The notes below the pieces were generated by a model. It ran no database searches. It was not told the DNA's origin and saw only the letters and a list, made by a program, of their open reading frames with translations. The translations under genes and the position numbers were made by a program. Positions 1 to 64,000 of a stretch of 64,000 nucleotides of DNA are shown here, piece after piece (positions within the stretch are counted from its first letter, which is position 1; the number at the start of each line of letters is the position of its first letter). Source of the stretch: Candidatus Aenigmatarchaeota archaeon (lineage in GTDB: Archaea; Aenigmatarchaeota; Aenigmatarchaeia; Aenigmatarchaeales; JACQIB01); NCBI GenBank assembly GCA_016198755.1, contig JACQIB010000004.1, positions 170,913 to 234,912 of the forward strand. Reading direction: 5' to 3'.

Positions 1-251
1 TTGGAACACCAATTCCTGAGAGATACTTAACACTGTTCAACCAGAACCCAGTCTGCACAAACAAAATCGCGCCAACGATTTTGAACCAAACTCTGCGCCA
101 ACAGAGATATGGAAAAGTACTATTATAGTTTTACTCAGCCTATTTAAATAGTTTCTGACACGTCAAAATAGATTTTACAGTATATACTTCGTGCTTTTTT
201 ATTTTATTATAAAACTATTCTATCAAACTATTTATACAAAAAAAGAAATAT

Positions 252-2453
252 TTAGAAAAATTTGTGGAAAAATTCTATAATCAAAGATTGTATATTTATT
301 TCTTTTTCAAATTTTAATGTAAAGGCTCCTGTTGCGCTGGAAGTTCTTGCCTGCTGTGCTGCAGCCAGCATTTCCGGTGAAACCCCATCCACAGCAGGAG
401 CTCCTGAATTATACCAGGCTTCCCAGCTTGTAAATCCTGCTGGAGGAGCCGGTTGATTATAAGGCTGTGGGGCAGGCATTGGAAGTGTTGTTGGAACAAT
501 TATTGTTGTGGAAGTGGTTGTTGTAACTGAAGGCAATAAAGGCTGGATTTGCTGTGCAGAGTGTGCAGCATTTACCCAATCCTGCGGTATCCCATCTCCT
601 GCAGGTGCTCCAGCATTATACCATTCCTGCCAGCTTGAGAAACCAACAGGAGCCTCGGGGATAGTAGAAGGAACAACTGGAGGAACTGTTGTGGGAATTG
701 GTGTAAATATTGTTGTTGGAACAGTTTGAACATTGTTTGTAACAGGAATTAATGTAGTTTGTGTGGTTGCGATGGACTCCCTTGCTCTTGTAACAATATC
801 GCTTGAAACCCCCTCAACAGCAGGAGCTCCTGAACTATACCAATCCTGCCAGCTCGAGAAACCTGCTGGAGGAGCTGGTTCCTGTTGAGCTGGAATAACA
901 GCTTTGTCTGACGGACAACCTTGAACCCAGCCTTCAGGAAGGCAGTTGTTTGGGAATGTTGAACAAACTAAACTAACAGGATTATAAGCCTGTGTTATAA
1001 CCTGCATACATTTCTGTAATATAACAGTGGTTGTTGTTACAGGCGGAAGCCCATGTGCCATAGCATAGACTTCACTTGGTACATCTGGTAGGTTAGGAGA
1101 TCCTGCTGACTGCCAGTCCTGCCATGAAGAAAACCCTTTCGGAGGCTGAAGATTGATAGATTTCTGTGCAAGCGAACGTGCAAAGTTCTCATAATCTGTC
1201 CAGCTTGCAAACCCTTCAGGAGGGGTTTGAGGCGGGGAACCAGGGATATAGGGCTTTCCAGCAGCTTCCCAGTCTGCAACAGAACTATATGGGAAAGAAG
1301 GATTTCCAGTTTTTAATCCCTCTGAAGAAACCATATCAGAAGGCGTTGGGACCGCTGTTAAGGTAGGTTCTGAACGCCTCTCAGGCATACTTTCTAAGTA
1401 TTTTTGCATATCAGCAAGCATTGTTTTCTTTTGCTCCAAATCAAAAGAGCTTAAGCTCTCTTCTGGTATACTTTTTATAAGCTGGTATATATTTTCTGCC
1501 TCTCTTATACCAACTCCTGTTTCAGTCGGAGACATAACCATTCCAGAATTAGCAAAAATCCTTGAACATTCCTCAGCTGTCTTTCCAGAACATTCAACAG
1601 GCCTGTCTTTCTCATAAGCTTCTTTTGCAGCTTTCTGCACAATCTCCTTCAGTGAAACAGTCTGGAAAACAGCAAAAGGCGTTGGATTATCCACTATTTT
1701 CTTATCAAGATCCATACAGGCTTGCTGATCTCCCTGAAACCCGCATTTTAATGCATTTTCACTGTTATGTACGCAAATATCCCTATATTCTTTAACAAGT
1801 ATAGCAGAACAGTCACACTTCCCTGAAGATACACAGTTCTGTACAACTCCAGTAACAGCCTGTTCAGAATCCTTCTCAACTGCTTTTACTTCACTCTCAA
1901 CAAACCTTCTTACCCCATCACTTGCTTTAGTTCCAGAACAATATGGGTCTGATTTAACGGCTTCTATGCTCTGTTTAGCAAGAGAACCGCAATATTCAGC
2001 AGCTCTTACAGCAGCTTCAGCTGAAACCATCATTTTCTCAGATCCTGCAATAGCTCTCTCAGAAAGCTCTTCTGTTGGCAAAGAATCTCTATTTTTCTGA
2101 ACAAAACGTATTACTTGATTTGATAAATCCTTTGCATTTTCAGCCAGCTGCGGCGGCAGTTCCCTTTGCGCAATTTCCATAGTTTCAGTTGAGTGCTGGA
2201 GAGCAATTTCAGACTCTGCTGGCTTTCCAGCTTCACTCATCGCACTAGCTTCATACAACCTTTCTTTCGCTATATCCATTGCAAGCAAAGCTCTTTCATC
2301 CCCTGCTGCTATTGACATTGCAATATTGTCCATGAAAACGTCCATCCCATATAGTATATTGTCAGGAGCAATTCCCCCCCTATTCTCCTGTGCTAATACA
2401 GGCATTCCTAAAACAAGTAAACTAACTAAAATCCCAGCAACTGCTTTTTGCAT
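252..2453 (-). CDS. Secreted repeat protein (733 aa). It has an N-terminal signal peptide, a Cys-rich middle region, and about six copies of a W-rich motif PPxGF(S/A/T)SWQ(D/E)W(Y)xxGAP, separated by Thr/Pro/Val-rich linkers.
   Basis: Long ORF. N-terminus MQKAVAGILVSLLVLGMPVLAQ is a typical signal peptide. The internal repeats are visible at both protein and DNA level (about 330-1260). No recognisable enzymatic motif. Confidence 0.55.
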   Translation of the reverse strand: MQKAVAGILVSLLVLGMPVLAQENRGGIAPDNILYGMDVFMDNIAMSIAAGDERALLAMDIAKERLYEASAMSEAGKPAESEIALQHSTETMEIAQRELPPQLAENAKDLSNQVIRFVQKNRDSLPTEELSERAIAGSEKMMVSAEAAVRAAEYCGSLAKQSIEAVKSDPYCSGTKASDGVRRFVESEVKAVEKDSEQAVTGVVQNCVSSGKCDCSAILVKEYRDICVHNSENALKCGFQGDQQACMDLDKKIVDNPTPFAVFQTVSLKEIVQKAAKEAYEKDRPVECSGKTAEECSRIFANSGMVMSPTETGVGIREAENIYQLIKSIPEESLSSFDLEQKKTMLADMQKYLESMPERRSEPTLTAVPTPSDMVSSEGLKTGNPSFPYSSVADWEAAGKPYIPGSPPQTPPEGFASWTDYENFARSLAQKSINLQPPKGFSSWQDWQSAGSPNLPDVPSEVYAMAHGLPPVTTTTVILQKCMQVITQAYNPVSLVCSTFPNNCLPEGWVQGCPSDKAVIPAQQEPAPPAGFSSWQDWYSSGAPAVEGVSSDIVTRARESIATTQTTLIPVTNNVQTVPTTIFTPIPTTVPPVVPSTIPEAPVGFSSWQEWYNAGAPAGDGIPQDWVNAAHSAQQIQPLLPSVTTTTSTTIIVPTTLPMPAPQPYNQPAPPAGFTSWEAWYNSGAPAVDGVSPEMLAAAQQARTSSATGAFTLKFEKEINIQSLIIEFFHKFF

Positions 2454-2585
2454 ATAATATTTTGTTTCCAGCCTGAATAAAACATACCCCCATTAGACAG
2501 TCGTAGGTTTTGATTTGTCAGACATGTAAATGAAAAATTTGTCAAAATTAAGAAGGTTTAAATAAACTTCTTTCGAACCCTGAAT

Positions 2586-3491
2586 ATGGGAATGAAACAG
2601 GTTTGGAGCGGAGCAATTGGAAGAAAGCCGGATATGGATGCTCTTGCAAAAGAAATCGGAAATCCTCCTATGTACTGTTTTGTCCCGCGCTACATGATTT
2701 CCGGAGGTATGAAAGAGCTGTTCGGAAGCTATTCTCTTACCAATCCTTTTGAAATTTCAATACCTTGGGAGTTGTTTGCTGATCTTTTAGGTGATACAGA
2801 TTACAGAATTAATAAATCTGCTTTTTCTGATCCTATAAGAAACGGTGTTAATAGAGGCAACAATTTAGTTGGGATGTATTTTGTTGAGTATGATGGACTA
2901 TTGAGGGGAAGCGTTTCTGTTGTCAGCAAAGCAGAGACCAAATGGGGATCCCATTTAATTGCACTGAGCAAGCCACATACAATACCACTGACTCCTCATG
3001 AGAAAAAACAACTGGAAAAAATTGATGGTTATAGATCACATGCCAGAACGCAACTGGAAGTTATTGGTAGTCATAAATCACGTATAAGCAGAGAAGCTTT
3101 TAATAAATTATCTGGCAATGATAAGGATGGTCTGCTCATAGCTTTATTAGCATCCACACCCTCTGGAGCTGTTATTGAGGATGTTACTCCTATAGGTAAT
3201 GTTACTGGCTATGAAGAAGCTGTTAAGGCAGCAGAGTATAACAGAGTTCCTGTATCTGATATAGGAGAAAGGTTCAAAGAACTGGAAGCAGAGCTTGCAG
3301 AATTAAAAACCGCTTACAAAACAGACTTTCCAGATGTTGTTATGTTCAACGGTACTCTTCCAGAAAGATTAAAGGGCACTATTCCAAGCGAGTTTGGAAC
3401 AAGGAGAGAAAGGATTTTGGCCAGATTAGGTTCTGAAGCATTTATCAGAGAACTTCGCAGTCAGAAGCTTGCTGCCCCAGTACTTTTATAA
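2586..3491 (+). CDS. Hypothetical protein (301 aa), no recognisable motif
   Basis: Long ORF with an ATG start. A TATA-like tttaaataaa lies about 40 nt upstream. Confidence 0.45.
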   Translation: MGMKQVWSGAIGRKPDMDALAKEIGNPPMYCFVPRYMISGGMKELFGSYSLTNPFEISIPWELFADLLGDTDYRINKSAFSDPIRNGVNRGNNLVGMYFVEYDGLLRGSVSVVSKAETKWGSHLIALSKPHTIPLTPHEKKQLEKIDGYRSHARTQLEVIGSHKSRISREAFNKLSGNDKDGLLIALLASTPSGAVIEDVTPIGNVTGYEEAVKAAEYNRVPVSDIGERFKELEAELAELKTAYKTDFPDVVMFNGTLPERLKGTIPSEFGTRRERILARLGSEAFIRELRSQKLAAPVLL

Positions 3492-3518
3492 GCTTTCCAT
3501 ACACAAACTACAGCTTAT

Positions 3519-3604
3519 GCCCGGGTAGCTCAGCAGGAAGAGCGACTGGCTGTTAAATTGCGGAAACCAGTAGGTCGCAGGTTCGAGTCCTGCCTCGGGC
3601 GCCA
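3519..3604 (+). tRNA. tRNA-Asn(GTT) candidate with an insertion of about 10 nt (mini-intron) in the anticodon arm
   Basis: The sequence parses as acceptor GCCCGGG/CTCGGGC; D-arm GCTC-AGCAGGAA-GAGC; anticodon stem ACTGG/CCAGT enclosing 17 nt (CTGTTA A ATTGCGGAAA); T-arm GCAGG-TTCGAGT-CCTGC; G73 and an encoded CCA. If the intron sits at the canonical 37/38 site, the anticodon loop is CTGTTAA (GTT). Confidence 0.65.
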
Positions 3605-3605
3605 A

Positions 3606-4505
3606 TTATTCGTTTACGATAGCTCTATTTACCACGTTTAACCTGTCTGGATGGTTTCTTACTAAAGCTTTGCTGTAGGGATCTGAAACCCATATTATTG
3701 CAGTTCTGTCAGGAACATTTTCTATAGGGTAAAATTCCGGAGGTGCAAACCCTAACAATTCCAGTTGAGCGCTCATAGCTGTTTCAATCTCTCCTATATT
3801 ATAGTTGTCAGGATCCTTATCAAAGAACGGCTCACATATTTTCCTTGCACCTTTATATCCCTTATCGCCCATTTTTTTCCATCTCTCTGGCACTGTTTCT
3901 AAGAGTTCTGCACAAAGCCTGCTCTTGTCAGGCAGCCACCTATCAAAGGCAGCTTCGAGGACCCCTAACTTCATAAGTTCCTCAGCAACACTAAGATCTA
4001 TAACTTCTGTTCCAAACAAATCACTTACAGCTTTAACATCTTCTTTTTCACAAACCATCCTATAATGGGCGTCACTGCTTCTATTGAATGCAGTTAATTG
4101 AAGTTGAGCTGCGTTGTAAATGTCCAATAAGTCTTGCTCCCTTAATTCTACTCCGCCACTAATTCTGGGGTGCATCCTCCACAGATAGGCGTGTGATATA
4201 TTATCCTGTATACCTGTATTTAGCTGTACAAGCGCTTTTTGAAAGCTATCTTTAACATTATCTGTGAGTCCGCTGGGATTTTTGAAAGTGCATGGAACAA
4301 ACCAGGGAAACCCATTTTCTGCCATGTTTATGTGCAAATATTCATGGGAAATATTAGCTGATGTAGGGTTGTTTGTATAAATTACCCAATATCCCTGTTC
4401 GTATCTTGTATGTGTTTCTGAAACGCCCAAAGGATTTGCAGGCTTCCTTCTAATTTGTATATTTCCCCTAATGCCCAGTTCTTCTTTCCAGTTTACAGCT
4501 GTCAT
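3606..4505 (-). CDS. Putative zinc metallopeptidase (HExxH motif HEYLH), 299 aa
   Basis: Long ORF. A single HExxH (SHEYLHINM) lies near residue 55. No other family signature was recognised by eye. Confidence 0.45.
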   Translation of the reverse strand: MTAVNWKEELGIRGNIQIRRKPANPLGVSETHTRYEQGYWVIYTNNPTSANISHEYLHINMAENGFPWFVPCTFKNPSGLTDNVKDSFQKALVQLNTGIQDNISHAYLWRMHPRISGGVELREQDLLDIYNAAQLQLTAFNRSSDAHYRMVCEKEDVKAVSDLFGTEVIDLSVAEELMKLGVLEAAFDRWLPDKSRLCAELLETVPERWKKMGDKGYKGARKICEPFFDKDPDNYNIGEIETAMSAQLELLGFAPPEFYPIENVPDRTAIIWVSDPYSKALVRNHPDRLNVVNRAIVNE

Positions 4506-4595
4506 TTGGAAGACTAAACCACAAATCTTTAAATATGCACTGTTGTGTCGCAGGTACCATAAACATTAAATAGTCTGTTTTCCAGAGTTCTTAGC

Positions 4596-5279
4596 ATGGA
4601 TTCTGTAATATCCCTTGAGAACGTTGGAAAAGTTTACAGGAATGGAGGGGTTGATACGCCGGCACTTAGCAGTATAAACCTGAAAATAGGGAAGGGGGAT
4701 TTTGCTTCAATAATGGGTCCTTCTGGTTCAGGCAAATCTACATTATTGCACATTATAGGAGCATTAGACAAGCCAAGTTCGGGAAAAGTTATTATTGACG
4801 GGAAAGAAGTTTCAAAGTTAAAAGAGCCGGAAATAGCAAAACTGAGGGGGGAAAAGATAGGTTTTGTTTTTCAGTTTTTCAACCTTTACCCTACTTTAAC
4901 AGCCTTAGAGAACGTGGAACTGCCAATGGTTATAGCAGGAAAGGAAAAAAAAGAGAGAGTTAAACGAGCCAAGGAACTGTTGGAAATGGTTGGGTTAAAA
5001 GAAAAGGCAAACAGCTTCCCTTCCCAGCTTTCAGGCGGACAGAAACAGAGAGTTGCGATAGCAAGGGCGCTTGCAAATAATCCATTATTTGTGCTGGCTG
5101 ATGAACCAACTGGAAACCTTGACTCTAAAAGCGGAAAGGATATAATAGATATACTGGAAAATCTGAACAAGAAAGAAGGAAAAACTGTTGTGATTATAAC
5201 CCATGACCAGTCAATAGCTTCACATTCGAAACATATAATAAGGATAGAAGACGGAAGAATAGTGGGTGGTGCAAAATGA
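4596..5279 (+). CDS. ABC transporter ATP-binding protein (MacB/LolD-like)
   Basis: Walker [10 protein letters not shown]; ABC signature [15 protein letters not shown]; Walker [14 protein letters not shown]; H-loop ITHD. Confidence 0.9.
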
Positions 5280-6508
5280 CTGTATTAAAATCAATTATAA
5301 TTGCAATGTCAATAGTTTTAATTTTCTCTTCAGCTGCTATTGCAGCTGCACCTGTAGTCCAAATAACTCTTGTAACAAATCCAATAACAGCTTATCCGGG
5401 CGGAGACGGCTATATACAGGTAAACCTGAAAAACACTGGCACAGCTTCTGCACTAAATATTAAAGCAACAGTTACACCTCTTGATACAGGAATTGTTACA
5501 GACCAAACACCAATTAATATAGGAGGTTTAGCTGTAGGGGACAGTATTTCACAAACATTCAAGTTTTCAGTTCCTTCAACAACACCAGCAGGCCTTTACA
5601 GGATCCATATTGAAATAAGATATTGTCAGGATACTGGCTGCAGCGATACAGACCAGTATGCAATAATAAATGTGCAGTCGCAGCAAATATTGGAGCTGAC
5701 TTCTATAACTCCAAATATAGTTAGCATTGGAAGAAATACAACAACTAAATTCAGCGTTTATAACAGTGGTCAGACTGATATCAGCAACGTTGTTCTTACA
5801 TGGCAGGAACAGAACAATCTTATTCTCCCCCTAGGTTCTAGCAACAGGATAGTTCTTCCTATAATACATGCAAACCAGACATTTGAAATACCCATAGAAA
5901 TGGTTACAAGCCCAAGCATTACACCAGGAGCTTATGCACTGAACATAAAAATGGAGTATACAGACAAGAGCGGAATAAAACAAAATATCAGTTCAATTGC
6001 AGGGGTTATTGTTGGGGGAGCAGGTGATATTGATATTTCAATGCAGGAGTTTTCTGGCAGCACAATAACACTTTCAATAGCAAATATAGGCGTTAACCCA
6101 ACAACTTCGGTTTCTATAACTACCCAAGACCAGAAAGATTTTAGGATACTGGGTGCACAGACTGTTTTCCTTAGCAACATGAACCCTGGTGATTCAACGG
6201 TTGCAACTTTTAATGTTGTTCCTCTTGCAAACATAAGCCAAGGAAGTGGGGCAAATCAGGGAGGTAGAACAGGAGGGTTTAGAGAAGGTGCACAGACATT
6301 GCATGTGACACTCTCATATACAGACACATCAGGCTTCAGGCAGAGTGCAGAGAAAGATGTTAAAATAACAGCAGGTGCAGCAGTTTCAACGGGGCAAACA
6401 CAGAGGTTTGGAAGACAGGATAATACAGTATATTATTTTGTTGCAATATTGGTTGCTGTAGTTGTTATTGTTTATGCTTACGTAAGGTTTAGAAGGAAAA
6501 AGGAGTGA
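5276..6508 (+). CDS. Secreted accessory protein of the ABC exporter, with an N-terminal signal/anchor, Ig/CARDB-like beta-rich repeats and a C-terminal TM helix
   Basis: Its start overlaps the upstream stop (ATGA) and its stop overlaps the downstream start, which suggests translational coupling in one operon. N-terminal hydrophobic segment; C-terminal [22 protein letters not shown] anchor. Confidence 0.5.
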
Positions 6509-7779
6509 GCTATCCTATGCGGATAGAAGATATATTTAGGATGTCTTTGAACACAATTCTAAGCAGAAAACTAAGAAGCGGACTGACAATACTCGGAATT
6601 GTAATGGGTGTTGCAGCTGTTATAGCTCTTGTTTCTATTGGGCAGGGGTTGCAGGAGAGTGTTAACCAGCAGCTAAGCTCTCTGGGCGGAAACCTTGTAT
6701 TGATAACCCCAGGAAGTGAACGTGCAACACAGGGGTTTGGCTTTGCTGGTGGGTTTGGAGGGCAGAATTCAAAAACGCTTACTGATTCTGATTTGAGGAT
6801 AATAAAAATAATCCCTGGTATTTTGTATGCAACAGGGGTTGTTTCCGGATCTGTCTCACTCGAATATAACAGCCAGAAATCCGAATCAAGAGCACAGGGA
6901 GTTGAACCTGGTGTATGGGAACTTGTGCAGTCTGTTGACCTTGAATCCGGCAGGTTTCTTTCAAAGAGCGATCCAAATGGTGTTGTTATAGGCAACAGGG
7001 TTGCACACAGCCTTTTTAAAAAGGAAGTTGGAATAAACAGCCAGATAAAGATAAATAACAAAATTTTTCATGTTGTTGGTATATTGAAATCTACTGGAGG
7101 TTTTATTGGCGGTTCGGGAGATAACAGCGTAATAATATCCAAAACCAGCGCAGATGACATAAATCTTGTAAGTTCAGGGGAAAAGGACAGCTATTCTACA
7201 ATATATGTAAAAACCACAGAAGGTTCTGATACAGAGACAGTTTCAGGCTATATACAAGACAGGCTTAGGTCAAATCATCATGTTTCAGAGCAAAACCAAG
7301 ACTTTACAATTAACACTTCCAAAACAATACAGGCGCGCGTTGGTACGATAATAGGCACGATAACTCTTTTTCTTGGAGGTATAGCTGCAATTTCTCTGTT
7401 TGTTGGTGGGGTTGGGATAGCAAACACAATGTTCACATCAGTAATGGAAAGGACAAAGGAAATAGGCGTTCTTAAGTCCCTTGGAATGGCTAATTCTGAT
7501 ATTCTAAGGATGATACTTGTAGAGTCAGCTCTGTTAGGCCTTATGGGCGGTGCAATAGGAGTATTCTTCGGCACTCTTGCTTCTTCTATTATTTCCAGTA
7601 TAGGTGGTATTTCTCCTGCTGCAGGTCCGCTTGCAGGAAGGGCTGTAGGAACCTATGTATCTCTGGAAATGGTTTTGTTCGCTCTTTTATTTTCTGTTTG
7701 CGTGGGCGCTGTTTCAGGCTTGTTCCCAGCAAGGCGTGCAGCAAACTTACAGCCAGTTGAAGCTTTGAGATACGAGTAG
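6505..7779 (+). CDS. ABC transporter permease, FtsX/MacB family (periplasmic MacB-type domain plus 4 TM helices)
   Basis: N-terminal TM; large extracytoplasmic domain; C-terminal FtsX-like TM bundle (ITLFLGGIAAISLFVGGVGIANTMFTSVMERTKEIGVLKSLG). Confidence 0.85.
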   Translation: MSYPMRIEDIFRMSLNTILSRKLRSGLTILGIVMGVAAVIALVSIGQGLQESVNQQLSSLGGNLVLITPGSERATQGFGFAGGFGGQNSKTLTDSDLRIIKIIPGILYATGVVSGSVSLEYNSQKSESRAQGVEPGVWELVQSVDLESGRFLSKSDPNGVVIGNRVAHSLFKKEVGINSQIKINNKIFHVVGILKSTGGFIGGSGDNSVIISKTSADDINLVSSGEKDSYSTIYVKTTEGSDTETVSGYIQDRLRSNHHVSEQNQDFTINTSKTIQARVGTIIGTITLFLGGIAAISLFVGGVGIANTMFTSVMERTKEIGVLKSLGMANSDILRMILVESALLGLMGGAIGVFFGTLASSIISSIGGISPAAGPLAGRAVGTYVSLEMVLFALLFSVCVGAVSGLFPARRAANLQPVEALRYE

Positions 7780-7817
7780 GAGTATATACAACAAGCAAGT
7801 TTATATACTACCTAATA

Positions 7818-8156
7818 GTGATAATATATATGCATGAACTCTCTGGAACAGCTAATGGGATAGATGTTTTAAAAGCTGCAATTGATAGCGTTGGCGGGAA
7901 AAGTCAATATTTGGGAAAAGGCAATACTGGTTTCGGTTCCTCTATTTTACATTCTGGGGAGAAAACAACTTCCGTAGTTTGGAATATGAACGGCGGACAA
8001 TACAAAATCCGCGTTGAGGGTCCGCAGGAAGGGGAAGTATCAGGATCAATACAGCAAGCTTTGGAAGGCGCTGGAACAGTCTCTTCTTTAAAACCAAGAG
8101 AAATGAACGGACCTTATCTAGTAAACGAGCGCGGAACTCCATTGCTAGAGAGTTGA
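7818..8156 (+). CDS. Small hypothetical protein (112 aa)
   Basis: ORF only; Gly/Ser-rich; no motif. Confidence 0.3.
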   Translation: MIIYMHELSGTANGIDVLKAAIDSVGGKSQYLGKGNTGFGSSILHSGEKTTSVVWNMNGGQYKIRVEGPQEGEVSGSIQQALEGAGTVSSLKPREMNGPYLVNERGTPLLES

Positions 8157-8166
8157 AATATAAAAT

Positions 8167-9183
8167 TTACAATAGACCTTTTGGAAAGAAATTCAAGGTA
8201 AATTCTTCTGTTGTAATCATTGGTTCAATATCCGTTAAAACTCTGAAAAACTTGTTTTTAATATCTCTTACAAGAGCTTCAGCATTTTCCTGTTTATCTG
8301 TAGCATACCAGAAATATATTTCAGGCCTTCCAATAACTTTGAATGCCAGATGTATGTCATGTGTACTTTTGATATAATTTACAATTTCTGCTTCTATTTT
8401 CTTTGTCATATAACGAAAGTTCATTTGTACAAAATACTGTATAAGGCCTAATTTTTTATGGACAACAAAAGGGAAAAAAGTTCTGATAATACCATCATGT
8501 ACAAGCCTTCTGAAATGGTTTCTTGCTGTTTCCATTGAGCTTCCAGAAGCTTTCCCAAGCTCCTGATAGTTTGCTAGCCCATCCACAGTATTTAGATGGT
8601 GAAGAATCTTTTTGTCTATATCATCCAAAATATATATATTTTCTGTTGGAATCTCTTTATGTATTTTTTTATATGATTTTTTCCTTGTAAAAATCTGATG
8701 ATCGAGTTTTATATTTTCCATTAAAGTTTTCGAATCATAAGATTCCAAACTATCTCCAAGAAAAGTTAATACATCATCCAGTATATTTTCAAATTCTGCG
8801 GGTTTTTTAACAAGAAACTGCACAAATAGATCCCATCTGCCGAATATGCTTCCTGCCCAGACAACATTGGGGTGGTTTTTGAAGTACTCTTTTATTTCTT
8901 TTTCTCTTTCAGCAGAAGCTCTAAGTTTAATAAAAACATGATATTGATAAATATCTAATTTCTTATATTCAACAGGAGCGAAAAATTTCCATATAATTCC
9001 CCTTTCCTTGAGTTTTCGTATCCTATATAGTATGGCATTCTTGCTTAAACCGACTTCTTTTGCCATTATTCCGAGAGGAGTCCTTGAATTTTCAAGCAAA
9101 ACAGCTAAAAGCTGCTTATCCTTCTGATCAATATTATATATCATATATGGTATATTATTAAACTGTATATTTAAATCTTTCAT
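8167..9183 (-). CDS. Tandem Lrp/AsnC-family transcriptional regulator (two HTH-AsnC + RAM units)
   Basis: Two repeats of DxxDxxILxxLxxNxRxxxxELAxxVGLS...TPGxxD-like architecture (MIYNIDQKDKQLLAVLLENSRTPLGIMAKEVGLSKNAILYRIRKL and ILDDIDKKILHHLNTVDGLANYQELGKASGSSMETARNHFRRL). Confidence 0.8.
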   Translation of the reverse strand: MKDLNIQFNNIPYMIYNIDQKDKQLLAVLLENSRTPLGIMAKEVGLSKNAILYRIRKLKERGIIWKFFAPVEYKKLDIYQYHVFIKLRASAEREKEIKEYFKNHPNVVWAGSIFGRWDLFVQFLVKKPAEFENILDDVLTFLGDSLESYDSKTLMENIKLDHQIFTRKKSYKKIHKEIPTENIYILDDIDKKILHHLNTVDGLANYQELGKASGSSMETARNHFRRLVHDGIIRTFFPFVVHKKLGLIQYFVQMNFRYMTKKIEAEIVNYIKSTHDIHLAFKVIGRPEIYFWYATDKQENAEALVRDIKNKFFRVLTDIEPMITTEEFTLNFFPKGLL

Positions 9184-9251
9184 TTTATAACATAAATATA
9201 TCCAATGGCTTTATATAATGAACTGATATATCTACTGTAGAGTGATAAAAT

Positions 9252-9851
9252 ATGATAGAGAAAAAACCTGTTGAAGCAAGAAAAGTAGTTCCGTTTAGAA
9301 TAGTTCCAAACACTCCTGGAGGATTAGGTGTGTATGTTAACAGTTCAATAGATAATCCAGATGGAGCAGAAATATCTGGTGAATTTTCCACTCTTTTACT
9401 GCCCAATATACGAGTAGAATCCGGTTCTGTATACGCAGTAGAAGGAACTAAAGCAATTTCGATGCTTCTAACAGGTCATGTGCCAAAGGGTGTAGATCTT
9501 ACAGAAATGTACATTGAAAAAGAACTTGCTGCTCAAGGACTTGGAACATATTACTTAAAAGTAGGGGATGTAAGCGATCATATAGACGTTTCATGGGCAA
9601 AGATGGGTACTCTAGATTTAACCCTTTCTACATATTGTCCAAGCCTTGATATGAGAAGGGGAATTTTTGATACACTAGACTTTGGGTATGATGTGAACAG
9701 AAAAGTTCGCGGGCTTGACTTGAGAAGCACTACAATAAAGAATGTAGAAGGTGTGTTGCCAGCTGACACATCTGATATACAAATGGATAAAAATACGAAT
9801 GTTCCTGAAAACTTAAGAGCATATTTGAAAAGAATGAGCGCTGTTATATAA
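9252..9851 (+). CDS. Hypothetical protein (199 aa). Its C-terminus (GVLPADTSD) weakly resembles the 40485-41072 paralog family.
   Basis: ORF; no motif. Confidence 0.4.
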   Translation: MIEKKPVEARKVVPFRIVPNTPGGLGVYVNSSIDNPDGAEISGEFSTLLLPNIRVESGSVYAVEGTKAISMLLTGHVPKGVDLTEMYIEKELAAQGLGTYYLKVGDVSDHIDVSWAKMGTLDLTLSTYCPSLDMRRGIFDTLDFGYDVNRKVRGLDLRSTTIKNVEGVLPADTSDIQMDKNTNVPENLRAYLKRMSAVI

Positions 9852-9880
9852 ACACGTAGGTTAGAATTAGTCTTTACAAA

Positions 9881-10204
9881 TCAAGCAGTGGACATAGGAA
9901 TTATGTTTTGAGGACCAGAAATAAATCTTCTTCCCATATTCGTTGGATAATAAATTTTAGACTTTCCTGAAGTACGCTTACCCTCGCCGCGTCTGCGATA
10001 CACATAATGTCCGCTTTCCAACTTTCTAACAATCTTATAAGTATAGCTTGGATCTTTTCCTAAACCTCGGCAAATATCAGGAACAGAACTGCTAGGGTTA
10101 TTTACTATATACCCAAGAACCTGCATCTCAACAGTACCAGTCCTTGGAACATATTTTACCATGAAAATAATTCGATAGAAAACCTTATTAAGCCTCCTTA
10201 ACAT
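9881..10204 (-). CDS. Winged-helix transcriptional regulator (PadR/MarR-like)
   Basis: LGYIVNNPSSSVPDICRGLGKDPSYTYKIVRKLESGHYVYRR resembles a wHTH recognition helix plus wing. Confidence 0.5.
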   Translation of the reverse strand: MLRRLNKVFYRIIFMVKYVPRTGTVEMQVLGYIVNNPSSSVPDICRGLGKDPSYTYKIVRKLESGHYVYRRRGEGKRTSGKSKIYYPTNMGRRFISGPQNIIPMSTA

Positions 10205-10206
10205 GC

Positions 10207-10995
10207 CTAAATCAGATTCACATCAGCTGTCCTTCTGGGCTCATATACATCCTCTTCTGAATAACCTTCCTGTAGAAAATCTCTTTCCAGTCTCCCACTC
10301 CACTTGAATTCCCCCCCAGTGTTAAAGCCCAATTTCTTTATTTTAGCCCTAGTGCCTATAGGCACAAATTCTTTAGCAAGCGGATTGAAACCTTTCTTTC
10401 TAACTGCTTTATGCAAAACAACCACATCCTCCAGAATACACTCCATAGCAGTTGGTTCTGTTATGTTCCTTTCAATTCTATATCTATAGGGCAAAACCAG
10501 CAATGGCAGTTGCCTGCTCATCATAGAACTCAATATTCCTGGGAGAAAATCATGCGATTGGAAGCTTGTCTCGTACATATCTCTCAGCTCTACCAAAGCA
10601 CGTGTATGAGGATTTGCAACCCACGGGTCAAATTTCATTTTGTCTCTTGAAAAATCATTTGCACCCATAAAATCATCAACATAAAATGGACGTATAATAC
10701 CAGCATCGTCCAGAACAGCATACACGCCAGGATATCGTGTCATCTCATCCTGTATTCTCATCTCCCCAATAGCCAGAATAACACCCCTGTTAACCAGCAA
10801 GGGTACTCCAGTTATCTTAGCTGGTCTTGACGAGCCTCTGTAAACTAATGAACCCGAACCTGAAGAAGTTTCTAATGCAGGCCCCATATCAGGCACAACA
10901 CCAAAAGTTACATTATAACCTTTCTGCACACTATTCTGCAAAAATGTTCTCATTCCCTTAATATCCCTGCTGCTTATGTCTACCATGAAATTCAA
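10207..10995 (-). CDS. Hypothetical protein (262 aa)
   Basis: Long ORF immediately downstream of the wHTH regulator gene (a 2-nt gap). No motif recognised. Confidence 0.45.
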   Translation of the reverse strand: MNFMVDISSRDIKGMRTFLQNSVQKGYNVTFGVVPDMGPALETSSGSGSLVYRGSSRPAKITGVPLLVNRGVILAIGEMRIQDEMTRYPGVYAVLDDAGIIRPFYVDDFMGANDFSRDKMKFDPWVANPHTRALVELRDMYETSFQSHDFLPGILSSMMSRQLPLLVLPYRYRIERNITEPTAMECILEDVVVLHKAVRKKGFNPLAKEFVPIGTRAKIKKLGFNTGGEFKWSGRLERDFLQEGYSEEDVYEPRRTADVNLI

Positions 10996-11048
10996 ATTAT
11001 AATCTGTGGAGAAAAGGATAAATGTGTGTGTATTTGTATAGGATTCTG

Positions 11049-12194
11049 CTATTTTTTAGGAGATTGTTTTCTGGAAGCTAACTCGGCTTCCCTGAGTGTT
11101 GTTTCCATCGCATCCAAAGCTGTCTGGAATTTTGTCATATTCTTGTCAAATATCGAAAGCCTTTCATTCCATGCCGGTATAGAAAACTCTACATAAGGTT
11201 TTCCAAGAACTCCGAGTGCAGATTTCCTATTTGACCTTCCGGGGAAGCACAGGCTAGCATAATTTTCCACTTCCTCTCCAAGACCGAATGCAGTTGCATA
11301 CACAAGATATTTGTCCCAAATAATCAAAAATTTGGGTGGCCTCTCCTTTAATATGCTGAAATCTTTGATGAACATTTTCAACCCACTCCATTTTAGGAAA
11401 TGTTCAGTTCCAAGTTCTGTGTAACACATTAAATATTTCTTATATTTTGAAACAAGAATTCCATAAAATAGAGCTATAAAAAAGAGACTGAAAATTGAGA
11501 AACCTATAGTGGGGATAAATAAAAAGAAGGCAAGGATGAAGTTCAGAATAAAAATTATTTTGGTCCAATATACAAACCTTTCTAAGCCTGTAAAATCTAC
11601 TAGCTTCAGTTTTTTAACATCCTCTTCTACAAGTTTTTCCCAGTTTTCAATGAATAATTCATATTTTGGGTTCAAATACACCTTCAAAGCCAGTTGGCTC
11701 ATTTGTATACTATCGCTGACCATGTGTTCAGTATACAACTTATAGACAGCTTCCTCATAGGTCTTTAATCCCGGCTTTGAAGTCCTTTTCAGTCTAGTAA
11801 TTAAGTAGTCCTTCTCCTTTCCGAATATTTTCAAGTATTTCTTGTGCCCAATTTCCTCTATCTTAAAATACCCCCTTCTAACCAAATCCAGAAATGTAGC
11901 TGTTATATCATCCTCCTTCAAGTACATATCCAGAATAAAAGAAGCTATAGCAGGTCCATAATCATATGGTATTTCCCTAACATAAGCCGATTCCGTTATC
12001 TCTGGCTTTTTCCCATACTTCTTTGAAAGAGAAAAAAATAATAGTGTTTCCAAACCAGCAAAGATAAAAAACAAGGCCAACGCAAAAGAAAATGATAACA
12101 AGAATATTATTCCGAGACCTGAAGCAATAGCTCCTATACAAAAGAACATAAACCATAAAGAGAAGAACAACAGTACAAAAATCACTGGACGCAT
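11049..12194 (-). CDS. Polytopic membrane protein (DUF2207-like)
   Basis: Multiple TM segments flank a soluble loop. The C-terminal LIIWDKYLVYATAFGL motif resembles the DUF2207 family. Confidence 0.5.
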   Translation of the reverse strand: MRPVIFVLLFFSLWFMFFCIGAIASGLGIIFLLSFSFALALFFIFAGLETLLFFSLSKKYGKKPEITESAYVREIPYDYGPAIASFILDMYLKEDDITATFLDLVRRGYFKIEEIGHKKYLKIFGKEKDYLITRLKRTSKPGLKTYEEAVYKLYTEHMVSDSIQMSQLALKVYLNPKYELFIENWEKLVEEDVKKLKLVDFTGLERFVYWTKIIFILNFILAFFLFIPTIGFSIFSLFFIALFYGILVSKYKKYLMCYTELGTEHFLKWSGLKMFIKDFSILKERPPKFLIIWDKYLVYATAFGLGEEVENYASLCFPGRSNRKSALGVLGKPYVEFSIPAWNERLSIFDKNMTKFQTALDAMETTLREAELASRKQSPKK

Positions 12195-12212
12195 AAGTAT
12201 ATTTATGATTCC

Positions 12213-13955
12213 CTATAATAAAACCTTTGTACTCCTGAAAACCTTTTTCAGTTCTGTAAAAGGCAGGGTGTTTACAACATCCTTCTGCTCAAGCCAGCCT
12301 CTGCGCGCTGTTTTTATTCCCAGTTCAGTATACCAGAAAGTATTTTTATCATGTGAGTCTGTGTCAATTGCAAACTTGCAGTCGAATTCTCTTGCAAGCC
12401 TTATGTGATCATCCTTCAAGTCCAGCCTGTTTGGCTGCGAATCTATTTCTAAAACAACTCCCAGTTCAGCAGCTTTTGCAAAAACCTTTTTCAAATCCAA
12501 ATCAAAAGGCTTTCTCCGTGTTATTAACCTTCCTGTTGGGTGGCCCAAAATTGAAATTAATCCTGTTTCCATTGCTGCTAGCACGCGAGCAGTGATTTTT
12601 TCCTCCGGAGCTTTAAACCCTGAATGAATAGAACCAACAACAATATCCAGCTTTTTCAGCAAACTATCAGGATAGTCAAGAGATCCGTTTCCTTTAATGT
12701 CTACCTCACTTCCAGAAAGAATTTTTATTCCTTTAATTTTCTTCCTTGCCTCCTCTATTGCTTTCAGGTATTTTATCAGCCTCTCCTCGCTCATACCATG
12801 CGCTTGGTACTCTGATTTTGAATGGTCCGTTATTGCAATATACTCATACCCTAGGGATTTGGCTGCAAGAGCCATCTCCTCAATAGAATGGTTTCCATCA
12901 GACCAGTTTGTGTGCAAATGCAAATCCCCGCGGATATCGGAAAGTTTAACAAGTGCTGGCAGTTTTCCTGCAGCCGCAGCTTCAATCTCCCCATGATTCT
13001 CTCTCATCTCAGGCTCTATCCAGTGCAGCCCCAAAGTTTTGTAAACTTCCTCTTCTGTTTTTCCAGCCAATTGCTTTCCAGTTTTCCTGTCAAATAACCC
13101 ATATTCGGAGAGTTTATACCCCTTTGCAATAGCCATTGTCCTAAGCTCTACATTATGATCCATGTTTCCTGTAAAATACTGAAGAGCAGCTCCATAGCTT
13201 TCAGCTGGAAGTACCCTCAAGTCAGCCTGCAGCCCATTTTTCAGGACAACAGTGCTTTTTGTTGGCCCTTTAGAAAGAACCCTCCCAACTTCAGAAAGTG
13301 TTGTGAAAACTTCCATTACAGCAGCAGGCTTCCTGCTTATAACCAAAATATCCAAATCCCCCACAGTTTCCTTCCCCCTTCTTGTTGAACCAGCAATTTC
13401 CGCCTGTTCTACAGCCGGATTTTTCCTTAATTTTTCAACTATTTGCTTTGCAATCGGGAGCGCCTCGCCCAGCAAATAGCGTTCTTTGCTTTTCTTCAGC
13501 ATATCCACAGACTGCAGAATATTTTTTTCAGATTTTTCCCCGAAACCAGGCAAGTTTCTTAATTTCCCTGCTTTTGCAGCAGCAGCTAAATCCTGCACTG
13601 TTTTGACTTTTAGTTTCTTGTAAAGGAAAATAGCTTTCCTCGGCCCAATACCTTCCAGTTTCATTAGATTCATCAACCCTTCAGGTATCTTCTTTCCCAG
13701 CTGTTCTATCTTATTTATTCTTCCGGTTTTCAAATACTCCTCTATATTCGAGGAAATTGTTGCCCCAACCCCTGGTATCTCCTGCAGAGCTTTCACTCCC
13801 CCCTGCTTGTAAACTTCAGAAACCTCTGTAGGCAGGCTATCCAATACTCTGGCTACCTTCCTGTAAGCTATAGGCTCCCATTTTACTTCTAAAATATCCA
13901 GCATATCTGCTATTTCGTACAGCAGAGCAGCTATCTCTTTATTGGCTGAAGGCAT
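12213..13955 (-). CDS. polX: DNA polymerase X family protein with a C-terminal PHP phosphoesterase domain
   Basis: N-terminal HhH; nucleotidyltransferase motif GSTRRGKETVGDLDILV; C-terminal PHP motifs (LHLHTNWSDG, ITDHS). Confidence 0.9.
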   Translation of the reverse strand: MPSANKEIAALLYEIADMLDILEVKWEPIAYRKVARVLDSLPTEVSEVYKQGGVKALQEIPGVGATISSNIEEYLKTGRINKIEQLGKKIPEGLMNLMKLEGIGPRKAIFLYKKLKVKTVQDLAAAAKAGKLRNLPGFGEKSEKNILQSVDMLKKSKERYLLGEALPIAKQIVEKLRKNPAVEQAEIAGSTRRGKETVGDLDILVISRKPAAVMEVFTTLSEVGRVLSKGPTKSTVVLKNGLQADLRVLPAESYGAALQYFTGNMDHNVELRTMAIAKGYKLSEYGLFDRKTGKQLAGKTEEEVYKTLGLHWIEPEMRENHGEIEAAAAGKLPALVKLSDIRGDLHLHTNWSDGNHSIEEMALAAKSLGYEYIAITDHSKSEYQAHGMSEERLIKYLKAIEEARKKIKGIKILSGSEVDIKGNGSLDYPDSLLKKLDIVVGSIHSGFKAPEEKITARVLAAMETGLISILGHPTGRLITRRKPFDLDLKKVFAKAAELGVVLEIDSQPNRLDLKDDHIRLAREFDCKFAIDTDSHDKNTFWYTELGIKTARRGWLEQKDVVNTLPFTELKKVFRSTKVLL

Positions 13956-13957
13956 AA

Positions 13958-14215
13958 TTATCTATAAACCTCCTTTCTATGTTCAAACCTGAGCAATATT
14001 ATTTTATCTCCTTCAATAGAATAAATAAGCCTGTAGGGTTTAATGTATATTGTTCTCTCTCCCTTTAGATCATAACTAAGAGGTTTTCCAACTTCTGGCC
14101 TTTCGACAATCTTCTTTAACTGTTTTTTTATCTTCTCCTTAAGAGAACCATCCTTTATTTTTTTAATTTCTTCCTCAAATTTATCCGTTGGTATAATCAG
14201 CTTTATTTCTACCAT
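13958..14215 (-). CDS. RelE/ParE-family toxin
   Basis: 85 aa. C-terminal ILLRFEHRKEVY matches the RelE signature. Overlaps the upstream antitoxin gene by 7 nt. Confidence 0.7.
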   Translation of the reverse strand: MVEIKLIIPTDKFEEEIKKIKDGSLKEKIKKQLKKIVERPEVGKPLSYDLKGERTIYIKPYRLIYSIEGDKIILLRFEHRKEVYR

Positions 14216-14490
14216 TTTTCCAGCTCTTTAAAGAACTTTTCTTTAGTATAAATTTTATATCTGCCCTCTTCTATATCTTTCCATGCTTCCTCAACGAGCT
14301 TTAATGTTCTCAAATCTTCTTCTGTCATTTGTGTATTCAATTTTTTCAGAATAATAGTATCTTTTCTTGCGCTCACGGCAAATGAGCTACCTTCCCTTAT
14401 GCCAACCATCTTCCTTATATCACTTGGTATAACTATCTGTCCTTTTGAGCTGGCGCGTGTTATCTCAGGCAATATGCTCTGTTTTCTCAT
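14209..14490 (-). CDS. AbrB/MazE-type (SpoVT/AbrB swapped-hairpin) antitoxin
   Basis: GQIVIPSDIRKMVGIREGSSF is an AbrB-type DNA-binding motif. Genetically paired with the RelE gene. Confidence 0.65.
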   Translation of the reverse strand: MRKQSILPEITRASSKGQIVIPSDIRKMVGIREGSSFAVSARKDTIILKKLNTQMTEEDLRTLKLVEEAWKDIEEGRYKIYTKEKFFKELEKW

Positions 14491-14582
14491 ATATGTAAGA
14501 TATTCTTACTAGTATATAAATATATCCTATTAATATTAGAGAGGAACATAACTCTTATAAACCTTCCCTTCCCATTCTGCGC

Positions 14583-15008
14583 ATGGAAGAGCAATGCATA
14601 TTTTGTTCAATTGTAGAGGGAAAGATACCCGCCGCAATAATACATGAGGATGATGTTGGATTGGCTTTTCTGGATATAACTCCGGCAACAAAAGGGCATA
14701 CTGTACTTATTAGCAAAGAGCATTATGAGGATATTTTTTCTGTACCTTCTGAAAAACTTGAAAAACTTATTGTATTTGCAAAAGGGCTGATGGAGCATAT
14801 AAAAGAAAAACTTTCTGCCCAAGGATTCAATATGGAGAGTTTTATAGGGTCAGCCTCAGGTTCGATGATAAAGCATTTCTCTTTCCACTTAATACCCCGC
14901 TATGATGATGATGGACAGGAAAGGCCATTTGCAACGAGAATGAAGTTTGGGAGCAAAGAAGAGCTAACAAAGTATTTGGAAGAAACTGCTGAGAAAATAA
15001 CAGAATAA
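14583..15008 (+). CDS. HIT-family (histidine triad-like) hydrolase
   Basis: HIT-like fold signature KHFSFHLIPR, with the central His of the triad replaced by Ser; about 140 aa. Confidence 0.6.
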   Translation: MEEQCIFCSIVEGKIPAAIIHEDDVGLAFLDITPATKGHTVLISKEHYEDIFSVPSEKLEKLIVFAKGLMEHIKEKLSAQGFNMESFIGSASGSMIKHFSFHLIPRYDDDGQERPFATRMKFGSKEELTKYLEETAEKITE

Positions 15009-15026
15009 TTAATATTTTCAACACAT

Positions 15027-15434
15027 TTACAAGCTTTGTTGAGGTGCTTTTGGTATTAACAACTCTTCTAACTGTTCCCTGACAGCCAAAAGTCTAGCCC
15101 AATTATCAAGATATGTAACCTGTTCTGTCGGAACCCACTCTTTAGACTCTTTGGCTCCGTCAGCAAGAAGTTTTTTCCTGAAGGCATCATAATGATCACT
15201 ATCCACTCTTCTCGCCGTATAGATTGCAAATATATCTGAAGATGGAGGTGATGTTCTGGGACTTTCAACAGGTTTTACCAAAAGTTTCAGCGAAGGAATA
15301 TAAACAACACGTCTTGCACCATGTGACATAGATTTTCCATCAGGAAATTCTGTGCTAGTATCATAAGTAAAAACTATGGCCCGTATAGCAGATATTTCTG
15401 CAGGACTTCTGCCAGATAAAGAATCACTTTCCAT
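15027..15434 (-). CDS. Hypothetical protein (135 aa); paralog of 34058-34459
   Basis: Shares a DSDHYDAFRKKLLADG versus GDSAFYKEDAMRRAEEL block with the other ORF. Confidence 0.35.
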   Translation of the reverse strand: MESDSLSGRSPAEISAIRAIVFTYDTSTEFPDGKSMSHGARRVVYIPSLKLLVKPVESPRTSPPSSDIFAIYTARRVDSDHYDAFRKKLLADGAKESKEWVPTEQVTYLDNWARLLAVREQLEELLIPKAPQQSL

Positions 15435-15500
15435 AGAAACAATTAAGTATACATAAAGGATTTATAGGCTGTTGATATGTAAAATTCCTTTACCGAATAG

Positions 15501-16412
15501 TTATAAAACACATTTTTCTTCAATCAAAATTATTTTCTTGTCTGCATCTATTGAAACCTTAGCTCCGATGGGCAGGGTTGCAACAGGAGTATGGTGGCCA
15601 AAATCTTCTGTTTTCAGAATTGGAAAATCCTTTCCAGCTGTTAGCTCCAATAAACTTTGTTCCAGCTGCTTATCTTTGGGCCATTCTTTCTGCAGCCCAT
15701 AAATAAAACCCACAACAACACCCTTTACTTTATCAAAAACTCCCAACTCTTTCAATTTTTCCAGTGCTTTGTAAACGTCATCACACCTCATGTGGTAGTC
15801 TTCTAACATTAGGATAGAGTTTGAAAAATCAGGCCAGAATTCTGTTCCAGCCAATTTAAGCAGAGCCCTCAGGTTCCCTCCCAAAAACTTTCCCTGCGCA
15901 TGTCCTGCGCGGATTGTTTTTCTCTCTCTCAAAGCAGGAACCTCCCCTATTTTCCCTTTTACGAGCCTGTCTAGGAAAATTTTCCTGTCATAATCTGTAG
16001 AGTATAATCCAAAGCAGTGCCTTATTTCCGGTCCCTGAAAAGTTATAAGTCCTATTTTTACATAGATTGCATTCAACAAAGCTGCAACATCGCTGAAACC
16101 AACAAAAACTTTTGGATTTTTCTTTATTGTTTTCCAGTCTATAAATTCTAAAGTTTTTTGTATATTATTCCCCCCAACCGTAGAAACAATCCCTTTCACC
16201 TCAGGGTTCTGGAACAGCTCATTCAAGTCCTCAGCTTTCTTTTTTGGGTCTGTGCTGTTAAAGTTTTTGCTCAGTAAAACCTTAAACCCAAGCTTTTCCA
16301 GCTCTCCAACACCCTTCAAAAAGCGCGGATCATTTGGCCCACCCTCTACTGGGTCAGAAGGAGTGCAGGTTCCCAGTTTATCTCCAATTTTCAAACGCTT
16401 TGGTATAATCAT
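15501..16412 (-). CDS. LD-carboxypeptidase (peptidase S66, LdcA/MccF-like)
   Basis: About 300 aa with the S66 architecture. N-terminal IGDKLGTCTPSDPV; Ser-nucleophile region GFSDVAALLN. Confidence 0.75.
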   Translation of the reverse strand: MIIPKRLKIGDKLGTCTPSDPVEGGPNDPRFLKGVGELEKLGFKVLLSKNFNSTDPKKKAEDLNELFQNPEVKGIVSTVGGNNIQKTLEFIDWKTIKKNPKVFVGFSDVAALLNAIYVKIGLITFQGPEIRHCFGLYSTDYDRKIFLDRLVKGKIGEVPALRERKTIRAGHAQGKFLGGNLRALLKLAGTEFWPDFSNSILMLEDYHMRCDDVYKALEKLKELGVFDKVKGVVVGFIYGLQKEWPKDKQLEQSLLELTAGKDFPILKTEDFGHHTPVATLPIGAKVSIDADKKIILIEEKCVL

Positions 16413-16418
16413 AATGTC

Positions 16419-17117
16419 TCACTCAACAATCTTCTTTGATTCGCAGTTGTCTGTGCAGGGTTTTGGGATAAATTCCCTTAAAACCATTGTTTCACCCTTC
16501 ACTAGCTTTGAAAAATTTTCCTCAGCTTCGCGTGCCTTCTCTTTCAAAACCATTTTATAGTGCATTGGAATTGTAAGCTTTGCCTTAATAGTGTTAGCTG
16601 CCTCAGCAGCTTCCTCCACGCCCATTGTAAATTTTCCCCCCATTGGCAGGAGAGCAACATCTATGTTTTTCAATTCTCTCATCTCAGGGACAAAATCTGT
16701 GTCCCCAGCATGGTATAATCTGCCAGCAGGCAGGTTTAGAACAAACCCAACCCAGTTATTTGCACGTGGATGGAAGCTTAGCCTGTCTTCTTTAGTGTTG
16801 TAAGCAGGAATTGTCTCAACTTTAATACCGAAAATATTGTAGGTTTTTTGCGATTCAACTGGTATAAAACGTGCTGGAGAAACCAGTTCTTGCTGTAGGT
16901 TCGCAGGCCCAACCAGAACAGTCTCGGGCTTCAATATTCTTTTCAAATCCTGCTCACTAAAATGGTCATAGTGGGCATGGGTAATAAAAATCACATCAGC
17001 TTTCTCTTTTGTTTCAGGTATTTGAAACGGGTCTATATACAGGAAGTTTTTCTTGTTCAGGAAAATGGAAAAGGAAGCATGCCCAAACCAGCGCAGGTCG
17101 CGAAGTAAGTCTGACAT
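16419..17117 (-). CDS. Metallo-beta-lactamase-fold hydrolase
   Basis: HAHYDH metal-binding motif. Confidence 0.8.
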   Translation of the reverse strand: MSDLLRDLRWFGHASFSIFLNKKNFLYIDPFQIPETKEKADVIFITHAHYDHFSEQDLKRILKPETVLVGPANLQQELVSPARFIPVESQKTYNIFGIKVETIPAYNTKEDRLSFHPRANNWVGFVLNLPAGRLYHAGDTDFVPEMRELKNIDVALLPMGGKFTMGVEEAAEAANTIKAKLTIPMHYKMVLKEKAREAEENFSKLVKGETMVLREFIPKPCTDNCESKKIVE

Positions 17118-17164
17118 GAAACCTATTGGCGAAAAGGATATTTATAGGTTTGAACCTGCGCAAC

Positions 17165-17374
17165 TCAGCCGCTGCGGTTCATAACAAGTGATAAACTCTC
17201 ATTCAAAACACCCTTTACTGTTTCATTTACAGTGTGTGTTCCGAGAGTTGCTGTGTTCTGCAGGTTTAATGTTATCTGGGCGACAGCAACAAGCACAACA
17301 GCTGCAACCAAAAGCATTGCCAAGTACTTCAGAGGAAGGCCTTCTATTCCCTTTAAACGAAATACTTTCATCAT
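17165..17374 (-). CDS. Small pilin-like protein (possible class III signal peptide)
   Basis: MMKVFRLKGIEG followed by a hydrophobic stretch LAMLLVAAVVLVAVAQ. Immediately downstream of FlaJ. Confidence 0.4.
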   Translation of the reverse strand: MMKVFRLKGIEGLPLKYLAMLLVAAVVLVAVAQITLNLQNTATLGTHTVNETVKGVLNESLSLVMNRSG

Positions 17375-17379
17375 TTATA

Positions 17380-19173
17380 TCACGTCAAACTCTGCAGCAA
17401 TAGTATGCGCGTTGCCAATAATGTAACAGTAAAGACTATTAAAACCGCTGGAAATGATTCTGCCAGTTCAATACCGTTTGCAACAGGATCAGAACCCCAG
17501 CCTATCTTGCTAACATACCTTACAAGTACAAAGTTCAGTCCAATAGCATAAATCCCAACAATAAGTAAAAGTATATCAGGAGTTATGCTTGGTTTTGAAA
17601 TAAGTGTCGGACCTATGTTAGGAAGGTTCTGGGTTTGTATAGACTTTGTTATCATTTGAAAGAGCACAATTATAATTGAGGTTACAAGCGGGGAGAAAAC
17701 CAAAGCTGTTGCCTTCATCATTGTAAGGCTTTTTCTTAAAAGTTCTTTTATCCAGTCATCAACAGCATTCAACTTCTCTAGATAAGACAAAATAAGGGAA
17801 GCTGTGGAAGCTGCAGCAGCTGTTCCTCTGCTAAGGGAAGCTGCAATAAGTATAAGGAAAGACCTTATTAATTTTGAATCTATTTTCTCAAACTCAAGCG
17901 CTTTATTCAAAGGTAAGGAACCTGCACGCACTTTGTAAACAAGCCTGTCCAAAAGCCCTGCTATATCGCTCCCTTTGAGCAGTTTAGCTGTATAACTCAG
18001 AGCTTCTTCTATTGGCTTTCCCTCTGCAAGCTTGTTGCGTATATGGTAGAGAGCAGCAGGAAACTGTTCCTCTATCTTTCTAACCTCTTCCCGTTTTGCC
18101 TTGAACGGATAATAATTACTATAGTAGTAAACAAAAAACCCTATTCCAATACCCCATATTATAGGAAAAGTTGAGAGCGGCTTTACAGCAAGCAAAAACC
18201 ACTGGTTAATAATAACCCCAAAATAACCCAAAAGATAAACAAATCCCGGGAATGCAACCAGAAGGGAAAGCAAAATAGCAGCAGGCAAGCTTTTGTTTTC
18301 CAATTTGAACTCTATACCTCCCATTGAGGGGGGCCTTTTCCTGAGTATATGCTCTGAGTAAAGAAAGCTTGCAAAAAGCGTTGTAAAAAGGAAGAGAGAA
18401 GTTGGCAAAGGACCAACATCTGCCCCTAAAAACGATATTATTGGAAAGAGGGAGATTATCATTAGCGGGACGATTGTTCCTATACTGAAAAGCAAAAGTG
18501 TTGGTATATGCAGACCTGAAGCATACTCTTTTATTTTTGCTATCGTATCCTTCAAAAGCGTTTTTGTTGCCCTATCCAAATCCTTTATTTTAGCTTTTGG
18601 GTCAGACTCGCTGAAACTGGCTTCTATAAGAGAAACAGAAGACTGAAAAGCAGGGGAAAATTTCCCCCATTTCCTTCCAACTTTATCCAGTCCTTCCAAA
18701 GCATTCTTATACTTCCCAACAGCAACCTTCCAAACAGCTTTTTTCAGGTCATCAGCAACTAATCCAGTAGAATTCTCAGCTGCAAATTTCATTGCTCTCT
18801 CGGGTGAAGGGCTGCCTCTCAGGTATATGGAAAGCTGTGATAAAACTAAAGGAGCAGTACCCATGGCCTGCATAGCCTTGTCATTCGCAGCCATTTTAGG
18901 GTATTCTGTGAAAAGATAGAAAGTCAGGAAAGCTAAGGGAACTAAAAGTATAGTGTAGATTGGATTAAAGCCGAATAAAATAAATGAAAGAGACAATATT
19001 ATTGCTACTGTTGATAAAACAAGTAAATAAAAATAGCCGGCTCCTAATATTACCGCAGGCTCTGTTTTCAACTTTAACAATTTAGCAGCATTTATCAGTT
19101 CTTTGCTTGGCTCTGATTTTAACAGAGAACCTGGAAAACAGGCTTTATCAAAAAGGGAAATATAGTTAACCAA
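17380..19173 (-). CDS. FlaJ/TadC-like polytopic membrane platform protein of an archaeal type IV pilus
   Basis: 597 aa with two TM bundles separated by cytoplasmic domains. Overlaps the FlaI gene by 8 nt. Confidence 0.7.
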   Translation of the reverse strand: MVNYISLFDKACFPGSLLKSEPSKELINAAKLLKLKTEPAVILGAGYFYLLVLSTVAIILSLSFILFGFNPIYTILLVPLAFLTFYLFTEYPKMAANDKAMQAMGTAPLVLSQLSIYLRGSPSPERAMKFAAENSTGLVADDLKKAVWKVAVGKYKNALEGLDKVGRKWGKFSPAFQSSVSLIEASFSESDPKAKIKDLDRATKTLLKDTIAKIKEYASGLHIPTLLLFSIGTIVPLMIISLFPIISFLGADVGPLPTSLFLFTTLFASFLYSEHILRKRPPSMGGIEFKLENKSLPAAILLSLLVAFPGFVYLLGYFGVIINQWFLLAVKPLSTFPIIWGIGIGFFVYYYSNYYPFKAKREEVRKIEEQFPAALYHIRNKLAEGKPIEEALSYTAKLLKGSDIAGLLDRLVYKVRAGSLPLNKALEFEKIDSKLIRSFLILIAASLSRGTAAAASTASLILSYLEKLNAVDDWIKELLRKSLTMMKATALVFSPLVTSIIIVLFQMITKSIQTQNLPNIGPTLISKPSITPDILLLIVGIYAIGLNFVLVRYVSKIGWGSDPVANGIELAESFPAVLIVFTVTLLATRILLLQSLT

Positions 19174-21163
19174 GCTCTCCCCTCAGCCATTTCTTCCATC
19201 TCTGGAAGAGATTTTTCTTCCCTGATTCCAGAAGGGTATAATACATGCTGTTTGCACGCGCCAAAAAGTCGGCGCCCATGGCTTTAGGATTTTTCTTTGA
19301 AACTTTCAAAAGCTCAGCCTTCATTTTTCCCCTTAATTTAATATTTTTCAAAACATCTCTTATTCCTATTCCTTTGCTTTCTGCAATCTTTTTCAAAGTC
19401 TCAGACTTCTCAAGGCCGGAAACCCTCCATTTTCCTGTCTTCCTGTTATATTCCAGCAGTGTTTTGAAAACAGGCTCTCCCTTCCAATTCTTCCCAACCT
19501 CCTCTATGCTAAGTAGTTTCCTGTACCTTTTTAGGCTCTCCCCTTTCCTTATGCTTCCTGCAACAACCACAAAATCCACAGCCTTAAAGCTCGTGGAAGG
19601 AACCCCTAAATCATTTACAACCCTGTCCCATGTATCATATGCTGAAGAACCATGAATAGTTCCCATTACAGCATTTCCAGCTGCACCTATTCTCATTGCT
19701 TCAAACAATGCATGTGCTTCCTTCCCTCTTACCTCACCCATAACCAGCGTGCTTTCTCCCAGCCTTAAGCTCGTTCTGAGAGCATCTTCAGCGGAAATTT
19801 CAAACCCTTTTGCAAAAGCCTCCGTTTTCAAATGTTCAATCTTGTATCCTATGGTTTGCAAAGCACGCACAGGTATTTCAGCAGTATCCTCTATTGTTAC
19901 AATTCTTGTAGATTGTGGTATCTCTGCCATTAGAGAAGTTAGTATAGAGGTTTTACCTGAACCCCTCGAACCAGTAACCAGTATAGAGCTTTGTCCATCA
20001 ACTAAAAAGCTCAAAAAACCTGCAGCTGCACTATCTAACATTCCTGCATTCATGAACTCAACCAAAGTCCATGGGCTTGTTTTTCTCCTTCTGAAAGCAA
20101 ATCCTGTTCCTGAATAGGTAGAAGGCTGTGTTATACCACAAACCCTGATTCCCAGCTCCTCCAGCTCTGTATGTAAAACAGGGGTTGAAGCATCCAGCGG
20201 TCTGCCTGAAAGTTCCCTTAGTTTTGAGGAAATTTTCTCAGCACCCTCTTCAGTTAAAATAATGTTTGTTATGCATTCCCCGTGCTTTTCATGTACAATA
20301 TGCACTAATTTAGAACTTGAATCTATATACAAATCCTGTATTGCCTCATCCCTTAGCAAAGTATCCAGTGCTCCAAACCCTAAAGTATGGCGCAAAAGCA
20401 TACCTTTCATAACTTCCCTGTCTTCAGGCTCAGCTGCCATTGAAAGCTCTTCTACCCTTCTCCCAACTTCCTCTTTCAAAAGATCTGCTGAAAAGCTCCA
20501 GTCTGCCATTACAAGTTTTTTATAGGCTTCAGCAGCCTGCTTTGCAGCTTTTGCGGTCAAATCCAATTCAGGAAAATGAATAAAATAAAGTAAATCAGGC
20601 CTGTTTTCAATTTTGTGTATGCTAACCCTGATTTTGCTCACAGAATAGGAATCTATCTCTTCCCCTACTTTTTCTTTGTCCAAAAATGCTGAAACAAAAG
20701 AAGGATATCCCCATGCACTGAAAACTTTGTAAGCATCAGAAACTTTCCCAGCTCTTACAGCCTGCCTTATTAAAACCCAGCTTTTCAGTCTATCCTTTAT
20801 TTTATCCAATTCAGGATTGCACTGTTTACATGTTCTGTTATGAGCAAGCAGGAAGAAACGCACAGGATCTTCCCACCTGTTTCCTAAAGTTTGTTCACAT
20901 CTTGGACAGAGCACAAACTTTCCCAGTTCTTCCAAATACTTTTTATGCTTTTCCATTGAATAGAACTTGTAAAATCTCTTTTTCAGGGCAATCTGGTCTG
21001 CGCCCTTTTGCGCAAGCTGAAAAACCCATTTCCTGCATTGAGGGAGTTTTAGGCTTGATTTGAAAATACAGTCTTTACAGTCTATTTGTAAGACCTTCCC
21101 CTTTGGCAAAACCTGTAAAACCGAAGGGCATACCTCTTCCTGCCCATCCTTTGTGCGCAACAT
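19166..21163 (-). CDS. FlaI/VirB11/GspE-family secretion ATPase (archaeal type IV pilus assembly ATPase)
   Basis: Walker A GSRGSGKTS; Asp box TIEDTAEI; His box; N-terminal Cys-rich extension. Confidence 0.85.
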   Translation of the reverse strand: MLRTKDGQEEVCPSVLQVLPKGKVLQIDCKDCIFKSSLKLPQCRKWVFQLAQKGADQIALKKRFYKFYSMEKHKKYLEELGKFVLCPRCEQTLGNRWEDPVRFFLLAHNRTCKQCNPELDKIKDRLKSWVLIRQAVRAGKVSDAYKVFSAWGYPSFVSAFLDKEKVGEEIDSYSVSKIRVSIHKIENRPDLLYFIHFPELDLTAKAAKQAAEAYKKLVMADWSFSADLLKEEVGRRVEELSMAAEPEDREVMKGMLLRHTLGFGALDTLLRDEAIQDLYIDSSSKLVHIVHEKHGECITNIILTEEGAEKISSKLRELSGRPLDASTPVLHTELEELGIRVCGITQPSTYSGTGFAFRRRKTSPWTLVEFMNAGMLDSAAAGFLSFLVDGQSSILVTGSRGSGKTSILTSLMAEIPQSTRIVTIEDTAEIPVRALQTIGYKIEHLKTEAFAKGFEISAEDALRTSLRLGESTLVMGEVRGKEAHALFEAMRIGAAGNAVMGTIHGSSAYDTWDRVVNDLGVPSTSFKAVDFVVVAGSIRKGESLKRYRKLLSIEEVGKNWKGEPVFKTLLEYNRKTGKWRVSGLEKSETLKKIAESKGIGIRDVLKNIKLRGKMKAELLKVSKKNPKAMGADFLARANSMYYTLLESGKKNLFQRWKKWLRGELG

Positions 21164-21231
21164 GAAAAGTATTGGAACGAAAGCTTTTTAAACCCTGCTC
21201 AGGGGGATGTTTTCCACCACAATCTAGACCT

Positions 21232-21241
21232 CTTTATAAGC
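21232..21241 (+). promoter_or_regulatory. TATA-box-like element (ctttataagc) about 30 nt upstream of the pilin gene
   Basis: Archaeal TATA-like hexamer at the expected spacing from ATG 21270. Confidence 0.3.
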
Positions 21242-21269
21242 TTAAATTCATAGCCTGCAAATTTTCCAT

Positions 21270-21743
21270 GTGTTGCGCATGAAGGGGTTTTCAATAACAC
21301 CTGTTTTAGCTGTTGTACTGATACTTATAGCTGGCTTGACCCTGCTTACAATCTATACCATTGACAAAGAACAGGCTGCAGGAATACAGGCTGAGATAGA
21401 GGTAAACAGGCTTGGATATGAACTGGACCAGAACCGGACTTCAGAGCAGAATTTACTATTCCAGTTTGCTGCACAGGAGGCTGCTGATTCTAGTACAGAT
21501 ATAGCCACTTTCAAAACAGCTGTTGAGGGAGATTTGGACTTAAAGACAGGAACGCTGCTCTTGGATGGTTGCAGCAGCAAGTGGATAAATGTTTCCATTA
21601 ACTCAGCTTTTAACTATACTATAGGCAGAGCTGGAATAAACGCACCCTATTTTGCAAATGCCAGCATTAACTGCGATGCTGTTAAGCTATACGGTTCCAC
21701 AGCAAACATAAACTGCGGCGGTGAAACTTTCAGCTGCCCTTAA
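21270..21743 (+). CDS. Type IV pilin-like protein (class III signal peptide)
   Basis: MLRMKG|FSITPVLAVVLILIAGLTLL has a basic N-terminus, a KG cleavage-site-like motif, then a hydrophobic helix. Sits beside FlaI. Confidence 0.5.
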   Translation: MLRMKGFSITPVLAVVLILIAGLTLLTIYTIDKEQAAGIQAEIEVNRLGYELDQNRTSEQNLLFQFAAQEAADSSTDIATFKTAVEGDLDLKTGTLLLDGCSSKWINVSINSAFNYTIGRAGINAPYFANASINCDAVKLYGSTANINCGGETFSCP

Positions 21744-21749
21744 CAGAAT

Positions 21750-22832
21750 CTACCTGCGTTTCCAAGCCCTAGAGCCTTTAAGTCCGTGCGGAAATCCTGG
21801 GCGCGGGAAAGCTCTCCAAACACCCATTACACCATCCACTTTCCTTATCTCATTTCTGTGGAACCTGCTTACTTCCCTAGCTATTGCAGGTACATCACCA
21901 TTATACCAAGCATCCACAGCAGGTTGGAGCAAATATTTTGCTCTTCCAATTGAGCTTCTGCGTTGATGTGTAACGTTTGATAAAGAAACCCTGATAATTG
22001 GATTTTGTGATGCCATGATATTCGATCTTACTATCCAGCGATATGGTTTCACATTATCAACACGAATATGGTCAACATAACGCTGCATCATTCTGAGAGA
22101 AAAATGATCGAATATGTTGTATAGACTTCCCATTAAGTCCAGAAAAGTTCCGTTAGTGGAATATTCAACATTCTTTATATTGAGTCCTGTATTTAATCTC
22201 AAAAAATCTAATTCATCTTTTGCATCCATAGAAACGCTGGGGTGATAAATTGTTCTTTTTACGTCTTCACTGACAACTCCAACTTGTAACCTGTCGCTTG
22301 CATGTAAATCCCTGTTGCCAACCAACCCCAAGCTCCAAGCATAGGCAACAGCTTTTGTAAGATTGTCTATACTAAACTCTTTATCAGCAAAATCCTCTTC
22401 CATTGCTGGTAAAACATGGGTTTTTGCAGAACCTCCGCATGTATATTCTAACGGCCCACTAAAATCAACACCAGATGATTTACGTAATTCTATCTTGTAA
22501 ATCTCCGGATCACCGTTATGGAAATTGTTGCCTACAATTATTAGCGTACAGTGGAGATCTCTTTTTTTAGAGGCTTCTCCCCGCGCTATAGCCACAGCAG
22601 AAAAGTACGGTGACATCCCCTTACTGAAATATACCGGATTATTCAATAATTCTTGTATATAATCTACACTTCCAGAACTCACAACCAACGAACCGCCACA
22701 GTGATATAGTTTTTGTCTACCATTATACTTATGGTCAGAACCATTGGCCAAGTCATCTGCTACTACAACGGCATGTTTTGCCCTTGCATTTGTAGTTGGT
22801 ACAGTAAATGTAAATGCAGCTATATTAGTCAT
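21750..22832 (-). CDS. Proteasome-beta/HslV-like Ntn-hydrolase homolog (Thr2 directly after Met) with a roughly 170-aa C-terminal domain of unknown function
   Basis: MT-NIAAFTF; VVVADD..GS (Asp17-like); GRQKLYHCGG (Lys33-like); LIIVGNNFHNGDPEIYKI and CGGSAKT (GSG-loop-like). Paralog of 43736-44758. Confidence 0.5.
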   Translation of the reverse strand: MTNIAAFTFTVPTTNARAKHAVVVADDLANGSDHKYNGRQKLYHCGGSLVVSSGSVDYIQELLNNPVYFSKGMSPYFSAVAIARGEASKKRDLHCTLIIVGNNFHNGDPEIYKIELRKSSGVDFSGPLEYTCGGSAKTHVLPAMEEDFADKEFSIDNLTKAVAYAWSLGLVGNRDLHASDRLQVGVVSEDVKRTIYHPSVSMDAKDELDFLRLNTGLNIKNVEYSTNGTFLDLMGSLYNIFDHFSLRMMQRYVDHIRVDNVKPYRWIVRSNIMASQNPIIRVSLSNVTHQRRSSIGRAKYLLQPAVDAWYNGDVPAIAREVSRFHRNEIRKVDGVMGVWRAFPRPGFPHGLKGSRAWKRR

Positions 22833-22978
22833 ACAAAAAGCTAAGAATGAAACTTATTTAAACCCAACTTGCTCCCCTGTTAAAGAAAGTTTCAGCTGCT
22901 AAGTCTGCACTCATTTATATATGTTTCTAAAACGGAAACGATATGTTTACAAATAGGAAACACAATGTTTCTATTTTG

Positions 22979-23260
22979 TTACCCATGTCCCAGTTTCCAA
23001 GTCCTCTGCTGCACATCCACGTCCACAGAAATACCAATTTTCTTTAATTTTGATTCAATCTCCTTTACCATTGTCCCTATAGAACCGCAGGCTCCGCAAG
23101 CCATATCCGGCGGAATAAGTTTCATGTGCAGCATTTTCCCATCCAGCTTTAAGTCCTGCAACATTCCCATCTGCAACAGCCCCCCGCCTGTATCAGGATC
23201 TTCCACGCTGTCCAAAACAGCCAGTATACTTTCGGGTATCTCTTTAACAGCCTGTTCCAT
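22979..23260 (-). CDS. DUF59/MIP18-like small protein (Fe-S cluster assembly-associated)
   Basis: 93 aa with conserved Cys in LIPPDMACGACG; DPDTG motif. Confidence 0.5.
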   Translation of the reverse strand: MEQAVKEIPESILAVLDSVEDPDTGGGLLQMGMLQDLKLDGKMLHMKLIPPDMACGACGSIGTMVKEIESKLKKIGISVDVDVQQRTWKLGHG

Positions 23261-23285
23261 GTAAAACTATTTAACAGCGTCCTAT

Positions 23286-24041
23286 TTAAGCTTTTTGAGA
23301 AGCGTATTTTCCAGCTAAGCTGTTCAGTCTTATCTTAAGTATATCCAGAAACATTTTTGGCACATCCCTTATTACTGAAAGCTTGCTCTCTCCCTTATCA
23401 ACCCAGCGCACAGGAACCTCCTTTATTTTCATTTCCTTCTTTTTGGCTATAAACAATAACTCTGTATCAAAAGCAAACCCAAAAATACTCTGCTTTCTCA
23501 CTATATCTTTGGCAAGCTCTGTTTTAAACAGTTTAAACCCACACTGGGTATCTCTTATTCCAGGCAAAAGTAACAGCCTTACAATCAGTGGAAAGCTCTT
23601 CCCTGCAAACTGCCTGTGCAAAGGCTGTTTCACAACAATATCCGACTCCGGAAGGTTTCTTGAGGCTATAACAACATCATATTCCTTTGTATACTGCAAA
23701 AATTTTCCCAGCTCTTCTATTGAGGTTGCCAAATCAGCATCCATGAACAGAACAAACTGATATTTTGCCTCTAAAATACCTGTGTGTACAGCAAACCCCT
23801 TTCCCATGCGCTTTTCATTGTTAATTATTCTTACCCCCTTCCCAAATTCCTTGACAATTTCAGGTGTATGGTCCCCTGAATAATCGTTTACAACAATAAC
23901 CTCAAACTTTTCAAAATTCTTTTTACAAAAGGCTAGAACAGACTCTAAACAAGCCCTAATCCTTGTCTCTTCCCTGTAAGTCGGGATAACTATAGACATG
24001 TCCATAGAACTATAGGCTGGGAAAATAGCTATATAAACCAT
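23286..24041 (-). CDS. GT2 glycosyltransferase (dolichyl-phosphate mannose/glucose synthase-like)
   Basis: IVIPTYREE...VIVVNDYSGDHT...MDADL motifs of GT-A fold GT2 enzymes. Confidence 0.85.
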   Translation of the reverse strand: MVYIAIFPAYSSMDMSIVIPTYREETRIRACLESVLAFCKKNFEKFEVIVVNDYSGDHTPEIVKEFGKGVRIINNEKRMGKGFAVHTGILEAKYQFVLFMDADLATSIEELGKFLQYTKEYDVVIASRNLPESDIVVKQPLHRQFAGKSFPLIVRLLLLPGIRDTQCGFKLFKTELAKDIVRKQSIFGFAFDTELLFIAKKKEMKIKEVPVRWVDKGESKLSVIRDVPKMFLDILKIRLNSLAGKYASQKA

Positions 24042-24263
24042 TCAGAATTTCTGCGCTGCAGCCTGTATCCTCAGAAACTCTTCCACCGCGCTTTCTATAT
24101 CCTTGTCAGAGGCATTGCTTAATCCTCTATTCCTGAGAAACTCCATAAACATTGATAACAATAGCTTGTTATCATCCAGAGCTTTTCCAATCCTTTCCCT
24201 CTCCTCAGGCTCTGAAACCCCCAGTTCCAACAAAATTTGGTCTCCCCAGCTCATTTTAACCAC
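24042..24263 (-). CDS. Small hypothetical protein (73 aa)
   Basis: ORF directly downstream of the GT2 gene with no gap, which suggests an operon. Confidence 0.3.
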   Translation of the reverse strand: MVKMSWGDQILLELGVSEPEERERIGKALDDNKLLLSMFMEFLRNRGLSNASDKDIESAVEEFLRIQAAAQKF

Positions 24264-24305
24264 TAAGTATTAGAAGCTTTAATATATAGGCTTTCAAATA
24301 TTGTT

Positions 24306-24863
24306 ATGGTTGATCCAATTCTTTGGCTGAAAGTCCTGATAAAACCGAGGGAAACGTTTAGAAAAGCGAAAAATAAGGGGACTGTTGAAGGCATATTATT
24401 CAATATTGTTCCTGCGGTAATATCAGGAATTATTTTAGACCTATTGTCAAGGTTTGTTCTTGATCCCACTCGCGTAGGAACATCAGAAATTTACATAGCA
24501 AATTATTTGTTATCAGGCATTGCCACCACCATTATTTTATGGACACTTATTTCCTACATTACTTATTGGACATCAAAAATTTTCCATGGAAAAGGTACCA
24601 TTAAAATGCATCTCTGGTTAATCTCCCTGTTCACGGCTCCGATGTTCCTGTTATTAAATTTAGTCAGCTTCGTACCTTATATATATTACAGCAATGTTTC
24701 AAAGGCTATTATTGTTGTGTATTCACTGTATTTGTTGTTTTTGGCGCTTAAGGAAACACATGGTTATTCTAGTATAAAATCTATTGTAAATATTTTAATA
24801 CTGTGGATGTTTGCTATTGTTTTGGGTTTTATTATGACTATATTATATCCACCGTTGTATTAA
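24306..24863 (+). CDS. Membrane protein (Yip1-domain-like, 5 TM)
   Basis: Hydrophobicity pattern only. Confidence 0.45.
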   Translation: MVDPILWLKVLIKPRETFRKAKNKGTVEGILFNIVPAVISGIILDLLSRFVLDPTRVGTSEIYIANYLLSGIATTIILWTLISYITYWTSKIFHGKGTIKMHLWLISLFTAPMFLLLNLVSFVPYIYYSNVSKAIIVVYSLYLLFLALKETHGYSSIKSIVNILILWMFAIVLGFIMTILYPPLY

Positions 24864-24875
24864 CTAAATAAAAAT

Positions 24876-25005
24876 TGGTGGACTCGGTGGGATTTTCTCC
24901 AAACCCTTTTGGGGTTTGCAAAGACCTTTTCGGAAAAGGGATTTGCTTTGAACCCACAACCTCTTGCTTGCAAAGCAAGCGATCTTCCAGTTGATCTACG
25001 AGCCC
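24876..25005 (-). tRNA. tRNA-Ala(TGC) with a roughly 54-nt intron in the T-loop (non-canonical position about 59/60); CCA encoded
   Basis: The minus strand reads GGGCTCG TA GATC AACTGGAA GATC G CTTGC TTTGCAA GCAAG AGGTT GTGGG TTCAAA[G-intron-T] CCCAC CGAGTCC A CCA. The exons assemble into a perfect 76-nt cloverleaf. Confidence 0.8.
24904..24953. repeat. 50-nt sequence identical to 52268-52317 (core of the T-loop intron shared by tRNA-Ala and tRNA-Leu)
   Basis: Exact match: cccttttggggtttgcaaagaccttttcggaaaagggatttgctttgaac. Confidence 0.9.
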
Positions 25006-25090
25006 ATAAAGTTTGGGTAAATAGTGCTTAAATAGGTTTCATCTATACTTTTACATATAATATACAAAAATATATCGTATTTGAGAGACC

Positions 25091-25098
25091 TTTAAATA
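25091..25098 (+). promoter_or_regulatory. TATA-box-like element (tttaaata) about 34 nt upstream of ATG 25132
   Basis: Archaeal TATA consensus-like sequence at the expected spacing. Confidence 0.3.
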
Positions 25099-25131
25099 GG
25101 TTGCTGTTCCACATTTTATACAGGCTATTTG

Positions 25132-27945
25132 ATGAACAAATACATTAAAATTTTGTCTGCGGTTGTCGTTTTATTGCCATTGCTGTCTGTTGGAGCTTAT
25201 GCTATGGGCCAAACAGAAGTTACTAGTACAACAATTGATCCAACGAGATTCACTGGTATGTCAATTGCTCCGGCATTTGGATCTGATGGAATAACATATT
25301 TATCAGACACAACAGACATCTCAGCAGGCGTTTATGTTGGTGTAAATGGTGCTGACACAGAAAGCTGTAAATATAGTATAGATGGAGGGAATTCTTGGAA
25401 CGCTGCAAACTGGAATAGCGATACAGGAGAATGTTATGAAAACAATATTGACACAACCAATGCCCAGGAAGCTATACAAATGAGAATAAATGATAGTTCC
25501 GGAAATCCAGTTTCAATATCCACAGTTGGAGCAATAGTTGTGGATACTACAAAACCAACAACCACAGCCACTGCAGATGGATATGTTTTTGGTACATATG
25601 CAAATCAGGATGTTGGAGTTACACTCTCCTGTAATGATGGAGACGGAAGTGGATGTGATTTAGTAGGGTATAAAATAAGGTATTGCACAGATACTTCAGA
25701 TTTATGCTTTCCAGATTCACAATATGAAAATCCAGTTGTCATAAGCGATGAAGGTATTACGTACATAAGATTCTTTGGCAGAGATTATGTTAGTAATACA
25801 GAAGATGTGAAGAGCGAGAAAATAATAATAGACAAAACCATACCACAGGTATCAAGTGCAGAATCTTCAATGTCAACAATTACTGCAGATAATATTGGGA
25901 ATACTCTTACAATAACATTAACATACAATGAAGAGATGGATCAGGGCAGTTCGCCTGTTATAGAAGTGGCAAAAACAGGTGTTGAAGGACCATATTCTCT
26001 TGGACTTGAAAACCAGAGAGGCGGATGGACAGATTCTACACACTACGAGGCAGTTTATGACATTTCCTCTGTTGATGGGGAAGGAAATTATGATGTTAAT
26101 ATAGACTCGGCAAAAGACCTTGCAGGCAATACACAGGAATCAAGCTCAAATTCAAAATTATTCATGATAGATGCTGCTGCACCATCAACAACAGATGATA
26201 TGCCTATAGATTCTGGATGGACATCAGGTTCTGTAACTGTAATTTTAACAGCTACTGATGATGGTAGCGGTGTGTCTTCTATAAGATACTCAATTGATAA
26301 CGGGGAGTGGCAAATTGCAGATTTCTTAACTGGCAGAGACAGAGTTGAACAATCTATAAGCATAGAAGGAGACGGGAATCATTCTCTAACATACTATTCT
26401 GTTGATGTTTCAGGAAATCCTGAAGATCCGAAAACAATATATATTGGAATTGACTCTGCGACACCATCAACATCTGTAACAGGAAATGGGGGGGAATATA
26501 ATTTTGAGGATTGGAGCAATATACCTGTAACTGTTATGTTATCCTGTACAGACGAACCAAATGAGAACGGAAACTCAGGCTGCAACACAATATACTATAG
26601 GATGAATGAGGATGATGATGTTACAGAATATACTGGTCCTATATTATTTCCTGAAGATGGAACATACACACTATATTATTACAGTACAGACGGTGCTGGA
26701 AATTATGAGGATGAACAGGAGACTGATATATACGTAGATAGAACACCTCCTGTAATTTCTGTTTCAAGCCCAGCCAGCGGCACAACCTATACAGAGAATT
26801 CCGTTGAACTCAATTATGAAGTGTCAGATGATTTATCTGGTTTGAACCTAAGATCAGAAGTAAGTCCATGTTCATATTCATTGGATGATGGAGAAAATGT
26901 AAGTGCTACATGCGGCAAGTCAGTAACATTCTCTGAGCTTTCAAACGGTATGCATATGCTTACACTCTATGCAACAGATTATGTTGGAAATACAAACAAA
27001 AATCCTATATCATTCTATGTTATAGTTCCGCAGGGCAATCAGACAGTTCCATTCGATGAAAGCATGACTATAGATGGAGATATAAATCAAATAATATTCG
27101 CTGCCGGCAGCAATCTAAAAAATGTTATAGTGCCTTCAAACATAGCCGATGATAAAGAAATATTTATGGATTTCTCCTATATTATGAGCGATGGAAAGAT
27201 CACGCTCTCAAATGAATTTACTCTTGAGAGGAATTCAGATAACGATTATACTGTTACAATACCTTCAGGAACTGTTATAGATGGCGGGGCTTTATGGGAA
27301 GGAAATATGAATGTTCCAACTCTGAAGAGTATTTCAGACTATACAGCACCATCAGGATCCGTTGATATAGCAATAGATGTTGGAGCTGGGGTGTCTTTGA
27401 GTTTCTCAAAAGCAGTAAAGGTTGTAATAGGTGGAATGGCTGGCAAAAGAGCAGGATGGATTAGTGGAACAGGAGCATTGACAGACATAACAACTCTTTG
27501 TGACAGCGTGGATAATCCTACTAATATAGCAGCAGATGGAACAAGAGAATGCTATATAGATTCTGGTAGCGACCTTGTTATATGGACATATCACTTCACA
27601 ACATTTGCAGCTTACACTCCATCATCTACAACAACTTCAAATTCCAACAGCAATAGCGGAAGCGGTTCATATAATTACTTGGAATCTCCAACAACCACAA
27701 CACTTCCTCCAGTAGTTCCACCAACAGTACCCGAAACAACAACCACACAGGTATCTGAAACTCCAACAAACCCAAGCGAAACAACAACTACAACTTCTAC
27801 CACAACTACAATAAAACAGGGTCCATCTGGTCTTGCAACAGGATTGCCAACAAGTACTATAGTATCTGGCGCAGTGGTTTCTATTGCAGTATTACTTGGG
27901 TTGGTTTATTTTGGAAGAAATAGCATAAGAAAGAAATTCTTTTAA
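25132..27945 (+). CDS. Large cell-surface protein (about 937 aa) with a signal peptide, multiple Ig-like/beta-sandwich domains, a Thr/Ser/Pro-rich stalk and a C-terminal TM anchor
   Basis: Signal peptide ILSAVVVLLPLLSVGAYAMG; repeated D-x-S-G beta domains; TTTSNSNSNSGSG...TTTTSTTTT linker; C-terminal VVSIAVLLGLVYFGRNSIRKKFF. The tracked TTG at 25129 is probably not the true start. Confidence 0.7.
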   Translation: MNKYIKILSAVVVLLPLLSVGAYAMGQTEVTSTTIDPTRFTGMSIAPAFGSDGITYLSDTTDISAGVYVGVNGADTESCKYSIDGGNSWNAANWNSDTGECYENNIDTTNAQEAIQMRINDSSGNPVSISTVGAIVVDTTKPTTTATADGYVFGTYANQDVGVTLSCNDGDGSGCDLVGYKIRYCTDTSDLCFPDSQYENPVVISDEGITYIRFFGRDYVSNTEDVKSEKIIIDKTIPQVSSAESSMSTITADNIGNTLTITLTYNEEMDQGSSPVIEVAKTGVEGPYSLGLENQRGGWTDSTHYEAVYDISSVDGEGNYDVNIDSAKDLAGNTQESSSNSKLFMIDAAAPSTTDDMPIDSGWTSGSVTVILTATDDGSGVSSIRYSIDNGEWQIADFLTGRDRVEQSISIEGDGNHSLTYYSVDVSGNPEDPKTIYIGIDSATPSTSVTGNGGEYNFEDWSNIPVTVMLSCTDEPNENGNSGCNTIYYRMNEDDDVTEYTGPILFPEDGTYTLYYYSTDGAGNYEDEQETDIYVDRTPPVISVSSPASGTTYTENSVELNYEVSDDLSGLNLRSEVSPCSYSLDDGENVSATCGKSVTFSELSNGMHMLTLYATDYVGNTNKNPISFYVIVPQGNQTVPFDESMTIDGDINQIIFAAGSNLKNVIVPSNIADDKEIFMDFSYIMSDGKITLSNEFTLERNSDNDYTVTIPSGTVIDGGALWEGNMNVPTLKSISDYTAPSGSVDIAIDVGAGVSLSFSKAVKVVIGGMAGKRAGWISGTGALTDITTLCDSVDNPTNIAADGTRECYIDSGSDLVIWTYHFTTFAAYTPSSTTTSNSNSNSGSGSYNYLESPTTTTLPPVVPPTVPETTTTQVSETPTNPSETTTTTSTTTTIKQGPSGLATGLPTSTIVSGAVVSIAVLLGLVYFGRNSIRKKFF

Positions 27946-27947
27946 AT

Positions 27948-28271
27948 TTACTTCTGCCCGCGCGCCATAAGCTGTATTCTTATAGAATCTGGTCCAGTAA
28001 CAAACTCATTCACAACCTTATACCCTAGCGCCTCCATGCTTTTGTAGACCTCGTCCAAACTGGAAACCCTAAGAGCAATATGGTTCACAGACTGAGTTAT
28101 TGGAAGTTCTGTCTTGAACAGGGCTATTGTCTGGCTCCCAATAGAAAGGAAAACCTCCCCCTCATATCTGCCAGTTACTTTCAACCCCAGCCCTTTAGCA
28201 AAAAACTCTTCTGCTTTCTGTAAATCTGTTACATACAGGGCTATATGGTCTATCAATAAAGGCTCTGCCAT
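27948..28271 (-). CDS. VOC-family (glyoxalase I / bleomycin-resistance fold) protein
   Basis: IDHIALYVTDLQKAEEFF...VNHIALRVSSLDE are paired betaalphabetabetabeta modules. Confidence 0.7.
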   Translation of the reverse strand: MAEPLLIDHIALYVTDLQKAEEFFAKGLGLKVTGRYEGEVFLSIGSQTIALFKTELPITQSVNHIALRVSSLDEVYKSMEALGYKVVNEFVTGPDSIRIQLMARGQK

Positions 28272-28316
28272 AACCCTCCTATTATATAGGAGGAGGATTT
28301 AAACCTTGCTGGACTC

Positions 28317-29099
28317 CTATCTCATGTTCTTTCCCAAGAATTTGATACTGTTTATTTTTTTTCCATCCAGCTCAATCAGTGTATTAACATGCGAACCAAA
28401 TCCAGCATTCAGTGCAACCGCACCCTTTATTTTTATTTTTCCAAAGTGCTCATGTATATGCCCACCAACAGAGACCAACGGTTTGTTCCACTCTATAGCT
28501 TTTCTGACTAAAATTGAACCTGCATGTTTCCCATAAGCAGGTGAACGTTTATCCAGAACTTTGTCTAATTTTGTATTATACGGAACATTATGGGACAAAA
28601 AGATAACATGCCCCTTTGCTTTTTCAAACAGCCCCTTTAACTGGGAATAAGCTAAAACAAACTCTGCAGGCCCTTCAGGAGCTGTGGAAATTGCCCCTCC
28701 CCACACTGGATAACCTATAAGTGTATAGCCCATAAAAGTTTTTGATTCAAAACTAATATCCCTCAGATTTTTTAGTCCCTTTATCAGCTTTGAATATTCA
28801 TGGTCCCAGTTTCCCCGAACAATAAACACTGGCTTCCCAAGGGAATTCAGCTTCTTCAAAACTCTCCTCCCATCTGCAAAAGATTTTTTTATCAGCCCCT
28901 TTGCTTTTTTAACTCCAGTAATTTCAACCCAGCTTATTTCCCTTCCTTCCTTCAAACTTTTCCTATAGGAAATCCACTCATACTTTCTCATAGGATCCGA
29001 ACAAAAATCCCCCGGAGCTAACACAGCATCAAAATTCTTTACTCCAATTTTAGGAACCTGCCCATGCAAATCCCCTATCACTAAAAACCTGAATGCCAT
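28317..29099 (-). CDS. Calcineurin-like metallophosphoesterase
   Basis: GDLHG, GDF, GNWDH and GGHIHE motifs. Confidence 0.8.
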   Translation of the reverse strand: MAFRFLVIGDLHGQVPKIGVKNFDAVLAPGDFCSDPMRKYEWISYRKSLKEGREISWVEITGVKKAKGLIKKSFADGRRVLKKLNSLGKPVFIVRGNWDHEYSKLIKGLKNLRDISFESKTFMGYTLIGYPVWGGAISTAPEGPAEFVLAYSQLKGLFEKAKGHVIFLSHNVPYNTKLDKVLDKRSPAYGKHAGSILVRKAIEWNKPLVSVGGHIHEHFGKIKIKGAVALNAGFGSHVNTLIELDGKKINSIKFLGKNMR

Positions 29100-29148
29100 A
29101 CAAAAGATTAGCTATTTACCCATATTTAATAAACCACCTAACTTAATT

Positions 29149-29499
29149 ATGTGTATGAAAATTAGCATATTTCCTTTGGTAATTATCTTCCCCCTGATTG
29201 TTGCAGGCTGCACTTCCCAGAAACCAACAGAAACAACAACTAATACCCTAGTACAGCAGCTTTCAGAGCTCTGCATACAGGCCTGCAATAATGTTCTGGC
29301 TGCAGGCCAGCCTTTGGAAGAGGGGCCCTGTTTGTTGAATCCGATCCGTGAGGACAGAATATGGGTCTGCGATGTAGCACATAACCCACGGCAGCCCATA
29401 GACGATCTGCCTGAAAACCAGTGCTCTGCCTACATAAGCGGGGAAGCAAACCATTTTGTGGAAGTTACACCAGACTGTAAATTTATAAGAGCCAAGTAA
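29149..29499 (+). CDS. Small Cys-rich lipoprotein (lipobox IVAGC)
   Basis: Signal peptide plus lipobox; 8 Cys in the mature part. Confidence 0.45.
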   Translation: MCMKISIFPLVIIFPLIVAGCTSQKPTETTTNTLVQQLSELCIQACNNVLAAGQPLEEGPCLLNPIREDRIWVCDVAHNPRQPIDDLPENQCSAYISGEANHFVEVTPDCKFIRAK

Positions 29500-29912
29500 G
29501 TCGGTTGTTAGGAATTTTTGGAAATAGCTAAAGCTAAGCTGTAAAAATAGGTCGCGGCCGATGATATTAGCGCCCCGAATAAAAAATTTTGGAGGTGATC
29601 CAGCCCCACGTTCCCGTAGGGCTACCTTCTCATAGGAGTGCAGCCTGGCAAAATTATCCCTCTCAATTCACCTCAGTCCCCACTTGGGGCCCGCCTTTCT
29701 TTCTTTCATAGAGGAAAAATACAGACTACACTTCCTGTCTGTCAGTATTGCAGCTTTCACTGCAAAACATATGACTTAGCCTTTCTTGTAAGTCTCTGGC
29801 TCGACTCTTCCCATACCCATTGCTGGAAACGAAAAAAGCCTCGCCAAAGGCTCACTCAAATGGCTTGACAGGCGGTGTGTGCAAAGAACAGGGACGTATT
29901 CGGCGAACGAAT

Positions 29913-30701
29913 TCATGCTAGAAGCTTCGAAAAAGGTTTTATAATATTAATCAACTTATACACTGATTGATTAACAAGAACATCATTATATTCTTCCTTT
30001 ACAATATCTATAGCATCTTTTTGTATATTGCCTTCTAATATTGCTATCAATCTTACATAGGGATATTTTTGTCGAATTTTCATAGCTCTATAAGCAAGTT
30101 CTACGGCTTGCAAACGTTTCCTATAATTGAAATTCATTTGCTTTACCTCAATTATTATTTTGGGTATATTTTCAGAAGGCAAGGCAAAATCTACTACAAA
30201 ATTTCTATTGGTCCTCACTAGGGCATGAAACTTATGTGAAATGCCCAATTTCTGAAAGATTTCTATATATCTTTTTTCTTGTTCTGTAGGACCTTTTATT
30301 ATTGCACCTTTCAGAGATCTTTCTTTAGACGCCTTTAAACTCATTTTTCTTGCGCGTTCAGTATCTCTAAAAGTGCCGCGTTCGGAAATTTCATAATACC
30401 TGCGTATTAAGATTTCCCTAGAAGGAATTCTTTGCATGCATTTAATTTCTTCAAACACTTTGTTTATTACTTTTTCGTCTACACTTTTTCTAAATCCTTT
30501 CTCTATATTATAGACTGTGCCTTGACTCTTCCCTATAAACTTTGCTAATTGCCACTGACTCATATTCAATATTAAACGTAGAATCAGCAATCTCTGCGGT
30601 TTTGTATATATAATTTCAGGTTTCAGTTTCCTTAAACTGTCTGTTGTTCTATATACTTCATCACAGAGATTTTTTAATTTTAGCTTGTTTATGGTAATCA
30701 C
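29913..30701 (-). CDS. Intron-encoded putative homing endonuclease: N-terminal XRE-type HTH plus C-terminal PD-(D/E)XK nuclease-like domain (262 aa)
   Basis: HTH MSQWQLAKFIGKSQGTVYNIEKG; nuclease motif FVVDFALP...IIIEVKQ (D...E-x-K). Sits entirely inside the rRNA intron, with the stop overlapping the exon junction. Confidence 0.55.
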   Translation of the reverse strand: MITINKLKLKNLCDEVYRTTDSLRKLKPEIIYTKPQRLLILRLILNMSQWQLAKFIGKSQGTVYNIEKGFRKSVDEKVINKVFEEIKCMQRIPSREILIRRYYEISERGTFRDTERARKMSLKASKERSLKGAIIKGPTEQEKRYIEIFQKLGISHKFHALVRTNRNFVVDFALPSENIPKIIIEVKQMNFNYRKRLQAVELAYRAMKIRQKYPYVRLIAILEGNIQKDAIDIVKEEYNDVLVNQSVYKLINIIKPFSKLLA

Positions 30702-30757
30702 CGATATTATATTATATCGGTAACTACTATTTAACCCTTTACAGAGCTTCTAACTTT
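29916..30757 (-). mobile_element. 16S rRNA intron (about 840 nt) in the 3' domain, carrying an HTH + PD-(D/E)XK ORF
   Basis: Exon sequence ...GGCGAACGTCAT is interrupted and resumes ...GAATTCGTTCGCCGAATACGTCCCTG (the equivalent of E. coli position about 1360-1380). Confidence 0.7.
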
Positions 30758-31059
30758 ATGACGTTCGCCTACTATGAATTCCGGCTTCATGTGGGCGAGT
30801 TGCAGCCCACAATCTGGACTAAGATTGGGTTTAGGGGGTTAGCTTTGCCTTTCGGCATTGCATCCCATTGTCCCAACCATTGTAGGACGCGTGTAGCCCA
30901 GAGAATTCGGGCCGTACGGACCTACCGTCGCCCACTCCTTCCTCTGCTTTAGCAGCAGCGGTCCCGCCATTGTGCTCTCTCCCCGGAGGGAAAGGTGGCA
31001 AATGGCAGCGTGGGTCTCGCTCGTTAACGGACTTAACCGCACGCCTCAAGGTACGAGCT

Positions 31060-31219
31060 TTCTCGTCTTAGCAGCCCTCATACAAAACATTATCTTACTT
31101 TTCTCTATGTTTTACATAATTAGCATTCCACCAACGTCGTATCAGTATTAAGTTTGAATACTGGTTGCATATCGTTGTTGAAATTTTTCAATATCCCAAT
31201 TAAATTGAGACTGCCAAGA
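31060..31219 (-). other. Insertion of about 155 nt (ORF-less intron, likely BHB-type) in the 16S near the E. coli 1050-1070 region
   Basis: The conserved CATGGCCGTCGTCAGCTCGTACC is split: ...catggccatcgtca | 150 nt AT-rich | agctcgtaccttgagg. Flanking cttggcag/ctgctaag can pair to close the insert. Confidence 0.6.
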
Positions 31220-31763
31220 TGACGATGGCCATGCAACTCCTCTCAGCTTGTCTGGTAAACCCGTTAGGCTGACCCTCATTCTGCTGTCTTCTCTGGTAAG
31301 ATGTCCGGTGTTAAATCCAATTGAACCGCATCCTCCACTCATTGTGTGTTCCCCCGCCAATTCCTTTAAGTTTCAGCCTTGCGGCCGTACTCCCCAGGTG
31401 GCCCGCTTAACATCTACACTTCGGCACTGCATGTTCACGTAGAACGTGCAACACCAAGCGGGCATCGTTTACGGCTGGGACTACTGGGGTATCTAATCCC
31501 AATCGCTCCCCCAGCTGTCGCCCCTCACTGTCAGACTCGTTTTCGGTAGACGCCTTCGCCACAGGTGGTCCTCCACGGATTAAAGGATTTAACCCCTACA
31601 CGTGGAATACCTCTACCGTCTCCCGATCTCAAGGCTTGGAGTATCTCCAGCGCGCCTGACAGTTAGCTGCCAGATTTCACCAGAGACTTTCAAGCCCAGC
31701 TACGGGCGCTTTAGACCCAATAAACGCGATAGCCATTTGGACCGCGGGTATTACCGCGGCGGC

Positions 31764-31795
31764 GTGTGCGAACAAAGTCTACTGACTTTGAACAT
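31764..31795 (-). other. Hairpin insertion of about 30 nt inside the universal 515F/530-loop sequence of the 16S
   Basis: GTGCCA | tgttcaaagtc-agtag-gactttgttcgcaca | CGCCGCCGCGGTAATAC. The insert forms a 7-bp perfect stem, caaagtc/gactttg. Confidence 0.6.
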
Positions 31796-32249
31796 GGCAC
31801 CCGTCTTACCCAGTCCTTATTCGCCTAGGTTTTTAGCCTAAGCAAAAGCTCGTGCAAAGCACGAGCACTCGAGGTTCCCTTCTCACACGCTAATGCATTG
31901 GAAAGTTTTCGCTCCTGCTGCGACCCGTAGGCCCTGCGCTCATGTCTCAGAGCGCATCTGGAGGCTCACACTCTCATGTCCCCTACCCGTCACAGGCTTG
32001 TCAGTTTTATAAAGCAGGTAGCTTATGCTACCAAAAATTATTTTGGCAAACTAAGTTTGCCTATGCACTTTACACTGACAACAACCTGATAGGCCGCAGT
32101 CCCATTCTATGGCGCCGGAGCTTTCACTTTTGGTGCATTCCAGCATCCAAAAACTATGGGGCATTAGCCTCACTTTTGCGTTCACTTTCAAAAGAAAGTG
32201 GAATTCGCAAGATTATTCCCCACCATAGAGTAGGTTAACTACGTGTTAC

Positions 32250-32921
32250 TCAGCAGTGCGCCGAGGGCAAGAGCGGATTAAATAGAACCTTACCAGTCTT
32301 TTTACAATAAAAATAGTTTTTAAATTCCTTAGAAAGACATCTTACTTTTTCTAACTTTAGTGGATGTTTAAATTTTATTATTCTACAAAACTTTCTAAAA
32401 TTTTTAGCACCTTTTATTCGCCACCAATATACATCGTTTTTTCCATAAACTTTTGATACATGAATACCATATGTTTCTAATAATTCTTTACTCCATATGC
32501 AAAAATCCTTAGATTTAATTTGTAGTTCTATTACAGGATATTCATATATAGACATCATGGTCTTTCTCTTATACCTTTGGACTTCTTTGAATACGGAACA
32601 ATCACCATCAAAAAATCCTATAAGAAAATTCATCTTTTCTTTTCTATTTATGTGCACTGGTGGAGTGATGTCATGAGACTTTTTCCCTGGTTTTATATGA
32701 TAAAGTCTCTTAAATTTTTCGTATAGCTTACGATCACTTACCCTTATCTGAAATACTCTTTTTCTTAATTTGTAAGTAACCTTGTTTTTTGCAAATTTTT
32801 GAAGATTTTTTACTATATCATCTCTGAAGCGCTTGTTATTTGTGTAGACATAGACATACGGTCTATATTTTTCTAAATGACCATCTGCAGCTATTAAACC
32901 GGCCATATAAGAAAATTTCAT
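32250..32921 (-). CDS. LAGLIDADG-family homing endonuclease (double-motif, intron-encoded)
   Basis: Two LAGLIDADG motifs are present: MAGLIAADGHL and LIGFFDGDCSV. Confidence 0.85.
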   Translation of the reverse strand: MKFSYMAGLIAADGHLEKYRPYVYVYTNNKRFRDDIVKNLQKFAKNKVTYKLRKRVFQIRVSDRKLYEKFKRLYHIKPGKKSHDITPPVHINRKEKMNFLIGFFDGDCSVFKEVQRYKRKTMMSIYEYPVIELQIKSKDFCIWSKELLETYGIHVSKVYGKNDVYWWRIKGAKNFRKFCRIIKFKHPLKLEKVRCLSKEFKNYFYCKKTGKVLFNPLLPSAHC

Positions 32922-32992
32922 ATATTATTCTATGACGATATACAACTTATAGATTTCTATGTTTCGTTAGTAGTGTTCTACTTAATCCTTTA
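32277..32992 (-). mobile_element. 16S rRNA intron (about 715 nt) near the 5' end (after ...CATGCGAGCCGAGAGGGG), carrying a LAGLIDADG endonuclease ORF
   Basis: Exon resumes ...CCGCTCTTGCCCTCGGCGCACTGCTGAGTAACACGT. The ORF reads through the 3' junction to a TGA stop inside the exon. Confidence 0.75.
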
Positions 32993-33474
32993 CCCCTCTC
33001 GGCTCGCATGGATAAATCGAACCCCGATAACGGCTATCTCCGGCAGGATCAACCGGAATTAAATTAGGGGGGATTTCACAAACCTAATGGTTTGCGTTCC
33101 CTGTTTTCTTACTCGGAGTTTCGCTAACATCAGCCACGACTTCTAATCATGAACTCATCCGCACCCGCGCGCGCTTCCAAATTTCCCTCGCACTGGTCCG
33201 CTCATTGCTGCGTAAGCAGCTCGTTTGTATTTTTTCCCACAGGTTGGAACTGGGATGCTCATAGCGAGTTTACACTCTTGCTTGCAGCCCACACAGAAAG
33301 AGATGGAACAGCAGCGCCGTACCATTCATTTTGCCTGTGAGTACAGACTATAATAGCGTTATCGAAGGCTTTTAAAGGTTACTGCGGATGCCGTTGGCTG
33401 GGGTTTAAAAGGTTTTCTTACGACCACTTTCTTATGGCAACCTCAAAACCACAGCCACAATACATGTTTTTGCC

Positions 33475-33936
33475 CTAAAACCTGACAGCACCCTCCAAAA
33501 CTTTCAGCAAATTCACAGAGCGCATTTTGATTGTTTTTGTATGTAAACCTGGATTGAAAAAAACAAACTCGTTTTCCAGAACAGCATTGCTCAAATACGT
33601 TTTTAATTCCGTTTTCAAGCCAAAAGGCCCCACAGCCCCTATCTCCACTCCAGCTATCCTTTCAACTTCCTGCGGGTTTGCAAGCCCAATATTTTTGCAG
33701 TTTTCTAACAGGCACAGTATTTTGGTGTCTGCCCTGCTGTCTCCTGGAACTAAAACCAGAATAAACTTTCCAGCATCTGTTTTAAAAATTAAAGACTTAA
33801 CACCAGCGCGCGCAGATGGCAGGCCGCGCACACGAGATGCATCTTCTGATGTATAAACATGCTCATGCTCTGTCTCTTCGAATGGGATTTCTTTCTCTTT
33901 CAAAAGCTGTACTATTTTGTTGTATACAAAGAACAT
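33475..33936 (-). CDS. YbaK/ProX-type aminoacyl-tRNA deacylase
   Basis: 153 aa; YbaK-like pattern (GxxxKSLIFKTD...VLVLVPGDSR...). Confidence 0.75.
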   Translation of the reverse strand: MFFVYNKIVQLLKEKEIPFEETEHEHVYTSEDASRVRGLPSARAGVKSLIFKTDAGKFILVLVPGDSRADTKILCLLENCKNIGLANPQEVERIAGVEIGAVGPFGLKTELKTYLSNAVLENEFVFFNPGLHTKTIKMRSVNLLKVLEGAVRF

Positions 33937-34057
33937 TTTTAGAAGTATGCTGGGCAGGTATAAAAGCTTGGTGGGCTAAATTTTTAGCTGTATGATATAC
34001 AAGTGTAGGTATAACAGAAAAGTAAGCTTTATATACTACTTAATAGTAATAATTAAT

Positions 34058-34459
34058 ATGTCTGGAGATACATCTAATAGTCCTGAAAATGCTAGGAATA
34101 GATTTATAGTTGCACGTCATGTTCAGGGAGGAATAAGATCGCCTGTTCTACATGGTGATAGCGCATTCTATAAAGAAGATGCTATGAGAAGGGCTGAAGA
34201 GCTTAATCATGGAACCTGGCCTTTGGGAGATTCCGGCTGGGGAGTTTATAGTGTGAGGGAGGCTGGAAACAGAATTGCTGATTCTGTCAGAACTTTTTTA
34301 GGAGGCGGAAGCTATGCTATCGGAAATCCAACAGCATATGGAGGATTCTATTTACATAAAAAAGATGGTGCAGTACCTGTTTTTGGATGGAGATCACAGG
34401 TTGAAAAGGCTGCAGCCAGATCAGATCTTAGGGTACTTGTATTGACACCTGTTTTCTGA
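34058..34459 (+). CDS. Hypothetical protein (about 133 aa from ATG 34058); paralog of 15027-15434
   Basis: Shared motif block with 15027-15434. The upstream part of the tracked ORF (33992-) is AT-rich junk and probably not coding. Confidence 0.35.
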   Translation: MSGDTSNSPENARNRFIVARHVQGGIRSPVLHGDSAFYKEDAMRRAEELNHGTWPLGDSGWGVYSVREAGNRIADSVRTFLGGGSYAIGNPTAYGGFYLHKKDGAVPVFGWRSQVEKAAARSDLRVLVLTPVF

Positions 34460-34493
34460 TAGTAAGCAGTTTAAATATTTAGCTGTAAAATAC

Positions 34494-35369
34494 TTGTTTA
34501 GTGGACTTATGTTAAGCGAAACAGTCTGGAACAGTAACCTGAAAGAACTGAAAATAGACTATCTATACCATTTGGGGCTAGATAATACAGAAGATTTAAA
34601 AGGCACTTTCAAAGATACTAGATTTGTATGCATGTTCGGGAGCGCTCTAAGAGCTGAAATGTTTGCAAAAAAAGCAGGAAAACAACTTGGCTTTACTGTT
34701 GAGGGACCAATAGGAAAAACTGAGAGATTTTCACTTTACAAAATAGGGCCAGTTATTTCTGTTTCACATGGTATGGGCATGCCTTCTCTCCTGATTTTGC
34801 TTCATGAGATAACAAAATTGCTACAGTATGCTGAAGCCATAGATGTAGCCTATATAAGAATTGGAACCTGCGGGGGTGTTGGTATTGAACCGGGAACTGT
34901 TGTTATAACAACTGAAGCTGTGAATGAAAAATTGGAAGCTGTTTTTGAGCATATGGAACTGGGAAAAGTTCGCAGATATATAACAAAACTTGATAATAAG
35001 CTGGCTGAAAGTATTTTGAAGAGCGCAGGCGATATTAAGGCTGTGCTTGGAAAAACAATGGGCACTGATGATTTTTATGAGGGTCAGGGAAGGCTGGATG
35101 GAGCTTTACAACCTCGATATAAAGCAGAGGAGAAAATGGAATATCTGAAAAAAGCTGCTGAGATTGGGGTTTTGAATATAGAGATGGAAGCAACAGCTTT
35201 TGCTACCTTTTGCTCCAGAGCAGATATAACTGGAGCTATAGTGGATGCCGCATTGTTAGACAGGCTGAAAGTGGATCAGATTTATGTTGGGAAAGAAGAA
35301 CTGGCTGGATTTTCTGAAAAGGCACAGCAAGTTGTTCTGAACTATATAAAAAGCAAAATAAACGGCTGA
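34494..35369 (+). CDS. Nucleoside phosphorylase of the PNP/UDP family (uridine phosphorylase-like)
   Basis: About 290 aa; core GSALRAE...VISVSHGMGMPS...RIGTCGG...EMEA, typical of PNP_UDP_1. Confidence 0.7.
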   Translation: MFSGLMLSETVWNSNLKELKIDYLYHLGLDNTEDLKGTFKDTRFVCMFGSALRAEMFAKKAGKQLGFTVEGPIGKTERFSLYKIGPVISVSHGMGMPSLLILLHEITKLLQYAEAIDVAYIRIGTCGGVGIEPGTVVITTEAVNEKLEAVFEHMELGKVRRYITKLDNKLAESILKSAGDIKAVLGKTMGTDDFYEGQGRLDGALQPRYKAEEKMEYLKKAAEIGVLNIEMEATAFATFCSRADITGAIVDAALLDRLKVDQIYVGKEELAGFSEKAQQVVLNYIKSKING

Positions 35370-35456
35370 GCTGGCTAAGGCTTTTATTCTGCTTTCCCTA
35401 GGATTATGTATGGGAAAAACTATTAAAGTTTTTAACACCTCCAAAACCAAGAGGTT

Positions 35457-37277
35457 TTGATTGTGGCCAAGACACAGCTCTCGTTCTTTGAGATACTCTC
35501 GGTAACTATAGGCACTATACTTACAACAGCAGTGTTTTTGTTGCCAGGCCAGCTGGCTGCTGAGCATGGATTTTCCTCCCTATATATTTGGATTGCTATT
35601 GCTCTGTTAACAATACCAATAGGGCTTTCTTTTGCTGAATTGGCTGGTATGTTTTCACAGAGCGGAGGGCCTTTCATTTTTGTCAGGAAAGCTTTCGGAG
35701 ACTTTGCAGGATTTGTTGCAGGCTGGAGCACATGGGTTTACTCTACAATTGCTATTGCTGCACTTGCAAAAATCACTGGAAGTTATTTTTCCTTTCTTTT
35801 TCCACTTTCAGGATGGGGGATGGCTCTATTTTCTGTTGGGATTATAGGGATTTTTACCCTGATTAACCTGTTAGGGGCAAAACAGGGAGCTAAGGTAGAT
35901 ATGCTAATGATTTGGGTTTCAATTGGAATTGCGCTGCTTTTTGTTGTACTTGGCTTTGGAACAGTGGATATAACTAGGTTTTCAACTCTTCCTTCTGCTT
36001 CTTTGCCAGCGCTTGCTTTAGCTGGTATACTGGCTATGGAGCTGTTTATTGGCTGGGAATCTGCAACAATTATATCAGAAGAAGTTAAAAGTCCGAAAAG
36101 GCTCATACCTCGCGCTTTAGTATGGACAATTTTTATTGCAACAATAGTTTATCTTTCTGTTATTTTCGTTTTCCTTGGGAATGCTGATATTGGAAAAGTT
36201 TCTGAGAGCCTGAACCCGCTTGCTGAAACAGCAAAAAGCTTTGCTGGAGCTTTTGCGCCCGTGTTTTCAGTAGGAGCTGTAATAATAAGTCTTGCTGTTG
36301 TAAACAGCTGGATTCTGACTGTTGCCAGACTTCCATATGCAATGGCCAAAGGGAAGCTTTTCTTAAAATATTTTGAAAAAGAAAACAAGTACGGAGCTCC
36401 ATCTCATGCTCTGCTTCTGCAGTTCCTTTTTGCTTCTGCAGCTGTATTCTTCGATCTGGAGCATATTCTGCAGGTTTTGCTTTCAGTTGCCTTTATATTG
36501 TATATTGTAACCATGGCTGCCTTAATCAAATTGAGGAAAACAAATGAAAGCAGCTTTAAAGTCCCTAAAATACTTCCCTACATTGGAATTGCACTTCTGC
36601 TGGGAATGCTGATTTTTATTCCATGGGAAATACTTGCTGTGGGCTTGGTTTTGCTTTTTACTGGCCTTCCGGCTTTCTTTGTTGTCAAGCTTTTCACGGA
36701 CAGGGCTTTTGTGGAAGCTTACTGGGACAGGCTTGGAGGATTAATGGATGTCTATTTCCGCAGCCTGCTGGAAGGAGATATACTTGAAAAAGTTATATTA
36801 AATGCTGATATAAAGAAAAACCATACTGCACTGGATTATGGATGCGGTTCAGGGCATACAACAGATGATGTTGCAAAGCTGGCTGGGAAAGTTGTGGCCG
36901 CAGATCTATCTGTAAACCAGCTGCATAAAGCTGTTTCAAGCATACATAAAAAGGGTAATCTTACAAACATAATTTTTGTAAAACTCTCAAAACCAGCTCC
37001 TTTTGAAAAAGAAACCTTTGATAGAATTGTCTGCACACTTGCAACAAACTATTTTGTAAACCCTATAAAAGAATTTACAGCTCTTGCAAGGGTTTTGAAG
37101 CGGGGAGGAAAAGCCAGCTTTTTGTCTGTTCGCGCTGCAGGTATTCCGGAACATGATTTCCTGCACAAAGATGGCTCAATAAAATCTGTAATGATAAAAG
37201 CAGGATTTTCCAATATTGAAATAGAAAGGCTGAAAAAAGGACACAGGGAATATATGTTCATTGTTGCTGGCAAATAG
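35457..37277 (+). CDS. Fusion protein: APC-superfamily amino acid/polyamine permease (about 12 TM, residues 1-430) plus C-terminal class I SAM-dependent methyltransferase domain
   Basis: Hydrophobic N-terminal two-thirds with an APC-like GxxxAELA-type segment (FAELAGMFSQSGGPF). The C-terminus has SAM-binding motif I LDYGCGSGHTT and a post-I acidic residue. TTG/GTG start. Confidence 0.7.
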   Translation: MIVAKTQLSFFEILSVTIGTILTTAVFLLPGQLAAEHGFSSLYIWIAIALLTIPIGLSFAELAGMFSQSGGPFIFVRKAFGDFAGFVAGWSTWVYSTIAIAALAKITGSYFSFLFPLSGWGMALFSVGIIGIFTLINLLGAKQGAKVDMLMIWVSIGIALLFVVLGFGTVDITRFSTLPSASLPALALAGILAMELFIGWESATIISEEVKSPKRLIPRALVWTIFIATIVYLSVIFVFLGNADIGKVSESLNPLAETAKSFAGAFAPVFSVGAVIISLAVVNSWILTVARLPYAMAKGKLFLKYFEKENKYGAPSHALLLQFLFASAAVFFDLEHILQVLLSVAFILYIVTMAALIKLRKTNESSFKVPKILPYIGIALLLGMLIFIPWEILAVGLVLLFTGLPAFFVVKLFTDRAFVEAYWDRLGGLMDVYFRSLLEGDILEKVILNADIKKNHTALDYGCGSGHTTDDVAKLAGKVVAADLSVNQLHKAVSSIHKKGNLTNIIFVKLSKPAPFEKETFDRIVCTLATNYFVNPIKEFTALARVLKRGGKASFLSVRAAGIPEHDFLHKDGSIKSVMIKAGFSNIEIERLKKGHREYMFIVAGK

Positions 37278-37307
37278 GCTTATATTCTGGGCAGGCAAAA
37301 CATCTCT

Positions 37308-37781
37308 ATGCTTGTTAAAGACCATATGACTAAAAAGGTTATTACAGCAGAACCTGAGGAAAATCTGGGCTCTATTATAAGGAAGTTTGTAAAATATGAT
37401 ATTTCAGGGATTCCTGTTGTTGACGATAAAAAGAAGGTATTGGGAATTGTAACTGAAACAGATGTTGTGAAAGCAATAGACGTTTTCACACCTAAAATAC
37501 ACTTTGATACTGAAACTAGCTTTGCCTTAGTTCTGGCTTTTTTGAAAAAGGGGAAGGGTATGAAACCGTTTAAGGAAGAAGTAAGGAGGGGAGAATCCGT
37601 GAAAGTTAGGGAATTTATGACATCTCCTGTGCGTACTATAGATTCCCACAAAACAGTTCTGGAAGCTGCCCAAATGATGAACAACTATGGAATAAACAGG
37701 ATACCTGTTGTGGAAAGGGAAAAATTGGTTGGTATAATTGCCCGCGCAGATGTTATCAGAGCTTTCGGCAGCGGACAGTAG
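37308..37781 (+). CDS. CBS-domain pair protein
   Basis: Two CBS repeats (VKDHMTKKVITAEPEENL...IPVVDD and VREFMTSPVRTIDSHKTV...IPVVEREKLVGIIARADVIRA). Confidence 0.8.
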   Translation: MLVKDHMTKKVITAEPEENLGSIIRKFVKYDISGIPVVDDKKKVLGIVTETDVVKAIDVFTPKIHFDTETSFALVLAFLKKGKGMKPFKEEVRRGESVKVREFMTSPVRTIDSHKTVLEAAQMMNNYGINRIPVVEREKLVGIIARADVIRAFGSGQ

Positions 37782-37816
37782 ATGAGATTTTTATTCTGGT
37801 AATATAAGAATTTATA

Positions 37817-38380
37817 ATGGATATGAAAGGTTTCTGGAAACTTATTAAGAAAGAGGAAATGAAATATGGTAACCTGCTCCTGCTTTTAGTAAGCCTAATT
37901 GTTGCCTATATAATTCTAACCCCGTCACTTTTCGGCTCTCTGGTTGAAGGAATAAAAGAAACTAGGGAATATGGGCTGTTGGGAGTGTTTATAGCAGGAT
38001 TGTTTTTCTCATATGGATTGACAACGCCTGTTTCTATTGTTGTTTTGTATGCTTTTGGCTCTGTTTTTAACCCGCTTTCCGTAGCAGCCATTGGAGCTGC
38101 AGGCGCTGCCATATCAGACTATATAATTTACTATTTTGTAAAGAGGAGTTTTTCAAAAGAATTTGATAAAGGCTTGAAAAAATTTGGAAAACTATCAAAA
38201 TGGCTCCATTACTTTGCCCCTGTTATAGCAGGATTGATAATAGCCAGTCCCCTGCCGGACGAGCTTGGAGCAGCTTTTTTAGGGATTGTTAAGTTTGAGA
38301 AACGCAGGTTTTTTGTGTTCGCCTATTTTGCAAACTTCTTTGGAATACTTTTGCTGGCTTGGCTGGGAAGTGCTATCTAG
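37817..38380 (+). CDS. Small polytopic membrane protein (DedA/YqaA-like)
   Basis: Four to five TM segments; a Gly-rich re-entrant-like motif. Confidence 0.45.
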   Translation: MDMKGFWKLIKKEEMKYGNLLLLLVSLIVAYIILTPSLFGSLVEGIKETREYGLLGVFIAGLFFSYGLTTPVSIVVLYAFGSVFNPLSVAAIGAAGAAISDYIIYYFVKRSFSKEFDKGLKKFGKLSKWLHYFAPVIAGLIIASPLPDELGAAFLGIVKFEKRRFFVFAYFANFFGILLLAWLGSAI

Positions 38381-38388
38381 AATTAAAA

Positions 38389-38548
38389 TGGGGCCCGGAC
38401 CGAGATTTTCCCGCCCCACCTGAGGGGGTAGGGCTGTAGGGGGAAACTTCCCCCTGAGCTTTGAACTCGGGTCTAGGGCTGTCTGCTCCGCACGCCTTAA
38501 GCGCGCTGGGCCACAGGCCCACATGCTAACCACTACACCATCCGGGCC
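38389..38548 (-). tRNA. tRNA-His(GTG) with a genome-encoded G-1 and two introns (about 30 nt after position 37; about 54 nt in the T-loop); CCA encoded
   Basis: The minus strand reads G(-1) GCCCGGA TG GTGT AGTGGTTA GCAT G TGGGC CTGTGG [30-nt intron] A GCCCT AGAC CCGAG TTCAAAG [54-nt intron] CTCGG TCCGGGC C CCA. G-1:C73 is the hallmark of tRNA-His. Confidence 0.7.
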
Positions 38549-38553
38549 ATGGT

Positions 38554-39129
38554 TCAGAAATATCTAAGCAGAGGAGATTTAAAAGGTTGCGCGGGATGGA
38601 AAAAGTGCTTGGAAACTTCGAAAATGTTGTCTGTTGGAAGAAGTATTTTTCCTATATTGACAGCTTCGACCATTGGAATATCATTTGCTCCATCTCCAAA
38701 AGCCATAGTAATTTTGGCTTCGCAAAAGTCTGAAAAGAAGTGAATCCAGCTGTCTTTTACAGAAACGTTTACCTGAACATCAAAGAGCTTCCCGCTCCTG
38801 AACAAAAGTTTATTGCATGCCAAATAGTCTATTCCTAGCTCTTTGCAAACCAGTTTGGCCTGCAAATCAAATCCTCCTGTTATAACAGCTGTTGCAAAAT
38901 TATTTTTCTTAAACATCTTAACAGCTTCTTTTACTCCTTTTTTCAGTGTATACTTTTCTGATACTCTTAAAATATCCTTATACTCGATTCCCTCAAGGAT
39001 TTCAATTCTCCTTCTTAACCCATCTTCCCAGTTTATAACTCCGCACAGACCAAATTCTGTTATTTTCTTTATTTCCTTTTCTTTTCCTGTAAGTTTAGCA
39101 ATTTCAATTAACATTTCTTCCTCTATCAA
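38554..39129 (-). CDS. HAD-superfamily phosphatase (phosphoserine phosphatase SerB-like); annotated start is TTG
   Basis: Motifs II to IV are present (ITGG; K...GDGAND). The motif I sequence FDLEGTL lies immediately upstream of the first in-frame start codon; see findings. Confidence 0.65.
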   Translation of the reverse strand: MIEEEMLIEIAKLTGKEKEIKKITEFGLCGVINWEDGLRRRIEILEGIEYKDILRVSEKYTLKKGVKEAVKMFKKNNFATAVITGGFDLQAKLVCKELGIDYLACNKLLFRSGKLFDVQVNVSVKDSWIHFFSDFCEAKITMAFGDGANDIPMVEAVNIGKILLPTDNIFEVSKHFFHPAQPFKSPLLRYF

Positions 39130-39244
39130 AGTCCCTTCTAAATCAAAAACAACGAGTCCATTGATTGGCTGTACATCGCACTCAGAAAACTATATTGTAA
39201 CAAGTGCTTTTAAGCCTGTTAGGCAGAACCATTGACCAGTAGAA

Positions 39245-39343
39245 TCAAACTGGCTTTGCAGGGTATATTGCCACGTAAATCGCGCCAATAATTATAAGCG
39301 CAGCTAAAATAAACTGAACAATTCTTTTCAGGTTAATTACCAT
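39245..39343 (-). CDS. Hydrophobic 32-aa peptide MVINLKRIVQFILAALIIIGAIYVAIYPAKPV (single TM), 5 nt downstream of the Cys-rich peptide
   Basis: ATG...TGA. Tightly coupled to the upstream mini-ORF. Confidence 0.25.
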   Translation of the reverse strand: MVINLKRIVQFILAALIIIGAIYVAIYPAKPV

Positions 39344-39348
39344 TCAAA

Positions 39349-39429
39349 TCAACAGCAGCCACAGCCGCCCTTGCCTGAACAGTCCCCGCAACCGCAGGAA
39401 CTACCATGCTTTTTCTTTTCTTTTGCCAT
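39349..39429 (-). CDS. Cys-rich 26-aa peptide MAKEKKKHGSSCGCGDCSGKGGCGCC (metallothionein-like or RiPP-precursor-like); not in the ORF track (<60 aa)
   Basis: ATG start, TGA stop; 7 Cys in the last 15 residues. An AT-rich TATA-like stretch (ctttttatag) lies about 25 nt upstream on the coding strand. Confidence 0.35.
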   Translation of the reverse strand: MAKEKKKHGSSCGCGDCSGKGGCGCC

Positions 39430-39501
39430 TATAAAAATTAGATAATTAGCTATAAAAAGCTATATCAAAAACCTCTTATTTGTGTAAATACAATAATTTG
39501 T

Positions 39502-39957
39502 ATGGCTCTTTCAGCACAAAGGTTGATGCCACCAGAGCCCAGAAGGGTGGCACCTATCACACCTGCAGAGCTGACAGATAGAGAAAGATTTGGCTGGCTT
39601 TACTCACCTCCGCGTGGAAAAACAGTTGGATTTGAGTATATAGAAGGGGATAAGTTTTGTCTTGTAGTTGGTGAATTAAGTTACAGAAAACCGCCAAAAT
39701 ATTCTACAAGAAAACCATATTCTATAGATGTTACATTTGCAAAATACGAAGGTAGGGTACTTGGAGATGTGCTGGACAATACTTCTGCACGCATAGCTCC
39801 GGAAGGGCTTTTGTTCCGTTCGCATACCCCTGTTCATCTGTCCAGAGATACATTTTTGGAAAAGGTGCAGACTGTGAAGGGAATTATCAAAGGGACTAAT
39901 GAACAGATAGATTATTTTGAAGGTATAGTTGAGGGAGAAAGATTTGCAGCAGACTAA
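39502..39957 (+). CDS. Hypothetical protein, member 1 of a tandem three-gene paralog family (151 aa)
   Basis: Shares GK(T/N)VG(F/I)(E/A)Y, CL(V/L)xVG and ID(V/Y)x(F/L)(A/K)(K/F)(Y/A)(E/N)G blocks with 40485-41072. C-terminal DTFLEKV resembles 39992-40471 (ADFLREV). Confidence 0.5.
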   Translation: MALSAQRLMPPEPRRVAPITPAELTDRERFGWLYSPPRGKTVGFEYIEGDKFCLVVGELSYRKPPKYSTRKPYSIDVTFAKYEGRVLGDVLDNTSARIAPEGLLFRSHTPVHLSRDTFLEKVQTVKGIIKGTNEQIDYFEGIVEGERFAAD

Positions 39958-39991
39958 TGGTTTATTAACCTTTTCTATTGAATAGGATTCT

Positions 39992-40471
39992 ATGGGTATG
40001 GGAGGTTGGGGCATTTGGTTTGCCTTAAAAACTGCTGCAGAACAGGAAACAGCTACTAAGGCAAAATATGAAGTGGTGTTCCCTATAGCTGACATTTTAA
40101 GGCCAGCAGAATATGAGAGGTTCATAAATTGGGTAGGTCATAGGGCAGTTGGAGTTGGTTATGTTAATCCAGACCCTACTATGCCGCAGATGCAACTTGC
40201 AGTTGGTAAACTATCTACTATAGCTCCAACGGGAGGAAAACAGGACATTTCACTTAATTTTGATGGGGAAGGAACAGTGCTTTCAGCAGGTAGTATTTTT
40301 CACTCCGGAACAATGGAACTCCCTAAAAACACTCCTGTATATACGGGAAAGGCAGATTTTCTGCGAGAGGTAAGGAAACTGGACCCGCTTGTAAATTCTA
40401 GAAGGGTTGTGAGAGAACCTTATGAAGCGTTTATGAAAAAAGTGGAAGAGAGCAGGTTCCCGTTCCAGTAG
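39992..40471 (+). CDS. Hypothetical protein, member 2 of the tandem paralog family (159 aa)
   Basis: C-terminal similarity to member 1; same strand with a 35-nt spacing. Confidence 0.45.
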   Translation: MGMGGWGIWFALKTAAEQETATKAKYEVVFPIADILRPAEYERFINWVGHRAVGVGYVNPDPTMPQMQLAVGKLSTIAPTGGKQDISLNFDGEGTVLSAGSIFHSGTMELPKNTPVYTGKADFLREVRKLDPLVNSRRVVREPYEAFMKKVEESRFPFQ

Positions 40472-40484
40472 TTTCTGGAAAGTA

Positions 40485-41072
40485 ATGGGTTTTTATCCTT
40501 TCTTATATAATAACTTTCTTATGGGAATTCTTGGTTGGAGGAATGGAACGCGACACGAGCCTAGGACAAAGCCAACCAATGGACAGACAGCAGTCAATTA
40601 TCAGCAAAAACTTTATGTTAGCTCTCTGCTGGATCAAGCAAACCAACCAGCCTATAGGCAGCGGCTTGTTGGGAAAAATGTTGGAATTGCATACGAACAA
40701 CCTTCTGGAACAGAACCCTGTTTACTTTCTGTTGGAACAGTTATGACACCGCCAGAAGGTGTTATGCCTTGGAGACATATAAATAAAGATGGGATAGATT
40801 ATGTTGAACTAAAGTTTGCAAATGGTATTTCTGTAGATAGGAATAGACTGAAAGTTAATGTTACTGCAGTAAAGGCCGATACTGTTGGGGTAAATGCTGA
40901 TACTAGTGCAGAACCGTTCCTGCCAAGTGCTGTTATTTGTACTAGGAGAAAGGAATTCGCAGATTTAGCTGACAGAGTTGCTGGACTTATAATGCGAGAT
41001 ATGACTATGCAAGTTAGAATGGAGGATTATTATACTATACTGAATAAAGCCAATAAAGATCTGGAAATATAA
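40485..41072 (+). CDS. Hypothetical protein, member 3 of the tandem paralog family (195 aa)
   Basis: Motif similarity to member 1; 13-nt spacing from member 2. Confidence 0.5.
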   Translation: MGFYPFLYNNFLMGILGWRNGTRHEPRTKPTNGQTAVNYQQKLYVSSLLDQANQPAYRQRLVGKNVGIAYEQPSGTEPCLLSVGTVMTPPEGVMPWRHINKDGIDYVELKFANGISVDRNRLKVNVTAVKADTVGVNADTSAEPFLPSAVICTRRKEFADLADRVAGLIMRDMTMQVRMEDYYTILNKANKDLEI

Positions 41073-41115
41073 CAATAGAATAGAGTTTAAAAGCAGGCTT
41101 TTAGAATTAGTTTAT

Positions 41116-43710
41116 ATGCCTGAGGTCTGGGAAATAACTGCTGGTGAGGTTTTAAAAGAGTTAAATGGTTCTGAAGCTGGGTTAAGAACAGAAGAGGCGC
41201 AGCGCAGGCTGAAAAAATTTGGGCCAAACACAATAGAAAGAAAGCATGGACATGGCCCGTTAACAATTTTTGCAGAGCAGTTCAAGAGCTTTTTGGTTTT
41301 GCTTTTGGTTTTTGCAGCTGTAATTTCAGTTTTTTTCGGGGAGTTTATTGACTCTGCTGCTATAGCTATAATATTAGTTATAAATGCATTGTTAGGATTC
41401 TGGCAGGAATATAAGTCTGAAAAAGCCATAGAAGCCATTAAGAAAATGGTTGTTGAAAGAGCTATTGTTCTGAGGGATGGGACTAAATTGGAAATTCCAG
41501 CTGAAGAGCTTGTGCTGGGAGATATTGTTTTTATAGAAGCTGGTGAAAGAATACCAGCAGATATAAGGATTTTGCAGAGTTTTGGATTAAGGCTGGATGA
41601 ATCTATACTTACAGGAGAGTCTGTTTCTGTTGGAAAAATTACAGAAAAAGTACAGGGAAAACAACTGGGAGACAGAAAAAATATGCTTTACATGGGAACT
41701 TTGGCTGTTGAAGGTACAGGAAAAGGTGTTGTTGTAAGCACAGGTTCAGGAACAGAAATGGGAAAAATAGCAAAACTTATAGAAGAACCTGAGGAACCTA
41801 CAAAATTCCAGAAAGATATGGATAAGTTCGGGAAGAGAGTAGGCTATATAATAGTGGTTATTGCACTGGCTGTTTTCCTTTTGGATATGCTGCGCGGTGC
41901 TGGTCCAGTTAACTCTGCACTCATTGCAATAACTTTGGCTGTGGCAGCTGTGCCCGAAGGTTTGCCTGCTGTTGTAACAATAACCCTTGCAATAGGAATC
42001 CAAAAAATGGCAAAAAGAAACGCTTTCGTGCGCAGATTATCCTCAGTGGAAAGTTTGGGTATGATAACTGTTATTTGCGCTGACAAGACAGGCACAATGA
42101 CTTCTAACCAAATGACAGTCAGGAAAATATGGGCTAAAGGAAAGGAAATTGATATTACTGGTCTGGGCTATACTCCTGAAGGGAAATTTTTAGACGGGAA
42201 GAAAGAAACAACACTTGGAAAGGAAGAACTTTTGCTTTTGCGCACTGGTATGCTCTGTAATAATGCTGCACTCAGGCAAAATAAAGGCTGGGAAATTATT
42301 GGTGACCCGACTGAAGGGGCATTAATTGTAGCTGCTGAAAAAGCAGGTGTTAATGTGAAAGTGGAGAGAATATATGAAATACCCTTTAGCTCTGAAAGGA
42401 AGATGATGAGTGTTGTTTCTAAAGAAAAAGACGGTTTGTATGTGTATACAAAGGGAGCGCCGGAAATTATTCTTAATCATTGTATAAGAGAAATCGGAGG
42501 GCAGATGACATCAAGTAAAAAATACAATATACAGGAAGAGTTCAGGAAAATGGCTGAATCCGGTTTAAGGGTGCTTGCTCTGGCTTACAAACCTTTTGAT
42601 GGGAATCTGAAACGAGCAGAAGAAGGCTTGGTTTTCATTGGATTAGTAGGTATGATTGATCCTCCAACAGAAGAAACAAAACATTCTGTAGCTGTCTGTA
42701 AGGAAGCTGGTATAAGGCCAATAATGATAACAGGAGATCATTTGCTTACAGCAAAAGCAATATCAAAAGAAGTTGGTATAGAAGGAGAAGCTGTTACAGG
42801 GGAGGATTTGGAAAAGACAGATGAGGAATTGACAAAAACTCTGGATAATATTTCTATATTCGCAAGGGTTTCCCCGCTACAGAAGCTAAAAATTATAGAA
42901 GCTCTGCATAAGCGCGGAGAACTGGTTTCAATGACAGGAGATGGTGTGAATGATGCACCGGCTCTGAAAAAGGCTGATGTTGGAGTTGCTATGGGCAGGA
43001 GAGGAAGCGATGCAGCCAGAGAAGCTTCAGATATAGTGCTTGCTGATGATAATTTTTCAACTATTGTTTATGCTGTGGAAGAGGGGAGGGGAATTTTTGA
43101 CAATATAAAGAAATTTGTACATTATCTTATAGGAGCGAATATTGCAGAAGTTCTGGCTGTCCTTGGTTCCTTAGTATTTTTCCTTCCACTGCCCTTTACT
43201 CCATTGCAGCTTTTATGGATAAATCTTACAACAGATGGTTTGCCTGCATTGGCGCTGGGCTTTGAGAAAAAACAGAAAGAAATAATGAAAGAAAAGCCAA
43301 AAGGAACTGAATCTGGTATATTGAAAGGGAGCTGGAGTTTCCTGTTTGCTGTAGCTGTTGTAGGTGCTGCAGCAGTTCTTTTTAGCCTGTTCCTCACACT
43401 TCCTCAGGGAATTGAAAAAGCCCGCACCGTGGCGTTCACAACAATGACGTTTTTTGAGTTGTTCCTCGTTTTCAGCATACACGCTGGAAAAGATGGGCTG
43501 TTAAAAGCAAACCCATTCTCAAACACTAAGCTTGTGCTGGCTGTATTAACTTCAGTTTTGCTTCAACTCTTAGTTATTTATTTTGTTCCTCTACAGACAC
43601 TTTTCGATACAGTTCCACTCGCTTTAGGCGATTGGCTAACTATTTTGCTCTTGTCTGCGACAGGTCTATTTGTTTCTCCAAAGCTTTTCCTCGAGAAAAA
43701 TCAGGTTTAA
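41116..43710 (+). CDS. P-type ATPase, type IIA (Ca2+/cation-transporting)
   Basis: DKTGT(M)T phosphorylation site; PEGLP in TM4; TGDGVNDAPALKKADVGVAMG hinge; TGES actuator motif. Confidence 0.9.
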   Translation: MPEVWEITAGEVLKELNGSEAGLRTEEAQRRLKKFGPNTIERKHGHGPLTIFAEQFKSFLVLLLVFAAVISVFFGEFIDSAAIAIILVINALLGFWQEYKSEKAIEAIKKMVVERAIVLRDGTKLEIPAEELVLGDIVFIEAGERIPADIRILQSFGLRLDESILTGESVSVGKITEKVQGKQLGDRKNMLYMGTLAVEGTGKGVVVSTGSGTEMGKIAKLIEEPEEPTKFQKDMDKFGKRVGYIIVVIALAVFLLDMLRGAGPVNSALIAITLAVAAVPEGLPAVVTITLAIGIQKMAKRNAFVRRLSSVESLGMITVICADKTGTMTSNQMTVRKIWAKGKEIDITGLGYTPEGKFLDGKKETTLGKEELLLLRTGMLCNNAALRQNKGWEIIGDPTEGALIVAAEKAGVNVKVERIYEIPFSSERKMMSVVSKEKDGLYVYTKGAPEIILNHCIREIGGQMTSSKKYNIQEEFRKMAESGLRVLALAYKPFDGNLKRAEEGLVFIGLVGMIDPPTEETKHSVAVCKEAGIRPIMITGDHLLTAKAISKEVGIEGEAVTGEDLEKTDEELTKTLDNISIFARVSPLQKLKIIEALHKRGELVSMTGDGVNDAPALKKADVGVAMGRRGSDAAREASDIVLADDNFSTIVYAVEEGRGIFDNIKKFVHYLIGANIAEVLAVLGSLVFFLPLPFTPLQLLWINLTTDGLPALALGFEKKQKEIMKEKPKGTESGILKGSWSFLFAVAVVGAAAVLFSLFLTLPQGIEKARTVAFTTMTFFELFLVFSIHAGKDGLLKANPFSNTKLVLAVLTSVLLQLLVIYFVPLQTLFDTVPLALGDWLTILLLSATGLFVSPKLFLEKNQV

Positions 43711-43714
43711 ATAG
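43707..43714 (+). promoter_or_regulatory. TATA-like element (tttaaata) 22 nt upstream of ATG 43736
   Basis: Consistent with a leaderless archaeal transcript. Confidence 0.3.
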
Positions 43715-43735
43715 ATTTCTTTTTACAACCTAATT

Positions 43736-44758
43736 ATGACTTCGATATCAGCTCTGGCTGGCAGTAGGCAAGTAGGTGGGATGCTCGGCAACACTGAAAG
43801 GTTTGTAGTCACGCAAACAGACAGCCAGGAAACCTTTGTAGATAACCATGGTCCATACCAGAAGGATGGGAACGCACTTAAAACAAGGTATTTGGGCAGA
43901 TGCCTTGTAATGGGCACTGGCCAGGGATATCTTATTGAACATGCTACAGATAATTCACACATATTAGAACAGGATACACCAAAAGAGGTTGCAGAAAAAC
44001 TTTTTGAAACGACAAACGGGAGAGAATATGGAACAAAGGGTCTGTCTTTTATAGTTGCCGGGAATGATGGGAAAACCTCAGAAATCTACCATGTACACGC
44101 TTCCCCAAAGAAAAGCAGGAGGGTATCAGGACCAGTTGGTTGGATATTTGACGGGTCTGGGGCAAGGTTAATGAGGCCTGCATTTGAGAGAGATATAAAA
44201 AATGGAGCGCTTAATCTAAATATGGGCACCCTTCAGATGAGCATGGCAGATCTTATCTCATATCAGTGGAATCTTGGGGACAATGCAGCAAATGATATAG
44301 GTGTGAACGATAGGTGGGAAGTTGGATTGGTTACTCCTGATAAAATACGGACTCTTATAAGCCCAACAGTTCCTTTATGGAGCACAGCTCTTGAGGAGTA
44401 TATACAGCTTAATTTAGGTGTGAACGTAACAGATTCGGAAAAGATGGGTCCTTTCTGGGGGGTAATGAACGACCTGCACCATGCGATAGAAATAGGATGC
44501 AGGAGACTGGGTCAGGCAGATTATAGGCTAAATCAAACCTTCGGTAATCAAAAATACAGACCCGCTGGTAATAGGGTAGACGAACTGATTAAAAGCAAGC
44601 TCTCTGAGAGGGATGAAGAACGCAGAAAACTGGGTGTTCTGGTTGATGCATGGTATTCTGGAGAGTTGGAAACTGTTGTAACTGCTCTTGATATGTTTAG
44701 CGATGAAAGGAAAACTATGAGAACGAAGGCAGTGGAAATTGCAAGACAAGCTGCTTAA
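43736..44758 (+). CDS. Proteasome-beta/HslV-like Ntn-hydrolase homolog (Thr2 after Met) with a roughly 150-aa C-terminal extension; paralog of 21750-22832
   Basis: MT-SISALAG; RFVVTQTDSQ; LKTRYLGRCLVMGTGQG; GLSFIVAGNDGKTSEIYHVHASP...VSGPVGWIFDGSGA. This is a strong match to the proteasome beta pattern GLIVAGWD..GPQLY.IDPSG....A.GSGS. Confidence 0.55.
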   Translation: MTSISALAGSRQVGGMLGNTERFVVTQTDSQETFVDNHGPYQKDGNALKTRYLGRCLVMGTGQGYLIEHATDNSHILEQDTPKEVAEKLFETTNGREYGTKGLSFIVAGNDGKTSEIYHVHASPKKSRRVSGPVGWIFDGSGARLMRPAFERDIKNGALNLNMGTLQMSMADLISYQWNLGDNAANDIGVNDRWEVGLVTPDKIRTLISPTVPLWSTALEEYIQLNLGVNVTDSEKMGPFWGVMNDLHHAIEIGCRRLGQADYRLNQTFGNQKYRPAGNRVDELIKSKLSERDEERRKLGVLVDAWYSGELETVVTALDMFSDERKTMRTKAVEIARQAA

Positions 44759-45219
44759 GCCTGTTTAACCTGCTCAGCTAACAAAGGCTTTTTTCCGCCG
44801 AGCAAAACAATTATTTTGTCTGCAAAATCCTTAACTTCACTCTCTCCGGCAGATGTTAGAACTTTCTCACTGTCTTTTGGTATTCCGGCAGAATTTAACA
44901 GGGAAACTGCAGTACCGCTGGCTGCAACAATTTTCCCTGCATCAAAAAAATCCTTTGCCATTTTAACGGCTGCAGGGTTATTTTCCAGTCCTATAAAACC
45001 CGGAGAACAGCCAATAAAAACAACACCATCATACTCGTTTACCCTAACCTCTTCCAGCCTCATGTTAGGTAGATAGCTTTCCCCTTTCAAAGAAACAAGA
45101 GAAGTCTTCTGCGGCCCGCAAACAAGCTGCAGAATACCTGCGGCATCTATAAGCTTGCGCAGCTCAAAGAACTCTGCATCCGGAAACCCGCGCTGGGGGG
45201 TAATTTCTATTATTAGCAT
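44755..45219 (-). CDS. DJ-1/PfpI-family (class I glutamine amidotransferase-like fold) protein
   Basis: 154 aa with a DJ-1-like central beta-sheet pattern (DGVVFIGCSPG...AKDFFDAGKIVAASGTAVSLL). Confidence 0.65.
   Translation of the reverse strand: MLIIEITPQRGFPDAEFFELRKLIDAAGILQLVCGPQKTSLVSLKGESYLPNMRLEEVRVNEYDGVVFIGCSPGFIGLENNPAAVKMAKDFFDAGKIVAASGTAVSLLNSAGIPKDSEKVLTSAGESEVKDFADKIIVLLGGKKPLLAEQVKQA
45127..45187. repeat. Copy 1 of a 61-bp perfect direct repeat (lies inside the 5' end of the DJ-1 gene)
   Basis: ctgcagaatacctgcggcatctataagcttgcgcagctcaaagaactctgcatccggaaac is identical to 48854-48914. Confidence 0.95.
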
Positions 45220-45347
45220 TTACCACATTGGAAAAGAAGGTATAAAAAGGTATAGTTAACACTCATTGCTTTATTTACAATCTACTATATTATGATTGGG
45301 GGGAGAGTGTGAGAACCTTAAATAGTAGCGTCAAAATATTTATAAAT

Positions 45348-48300
45348 ATGTCAAAAAAACTCTCGCCTGCATCTGTTATCGTTGCTGTATTAATTGTTGC
45401 CGTTATTTTCCTGACATTTAGTGGGAATATTGTACTACATGCAGTAACTCCGGGACAGAATGTAACAGTCTGCGACGTGATAAATGCAGCAGGGAACTAC
45501 TATATGAATGCCAGTATAGGAAATAGCGGTTCTTCCACCTGCGTAGATATAACCCAGGGCAATGTGCTCTTGGACTGCAGGGGATTTGCAATAGATGGAA
45601 TCGATACTTCTGGCACAAACGGCATAAGAGCAGCAGCCACCAACAATGTAACAATAACAAACTGCACAGTTTCAGACTGGGGAACAGGAATAGACCTGTT
45701 AGATGTAAAAAACGGGACTGTAACAAATGTTACAGCAAGCTCAAACGGAAACGGTATATATATAGCTACGCTCGGTCCTGGATCACATAGCATTTTGGTT
45801 GAAAATTCTACTCTGAACTCAAATGTGGATGGTGTACATATAGAATCTGCACATAATGTTACAATAGCCAACAGCACTGTTTTTTCTAACACCGGCTATG
45901 GAATATATGATTTTGCAGGCAATAACACAACGATATTCAACAATACCATAAGCTTCTCTGCTCTGGATGGAATAGCCATTTTTGCCAATATAACAAACAT
46001 AACAAACAACACAATAAACTCCAACACAAGATACGGCATAAACATAACTACCACATCAGATACAAACGCTAGCATTATGGGTATGAATTTTATAAAAAAT
46101 AACACAAAAGCCGGCATACGTGCCTATGGATACGGTTACTATATAATTAACAACACTCTGCTATCAAATGGATGGGATGGCATAGAAGCGTATATAAACA
46201 CTAGTGCTGTATTGAACAATACAATAACCTCAAATTTCTACAGCGGAATTTTTCTCAATGCTTCCTATAACACAACAATACAAAACAATACATTGGCCTC
46301 TAATTCACAGGCAGGCCTGAATACCACAGACTCTAGGAACAATACAATAAGGGGAAACATTATAAAATCCAATTCCGCGGGCGGGGTTTTCCTGAACTTC
46401 TCTTCTAACAGCAGCATGGAAGGCAATATGATATTTTCCAATTCGGCGTCAGGCATACAATTTATATTCAACAGCACAAACAACACTGTTGTAAACAATA
46501 CAATACAGCTTAGCGGCCAGAATGGCATTTATATTTTAGGCAATTCCACGAACAACTCTGTGATAAACACACTGTTGCTACAAAACAGTATAGATGCCAT
46601 AAGAATAGAATCTGTTAGCAATTACACAAACATAACAGGCAACTTTATATCAGGCAACAACCGCGGCATTTATATTACAAATACAGGCGGAACAAGGCTG
46701 CATAACAATACTATGAGCTCAGATGGCACCGGAATGTATATACAAAACTCTGGGGGAGTAAACATGACAAACAACAGCATATCCAGTCTGAATGCAAGAT
46801 TTGATGTGAGAGGATCTGTTGTTGCCGATTTTGACAACTGGATAGACACCAGCAATAATATAGATTTCAACCCGATATACTACTGGGTAAGGCAGTATAA
46901 CCAGACAATGGATTCTGCTACAAATGCTGCCTATATAGCTGTGGTAAGCAGCAGCAACATAACTGTCAGAAATATTAACCTAAAAAATAATGCTCAGGGA
47001 ATTGTATTTGTAAATGCTTCAGATTCCATAATAAACAACACTAACACAACGTCCAGCAGCCAGTATGCGATATATATCCACCTCTCAAACAACAATAGTA
47101 TTGGAAATCTGTCTGCCGGTTCTAACAGCTTAGCTGATGGCATCTATATGTCAAACTCGACAAACAACACTATTAAAAATATAACAATAAACAGCAATTC
47201 GCGGGGAATGAATATTTATTATTCAAACAATAACACAATTTATAACAATACATTCAACTCTAACTCAGGCACCGGCGTAGACTTGGAAACTTCACATAAC
47301 AACACTGTATCAAACAACACTATACGTTCGGGTGGCGGCCATGGTATAATACTTGGTGGAGCGAGTAACAATACTGTCTCAAAAAATATTATCAGCCTTG
47401 TTAGAAACAGTGGTATACTTCTGCAGGTCTTCAGCAACGGCAATTATATAATAAACAATACACTTTCGAACAACACGCAGGAAGGGATTTTAATGACACA
47501 ATCCAACAACAATACTGTTAATAACAACACTATATCATCTAATATGCAAAACGGTATATACATAACTGGTGTGAATACTGTCGGACTGAATAGTATCAAC
47601 AACAGCATCAACTATAACACCATATTTTACAATGGTAACAACGGAATTTATGCAGATACTGCCAGTGATAATAACAGTTTTACAAACAGCACGGTCTCCC
47701 ACAATATCCTGAGTGGCATAAACCTTAGCCAGTCCAGTAATAATACTTTCCACAACATAATTCTCTCCAACAACACTCTATGGGACTTCTTTTCTGACAG
47801 CAATTCCATGAATAACAGCGCAACTTCAATGGCAGTTGGCTCGACAACATTAAGCTTTAGTGGAAGAGATATTGGTTTAAAGAACTCCAGCTCACCTGCT
47901 TCATCCCCTAGCGGATATACAGCTCTTGGCAAGTATGTTAATTTGAGCAATGCTACAACTTCCTCATGGTCTATATTGAACTTTTCCTATTCTGACTCTG
48001 ACATATCGGGCCTGACAGAAGGGAGTGCTATAATAGGTAGATATACTGAAAGTGCATGGGGAACTAATGTTTCTGCTTTTTCCTCGGGAGTTACAATAAA
48101 CACTGCAAACAATTACATATATACAAATGTAAGCAACTTCAGCATCTTCGGTGCGTTTGCCCCCACTACTACCACTACTCCGTCTTCCCCGTCATCTACG
48201 AGCAGCGGGGGTGGAGGAGGTGGTGGATACAGCCCTTACGTACCATCTTATGATATAAAAGTGCATGCCAGTGAAACTGTTTTTAAGCTGGAAAAGAACC

Positions 48301-48821
48301 AAAATAAAACAATAACAGTAACTTTGGAAAATAATGGTACAGATAATCTTACAGGCATAATTGTAAGGCTCATTGGGATTAACAATGCAACATATAGGGT
48401 AAATGGGCTGCCTGATTCTCTAAATGTAAATGAAAGTGTTGTCTTCACAATTACATTTACCTCAGCAGAAGAAGCGTACAATGTAAAGAGATTATTTATA
48501 AACACAACGCAGGGTGTGCATACTGAACTGTCCCTTTCAATAACACCTGATGGTGCAACAACAACCCTGCAAAAGCAGTGCTCTGTCTGCCCTGCTGTCG
48601 GGGAATTCGGTATATGTGAAAACTTCAAACAACAACGCACAATATACAAGTGCGGTCCTGATACAGACTATGTTTGCAAAGCAAATATAGAGGAAAGTGC
48701 ATGTATACCACTAACTCCAGAGGAAAGGAAATCTGTTTCTGTTATAGCCATACTATCGATATTCTCTATAGTAATACTATTCAAACTTAAAGTACACGCT
48801 ATAAGTTCCTTTGTAAAATAA
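45348..48821 (+). CDS. Giant surface protein (about 1,157 aa): signal/anchor, many parallel beta-helix (PbH1/NosD-like) repeats, an extremely high density of N-x-S/T sequons, a Cys-rich C-terminal module and a C-terminal TM helix
   Basis: Repeating 22-25-aa units (xNNTIxxNxxxGIxxxxSxN). C-terminal CSVCPAVGEFGICENF...C.C plus SVIAILSIFSIVILFKL. TATA-like ccttaaatag about 27 nt upstream of ATG 45348. The tracked GTG at 45309 is unlikely to be the start. Confidence 0.75.
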   Translation: MSKKLSPASVIVAVLIVAVIFLTFSGNIVLHAVTPGQNVTVCDVINAAGNYYMNASIGNSGSSTCVDITQGNVLLDCRGFAIDGIDTSGTNGIRAAATNNVTITNCTVSDWGTGIDLLDVKNGTVTNVTASSNGNGIYIATLGPGSHSILVENSTLNSNVDGVHIESAHNVTIANSTVFSNTGYGIYDFAGNNTTIFNNTISFSALDGIAIFANITNITNNTINSNTRYGINITTTSDTNASIMGMNFIKNNTKAGIRAYGYGYYIINNTLLSNGWDGIEAYINTSAVLNNTITSNFYSGIFLNASYNTTIQNNTLASNSQAGLNTTDSRNNTIRGNIIKSNSAGGVFLNFSSNSSMEGNMIFSNSASGIQFIFNSTNNTVVNNTIQLSGQNGIYILGNSTNNSVINTLLLQNSIDAIRIESVSNYTNITGNFISGNNRGIYITNTGGTRLHNNTMSSDGTGMYIQNSGGVNMTNNSISSLNARFDVRGSVVADFDNWIDTSNNIDFNPIYYWVRQYNQTMDSATNAAYIAVVSSSNITVRNINLKNNAQGIVFVNASDSIINNTNTTSSSQYAIYIHLSNNNSIGNLSAGSNSLADGIYMSNSTNNTIKNITINSNSRGMNIYYSNNNTIYNNTFNSNSGTGVDLETSHNNTVSNNTIRSGGGHGIILGGASNNTVSKNIISLVRNSGILLQVFSNGNYIINNTLSNNTQEGILMTQSNNNTVNNNTISSNMQNGIYITGVNTVGLNSINNSINYNTIFYNGNNGIYADTASDNNSFTNSTVSHNILSGINLSQSSNNTFHNIILSNNTLWDFFSDSNSMNNSATSMAVGSTTLSFSGRDIGLKNSSSPASSPSGYTALGKYVNLSNATTSSWSILNFSYSDSDISGLTEGSAIIGRYTESAWGTNVSAFSSGVTINTANNYIYTNVSNFSIFGAFAPTTTTTPSSPSSTSSGGGGGGGYSPYVPSYDIKVHASETVFKLEKNQNKTITVTLENNGTDNLTGIIVRLIGINNATYRVNGLPDSLNVNESVVFTITFTSAEEAYNVKRLFINTTQGVHTELSLSITPDGATTTLQKQCSVCPAVGEFGICENFKQQRTIYKCGPDTDYVCKANIEESACIPLTPEERKSVSVIAILSIFSIVILFKLKVHAISSFVK

Positions 48822-48853
48822 TGCTAAAATAACAATCAAAGAATGATATAATA

Positions 48854-48914
48854 CTGCAGAATACCTGCGGCATCTATAAGCTTGCGCAGCTCAAAGAACT
48901 CTGCATCCGGAAAC
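48854..48914. repeat. Copy 2 of the 61-bp perfect direct repeat
   Basis: Exact duplicate of 45127-45187, located between the beta-helix protein gene and the LmbE-like gene. Confidence 0.95.
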
Positions 48915-48953
48915 AAAAGAGTATTTATATGCAGGTTTTGTATAAGTGTATTC

Positions 48954-50144
48954 ATGCCAGAGAAATACCATGTAAAACTGCTTATACTTGCATTGTCTAT
49001 ATCCATAGCAATTAATCTAGTCAGTGCTTCACATTGGATTTATATTACTAGTGCAGAAATACTAGCTGGCCCCCCAAACTCCACGCTAGATGTTGAACAT
49101 ATAGTAGACAATAACTTCCATTTGGATTATAGCAATAGCACATGCGTAAACACGCATTTTTATATTGTTGCTCACATAGACGATGACTTCACTTTTTTGA
49201 ACCCAGATGAAGCAATAGATTTACAGAAAACAAATGACAATATAGTAATAATGTACCTGACTGCAGGGGACAAGGGAAGCGTATACCCAGACCCTGCAAC
49301 AAGCAAGTTTTTTTGGCAGTCAAGGGAACTGGGAGGCCAGAAGGTAATTGAAACTCTTTTAACTGAAGCAAATAAGTCATGGACAAAAATAAATGTCACA
49401 AGTATTATAGATGTGGGGGGGGCAAACAAAACATTATACAACATAAGATACACATCTGGGAAGAGGAATATCTATGTATACTACTTCAGGCTTCCTGATG
49501 GTTTCCCAAATGGATGCGGCAGGATAAACAACGGGTTCAATTCATTGCAAAAGTTGTATATAGGTGGTAACAATTCTATAGATAGATGCAGCTCAACTGG
49601 AACATATAGCATAAATACAGTAAAATCCTGCGACCCGGAAAGACCAAATGAATACTGCACAACGTGGAAAAAAGAGGAACTTACAACAGCAATAACCAGC
49701 ATACTTAACTATAATTCAGCTCCTCAAGCATGCGATAATATAGTAAATATTCCACATCCATTTGAAGATGAATGCTGGGCCCCTAATAATAAGCCTTATG
49801 CACATGCTGACCATGAATATACAGGCAAATTTGCATTCGATGCCTACAATAACTTTTACAAAAACCATAATAACACTCACTATGCTGCCTATAGAACTGA
49901 CACACTTGCATTCGTGCAACGCAATGTCACTAAACGGCAGAGGGATGCTGATTACTTGCTGTTTTGGAATGTTTATGCACCAGAAGTGCTTAAAAACTGG
50001 CCAAAATATGTGGATGATGAGGAGTATAAGAGCAGCGGCAGGATTTTTGAAACCTTCTACCTAAAGCAATGGAAAGCTGTTGATACTGTTTCATGCAATG
50101 CTCTACCATATCCCAATCTGGAAAATAACCCAGTATCAAAATAA
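48954..50144 (+). CDS. Membrane-anchored PIG-L/LmbE-family N-acetylglucosaminyl deacetylase-like protein
   Basis: IVAHIDDDF (the AHPDDE-like metal-binding motif) and HADHEY (the HxDH-like motif); N-terminal TM anchor KLLILALSISIAINLVSA. The tracked TTG at 48882 lies inside the direct repeat and is probably spurious. Confidence 0.55.
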   Translation: MPEKYHVKLLILALSISIAINLVSASHWIYITSAEILAGPPNSTLDVEHIVDNNFHLDYSNSTCVNTHFYIVAHIDDDFTFLNPDEAIDLQKTNDNIVIMYLTAGDKGSVYPDPATSKFFWQSRELGGQKVIETLLTEANKSWTKINVTSIIDVGGANKTLYNIRYTSGKRNIYVYYFRLPDGFPNGCGRINNGFNSLQKLYIGGNNSIDRCSSTGTYSINTVKSCDPERPNEYCTTWKKEELTTAITSILNYNSAPQACDNIVNIPHPFEDECWAPNNKPYAHADHEYTGKFAFDAYNNFYKNHNNTHYAAYRTDTLAFVQRNVTKRQRDADYLLFWNVYAPEVLKNWPKYVDDEEYKSSGRIFETFYLKQWKAVDTVSCNALPYPNLENNPVSK

Positions 50145-50213
50145 CAAAAGATATCCATGGAAGTTATAACTATAATACTTTGGTTTTTATACTTAATGCA
50201 TAAAGCTTCTCTT

Positions 50214-51212
50214 ATGATTGAAATTGATGGAAATGATGCTGGAGGGCAGCTTGTCAGAACCGCTGTTTCTCTGAGCGCCATAACAGGAAAGGCTTTTAGG
50301 ATTGTTAACATACGCGGGGCGCGACCCCAGCCTGGACTGAAAGCACAGCATATGGAAGGTATTGGAACTGTGGCAGAACTCTGTTCTGCAAAAGTTTCGG
50401 GGTTGGAGTTAGGCTCAAAAGAGCTGGAATTTATTCCTGGAAAGCTGGAACCAAAAAATTTGGAGGTTAAAATCTCTACAGCAGGTTCAATTGGATTAGT
50501 TTTGCAGTCTCTGTTAATTGATGCAACAAAGTTTGAAAAGCCTATTAATGTTAAGTTTTCAGGCGGTGGAACATGGGGAAAGTGGGCCCCACCCATGCTT
50601 TATCTGGAAAAGGTTTTTCTGCCCTGCTTATGTTCAGGTTTAAAAACAAAAGTTAAGAGAGAAGGTTTCTATCCTCGTGGTGGGGCAGAAGTAGAGGTTG
50701 AAATAACTCCAATTAAAGTAAAATCTATAGAGATTCTGGAGCATGGAAAGCTGCTGGAACTGAATATTTTCTCTGTTGCTGCCCAATTGGAAGGGAAAAA
50801 AGTAGCTGAGAGGCAGGCTGAGGCTGCGCGCAGTTTCCTAGAGGAGAGGATTGGGGTAAAGGTTTCTGTGAAAACAACCTATTCTGCAGCAGAAAATCCT
50901 GGCTCTGGTATTTTGATTGTTGGGAAGTGTGAAAATTCAGTGATTGGAGCTGACTCTATTGGAGAGCTAAATGTTCCAGCAGAGGAGGTTGGAAAGAGAG
51001 CTGGAAAGGATTTTTTTAATGAGTTTGCAAACGGGGCTGTAGACAGGCACTGCGCTGACATGCTTTTGCCCTATATTGCTCTGGCTGGAAAGGGAAGAAT
51101 AAAAACATCAGAGATAACCCAGCATATTGTTACCAGCATAGAACTAATAGAAAAGTTTCTGCCTGTAAAGTTTTCGATAGACAGGGAAAAGAAGATTATT
51201 TCTGTGCTATGA
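50214..51212 (+). CDS. rtcA: RNA 3'-terminal phosphate cyclase
   Basis: N-terminus MIEIDGNDAGGQLVRTAVSLSAITGKAFRI is the typical RtcA start. The conserved His-containing adenylylation region is consistent with RtcA (...GSGILIVGKCENSVIGADSIGE...DRHCADML). Confidence 0.8.
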   Translation: MIEIDGNDAGGQLVRTAVSLSAITGKAFRIVNIRGARPQPGLKAQHMEGIGTVAELCSAKVSGLELGSKELEFIPGKLEPKNLEVKISTAGSIGLVLQSLLIDATKFEKPINVKFSGGGTWGKWAPPMLYLEKVFLPCLCSGLKTKVKREGFYPRGGAEVEVEITPIKVKSIEILEHGKLLELNIFSVAAQLEGKKVAERQAEAARSFLEERIGVKVSVKTTYSAAENPGSGILIVGKCENSVIGADSIGELNVPAEEVGKRAGKDFFNEFANGAVDRHCADMLLPYIALAGKGRIKTSEITQHIVTSIELIEKFLPVKFSIDREKKIISVL

Positions 51213-51240
51213 AAGCTATTTAAAGTTTTCTTACTGTTTA

Positions 51241-52218
51241 TTGAACATGGAACTGTCAAGAGAATTCCAAAGACCTGCAACTGTAAAACATTTTATAGGG
51301 AAGGACGATATAACAGGCTTACAGGATGCAGTGAGAGGGAGATATGTTGGCATAACGCCTCCTCTCGGTAAACCTAAAACCGGAGCTTTTGCAATGGGAA
51401 GGTTAACAGGAAGAATTAATTCTTGGGAAGGAAATGTGGATTTAGGGCTTACTGATGGCTATCAAATTAGATGGAAAGATGGTAAGTACATTATTGAATC
51501 TCTTGCATCTGGTGTAAAAGTACCTGAAACTTCTATTCTGTATACAGATAGCACGCTTTACAGGCAGAATACTGCCCGCTTTTTGAGGGGATATGCTATT
51601 GGGAGAAGGTTTAACGAACAAATGGAAAGGGAAGAATTTGGCTGGACTTCAGAAAAAAAGAGAGTGGTTTTCCTTGGAGGAGTACATGGAGTTGGAAAAG
51701 GGACAGCACTCTCTAAAGCAGATACAAAAGGTCTGGTAGTTAAAGGGTTCAGCGATGTAATGAAAGGGCTAATTGCTGGTGAAAGTAAAGATTCACTTAA
51801 CAAAAAAAGCTATGAAGAAAGGAGAATAATGGTTGAAGGTGTATACAATATTTTGCTGGATATAGGATCTCCGGGTGTTATTATTGACAGCCACTTTACA
51901 ATGCCTATTAGAGATCCGCAGGGAATTGGAGTTGAAAGATGGGAGGTTGGACTGCCTGCACGCTATATACCGTATGTAACAGATTTTGTTGTGGTTACAG
52001 CTGATGAATCTCAGGTTTATTCCAGAAGGGCTGGAGATCCAGCTGGCAGGAGAATAACAACAAGACATTTAATTTCTGAGGAACTTGCAAACGAACTAAG
52101 CGGCGGAAGAGCAGCTGCAGGCCTTTCAGGCAGGTCACTGGTTGTTGTGGACAATAATCAAACTCCGGAAGAAGCCGGAGCACAGCTAACTGAAATATTT
52201 GCCTCTGCAGCAGACTAA
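51241..52218 (+). CDS. P-loop NTPase/kinase-like protein (Walker A GGVHGVGKGT) with a roughly 130-aa N-terminal domain
   Basis: Walker A VVFLGGVHGVGKGTALSK; Walker B-like VIIDSHF; 325 aa. Confidence 0.5.
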   Translation: MNMELSREFQRPATVKHFIGKDDITGLQDAVRGRYVGITPPLGKPKTGAFAMGRLTGRINSWEGNVDLGLTDGYQIRWKDGKYIIESLASGVKVPETSILYTDSTLYRQNTARFLRGYAIGRRFNEQMEREEFGWTSEKKRVVFLGGVHGVGKGTALSKADTKGLVVKGFSDVMKGLIAGESKDSLNKKSYEERRIMVEGVYNILLDIGSPGVIIDSHFTMPIRDPQGIGVERWEVGLPARYIPYVTDFVVVTADESQVYSRRAGDPAGRRITTRHLISEELANELSGGRAAAGLSGRSLVVVDNNQTPEEAGAQLTEIFASAAD

Positions 52219-52243
52219 GTTTGGTTTATTTTAGAAAATAGTT

Positions 52244-52427
52244 TGGTGCGGGAGGCAAGATTTTCAGCCCTTTTGGGGTTTGCAAAGACCTTTTCGGAAA
52301 AGGGATTTGCTTTGAACTTGCGTAGGGACTAACCCACTAGGTTTCTCATGCAGGTCTCTGAGCAACGCCTGCTCCTAAGCTTCGCTTAAATCATCTAGCG
52401 CCTTTGACCTGGCTGGGCCACTCCCGC
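52244..52427 (-). tRNA. Type II tRNA (Leu; anticodon TAG or GAG depending on intron parse) with at least two introns: one or two in the anticodon arm (about 44 nt total) and about 48 nt in the T-loop; CCA encoded
   Basis: Acceptor GCGGGAG/CTCCCGC with A73 plus CCA. D-arm TGGCCCAGCCAGGTCAAAGGCG is Leu-like. Long variable arm GGGTTAGTCCC. T-arm GCAAG-TTCAAAG[intron]-CTTGC. A CTTAGGA anticodon-loop-like heptamer is present in the interrupted anticodon region. Confidence 0.65.
52268..52317. repeat. 50-nt sequence identical to 24904-24953 (shared tRNA T-loop intron core)
   Basis: Exact match. Confidence 0.9.
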
Positions 52428-52460
52428 AAGAAAAGTATAGGGCAGAAGGTAATAAAAGCC

Positions 52461-52739
52461 TTACTCAGCCTTTCCAGGAGCCAGTTCTTCCCCTGTATCC
52501 ATGTTAATAACCTTAATAACACGCACAGGGCAGCCGTTTGCACCTGCAATAATCCTGTCAATATCATCTGTTTCAATCTCTTTAACCCACTTATCTCCTT
52601 CTACTGTTAGCTTTGTTCCCTCAACTAAATCAGCTTTAGCTTCATTATCATTCATTGCAAAGTTCTCAGAATCAATGGAAACACATGCCCAAGCTGCTAT
52701 GCAGCCTCCTCTATCATACTCTATTCTCAGCTTAACCAT
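52461..52739 (-). CDS. Small ferredoxin-like Cys-containing protein
   Basis: 92 aa; CIAAWAC...GCPV arrangement, suggestive of a single Fe-S or metal site. Confidence 0.35.
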   Translation of the reverse strand: MVKLRIEYDRGGCIAAWACVSIDSENFAMNDNEAKADLVEGTKLTVEGDKWVKEIETDDIDRIIAGANGCPVRVIKVINMDTGEELAPGKAE

Positions 52740-52780
52740 GCGGAAATAAGGGTAGAGAAGGTATAAAAGCGTTTTGCAGC

Positions 52781-53119
52781 TTAGGTTTTATTCTCTCTCA
52801 GCTCTCCCAAAACCTTTTCCAGATCCTGTTTTGTAAGCCCAAATCCTGGTATTCCATTTGCACGGGAGGTTTCTTTCCCTTCATTGAAAGCTACTATTGT
52901 AGGCAAAACGTCGACAGATATTGTATTATATAGGGGGTCATCTGGATCATCCAAAAAACACTGTGAAAACTTCAGGTTAGGATTCTCTTTTTCAGCCTTT
53001 TCAAACAAAGGAAAAAAAACCTTGCAAAAGCCGCACCAGTGTGCTGTAAACAAAACAATTGTTTTTTCTTTTTGCTTTATCTCTGTGCCTGAAAAATCTG
53101 CTTCTGAAAGGGTTATCAT
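52781..53119 (-). CDS. trx: Thioredoxin
   Basis: WCGFCK active site; 112 aa. Confidence 0.85.
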   Translation of the reverse strand: MITLSEADFSGTEIKQKEKTIVLFTAHWCGFCKVFFPLFEKAEKENPNLKFSQCFLDDPDDPLYNTISVDVLPTIVAFNEGKETSRANGIPGFGLTKQDLEKVLGELRENKT

Positions 53120-53156
53120 GTGAGAAGTTATGATATAAACAAGATAAATATGTGTC

Positions 53157-53927
53157 TCAAATGCTATCTGTAAGATTCTTTATTGTTTCAGCCTTGTCGA
53201 GGAAGCCAATTGAAGGAGAGCCTTTTTGCAGGGCGCGTAATAAAGTTGCCCGCAAAAGCGAATCAAGCGTACCAGAATCTGACCAGAACCCGTCAACTTT
53301 TATTGCTTTCAGCCTTCCCTGTTTTAGGTACCAGTTGTTCACATCAGTTATTTCCAGCTCGCCCCTGCCAGAAGGCTTAAGTGTTTTTATAAAATCAAAA
53401 ACATCTGCCGGGTAAATATACAGACCTGTTACAGCAAAGTTGGATTTTGGTTGGGCAGGCTTTTCCTCTATTTTTAGAATGTTTCCTGAAGAATCAAACA
53501 CAGGTACACCAAAGCGTTGGGGTTTTTTCATCTCTTTCAGGAAGATATAGGCATTGTCATCTGTAAACGCCTCTGGAGGTATGGAAACCCACTCGAAAAT
53601 ATTGTCCCCAAGAATTGTAATAATCTTCCCATTGTTGGAAAAGTTTTCTGTCTGCAGCAGGGCATGGGCTATTCCAAGAGCTCCATCCTGTATCTTGTAT
53701 GTCAGGTTAACTCCGAGATCTGAACCGCTCCCCAAAAACCTCATAAAATCTGCCATATACTCCCCGCCCGTTATAATACAAATATCATTTGCCCCAATAC
53801 TTTTCAGAGTTTCCAGCGGATGTATTATCATTGGGCGATCGAAAACTGGCAGTAAGTGTTTGTTAGTGACCAGTGTTAATGGTCTGAGCCTCGTTCCTTC
53901 ACCGCCTGCTAAAATAACTCCTTTCAT
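53157..53927 (-). CDS. rmlA: Sugar-phosphate nucleotidyltransferase (glucose-1-phosphate thymidylyltransferase-like)
   Basis: N-terminal MKGVILAGGEGTRLRPLT signature. Confidence 0.8.
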   Translation of the reverse strand: MKGVILAGGEGTRLRPLTLVTNKHLLPVFDRPMIIHPLETLKSIGANDICIITGGEYMADFMRFLGSGSDLGVNLTYKIQDGALGIAHALLQTENFSNNGKIITILGDNIFEWVSIPPEAFTDDNAYIFLKEMKKPQRFGVPVFDSSGNILKIEEKPAQPKSNFAVTGLYIYPADVFDFIKTLKPSGRGELEITDVNNWYLKQGRLKAIKVDGFWSDSGTLDSLLRATLLRALQKGSPSIGFLDKAETIKNLTDSI

Positions 53928-54000
53928 ACTATCACCAAAATCATAACATGATCTTATGATATTGTAATGTTTAAATACCTAACGGACCACTGTTCTAGAT

Positions 54001-54894
54001 ATGGAAAAATTGCTGGTTATAGGAGCCGGCGGGCTTTTGGGAGGCAGGGCGTTTGAGCTGGGAAAAGGTAGGTTTGAGGTTTTTGGGACGTATAATTTCC
54101 ATCCTGTAAAGGGGGAAAAAATGTTTCAGATGGATGTCACAAAAAGGCAGGAGGTTTTCAGAATTATTGAGAAAATAAAACCCAATATTATAATAGATAC
54201 ACACGCACTCCATCCTGTAGACTACTGTGAAACACATCCTGAAGAAACTTGGAATATTACAGTAAATGGAACAAAGAATGTTGCGGAAGCCAGTAAAAGA
54301 GTTGGAGCTAAATATGTATTTTTTTCTACTGATTATGTTTTTGACGGAAAAAGGCTTTCATATACAGAAAAAGACAAACCAAATCCCCTGAACTATTATG
54401 GAAAGACAAAATGGGCTGCTGAAATGGTTCTGGAAGCGCTGGGAGTGAATCATATTGTTGCCCGTGCAGCCGTTCTGTATGGCATGGGAGGACATGGAAA
54501 AGTGAGCTTTGTTTCTTGGGTAATTGAAGCACTGAGGAAAGGAGAGAAGATTAATATCGTTACAGATCAACATAACAACCCGACATTTGCTGACAACCTG
54601 ATTCAGATAGTGTTCAAGCTTTACGAGAAGGATTCTGAAGGACTGTTCCATATTACAGGTAAGGAGTGTTTGAGCAGATATGATTTTGCAAAACACATTG
54701 CAAAGGTGTTCGGACTGAACAGCAAGCTTATAGTACCCATAACCACACCGGATTTGGGTCAGATATCAACTAGGCCTGAAAAAATAAATATATCAACTAA
54801 AAAGGTTGAGAGAATATCTGGTATAAAAACGATGGGAATAGATGAGGGATTAAAAACATTAAAAATGCAACTGGAGGAGAATAAAAGTGATTGA
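54001..54894 (+). CDS. rmlD: dTDP-4-dehydrorhamnose reductase
   Basis: GAGGLLG Rossmann motif; FSTDYVFDG signature of RmlD. Confidence 0.8.
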   Translation: MEKLLVIGAGGLLGGRAFELGKGRFEVFGTYNFHPVKGEKMFQMDVTKRQEVFRIIEKIKPNIIIDTHALHPVDYCETHPEETWNITVNGTKNVAEASKRVGAKYVFFSTDYVFDGKRLSYTEKDKPNPLNYYGKTKWAAEMVLEALGVNHIVARAAVLYGMGGHGKVSFVSWVIEALRKGEKINIVTDQHNNPTFADNLIQIVFKLYEKDSEGLFHITGKECLSRYDFAKHIAKVFGLNSKLIVPITTPDLGQISTRPEKINISTKKVERISGIKTMGIDEGLKTLKMQLEENKSD

Positions 54895-55333
54895 TATAGA
54901 AAGGAAAGCACCTTTGGCTTCAGTGGAAATTATTATAGAAAAAGATGGAAAAATAGTTTTGATAAAAAGAGAGGGGCCACCATTTAAAGGGAAGTGGAAA
55001 CTGCCTGGGGGTATGGTAGAGTATGGGCAGACTGTGGAACAGGCCGCTGTACTTGAAGCAAAAGAAGAAACAAACTTGGATGTGGAACTGCTGGATATTT
55101 TAGGAGTATATTCCAACCCACAGAGGGATCCGCGCTTCCATTCTTTAGCTACGGTTTTTGTTGCAAAGCCCCTGAACGGAGAGTTGAAAGGTGATATTGT
55201 AGAGACAACTGATGCCAAATGGATCGATATAAAGTATCTAACAACAGATGATATGGGATTTGATCATGGAAAAATATTGGAAGATTTCAAAAAATGGCTT
55301 AGTGGAAAAAAAACATTTTGGACGGGGAGATAA
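54887..55333 (+). CDS. NUDIX hydrolase
   Basis: Nudix box GGMVEYGQTVEQAAVLEAKEETNL. Confidence 0.8.
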   Translation: MIDIERKAPLASVEIIIEKDGKIVLIKREGPPFKGKWKLPGGMVEYGQTVEQAAVLEAKEETNLDVELLDILGVYSNPQRDPRFHSLATVFVAKPLNGELKGDIVETTDAKWIDIKYLTTDDMGFDHGKILEDFKKWLSGKKTFWTGR

Positions 55334-55861
55334 ATGGAAACCGGAATTGAAGGACTGACAATAACGCTGAATAAAGTTGTAAATGACTGGCGTGGTTCAC
55401 TTTATGAACTGCTTCCGGGTGGATCTGGAAATCAATCAGTTTCCGATGGCATAGGCAACCTATATGTTTCTGTTGGGAAGAAAAAATTTGTATGCAGAGT
55501 AGGGCATTATCATAAGAATAATACAGAGAATTTCTTTACACTTGGAGGTGCTACTCTCTGGATTTTTTGCGATATGAGAAAGGGATCGAAAACAGAGGGA
55601 ACGGTTTTCGGTGGAATTTTCGGAGATGAATTCCAAAGTAAAACTTCCTTGCAGGTTATGACTATAGATAAGGGTACACTGGCAAAAGTGCGCGTTCCCA
55701 CGGGAGTTTGGCATGCATATTGGCCTATCACAGAAAAACCATCAATTATTATAGCTGTTGGATCTATCCCATACGAAAAGGAAGATAATGAAAAAGTTGA
55801 ATATTCTGACATTGATGATGTTGTCAAAATACTGAAAACTGAGGGTGTAATAGATGAATAA
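55334..55861 (+). CDS. RmlC-like cupin (dTDP-4-dehydrorhamnose 3,5-epimerase-like)
   Basis: Cupin beta-barrel pattern with His residues in HYHKNNTENFFTLGG...GVWHAY. Position between rmlD and rmlB. Confidence 0.6.
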   Translation: METGIEGLTITLNKVVNDWRGSLYELLPGGSGNQSVSDGIGNLYVSVGKKKFVCRVGHYHKNNTENFFTLGGATLWIFCDMRKGSKTEGTVFGGIFGDEFQSKTSLQVMTIDKGTLAKVRVPTGVWHAYWPITEKPSIIIAVGSIPYEKEDNEKVEYSDIDDVVKILKTEGVIDE

Positions 55862-56819
55862 AAAACTTCTGATAACAGGGGGGGCAGGTTTCATAGGAAG
55901 CAATTTTGTACACTACATACTCCAAAATCATCCTGACTATGATATTATTGTGCTGGATAAGCTGACTTACGCAGGCAACCTGAATAATCTGAAAGCTGTC
56001 ACAGACAAAATAAAATTTATCCGCGGGGATATATGCAACACTAAGGATGTTGAGATGGCAATGGAAGGTGTGGATTTTGTTGTTTCATTCGCAGCTGAGA
56101 CTCATGTAGACAGGAGTATATCTGGAGCAAAGGAGTTTGTAATGACAGAAGTTTTCGGGGCCAACACTCTCTTGGAAGTTGTGAATAGATTTGGGACAAA
56201 GAAGTTTGTTTTGGTTTCTACTGATGAGGTTTATGGGGAGATTGAAAAGGGCTCTTTTAATGAAACTGATCCTCTCCATCCAAGAAACCCTTATGCCGCC
56301 ACAAAAGCTGGGGCTGACCTGCTTGCGCTATCCTTCTTCGAAACTTATGGTCTTCCTGTTATGATAACGCGAACCACAAACAACTTCGGTCCTTACCAGC
56401 ATCCTGAAAAATTTATTCCGCGCGCCCTTACTTCTGTGATGTCTGGAAAACCAATACAAATATATGGGGATGGGAAGCAAATAAGAGACTGGATTTTTGT
56501 AAAGGACAATTGTGCAGCTATAGACACGGTTTTGCAGAAGGGTAATGTGGGGGAAGTTTATAATATCTGCGCAAAGAACGAGAAAACAAACATAGAGATT
56601 GCCACAAAGGTTTTGCAGCTTTTGGGAAAGCCTGTGGATTCTTTAAAGTTTGTGCCTGACAGGCCCGGACATGATAAACGATATTCTCTGGACCCATCCA
56701 AAATACATGCCCTAGGCTGGACATGTAAAGAGACTTTCGACTCTGGAATGAAAAATACTGTAGATTGGTATAAAGAAAATGAATGGTGGTGGAAGCCTCT
56801 TATTGAAAATATGGGCTGA
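55854..56819 (+). CDS. rmlB: dTDP-glucose 4,6-dehydratase
   Basis: TGGAGFIGSNF; catalytic YxxxK (YAATKAGAD); SDR-extended family. Confidence 0.9.
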   Translation: MNKKLLITGGAGFIGSNFVHYILQNHPDYDIIVLDKLTYAGNLNNLKAVTDKIKFIRGDICNTKDVEMAMEGVDFVVSFAAETHVDRSISGAKEFVMTEVFGANTLLEVVNRFGTKKFVLVSTDEVYGEIEKGSFNETDPLHPRNPYAATKAGADLLALSFFETYGLPVMITRTTNNFGPYQHPEKFIPRALTSVMSGKPIQIYGDGKQIRDWIFVKDNCAAIDTVLQKGNVGEVYNICAKNEKTNIEIATKVLQLLGKPVDSLKFVPDRPGHDKRYSLDPSKIHALGWTCKETFDSGMKNTVDWYKENEWWWKPLIENMG

Positions 56820-56852
56820 GGGTACGGTAAACTTATAAGCGTTCCACCATTT

Positions 56853-57812
56853 ATGAGTTGCATGAAAAATCCAAAAACCAGCATTATAATACTTAACTGG
56901 AACACGGCTGTAGATACTATAGAATGTTTGGAATCTTTGAAAAAACAGACTGAGAAGGATTTTGAGATTATATTGGTGGATAATGCCTCTGCACCTTCTG
57001 ATATCGAGAAGTTAAAATTTTATTGTGAAAAAGAGAGGCAAATGGGAATACAACTTCTATTTAACAAGGAAAACATGGGTTTTGCTGGTGGGAGTAATGC
57101 TGGCCTTAAACTTGCACGAGGGGAAATAATTATTTCTCTGAACAATGATACTGTTGTGACAGAAGATTGGCTGGAAAATCTTCTTATCCCGTTCAAAGAT
57201 CAGTCTGTGGGGGCTTCTGGATCCAAAGCTATTTACTTTTATGAAAGGGATAAAAAAATTGTACAATTTTCCGGGGGTAGGGTAACATTCTATGGTGCAG
57301 CAGTATGCGATGGTCAGGGAAAACCTGATGATAATATACCTTCTGATACGGTGGAATCGCAGTGGCTGATGGGAGCTGCATTTGCATTCAGGAGGACTAT
57401 AATAGAAAAAATGGGCGAGTGGTTTTGTGAGTATTTCTTTGCATATTATGATGAAGTTGATATCTGCTGGAGGATAAGATCTATGGGATATAGGGTAGTA
57501 TATTGCCCGAAATCCACACTTTACCATAAGGGTTCTGCCTCAGTTAAAATAAATAAATTCTCTTACATGCAGCAAAAACTTTCTTTTAGGAACAAATACC
57601 TGACTTTCTGGAGAAATTTGCCTGTGTATAAATTCTTGGTTGTTTTGCCTTTCCTTTGCTCATATGACCTGCTCAGGTGTATAAAATATTCTGTTAGGGG
57701 CGAATTTTATTTTGCTAAATCGTATCTAGAAGGCATGATTGGTTTTGTTCTATCCTTGAATAAAGTGCACAGAATGCGCCTTGGTAAACTGTCCGACCTA
57801 TCATTAAAATAA
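56853..57812 (+). CDS. GT2-family glycosyltransferase
   Basis: IIILNWNTAVDT...LVDNAS...NNDT...DxD-containing GT-A motifs. Confidence 0.8.
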   Translation: MSCMKNPKTSIIILNWNTAVDTIECLESLKKQTEKDFEIILVDNASAPSDIEKLKFYCEKERQMGIQLLFNKENMGFAGGSNAGLKLARGEIIISLNNDTVVTEDWLENLLIPFKDQSVGASGSKAIYFYERDKKIVQFSGGRVTFYGAAVCDGQGKPDDNIPSDTVESQWLMGAAFAFRRTIIEKMGEWFCEYFFAYYDEVDICWRIRSMGYRVVYCPKSTLYHKGSASVKINKFSYMQQKLSFRNKYLTFWRNLPVYKFLVVLPFLCSYDLLRCIKYSVRGEFYFAKSYLEGMIGFVLSLNKVHRMRLGKLSDLSLK

Positions 57813-57813
57813 A

Positions 57814-59046
57814 CTATACAATCCTTACATCTGGCACCGGAATTATGAATTTTCCCCCGCTTTTCCGGAATTTTCTTTCCTTTTCTATTATAACCGCGGC
57901 ATAATTCCATGACAAAAGAAGAGCATAATCTATATGTGATTTGTATAAGCTGTCTGGTGGCAGGATTTTTATATGTGTTCCGGGTGTGTACAATCCCTGT
58001 TTCATCGGTGTGGAATCAGTAACAAAATCTAGAATTTTGCCATCTATTCCGCAGTAATTCAGCAATGTGCTTCCCTTTGCAGGTGCACCATATCCTATTA
58101 TTGTCTTACCATCCCCTTTAAGGCTTAAAAGCAGCTCTACCAGGGCTTTTTTGTTTTTTTCAACCCTATCTGCAAATTTCATATATGTCTCAATTTTGTC
58201 AAGACCTAATTCCTTTTCAAGAGTAATCTGCCCAAGCACTGCTTCAGACTGCTCACGCCCTGCGGAAACAAATACTCTCAACGACTCCCCGTGTATGGGC
58301 ACTTTTTCTACATCGAAAATATCCAAGCCGACAGACTTCACTATGGTAGATAAAGCGTGGAGAGAAAAATATGAGAGATGCTCGTGATATATCTGATCGA
58401 ATCCTCCATCACCTATAAGATTTCCAACCCAATGTACTTCAAATACGAAAACTCCTTCTTTACCTACCAGAGCTTTTACACCGTTGAAAAGTCCCCTAAG
58501 GTCGTCTATATGCGCCACAACATTATTTGCAATAACAATCTTCGCATTTCCGTATTTTTTTATTATTTCTGCTGCCAGTCTCTCGCTGAAAAATTCTGGT
58601 ATGGTTTCTATACCCCGTGATACGGAAACTTTAGCCAGATTATCTGCCGGTTCTATACCGAGAGTTTTACACCTGTTATTTATCGCATACAGTAAAGCCC
58701 CGTCATTGCTTCCAATCTCAATAACCAGAGACGAAACCGAATTTACAAACTTATTGACAAGGTCTTCGCCCATTTTTCTAAAATGTTCCTCCAGCGGTTT
58801 GCTTGCTGATGTAGAATATGCATAATTATTGAACAGAATTTTAGGGTTAACAATATCAACGAGTTGGACAAGATAACAATCCATGCAAAAATAGACTTCC
58901 AGTGGAAACTTCTCATCCTCTTGATACGAATTTTTAACGAACGCATTTGCTAACGCCATTTTTCCAAGATTCAGAAACCTGTAGAGTTTTCGCCCTCCGC
59001 ATACTCTACATGTTTCTCTGTGAGAAAAATTGTCCATTTTAATCAA
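57814..59046 (-). CDS. Sugar C-methyltransferase (TylC3/NovU-like: N-terminal Zn-ribbon, class I SAM MTase core, C-terminal C-MT domain)
   Basis: CRVCGG...CMDC zinc ribbon; LVIEIGSNDGALL SAM motif; 410 aa, typical of NDP-hexose 3-C-methyltransferases. Convergent with the rml cluster. Confidence 0.65.
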   Translation of the reverse strand: MIKMDNFSHRETCRVCGGRKLYRFLNLGKMALANAFVKNSYQEDEKFPLEVYFCMDCYLVQLVDIVNPKILFNNYAYSTSASKPLEEHFRKMGEDLVNKFVNSVSSLVIEIGSNDGALLYAINNRCKTLGIEPADNLAKVSVSRGIETIPEFFSERLAAEIIKKYGNAKIVIANNVVAHIDDLRGLFNGVKALVGKEGVFVFEVHWVGNLIGDGGFDQIYHEHLSYFSLHALSTIVKSVGLDIFDVEKVPIHGESLRVFVSAGREQSEAVLGQITLEKELGLDKIETYMKFADRVEKNKKALVELLLSLKGDGKTIIGYGAPAKGSTLLNYCGIDGKILDFVTDSTPMKQGLYTPGTHIKILPPDSLYKSHIDYALLLSWNYAAVIIEKERKFRKSGGKFIIPVPDVRIV

Positions 59047-59157
59047 TCAACTGTTGTGCGGAACGTTTATAAATCATATACGTATACAACGGATTTCAGG
59101 CCAAGAACTTCTGACCTGTCATTATAGGTATTTATATTCTAGATATGGCTGATTGGA

Positions 59158-59622
59158 TTGATGGATTACAAAATACTTTCCTTTATAGTTGTTCTTGCAC
59201 TGCTTGCAGCAGGCTGCACAGGACAGGGGGAAAAGAAAGCTGTATCGGGGGATACTGTTTCAGTTTTTTATACAGGAAAATTGGATGGCGGGACTGTTTT
59301 TGACTCAAATGTAGGAAAGGAGGCATTAAAATTCAAAATCGGGGAGGGACAGGTTATAAAAGGGTTTGAGGATGCTGTTGTTGGACTGAAAGTCGGGGAA
59401 ACAAAAATAGTAAGAATACCAGCGGAAAAAGCATATGGAAACAGGGATGAAAAGCTTGTCATAGAACAGGAACTTGTGAATGGTACACAGATTGAATTGA
59501 AACTGCCGCGCCAGCCTTCTGCTGTGGAAAAGATAAACGATACTTATGTAAAGGTTGATTATAACCCAAAGTTTGCAGGGCAGGCGCTAAACTTCGAGAT
59601 TAGGTTATTCTCAATAGAGTAG
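59158..59622 (+). CDS. FKBP-type peptidyl-prolyl cis-trans isomerase, lipoprotein (lipobox LAAGC)
   Basis: GDTVSVFYTGKLDGGTVFDSN; FKBP fold signature. Confidence 0.8.
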   Translation: MMDYKILSFIVVLALLAAGCTGQGEKKAVSGDTVSVFYTGKLDGGTVFDSNVGKEALKFKIGEGQVIKGFEDAVVGLKVGETKIVRIPAEKAYGNRDEKLVIEQELVNGTQIELKLPRQPSAVEKINDTYVKVDYNPKFAGQALNFEIRLFSIE

Positions 59623-59663
59623 CAGTATTTATACTATCTGTTTTAATTGGTATTCTGACTTTT

Positions 59664-60893
59664 ATGCCAACATTAAAAGAGAATGCGCTAGTTTATCATA
59701 AGAAAGGAAAGCATGGTAAATTGGAAGTGCGGGGAACAAAGCCTGCGCGCACAATGAAAGATTTGAGCTTAGCTTACACTCCGGGAGTTGCTGAGGTTTG
59801 CAGGGCAATAGTTGAAAATCCTGAGAGAGTTTATGACTATACAATAAAGGGGAACTGCATAGCTATCCTAACTAATGGAACAAGAGTTTTGGGATTGGGA
59901 AATATTGGGCCCAGCGCAGGGCTGCCTGTAATGGAAGGGAAGGCGTTAATTTACAAACTGCTGGGGGGTGTAGATGCTTTCCCTGTTTGCATTAAAGCTG
60001 ATTCCGTGGAAGAATTTATTGCAGTTGCAAAAGCACTGGAACCTACTTTTGGTGGTTTTAATTTGGAGGATATACGCTCTCCAGACTGCTTTGATATTGA
60101 AAGAACACTGGAAAATGAGCTGGGTATACCAGTTTTCCATGATGACCAGCATGGGACTGCTGTTTCTGTCTGCGCTGCCCTGATAAATGCATTAAAAATT
60201 ATTGGAAAGGATTTTGCTGATGTGAAAATTGCAATAAGCGGAGCCGGAGCTGCAGGGTTGGCTGTTACAAAGCTTTTGAACTCTGGCTTTGGAGCCAGAA
60301 AAATTGTTGTATGTGACAGTAAGGGTATAATTTTTCCCGGAAGGGACAATTTAACAGAGGATAAGAATGAAATTGCTATACTTACTGCACCCAAAGAACG
60401 CGGTGGACTGAAAGAAGCCATGAAAGGAGCTGATGTTTTTATTGGTCTATCTTCCGGAGGCATTGTTTCTTCCCAGATGGTAATCTCTATGGCTTCACAG
60501 CCAATAATTTTTGCGCTTGCAAACCCTGTACCTGAGATTTCCCCAGAAGAAGCAAAAAAATCAGGAGCCTATATAGTTGGAACAGCAAGGGCTGATTATC
60601 CAAATCAAGTAAACAATTCTGTTGCTTTTCCAGGAATTATGAGAGGTCTGCTTGACTGTAATGCAAGAAAACTTAACATGGAAATAAAGGTAGCTGCTGC
60701 CCGCGCAATTGCTGGCTGTGTGAAGAAACCTACAGTAAATAATATTATTCCAACTTCTCTCGACAAAACTGTTGCTCCTAAAGTGGCTGCAGCTGTTGTA
60801 AGCGCAGCTCAGGATAGTGAGGTTGCGAGGAGAGGAATAAAAGATTTGAAACAATATGAAGCAGAAGTTAAGAAACGCATATCATCTGGCTAA
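59664..60893 (+). CDS. NAD(P)-dependent malic enzyme (short form)
   Basis: About 409 aa; LAYTPGVA, GxGxxG (ISGAGAAGLAV) and HDDQHGTA motifs of malic enzymes. Confidence 0.9.
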   Translation: MPTLKENALVYHKKGKHGKLEVRGTKPARTMKDLSLAYTPGVAEVCRAIVENPERVYDYTIKGNCIAILTNGTRVLGLGNIGPSAGLPVMEGKALIYKLLGGVDAFPVCIKADSVEEFIAVAKALEPTFGGFNLEDIRSPDCFDIERTLENELGIPVFHDDQHGTAVSVCAALINALKIIGKDFADVKIAISGAGAAGLAVTKLLNSGFGARKIVVCDSKGIIFPGRDNLTEDKNEIAILTAPKERGGLKEAMKGADVFIGLSSGGIVSSQMVISMASQPIIFALANPVPEISPEEAKKSGAYIVGTARADYPNQVNNSVAFPGIMRGLLDCNARKLNMEIKVAAARAIAGCVKKPTVNNIIPTSLDKTVAPKVAAAVVSAAQDSEVARRGIKDLKQYEAEVKKRISSG

Positions 60894-63130
60894 GCTATAA
60901 TTCCTTTGAAAAAGAAAGCTAACAGGAAAAGTATTGCCCCGAAAGATATTATTGCTGCACCAATATACTTTCCTTTTCCAGATTCCCCCCTTCTTATTTT
61001 AGTAACAAAACCAGCAAGCTGTAGAGCTATTACCAGTACTGTAACAGAAATTAACAAATAGCCTGGGGGAGTGAAAAGAGCCGGAGGGTTCATCCGTGTA
61101 TAGTGGAGTATAGAGAAAATATAGCCCACATAAATTAGGCGGTGGATTGCTTTCCAGCGGGCAAAGCCTAATTTTCGCACAGCCCAATCTGTTGAAGTGG
61201 AATAGAGAGGCAAGAAAATAGCGAAAGCAAAGACGCCGAACAAAACAGCATTTGCAAACGGATTCAGGGAAAAGAACAGTGCAGCAAAATCAAAACCATA
61301 TACATAAGCTATGGCTGACAGTGCATGTAAAATTATAATAGTAAACCCCCCGACTCCGAAAGTCCTTCTGTACTCTACAAAATTGTATTTTGGCTTGAGC
61401 AGAGATAAAGGCCCGAGCATTATCGCAATACCTATTAACGTTGCACCAGAGAATGATGAGGCACGAACAAGTGACAGAGAAAGGCTGCCATTGGAAAATG
61501 AGAAATACTGATAGACAAACTGCACAGCCCAGAACAAAATTAAAAGGGCTGCTGTTTTTGCTATATAGGCTTTTTTGCCCCATATTTCCTTTCCAAGGGA
61601 ATGTTGCTCTGCTTCAGGACTCTGCTTTTCTTGGTCTGCTTTTCCTGAAAGGTTTATTTCAATATTCTCTCCGGAAACACGGGTTTCGTATGCTTTAACA
61701 GGCATAGTGGCTGGCGGCCCTAAAACTTTCCCTGTAGTAACATCAAACTTTGCACCATGGTATGGACACTGGACTATTTGTCCTTTTATTTCACCCTCAG
61801 AAAGCGGCCCGCCCGCATGTGTACACATGTTGTCTATCGCATAAATTTTCCCTGAAACATTGAAAAGTGCGATCTTTCTACCGCCAGCAGACGCGCAGAA
61901 AGGCTTTCCTTCTACAACATCTTTTGTAGTTGCAACTTTTGTAAATCCGTGAACAACTTGGGCCTTTGGAATTTCAGGTAATTTAGAACCTGCGCGGGCA
62001 AAGGAAAAAATATCTGTATACTCATTGTTTTTCCCTGAAACTAAATCAGAAAGCAAATTAGCAGCAACAGCTGAAAAAACCAGCCCATTCCCTCCAAAAC
62101 CTGTCACCAGAAAAATCCTGTCTTTGAACGCTGGATGAGCTGAGATATAGGGAAGACCATCTGCTGTTTCAAAAAGGCTGCCAGACCACTTTTTCTGGAT
62201 TTCAAACTCTCCCGGCAAATAATCCTCCAGAAACTGCTTTAGTGTTTCATGCGGATCTCCCTCAGTCTTTACTCCAACTGCCCTGTCAGCTCCGCCCAAC
62301 ATTAGAGTTTTGTCATCAATCTTCCTGTAGTAATAATAAGGCCGGAAAGTATCTGCAAAAGTATTATCTGGTATTGTAAGGTTCTTGTACTTTGCTGTTA
62401 TTGCAAACGTTATTTTTGGCTCAATTATGTGGGAAAAATTCCCAATAAAAGCCGGTGGTGAGCCTGTTGTGAAAATAACTTTCTTTGCCTTTACTCTGCC
62501 TGAAGCTGTTTTTAAAATAACAGTGTGTCCAATATCCTCGAAGGATAAAACCTCAGAATTTTCAAAAACCTGAATTTTTGCCCTCTGTACAAGAGACAGG
62601 ACAAACTTGCGCGGGTTAAATCTTCCTTCATTTGGAAAAACTATAGCCTGCTTTATTTTTCCTATATCTTCAGAAACAAGCTTGGCAGAAGTGTCAGCTT
62701 CCCGCACAGTTTCCCATTCCTTTTTCAGGAAGCTGTCTGTTTTGGAGTAGGAACAGTAATAAAGTTTGCAGGGAGAAAAATCACATTCTATATTTTCCTT
62801 TTTTATCGTCTCAATAAAAACCTCCTGTGCGCGCGCAGTGCAAAAGAAAAGCCTGCGCAGGAAAGCTTTCCCATACTTTTTCTCAAGGGCTGATATATTT
62901 GTGTCTGGAACTCTCGTTAAAAAGCCTGTTGAGTAAGATGTATCACCGGAAGCTATTTCCTTTTTTTCCAAAAGGACAACTGAAAAACCTTTTTTAGCCA
63001 GTGTATATGCTGTGAAAACCCCTGCTATCCCGCCCCCTACAACGCAGACATCAGCTGAAATGTCTGAAGAAAGGCTTGGATAACCAATACTCTTTGCTGT
63101 AGGAATCCATGGGGAAGAGCTGCTTTCCAT
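60890..63130 (-). CDS. Fusion: FAD-dependent oxidoreductase (DAO-like) + Rieske [2Fe-2S] domain + C-terminal 6-TM membrane domain
   Basis: VVGGGIAGV dinucleotide motif; Rieske CTHAGGPL...CPYHGAKF; C-terminal hydrophobic helices containing conserved His. Confidence 0.7.
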   Translation of the reverse strand: MESSSSPWIPTAKSIGYPSLSSDISADVCVVGGGIAGVFTAYTLAKKGFSVVLLEKKEIASGDTSYSTGFLTRVPDTNISALEKKYGKAFLRRLFFCTARAQEVFIETIKKENIECDFSPCKLYYCSYSKTDSFLKKEWETVREADTSAKLVSEDIGKIKQAIVFPNEGRFNPRKFVLSLVQRAKIQVFENSEVLSFEDIGHTVILKTASGRVKAKKVIFTTGSPPAFIGNFSHIIEPKITFAITAKYKNLTIPDNTFADTFRPYYYYRKIDDKTLMLGGADRAVGVKTEGDPHETLKQFLEDYLPGEFEIQKKWSGSLFETADGLPYISAHPAFKDRIFLVTGFGGNGLVFSAVAANLLSDLVSGKNNEYTDIFSFARAGSKLPEIPKAQVVHGFTKVATTKDVVEGKPFCASAGGRKIALFNVSGKIYAIDNMCTHAGGPLSEGEIKGQIVQCPYHGAKFDVTTGKVLGPPATMPVKAYETRVSGENIEINLSGKADQEKQSPEAEQHSLGKEIWGKKAYIAKTAALLILFWAVQFVYQYFSFSNGSLSLSLVRASSFSGATLIGIAIMLGPLSLLKPKYNFVEYRRTFGVGGFTIIILHALSAIAYVYGFDFAALFFSLNPFANAVLFGVFAFAIFLPLYSTSTDWAVRKLGFARWKAIHRLIYVGYIFSILHYTRMNPPALFTPPGYLLISVTVLVIALQLAGFVTKIRRGESGKGKYIGAAIISFGAILFLLAFFFKGIIA

Positions 63131-63196
63131 ATACCAGAATTTGCTGTTTGGAATATAAGCTTTATATGACCGGTTTTTTCCTGTCTATTTTGACAT

Positions 63197-64000
63197 TTAC
63201 GTCTTGAACCATGTACTATGTTGGGTGGGAGGAGCAGCATTATCTGAAACCATTGTTACCACTAACCTTGTATCCACTTTTCTAGGCACATCCAGCGATA
63301 TTTTATACCAACCGCTTCCAGCAGACTCTATATCCAGCGGAGCGCTATATTTCTGGCTATATACCTTATTTGGATCTGAAGTTTCAAAAGCCACATAAAC
63401 CTTTGTGTTCAGAGCTGTTTCTGAGCCCTCATTTGATACATTGACAGTTATAAGATAGTTAACTTTTTTACTGTCATAACTCACTGACTTTGCAGTCCAT
63501 TCAAAAGTTAGATAGGGCTTGGCTATCAGAGGCAATACCTCAACCTTTTGGTCCTTGTATTCCTTTGGTATTTCCCCTATTTTCCAGTTATCTCCGGTTG
63601 TTTCAAGATAATAATATTTTTTTCCTTTGAACTCATAGTATGTTCCGGATTGGCTTTCTAAATTTACGCCGACAGCCATGTGTCTGGGCGGGGATATCAT
63701 AACAACATCATATCCCATTTCCTTGAGAAGTACAGATGTCAATATAGCAGTGTCCTCACAGTCCCCGCCATTATCCCAGAGTGTTTCATATGGATATCTC
63801 TGATATTCATCAAACCCTGTAGTTACATTGTCTGAAGTGTATGGCAGACTTTGAACAAAAGAAATTACAAAATTTATAGTATCGCGGTCATTATATCCTT
63901 CCCCTGAAGCTGACTGTTTAAATAATTCAACAATAGTCCGTATTAGTTCATCATCATAAGGGTCTGTTGCATATGTTGTATATTCATCTGTCCTTTTCTT
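63197..64000 (-). CDS. Transglutaminase-like cysteine-protease-domain protein, 5'-partial (N-terminus beyond the window end)
   Basis: GDCEDTAILTSVLLKEMGYDVVMI matches the transglutaminase-core Cys motif. The reading frame stays open to position 64000. Confidence 0.55.
   Translation of the reverse strand, partial: KKRTDEYTTYATDPYDDELIRTIVELFKQSASGEGYNDRDTINFVISFVQSLPYTSDNVTTGFDEYQRYPYETLWDNGGDCEDTAILTSVLLKEMGYDVVMISPPRHMAVGVNLESQSGTYYEFKGKKYYYLETTGDNWKIGEIPKEYKDQKVEVLPLIAKPYLTFEWTAKSVSYDSKKVNYLITVNVSNEGSETALNTKVYVAFETSDPNKVYSQKYSAPLDIESAGSGWYKISLDVPRKVDTRLVVTMVSDNAAPPTQHSTWFKT

What the first reader, a model, noticed from the sequence alone, without database searches (positions are those of the whole stretch)
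45127..48914. 61-bp perfect direct repeats bracket a 3.7-kb cassette encoding a giant, sequon-saturated parallel-beta-helix surface protein
The 61-mer ctgcagaatacctgcggcatctataagcttgcgcagctcaaagaactctgcatccggaaac occurs at 45127-45187, where it encodes residues about 11-31 of the DJ-1-like protein. It occurs again at 48854-48914, non-coding and immediately upstream of the LmbE-like gene. Everything between is the single 45348-48821 gene plus its promoter. The protein has about 1,157 aa and many PbH1-type repeats, NxS/T sequons at very high density, and a C-terminal Cys module plus TM helix. Perfect identity implies a recent event. It may be site-specific or homology-driven insertion of a surface-protein cassette at the 5' end of a gene, duplicating the target as integrative elements do, or a scar of segmental duplication. 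No integrase or transposase is present, so the mechanism is unknown.
Basis: seen in the sequence. Interest (0 to 1): 0.7.

Follow-up and report, generated by a model that had tools for sequence, protein, structure and literature searches.

The report
Duplication scar beside a newly gained gene
The perfect 61-bp repeat is real, but it does not mark a mobile surface-protein cassette: it is the leading edge of a 1.3-kb insertion that gave this DPANN archaeon an extra sugar-deacetylase-like gene next to a surface-protein gene that has long been at this position, which is an ordinary scar of gene gain.

Summary
Observation confirmed. The 61-mer occurs exactly twice (45127-45187 and 48854-48914), is 100% identical with sharp borders, and is the longest exact repeat in the window.

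The cassette interpretation is not supported. In three related Aenigmarchaeota species the same 1,160-aa beta-helix gene (67-69% aa identity, collinear) lies between the DJ-1 gene and rtcA. It is followed directly by rtcA after a 45-57 bp spacer. None of them has a second 61-mer or a PIG-L gene.

What is new in this lineage is a ~1,324-bp insertion (48854-50177). It consists of 61-mer copy 2, a TATA-type promoter and an orphan PIG-L/LmbE-like gene, and it is flanked by a 9-bp direct repeat, TATAATACT (chance about 1e-4). Copy 1 is the native, conserved coding sequence of DJ-1 (codons 11-31), so copy 2 is the daughter.

Independent k=31 assemblies of three sequencing runs reproduce the 61-mer/PIG-L/rtcA junctions at 100% identity. 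Each breaks exactly 30 nt inside the repeat, as expected for a true two-copy repeat.

I found no integrase, transposase, terminal inverted repeats or attC-like hairpin.

Best reading: a scar of illegitimate, microhomology-mediated recombination (templated filler, or a tandem duplication mostly replaced) that accompanied the gain of the gene. Interest is low.

The parts
44755..45219 (-). DJ-1/PfpI-family gene (154 aa), native and syntenic
   Evidence: Pfam PF01965 2.8e-14. Orthologues at 71-86% aa identity sit in the same position in L001, L003 and L005. NCBI accession MBI4015720.1.
45127..45187 (-). 61-mer copy 1 (parent copy): DJ-1 codons 11(3rd base)-31, encoding FPDAEFFELRKLIDAAGILQ
   Evidence: Exact match. 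It is in frame in DJ-1 and the peptide is conserved in L001. Nucleotide identity to relatives is 82-93%, similar to the rest of the gene.
45188..45347 (.). First 10 DJ-1 codons plus the divergent DJ-1 / beta-helix promoter region
   Evidence: Aligns with L005, L006, L007 and L001, apart from a window-specific stretch of about 50 nt.
45348..48821 (+). Resident parallel-beta-helix (PbH1/NosD-like) surface glycoprotein gene, 1,157 aa. It has an N-terminal signal anchor, 77 sequons, a C-terminal Cys module and a TM anchor.
   Evidence: Pfam and NCBIfam hits. Sequon enrichment. Collinear orthologues at 69% and 67% aa identity in the same position in L005 and L001, and also in L009.
48822..48853 (+). 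3' spacer of the beta-helix gene (ancestral side of the insertion). It contains the left TATAATA of the 9-bp flanking repeat (48847-48855).
   Evidence: Homology with L004/L005 runs to about 48833-48835. 9-mer positions.
48854..48914 (+). 61-mer copy 2 (daughter copy). It is non-coding and forms the first 61 bp of the lineage-specific insertion.
   Evidence: Exact match. Absent from the beta-helix/rtcA spacer of all relatives. Its last 30 nt are reproduced at the start of three independent Logan contigs.
48915..48953 (+). Promoter region of the PIG-L gene. It has a TATA-like TTTATAT at 48924-48930, centred about 27 nt before the ATG.
   Evidence: Read from the sequence. The promoter role is inferred from archaeal promoter geometry.
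48954..50144 (+). Orphan PIG-L/LmbE-family deacetylase-like gene (396 aa) with a signal anchor, an AHIDDD motif and an HADH motif
   Evidence: Pfam PF02585 at 9.4e-6, 26.6 bits, just under the 28.2 cut-off. Motifs found. tblastn 1e-16 to actinobacterial PIG-L genes. NCBI names it a PIG-L family deacetylase, MBI4015722.1. No homologue above 34% identity. Absent from relatives' loci.
50145..50179 (+). Right end of the insertion, including the right copy of the 9-bp direct repeat TATAATACT (50171-50179). Homology to relatives resumes at 50178 (CTTTGG...).
   Evidence: The null probability of a flanking repeat of 9 nt or more is about 1e-4.
50214..51212 (+). rtcA (RNA 3'-terminal phosphate cyclase). 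In relatives it is the direct downstream neighbour of the beta-helix gene.
   Evidence: Pfam RTC 2.1e-66. 82-86% aa identity to relatives. Synteny.

Best explanation
The second 61-mer is a non-functional scar of the illegitimate recombination event that added a PIG-L/LmbE-like gene to this genome. It is not the edge of a mobile surface-protein cassette.

The ancestral order, kept in three related species, is P-type ATPase, DJ-1 (minus strand), beta-helix surface protein (plus strand), rtcA, then an AAA_17 kinase-like gene. In the window's lineage a segment of about 1,324 bp (48854-50177) was placed in the roughly 68-bp spacer between the beta-helix gene and rtcA. It begins with an exact copy of 61 nt taken from the DJ-1 coding region 3.7 kb upstream. 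It continues with a promoter and the orphan PIG-L gene, and it is flanked by the 9-bp direct repeat TATAATACT.

Most likely mechanism (inferred): microhomology-mediated break repair or replication template switching. The nascent end in the spacer (...TATAATACT) switched to the nearby DJ-1 segment through the 2-nt microhomology CT. It copied 59-61 nt, switched to the DNA carrying the PIG-L gene, and returned through the 9-nt microhomology.

A near-equivalent two-step variant is a 3,727-bp tandem duplication (junction TATAATA|CTGCAG). Its second copy was then almost entirely replaced by the new gene, leaving only its first 61 and last 7-9 nt.

No dedicated recombinase is involved. Perfect identity means the event is recent.

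Consequences (inferred): copy 2 now lies in the 3' untranslated or read-through region of the beta-helix transcript. The two 61-bp direct repeats are also a possible substrate for homologous deletion of the beta-helix gene.

Shown: the repeat, its polarity (copy 1 is the parent), the ancestral synteny, the extent of the insertion, the 9-bp flanks, and independent support for the right-hand junctions. Inferred: the molecular mechanism and the source of the PIG-L gene.
For: - The repeat is exact and present in only two copies.
- Copy 1 encodes conserved DJ-1 residues and diverges from relatives like the rest of the gene.
- Relatives of three species have the beta-helix gene directly followed by rtcA, with no PIG-L gene and no second 61-mer. 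L005 and L001 carry the full ATPase, DJ-1, beta-helix, rtcA, AAA_17 order.
- The beta-helix proteins are collinear orthologues at 67-69% aa identity.
- Homology to relatives stops at about 48835 and resumes at 50178.
- The 9-nt TATAATACT sits at 48847-48855, overlapping the first 2 nt of copy 2, and at 50171-50179. The null probability is about 1e-4. This ties copy 2 and the PIG-L gene to one insertion.
- The PIG-L protein has no homologue above 34% identity among 5.8 billion clusters, including the relatives' MAGs. Its GC3 is host-like.
- There is no recombinase domain nearby, no hairpin in the 61-mer (z = -0.64), no terminal inverted repeats by inspection, and no viral or plasmid counterpart.
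- Logan k=31 contigs from SRR12113424, SRR12113420 and SRR12113383 are 100% identical to 48885-52288, 48885-51918 and 48885-51549. All start exactly k-1 = 30 nt inside copy 2 and run unbroken through the PIG-L/rtcA junction (k=31 per PMC12424806).
Against: - The left junction (beta-helix 3' end joined to copy 2) has no independent confirmation.
- The k=31 graph is also compatible with a chromosome lacking the beta-helix gene plus a 3.7-kb circle.
- The source of the PIG-L gene is unknown, so the middle junction (61-mer|AAAAGAG) cannot be checked for microhomology.
- Template switching and templated filler have not been demonstrated in DPANN archaea, as far as I know.
- The PIG-L insertion could be older than the 61-nt duplication. 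In that case only 7 of the 9 flanking nucleotides would predate it.
- Only one genome carries the arrangement, so selection or function of copy 2 cannot be assessed.
Confidence: 0.62

Rival explanations
1. The DJ-1 N-terminus, promoter and beta-helix segment is a cassette that integrated at the 5' end of DJ-1. Integration would be site-specific (att = 61-mer) or by homology-anchored displacement (HFIR-like). It would duplicate the target and push the old DJ-1 5' end and the PIG-L gene downstream.
For: Direct repeats bracket the segment. On the minus strand at copy 2 there is an in-frame ATG, giving MNTLIQNLHINTLL + FPDAEFFELRKLIDAAGILQ. It could be a displaced alternative DJ-1 5' end. Displacement of this kind is proposed for T6SS and Rhs loci (PMC5361080).
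Against: The beta-helix gene and the native DJ-1 N-terminus sit in the same place in three related species, without a second repeat and without the PIG-L gene. There is no integrase. This model needs two illegitimate events whose breakpoints lie 9 nt apart. By my estimate from base composition, an in-frame start before a stop is expected by chance in about 20-40% of cases. The Logan contigs show no beta-helix-to-rtcA 'donor' junction at comparable abundance.
Confidence: 0.07
2. Two unrelated events. The PIG-L gene was inserted earlier, at some time since the split from the sister species at about 85% nt identity. Much later a 61-nt ectopic patch from DJ-1 was copied into the spacer upstream of it.
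For: The 100% identity dates only the 61-nt copy. PIG-L has host-like GC3, which fits a long residence. TATAATA is a low-complexity, promoter-like word that occurs several times in the window.
Against: The 9-nt flanking repeat includes the first two bases of copy 2 and has a null probability of about 1e-4. This places the left edge of copy 2 exactly at the insertion boundary. Two independent events would have to hit the same nucleotide.
Confidence: 0.15
3. Assembly or population artefact. The chromosome is really DJ-1, 61-mer, PIG-L, rtcA plus a separate circle or variant carrying the beta-helix gene. Alternatively the contig is a chimera of strain haplotypes resolved wrongly through a collapsed repeat.
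For: A 61-nt repeat is collapsed in small-k graphs. The Logan contigs break at it, so the order across it rests on the MAG assembler alone. A related scaffold (L003) does carry a chimeric-looking join inside the equivalent segment.
Against: De Bruijn assemblers cannot invent the junction between the beta-helix 3' end and the 61-mer without reads. The right-hand junctions are reproduced at 100% in three runs, and those contigs do not break where a beta-helix-to-rtcA path would merge. The insertion falls cleanly in a spacer and leaves every gene and promoter intact. The alternative would leave DJ-1 without its conserved N-terminus and put a large envelope gene on a 3.7-kb circle that encodes nothing else, so no evident replication function.
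Confidence: 0.05
4. Copy 2 is kept for a function. One option is a 61-nt antisense element in the beta-helix mRNA 3' region that pairs with codons 11-31 of the DJ-1 mRNA. The other is a designed recombination substrate for on/off switching of the surface protein.
For: No T-run lies between the beta-helix stop codon and copy 2, so read-through transcription of copy 2 is plausible. Copy 2 is in the orientation antisense to DJ-1. Deletion between the repeats would leave DJ-1 in frame with an alternative start.
Against: Only one genome carries it, so there is no conservation signal. Relatives manage without it. Perfect identity is explained by recency alone. The 61-mer has no structure.
Confidence: 0.05

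Closest known systems
Illegitimate or microhomology-mediated insertion of foreign DNA, with or without a homologous anchor (HFIR; de Vries & Wackernagel 2002; Meier & Wackernagel 2003, as cited in PMC5361080). Also templated 'filler' from template switching (MMBIR/FoSTeS-type events, from my own knowledge).
   Same: The gene is gained in an intergenic spacer without any recombinase. Short microhomologies or direct repeats sit at the junctions (2 nt and 9 nt). A short stretch copied from a nearby template lies at one junction. The borders are sharp and the flanking genes are intact.
   Different: These mechanisms were established in transformable bacteria and in eukaryotes, not in DPANN archaea. 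The donor molecule is unknown here. A 61-nt templated patch plus a 9-nt flank is longer than most reported microhomologies.
Integrative elements and genomic islands with att-site duplication (archaeal SSV- and pNOB8-type elements, bacterial tyrosine-recombinase islands)
   Same: A perfect direct repeat overlaps the end of a gene and brackets a few kilobases of DNA.
   Different: There is no integrase. The bracketed DNA is ancestral and syntenic in relatives. The repeat is absent from the relatives' right-hand junction. The gene end carried between the repeats is the native one.
Displacement arrays at Rhs/CDI/T6SS effector loci (Kirchberger et al. 2017, PMC5361080; Jackson et al. 2009)
   Same: A short duplicated piece of a conserved gene end lies next to a gene that differs between lineages. 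The proposed mechanism is anchor plus illegitimate join.
   Different: Here the duplicated piece lies on the opposite strand to the new gene and belongs to an unrelated housekeeping-type gene. There is no array and no polymorphic toxin logic. Synteny shows addition downstream rather than displacement.
IS or transposon insertion with a 9-bp target-site duplication
   Same: A 9-bp direct repeat flanks a discrete 1.3-kb insert.
   Different: There are no terminal inverted repeats, no transposase, and only a single copy in the window. One end of the insert is host coding sequence.
Archaeal PbH1/NosD-type parallel-beta-helix surface (adhesin- or S-layer-like) glycoproteins
   Same: Many Beta_helix/NosD repeats, an N-terminal signal anchor, a C-terminal TM anchor, a high sequon density, and a neighbouring dTDP-sugar gene cluster.
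   Different: Glycosylation and a surface-layer role are untested. This protein is the resident neighbour, not the thing that moved.

Membership tests
Integrative element (att-flanked island) | Integrase or recombinase encoded in or next to the element | tested here: not met
   The only genes between the repeats are the DJ-1 5' end and the beta-helix gene. Pfam scans of neighbouring ORFs from about 38.5 to 59 kb show no recombinase.
Integrative element (att-flanked island) | Direct repeats (attL/attR) flank the element | tested here: met
   61-bp perfect direct repeats at 45127 and 48854.
Integrative element (att-flanked island) | Related genomes show an empty site lacking the bracketed DNA | tested here: not met
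   All relatives carry the bracketed beta-helix gene at the same place. What they lack is copy 2 and the PIG-L gene.
IS / transposon | Target-site duplication flanking the insert | tested here: met
   TATAATACT at 48847-48855 and 50171-50179, null probability about 1e-4.
IS / transposon | Terminal inverted repeats and a transposase (or multiple copies of a non-autonomous unit) | tested here: not met
   The insert ends GCAGAATACC... and ...GGAAGTTATAAC are not inverted repeats. The only ORF is the PIG-L gene. No other copy exists in the window.
Integron gene cassette | attC site: imperfect palindrome that folds as a hairpin, with R''/R' core sites | tested here: not met
   As single-stranded DNA the 61-mer folds at -6.9 kcal/mol, z = -0.64 against shuffles. 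No RYYYAAC/GTTRRRY pair is seen by inspection.
Microhomology-mediated illegitimate insertion with templated filler | Insertion absent from close relatives, with precise junctions in otherwise collinear DNA | tested here: met
   Homology to L004, L005, L001 and L009 stops at about 48835 and resumes at 50178.
Microhomology-mediated illegitimate insertion with templated filler | Filler copied from a nearby template, with microhomology at the junctions | tested here: inconclusive
   The template lies 3.7 kb away on the same strand and is 100% identical. There are 2 nt (CT) and 9 nt of junctional identity. The 61-mer/PIG-L junction cannot be assessed because the donor is unknown.
Parallel beta-helix (PbH1/NosD-like) repeat protein | Repeated right-handed beta-helix units detected by curated profiles | tested here: met
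   PF13229 1.6e-70 (7 stretches) and PF05048 1.4e-57. TIGR03804 at 147 bits against a cut-off of 19.45, 9 stretches.
N-glycosylated archaeal surface protein | Actual N-glycosylation and surface location | not testable with these tools
   Indirect evidence only: 77 sequons against 42.9 +/- 5.4 expected, terminal hydrophobic anchors, and adjacent Rml-type sugar genes.
PIG-L / LmbE deacetylase family | Match to PF02585 above the curated threshold | tested here: inconclusive
   26.6 bits against a cut-off of 28.2, E = 9.4e-6. No NCBIfam hit. No PDB sequence hit. tblastn 1e-16 to actinobacterial genes annotated PIG-L. NCBI names it PIG-L.
PIG-L / LmbE deacetylase family | Zinc-binding motifs H-x-D-D near the N-terminus of the domain and a later H-x-x-H | tested here: met
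   AHIDDD at residues 73-78 and HADH at 284-287. The motif definition is from my own knowledge of the family.
DJ-1/PfpI | Match to PF01965 above the threshold | tested here: met
   53.7 bits against 26.6.

The most novel reading that the evidence does not exclude
The insertion accidentally created a genetic switch. RadA-mediated recombination between the two 61-bp direct repeats would pop out the 3.7-kb segment as a circle. That would delete the giant glycoprotein gene and at the same time give DJ-1 an in-frame alternative N-terminus (MNTLIQNLHINTLL...). The result would be surface-protein on/off heterogeneity in an episymbiotic DPANN population. Alternatively, copy 2 in the beta-helix 3' UTR acts as a 61-nt perfect antisense regulator that couples DJ-1 expression to that of the surface protein.
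Probability: 0.05. Interest if true: 0.55.

Novelty: new member of a known kind. Interest (0 to 1): 0.2.

Why it matters
The result corrects an attractive but wrong reading. The large sequon-rich surface protein is a stable, vertically inherited resident of this locus, not a mobile or phase-variable cassette.

What remains is a well-resolved example of how a genome-reduced DPANN archaeon gains a gene without any mobile-element machinery. The junctions are preserved at nucleotide resolution: a 61-nt templated patch and a 9-nt flanking repeat. Such fresh scars are rarely caught and could help in studying illegitimate recombination in uncultivated archaea.

The new gene is a secreted sugar-deacetylase-like enzyme. 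It sits beside a heavily glycosylatable envelope protein and a dTDP-sugar gene cluster, which may point to envelope-glycan remodelling. None of this is surprising to a specialist.

Tried and rejected
Not found. The relatives show the reverse.
- **Genome-contig scans.** Two scans, with the DJ-1 protein and then with an alignment, found nothing. The single metagenome scan gave one short locus.
- **Exact look-ups.** The window's DJ-1, beta-helix and PIG-L proteins are not on record. Only the 351-aa rtcA ORF gave independent contigs.
- **61-mer as part of a repeat family or a viral/mobile sequence.** There is no third copy in the window with up to 3 mismatches, none in the relatives' loci outside DJ-1, and none in IMG/VR.
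- **attC-like or other structure in the 61-mer.** Rejected.
- **Paralogue or remnant of the duplicated segment inside the insertion.** None beyond the 61-mer.
- **Foreign composition of the PIG-L gene.** GC and GC3 are host-like. There is no phage counterpart, and plasmids give only distant actinobacterial PIG-L hits at 25-30% identity.
- **L003's break inside the 61-mer equivalent as evidence for a recombination hot spot.** L005, the same strain at 99.9% identity, reads straight through. L003's end is 60% GC, begins after a 19-nt shared word, and truncates both genes. I therefore treat it as a probable chimeric join and keep the coincidence as unexplained.
- **In-frame alternative DJ-1 start at copy 2.** I considered it as support for the displacement model. 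By my estimate from base composition, a start before a stop is expected by chance in about 20-40% of cases, so it carries little weight.
- **General tendency to short ectopic duplications.** None. Apart from the 61-mer and a 50-nt tRNA-associated repeat, the longest exact repeat is 18 nt.

Full report
**1. The observation**

The 61-mer CTGCAGAATACCTGCGGCATCTATAAGCTTGCGCAGCTCAAAGAACTCTGCATCCGGAAAC occurs at 45127-45187 and 48854-48914 on the + strand with no mismatch. No third copy appears even when three mismatches are allowed, and no shuffle reaches two matches. It is the longest exact repeat in the window. The bases on either side of the two copies are unrelated, so the borders are sharp.

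Copy 1 is the third base of codon 11 through codon 31 of a minus-strand DJ-1/PfpI gene (44755-45219; Pfam PF01965). Copy 2 is non-coding and ends 39 bp before the ATG (48954) of a PIG-L/LmbE-like gene.

Between the copies lie the first ten DJ-1 codons, the divergent promoter region and one gene, 45348-48821. That gene encodes 1,157 aa with Beta_helix (1.6e-70), NosD (1.4e-57) and TIGR03804 repeats. It has 77 N-x-S/T sequons against 42.9 +/- 5.4 in shuffles. It also has a C-terminal Cys-rich module and a TM helix.

**2. Source**

The DJ-1, PIG-L and rtcA proteins are identical to MBI4015720.1, MBI4015722.1 and MBI4015723.1. These come from a 'Candidatus Aenigmarchaeota archaeon' MAG, on a contig of 242,759 bp.

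**3. Relatives decide the polarity**

Contigs were recovered from three related species through DJ-1 and rtcA homologues:

- **Species with rtcA 86% identical.** L005 is a 15-kb MEGAHIT contig. L006 and L007, and L004 (which is the same contig as L008), belong to the same species.
- **Species with rtcA 82% identical.** L001 and L002, from GCA_053536735.1.
- **Species with rtcA 81% identical.** L009, L010 and L011, from GCA_053529795.1.

L005 and L001 carry the whole neighbourhood in the same order: P-type ATPase, DJ-1, a beta-helix protein of 1,162-1,167 aa, rtcA, and an AAA_17 gene. The beta-helix proteins align end to end with the window's protein at 69% and 67% identity, including the Cys module and the anchor. 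The DJ-1 N-terminus that lies between the repeats is the native one: MLIIEITPQRG in the window and MLLVEIAPQRG in L001.

In every relative the beta-helix stop codon is followed after 45-57 bp by the rtcA start. There is no PIG-L gene and no second 61-mer. At 70-72% rtcA identity the synteny upstream of rtcA is lost. The arrangement is therefore a feature of this clade, and within the clade it is ancestral.

The 'cassette' between the repeats is therefore a resident. The novelty in the window is the stretch that the relatives lack.

**4. Anatomy of the insertion**

Homology to the relatives runs to about 48835 and resumes at 50178 (CTTTGGTTTTTATAC..., the rtcA promoter). The extra DNA has these parts:

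- 61-mer copy 2
- 39 bp with a TATA-like TTTATAT centred about 27 nt before the ATG
- the 396-aa PIG-L-like gene
- 33 bp of trailing sequence

The 9-mer TATAATACT occurs at 48847-48855, where its last two bases are the first two of copy 2. It occurs again at 50171-50179, where its last two bases are the first two of the resumed homology. A flanking identity of 9 nt or more arises in about 1 in 10,000 random position pairs. This ties the left edge of copy 2 to the right edge of the PIG-L segment. The simplest reading is that copy 2 and the PIG-L gene arrived as one insertion of about 1,324 bp.

Copy 1 encodes conserved residues and differs from the relatives to the same degree as the rest of DJ-1. 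It is therefore the parent and copy 2 the daughter.

**5. The inserted gene**

The Pfam PIG-L hit falls just under threshold (26.6 against 28.2 bits). The family's metal-binding motifs are present: AHIDDD and HADH. tblastn finds actinobacterial PIG-L genes at 1e-16, and NCBI names the protein PIG-L.

The protein has a signal anchor and eight sequons. No protein above 34% identity exists among 5.8 billion clusters, and that database includes proteins from the relatives' MAGs. Its GC3 is host-like. There is no viral or phage counterpart, and plasmid matches are only distant actinobacterial PIG-L genes at 25-30% identity. Its source is unknown.

**6. Is it an assembly artefact?**

Logan contigs are built per sequencing run with k = 31, with every 31-mer distinct within a run (PMC12424806). 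Contigs from SRR12113424, SRR12113420 and SRR12113383 are 100% identical to window 48885-52288, 48885-51918 and 48885-51549.

All three start exactly 30 nt (k-1) inside the right end of copy 2. That is what a genuine two-context repeat produces in such a graph. All three also run unbroken through the PIG-L/rtcA junction. No beta-helix-to-rtcA path of comparable abundance therefore merges there.

The junctions 61-mer|PIG-L and PIG-L|rtcA are thus real in several samples. The beta-helix 3' end must continue into something other than rtcA, which is what the MAG shows.

The left junction itself is not independently confirmed. The graph cannot exclude a chromosome without the beta-helix gene plus a 3.7-kb circle. 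That alternative would strip DJ-1 of its conserved N-terminus, and I rate it unlikely.

**7. Mechanism**

- No integrase or transposase domain lies in the larger ORFs scanned between about 38.5 and 59 kb.
- The insert has no terminal inverted repeats.
- The 61-mer has no hairpin (z = -0.64).

I therefore favour illegitimate, microhomology-mediated recombination. In the one-step version, a nascent or broken end in the spacer (...TATAATACT) primes on the DJ-1 segment 3.7 kb away through CT. It copies 59-61 nt, switches to the DNA carrying the PIG-L gene, and returns through the 9-nt identity.

In the two-step version, a 3,727-bp tandem duplication (junction TATAATA|CTGCAG, 2-nt microhomology) is followed by replacement of nearly all of the second copy by the new gene. 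This leaves the first 61 and the last 7-9 nt of that copy. Both versions explain all junction features, and I cannot separate them.

Anchor-plus-illegitimate-join integration is documented in transformable bacteria and has been invoked for gene displacement arrays (PMC5361080). Templated filler is known to me from MMBIR/FoSTeS-type events. Neither has been shown in DPANN archaea, as far as I know.

**8. Rival readings**

It gains a little from an in-frame minus-strand ORF at copy 2, MNTLIQNLHINTLL-FPDAEFFELRKLIDAAGILQ-YYIIL*. By my estimate such a start before a stop is expected by chance in 20-40% of cases. The model also needs two illegitimate events with breakpoints 9 nt apart, and it contradicts the synteny.
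- **Two independent events** (PIG-L earlier, 61-mer later). This remains possible but must explain the 9-nt flank.
- **A functional role for copy 2** (antisense to DJ-1 within the beta-helix 3' region, or a substrate for pop-out). This is possible in principle. No T-run separates the stop codon from copy 2. No conservation supports it.

**9. Verdict**

The cassette interpretation is not supported. The 'recent duplication scar, no dedicated enzyme' reading survives, but it attaches to a different unit: the gain of a PIG-L-like gene downstream of a resident surface-protein gene. This is an ordinary although unusually well-preserved trace of gene gain. Interest is low, and the novelty class is a new member of a known kind.

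Noticed in passing
window 24904-24953 and 52268-52317 (also L003 6250-6300): A second perfect repeat of 50 nt. It is also 100% identical in the sister species, whose flanking DNA is only about 85% identical. It lies inside two minus-strand tRNA genes that ARAGORN misses. By eye both read ...T-stem-UUCAAA[~53-nt insert]AU-T-stem-acceptor-ACCA. One is tRNA-Ala(UGC) at about 25004-24873, where the Rfam tRNA hit 24936-24998 stops at the T-loop. It looks like an identical non-canonical T-loop intron in two different tRNAs, which would suggest intron transposition.
   Followed up: partly
L003 1-335, L006/L007 position 1, L005 6294-6328 (equivalent to window ~45145-45176): In the sister species the 61-mer equivalent shows a cluster of oddities. 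Scaffold L003 is identical to L005 for 3.2 kb. It then has 3 mismatches in 34 nt and continues into unrelated 60%-GC DNA carrying a truncated glutaredoxin-like ORF. Contigs L006 and L007 start at that same point. One nucleotide, the first base of DJ-1 codon 17, is tri-allelic (V/L/F) among otherwise 99.9-100% identical assemblies. This is probably a chimeric join through a 19-nt shared word. That it falls inside this 61-nt segment is roughly a 1-in-150 coincidence.
   Followed up: partly
window 43711-44758: A 340-aa ORF with no Pfam or NCBIfam match lies between the ATPase and DJ-1 genes. It is absent from the sister species, where the two genes overlap tail to tail. In L001 the slot holds a nucleotidyltransferase gene plus a small gene (a toxin-antitoxin-like pair). 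So both sides of the DJ-1/beta-helix pair are slots for lineage-specific genes.
   Followed up: partly
window 48838-48955 (minus strand): A 39-codon ORF, MNTLIQNLHINTLLFPDAEFFELRKLIDAAGILQYYIIL*, reads copy 2 in the DJ-1 frame. Its ATG overlaps the PIG-L ATG on the other strand (CATG). Deletion between the repeats would fuse this start in frame to DJ-1.
   Followed up: partly
window ~45296-45343: The DJ-1/beta-helix intergenic region contains a stretch of about 50 nt (TGGGGGGAGAGTGTGAGAACC...AAATATTTATA) that is absent from L005, L006, L007 and L001. It lies just upstream of the beta-helix ATG, so the promoter or 5' leader of the surface-protein gene differs in this lineage.
   Followed up: no
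window 53157-59046: A cluster of dTDP-sugar genes: RmlA-like NTP_transferase, RmlD, NUDIX, RmlC-like, RmlB-like dehydratase and a C-methyltransferase. It lies a few kb downstream of the sequon-rich surface protein and is syntenic in L001 and L009. This fits an envelope-glycan neighbourhood into which the PIG-L-like gene was added.
   Followed up: no
window 30689-32314 (minus strand): The archaeal 16S rRNA gene spans 1,626 nt against a 1,478-position model, and a local GC peak (0.51) stands out from the roughly 0.40 background. The extra ~150 nt may be an insertion or intron of the kind I recall being reported in DPANN rRNA genes.
   Followed up: no
window 378-880 (within ORF 252-2453, minus strand): Three copies of a 77-nt unit at 207-219-nt spacing (66-84% identity) lie inside a 733-aa ORF. 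This indicates an internally repeated protein.
   Followed up: no

Follow-up and report, generated by a model that had tools for sequence, protein, structure and literature searches.

The 64,000-nt window analysed here comes from a Candidatus Aenigmarchaeota (DPANN) MAG, whose NCBI protein entries MBI40156xx-157xx its proteins match exactly, and contains a locus of 184 nt in which the recognizable parts of a leucine tRNA lie apart from one another. The question raised by this locus is whether it represents a working gene and, if so, which segments have to be removed from its transcript and which anticodon results. It escapes the standard tools. The gene was not called by ARAGORN in a scan of the window, which found a single tRNA elsewhere, and the locus has no Rfam match at the gathering threshold; at E<=10 it returns noise alone, in the form of snoRNA, miRNA and CRISPR-repeat matches far under their cut-offs.

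We consider it about 85% probable that the locus is a functional tRNA-Leu gene, transcribed as a single RNA, with four exons and three BHB-type introns at positions 30/31, 37/38 and 59/60. The class II pre-tRNA (52427..52244, minus strand, 184 nt including the encoded CCA) begins with 5′ GCGGGAG UG GCC... and ends with ...CUUGC CUCCCGC A CCA 3′, the acceptor stem being GCGGGAG/CTCCCGC followed by A73. The D stem has 3 bp and a long D loop, and the long variable arm places the gene in class II. The first-pass annotation had taken the D arm and the variable arm as those of a type II, Leu-like tRNA in at least three exons; we find both arms and four exons, arranged as follows.

52450..52458, minus strand: TATA-box-like element CTTTTATTA, read from the sequence, with its centre ~27 nt upstream of tRNA position 1
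52395..52427, minus strand: exon 1, positions 1-30, with the acceptor 5′ strand, the D arm and the anticodon-stem 5′ strand up to G30
52381..52394, minus strand: intron 1, 14 nt, ATGATTTAAGCGAA, at 30/31, from the strict BHB scan and the MFE fold
52374..52380, minus strand: exon 2, the 7-nt micro-exon GCTTAGG, positions 31-37 (anticodon TAG, G37), from ARAGORN on the spliced sequence
52343..52373, minus strand: intron 2, 31 nt, at the canonical site 37/38, from the BHB scan and the MFE fold of the intron-1-spliced RNA
52311..52342, minus strand: exon 3, positions 38-59, with A38, the anticodon-stem 3′ strand, the variable arm, the T-stem 5′ strand and T-loop TTCAAA
52261..52310, minus strand: intron 3, 50 nt, in the T loop at 59/60, the best strict BHB match, also in the MFE fold
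52244..52260, minus strand: exon 4, positions 60-76, with T60, the T-stem 3′ strand, the acceptor 3′ strand, A73 and CCA
52235..52238, minus strand: T-run, 6 nt past the CCA, read from the sequence

Removal of the three intervening segments leaves 89 nt which ARAGORN calls tRNA-Leu(tag) and draws as a flawless cloverleaf, with the long variable arm, D arm, A73 and Leu anticodon of a class II archaeal tRNA-Leu. The anticodon TAG, previously read from an embedded CTTAGGA heptamer, is indeed the main anticodon of the gene, and the heptamer is present together with the two hairpins described around it (TAAGC-GAA-GCTTA and GAGCA-GGCGT-TGCTC). The CTAGA and CCTAG halves previously assigned to the anticodon stem are present as well, though 52 nt apart and not 51. 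The stem restored by splicing is CTAGG/CCTAG, with the pair G31-C39, in a tRNA-Leu(UAG) carrying G37, A73 and the encoded CCA. In a scan of genome contigs with the 5′ half pattern, the matches listed were intronless methanogen and thaumarchaeal tRNA-Leu genes, with no close relatives among them. Among the matches listed, the exon-1 half is identical or nearly identical to that of intronless archaeal genes, and those with the same 5′ half have the stem CTAGG/CCTAG and G31.

All pieces of the tRNA are contiguous within the 184 nt behind one promoter-like box, and the joining in trans that defines split and tri-split tRNAs is not found. By its sequence and position, CTTTTATTA could act as a working archaeal promoter; GCTTTTATT is kept at the same distance upstream in the orthologs of two related genomes (L131 and L133). 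The T-run downstream is likely an archaeal transcription stop.

Splice motifs and their predicted order of removal

Every possible intron of 11-120 nt in the Leu precursor was scored for BHB geometry, defined as a 4-bp central helix in which each strand is followed by a 3-nt bulge, cut after its nucleotide 2. The first-pass annotation had proposed BHB prediction as a check, and a BHB-type motif was obtained at each of the three sites, with bulges around a 4-bp helix whose excision leaves the canonical cloverleaf. In the primary transcript, introns 3 and 1 rank first and second among strict BHB motifs. The T-loop intron was thus correctly anticipated; it measures 50 nt, lies at 59/60 (t118-167 of the precursor) and gives the best strict match. 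Its helix TTCA/TGAA is stacked on the 5-bp T stem, with a 3′ bulge AA|T and an irregular 5′ bulge, and is of the hBH type. Intron 1 (t34-47) is of the bulge-helix-loop type: helix CGCT/AGCG, bulges AG|A and AA|G, and an apical loop of 7 nt. This helix is part of the MFE fold, with a pair probability of ~0.5, and interrupts the tRNA at 30/31, which we take to be a previously reported intron site.

Intron 2 (t55-85) has the helix CTTA/TGAG, which includes one G-U pair, and the bulges GG|A and AA|A, enclosed by an outer helix of 7 bp and followed by the inner helix GCAGG/CCTGC (5 bp plus one extra A). Its BHB score is 18 in the primary transcript and rises to 29 once intron 1 has been removed, when it becomes the top candidate (the next one scores 24); the MFE fold of the RNA spliced at intron 1 then shows the full hBHBh′ motif. 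Unconstrained folding of the precursor already gives an MFE structure with the central helices and bulges of all three introns. Each intron accordingly has a motif of its own, and two of the three positions are kept in a divergent homolog, L125, which is described below.

The splice motifs of this gene are relaxed, in that intron 1 nearly lacks an inner helix, one surplus A stays unpaired in intron 2 and the 5′ bulge of intron 3 is irregular. The scan also returned a high-scoring "intron" t69-150, formed by pairing between introns 2 and 3, which we rejected since its excision destroys the tRNA. A C/D-box guide RNA within the introns was considered as well and discarded, no C box being visible by eye.

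In archaeal tRNA splicing, bulge cuts by the endonuclease EndA leave a 2′,3′-cyclic phosphate and a 5′-OH, and RtcB ligates the ends. Applied to this gene, the precursor would be transcribed from the TATA-like promoter ~27 nt upstream, and EndA would cut the 3-nt bulges flanking each 4-bp central helix, that is at t33/34, t47/48, t54/55, t85/86, t117/118 and t167/168. An RtcB-type ligase would then join the exons into the 89-nt tRNA-Leu(UAG) with G37, A73 and encoded CCA, with the predicted spliced junction GGCGCUAG|GCUUAGG|ACCUAG. The introns are probably removed in a fixed order. The outer helix of intron 1 competes with the central helix of intron 2, since both draw on nucleotides C32-U34, and intron 1 interrupts the anticodon stem, which is itself the outer helix of the canonical-intron motif. 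Together with the small size of the anticodon exon (7 nt), this suggests that intron 1 is excised before intron 2, in which case the micro-exon would never be released.

Relatives and the T-loop intron

Comparison with tRNA-Leu genes of related genomes had also been proposed at the outset and turned out to be informative at two distances. The gene is flanked by the gene of a 323-aa P-loop protein and by a small ferredoxin-like gene, with RtcA one gene further. Syntenic orthologs are found in L131 and L133, where the neighbour protein is 67-69% identical to that of the window and the flanking genes, measured for those two genomes, show 72-86% DNA identity. L140, whose RtcA is 86% identical, also has the gene. 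Residues 1-117, including introns 1 and 2, are 100% identical in the window, L131, L133 and L140, and the exons are invariant. Upstream flank and T-loop intron are associated in all four possible haplotype combinations among these four genomes, so that recombination has taken place within the gene. With an anticodon region identical throughout, there is no covariation to be observed among close relatives, and covariation comes from L125 only. Synteny based on RtcA was informative for the closest relatives only (L142-L145 have no tRNA-Leu nearby), and a search with the ferredoxin neighbour gave one homolog only. The RtcA gene, ~1 kb from the tRNA gene, encodes an RNA 3′-phosphate cyclase; RtcA is not the ligase.

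L125 is a 1-kb contig from Hainich groundwater and the one true homolog among nine matches in a metagenome scan, the others being coding sequence or partial tRNA duplicates of Methanoregula. Scans of viral contigs gave five chance matches without tRNA context, and a further viral scan gave none. The exons of L125 differ from those of the window in the acceptor stem, D loop, variable arm and T arm. Its introns lie at the same positions, 30/31 and 37/38; they are unrelated in sequence and form full BHB motifs with compensating helices. The micro-exon heptamer set between these two unrelated introns is identical to that of the window. L125 has no T-loop intron.

The T-loop intron has a different history from the anticodon-region introns. 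In the window and L131 it is of one type, while an unrelated intron occupies the same 59/60 site in L133 and L140, with compensating changes between those two. The intron of the window contains a core that recurs in a second tRNA gene nearby:

52268..52310, minus strand: repeated 43-nt core of intron 3, identical in the tRNA-Ala T-loop intron
3519..3604: tRNA-Asn(GTT), with a 10-nt intron at 37/38
24876..25005, minus strand: tRNA-Ala(TGC), with a T-loop intron (24893..24946) at 59/60; the spliced sequence is tRNA-Ala(tgc)
38547..38389: tRNA-His(GTG), with a canonical intron and a T-loop intron

The core is identical at 43 of 43 positions in the tRNA-Ala(TGC) T-loop intron, which has the top BHB score for that gene, and a similar element, which on inspection by eye agrees with some three-quarters of the core, is found in the D-loop of a tRNA-Tyr gene of L144. 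Near-identical intron sequence in different tRNA genes is the mark of a transposed intron, and to judge by these sequences the Leu T-loop intron behaves as a member of an intron family that moves between tRNA genes of this lineage. Intron sharing of this kind also explains why short-read contigs break inside such introns. A fifth tRNA gene lies just outside the window, with a T-loop intron tail at its end. The intron of the tRNA-His gene holds an anticodon-like hairpin that cannot be used.

All four tRNA genes of the window contain introns, and their spliced products restore perfectly. ARAGORN missed three of the four and labelled the intron-containing tRNA-Asn "Leu(taa)". A crude scan for acceptor and T arms gave mainly false positives, yet it exposed the tRNA-His gene. 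In genomes of this type, tRNA finders under-count or mis-name tRNAs, which bears on inferences of MAG completeness and of codon capacity.

Other readings and a second anticodon heptamer

Several other readings of the locus have to be weighed against a gene with introns at 30/31, 37/38 and 59/60. The earlier proposal of two introns in the anticodon arm is correct as to their existence, while BHB geometry shifts their sites from 31/32 and 38/39 to 30/31 and 37/38. The difference at the second site is without consequence for the product, since repeated A residues at the second intron leave the mature sequence unchanged whether the cut is at 37/38 or at 38/39, and the RNA spliced at 31/32 and 38/39, with the stem CTAGA/CCTAG and anticodon TAG, is still called tRNA-Leu(tag) by ARAGORN. 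However, it retains an A31-C39 mismatch where 30/31 gives G31-C39; the helix CGCT/AGCG with its bulges AG|A and AA|G fixes the cuts at t33/34 and t47/48; the intronless homologous tRNA-Leu genes among the matches listed have G31; and L125 shares the 30/31 geometry. We therefore regard introns at 31/32 and 38/39 as very improbable. Even less can be said for a single long intron at 31/32 that would yield the anticodon GAG, as had been offered as a second parse. A TGAGAA string does lie directly upstream of CCTAG, but the spliced products have an 8-nt loop or read as Ser(aga), never as Leu(gag), and no BHB candidate of the scan supports the junctions. The TGAG fits better as the intron-side strand of the canonical intron's central helix, and in L125 its place is taken by TGGG, which cannot encode GAG. 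On these grounds the GAG parse is refuted by the sequence, and we give it practically no weight.

The failure of standard finders to detect the locus would be accounted for if it were a pseudogene in decay or a tRNA gene that insertions had disabled. Such a reading would also be compatible with the folding energy of the precursor, which is unremarkable in comparison with shuffled sequences (z = -1.41); with so ordinary a z-score the case for the gene has to be made from structure and comparison and not from energy. It is difficult to see, however, how decay would leave exactly three BHB-bounded segments whose excision restores a flawless cloverleaf with the Leu identity elements (A73 and the long variable arm), or exons that are invariant in four genomes despite diverged flanks. 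The gene also has a promoter-like box, an encoded CCA and a T-run, and the other tRNA genes of the window are likewise intron-containing and all restore perfectly. We thus judge inactivation to be highly unlikely and retain the three-intron tRNA-Leu(UAG) gene as our reading.

This reading may nevertheless be incomplete. Intron 2 contains a second heptamer, absent from the first-pass annotation, which could provide another anticodon:

52366..52369, minus strand: GGCG in intron 2, candidate alternative 3′ splice helix, pairing with exon-1 CGCT and followed by the bulge TT|G
52357..52363, minus strand: GCTCAGA in intron 2, candidate alternative micro-exon (anticodon CAG, A37), from the product call described below

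GCTCAGA (t65-71) consists of G31 plus an anticodon loop with CAG. It is preceded by GGCG and 2 nt, which could pair with exon-1 CGCT in place of AGCG and 2 nt, and the BHB scan lists the corresponding intron t34-64 with a score of 14. Between its CTCA and the final TGAG the pairing is perfect, which would delimit a 14-nt bulge-helix-loop intron resembling intron 1. The three-intron gene might accordingly be extended to one with two outputs, in which alternative BHB splicing of one precursor gives either tRNA-Leu(UAG) or tRNA-Leu(CAG). On path A, t34-47 and t55-85 would be removed and GCUUAGG kept, giving tRNA-Leu(UAG) (predicted sequence GGCGCUAGGCUUAGGACCUAG, junction k-mer GGCGCTAGGCTTAGGACCTAGTGGG). 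On path B, t34-64 and t72-85 would be removed and GCUCAGA kept, giving tRNA-Leu(CAG) (GGCGCUAGGCUCAGAACCUAG, junction k-mer GGCGCTAGGCTCAGAACCTAGTGGG). Two mutually exclusive folds would steer EndA and the ligase to one product or the other.

The arrangement is present here and in L125, and ARAGORN reads the path B product of each as tRNA-Leu(cag). In L125 the two heptamers occur in the same order, each after GGCG and 2 nt, with a spacer that differs in length and sequence (4 nt in L125 vs 10 nt in the window), and the final helix strand TGGG pairs with CTTA and CTCA alike. The fold of path B lies just 2 kcal/mol above that of path A, the TAAGC-GAA-GCTTA hairpin forming the inner helix of its long intron. 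Although path A makes no use of the 13-nt loop that carries GCTCAGA, this loop does not vary among four genomes that have seen turnover of the T-loop intron. The combination of A37 with the anticodon CAG is natural in intronless Methanolobus-type tRNA-Leu genes among the matches listed. In composition-preserving shuffles the two-heptamer configuration arose by chance 400 times in 2,000,000 (2e-4) for the window and 137 times in 2,000,000 (7e-5) for L125, in a test that was designed post hoc, after the pattern had been seen. On the other hand, path A is thermodynamically favoured, with pair probabilities of ~0.5 and 0.12 vs 0.11 and 0.03 for path B. The two heptamers could also be what is left of a tandem duplication that took in the 3′ splice site and anticodon (repeat period of 11 nt in L125 and of 17 nt in the window), their invariance in close genomes could stem from recombination, and an anticodon-like hairpin occurs in the tRNA-His intron too, where it is unusable. 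The use of path B is suggested by sequence and predicted folds, and we consider a second output possible but rather doubtful.

Comparison with known disrupted tRNA genes

Multi-intron tRNA genes are already known in archaea, in the Thermoproteales, ARMAN-2 and the Asgard archaea. In our literature search we found no description of multi-intron or disrupted tRNA genes in Aenigmarchaeota; with the present gene, this DPANN lineage joins those in which tRNA genes are heavily disrupted by several introns and tRNA introns are mobile.

The Thermoproteales, described by Sugahara et al. 2007/2008 and summarised in PMC4033280 and PMC4090602, offer a close precedent: a tRNA gene may carry as many as three short introns of BHB or relaxed-BHB type at canonical and non-canonical sites, removed by EndA and a ligase. 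Similar introns occur there in different tRNA genes, and such shared sequences are described as the signature of intron transposition (PMC4033280). The Thermoproteales are hyperthermophilic crenarchaea, whereas the host here is a DPANN archaeon, mesophile-like and of 40% GC. The Leu gene further differs in that two of its introns bracket a 7-nt anticodon micro-exon, and in that the anticodon-region introns are invariant in relatives while the T-loop intron has been replaced.

In the Asgard Atabeyarchaeia and Freyarchaeia, tRNAs have up to four introns (Valentin-Alvarado et al. 2024, PMC11291895). There, introns are found in 92-95% of tRNA genes, with several in more than half, frequently at non-canonical positions; the genes listed include tRNA-Leu(TAG) with three observed introns, and tRNAscan-type tools under-call such genes. 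These lineages belong to another superphylum in which a different EndA type is expected, and their gene lengths do not match the locus described here, which does not therefore come from the same organism. The Asgard study analyses neither individual splice motifs nor alternative anticodon exons.

ARMAN-2 (Micrarchaeota; Fujishima et al. 2011, PMC3239211) is also a DPANN archaeon, although of another phylum. The sections of that report dealing with its tRNAs describe genes with two introns and T-loop introns at 59/60 with relaxed hBH and BHL motifs; the ARMAN-2 EndA is of the epsilon2 type, and in vitro a DPANN EndA has been shown to cut the relaxed hBH motif at 59/60. Among the unusual tRNAs highlighted in those sections, none combines three introns with an anticodon micro-exon. 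DPANN EndAs with an L3 loop have been associated with disrupted tRNA genes (PMC5829648).

For a gene with two outputs, the closest parallel is provided by the split and tri-split tRNAs, such as tRNA-Glu of Nanoarchaeum equitans and tRNA-Gly of Caldivirga maquilingensis, in which, as summarised in PMC4033280, anticodon pieces are swapped on a common body by means of BHB motifs and EndA, so that synonymous isoacceptors are produced. The likeness concerns the dual micro-exon design only. The split tRNAs join separate transcripts in trans, whereas here a single transcript holds both candidate pieces, and alternative folding would select between them in cis. A choice in cis between anticodons through alternative folds was not described in the literature that we searched. 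If path B is used, this would be the first case of a tRNA precursor whose anticodon is selected by alternative splicing in cis and a new economy of tRNA genes for a small genome, and it would form a bridge between ordinary tRNAs with introns and the "jigsaw" tRNAs that Caldivirga and Nanoarchaeum assemble by trans-splicing.

T-loop introns and their turnover

One T-loop intron core of the window is shared between genes of different isotype. The 43-nt type-A core of the Leu(TAG) intron recurs with 100% identity in the T-loop intron of tRNA-Ala(TGC), differences being confined to the 3′ tails, while that of tRNA-His(GTG) represents a third sequence type.

Window 24876..25005, minus strand: tRNA-Ala(TGC), T-loop intron 24893..24946 (54 nt) at 59/60
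Window 38389..38547, minus strand: tRNA-His(GTG), introns 38481..38510 (canonical, 30 nt) and 38406..38459 (T-loop, 54 nt)

The His gene was detected neither by ARAGORN nor by Rfam. It has C73 and an encoded G-1, and a hairpin resembling an anticodon arm (GCGCG-CTTAAGG-CGTGC) lies within its canonical intron. G3:U70 is present in tRNA-Ala(TGC).

Related archaea carry orthologous Leu(TAG) genes, and a more distant relative (L144) has a tRNA-Tyr with a large intron.

L133 4430..4615, minus strand: orthologous Leu(TAG) gene
L140 about 7345..7530, minus strand: orthologous Leu(TAG) gene
L144 about 938..1098, minus strand: large D-loop intron in a tRNA-Tyr(GTA) gene

The T-loop introns of L133 and L140 differ from each other by compensating changes and are unrelated to that of the window, yet they occupy the identical site (59/60). 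Among the window, these two contigs and a third relative's contig, L131, all four combinations of upstream-flank type and T-intron type are seen, which indicates recombination within the tRNA gene. A similar copy of the type-A core (CCCAATCCCTTTTCGCAGAAAAGGTCTAGGGCTCACCCCAAAAGG) lies inside the D-loop intron of the L144 tRNA-Tyr, so that the element occupies differing sites across genes.

Intron complementarity and contig breaks

Within the Leu(TAG) precursor, intron 2 (TTGCTCAGAGACC) and the core of the T-loop intron (GGTCTTTGCAA) share a complementary stretch of about 11 bp, interrupted by a 2-nt bulge.

Window 52354..52364 and 52279..52290, minus strand: complementary segments, t64-74 and t138-149 of the precursor

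Since the identical core is also found in the Ala gene, this match in sequence is probably due to chance. The same pairing gives rise to a high-scoring but spurious bulge-helix-bulge candidate.

Logan short-read contigs repeatedly break within T-loop introns (the L001/L002 end, at window 52288, and the end of L132); repetition of the intron cores in the genome is the presumed cause. Another such contig, L146, opens in a further tRNA gene, about 5 kb past the window's end.

L146 1..90: T-loop intron tail and 3′ end of a tRNA gene, ...GCTGGAAAA|TCTCGG CTGGCGC A CCA

Other loci

Window 3519..3604, plus strand: tRNA-Asn(gtt), 10-nt mini-intron 3556..3565 at 37/38
Window 30689..32314, minus strand: archaeal 16S rRNA match
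Window 50157..51212, plus strand: RNA 3′-terminal phosphate cyclase (RtcA) gene
L131 8792..9664 and 11591..12972: LAGLIDADG-type ORF and intein-bearing dehydratase homolog

ARAGORN labels the first of these tRNA-Leu(taa), yet its body is class I and removal of the mini-intron yields a clean tRNA-Asn(gtt); the isotype call is thus an artefact of the intron. At 1626 nt, the 16S rRNA match exceeds its 1478-position model and so includes about 150 nt of insertions, which could be an intron or expansion segments. RtcA, which makes the 2′,3′-cyclic phosphate ends used by the RtcB ligase, is encoded one gene from tRNA-Leu, an arrangement retained in L131, L133 and L140; this closeness may be a coincidence. 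In L131 the LAGLIDADG-type ORF is inserted between sugar-nucleotide genes, and intein-splicing matches in the 651-aa dTDP-glucose dehydratase homolog imply that it carries an intein, unlike the window's copy. Finally, in Methanoregula-type loci (L092, L115, L123, L128 and L130) the tRNA-Leu 5′ half is partly duplicated: the copy extends to about position 40 and lies approximately 60-100 nt upstream of a complete tRNA-Leu gene, resembling an attachment site that was duplicated by an integrated element.
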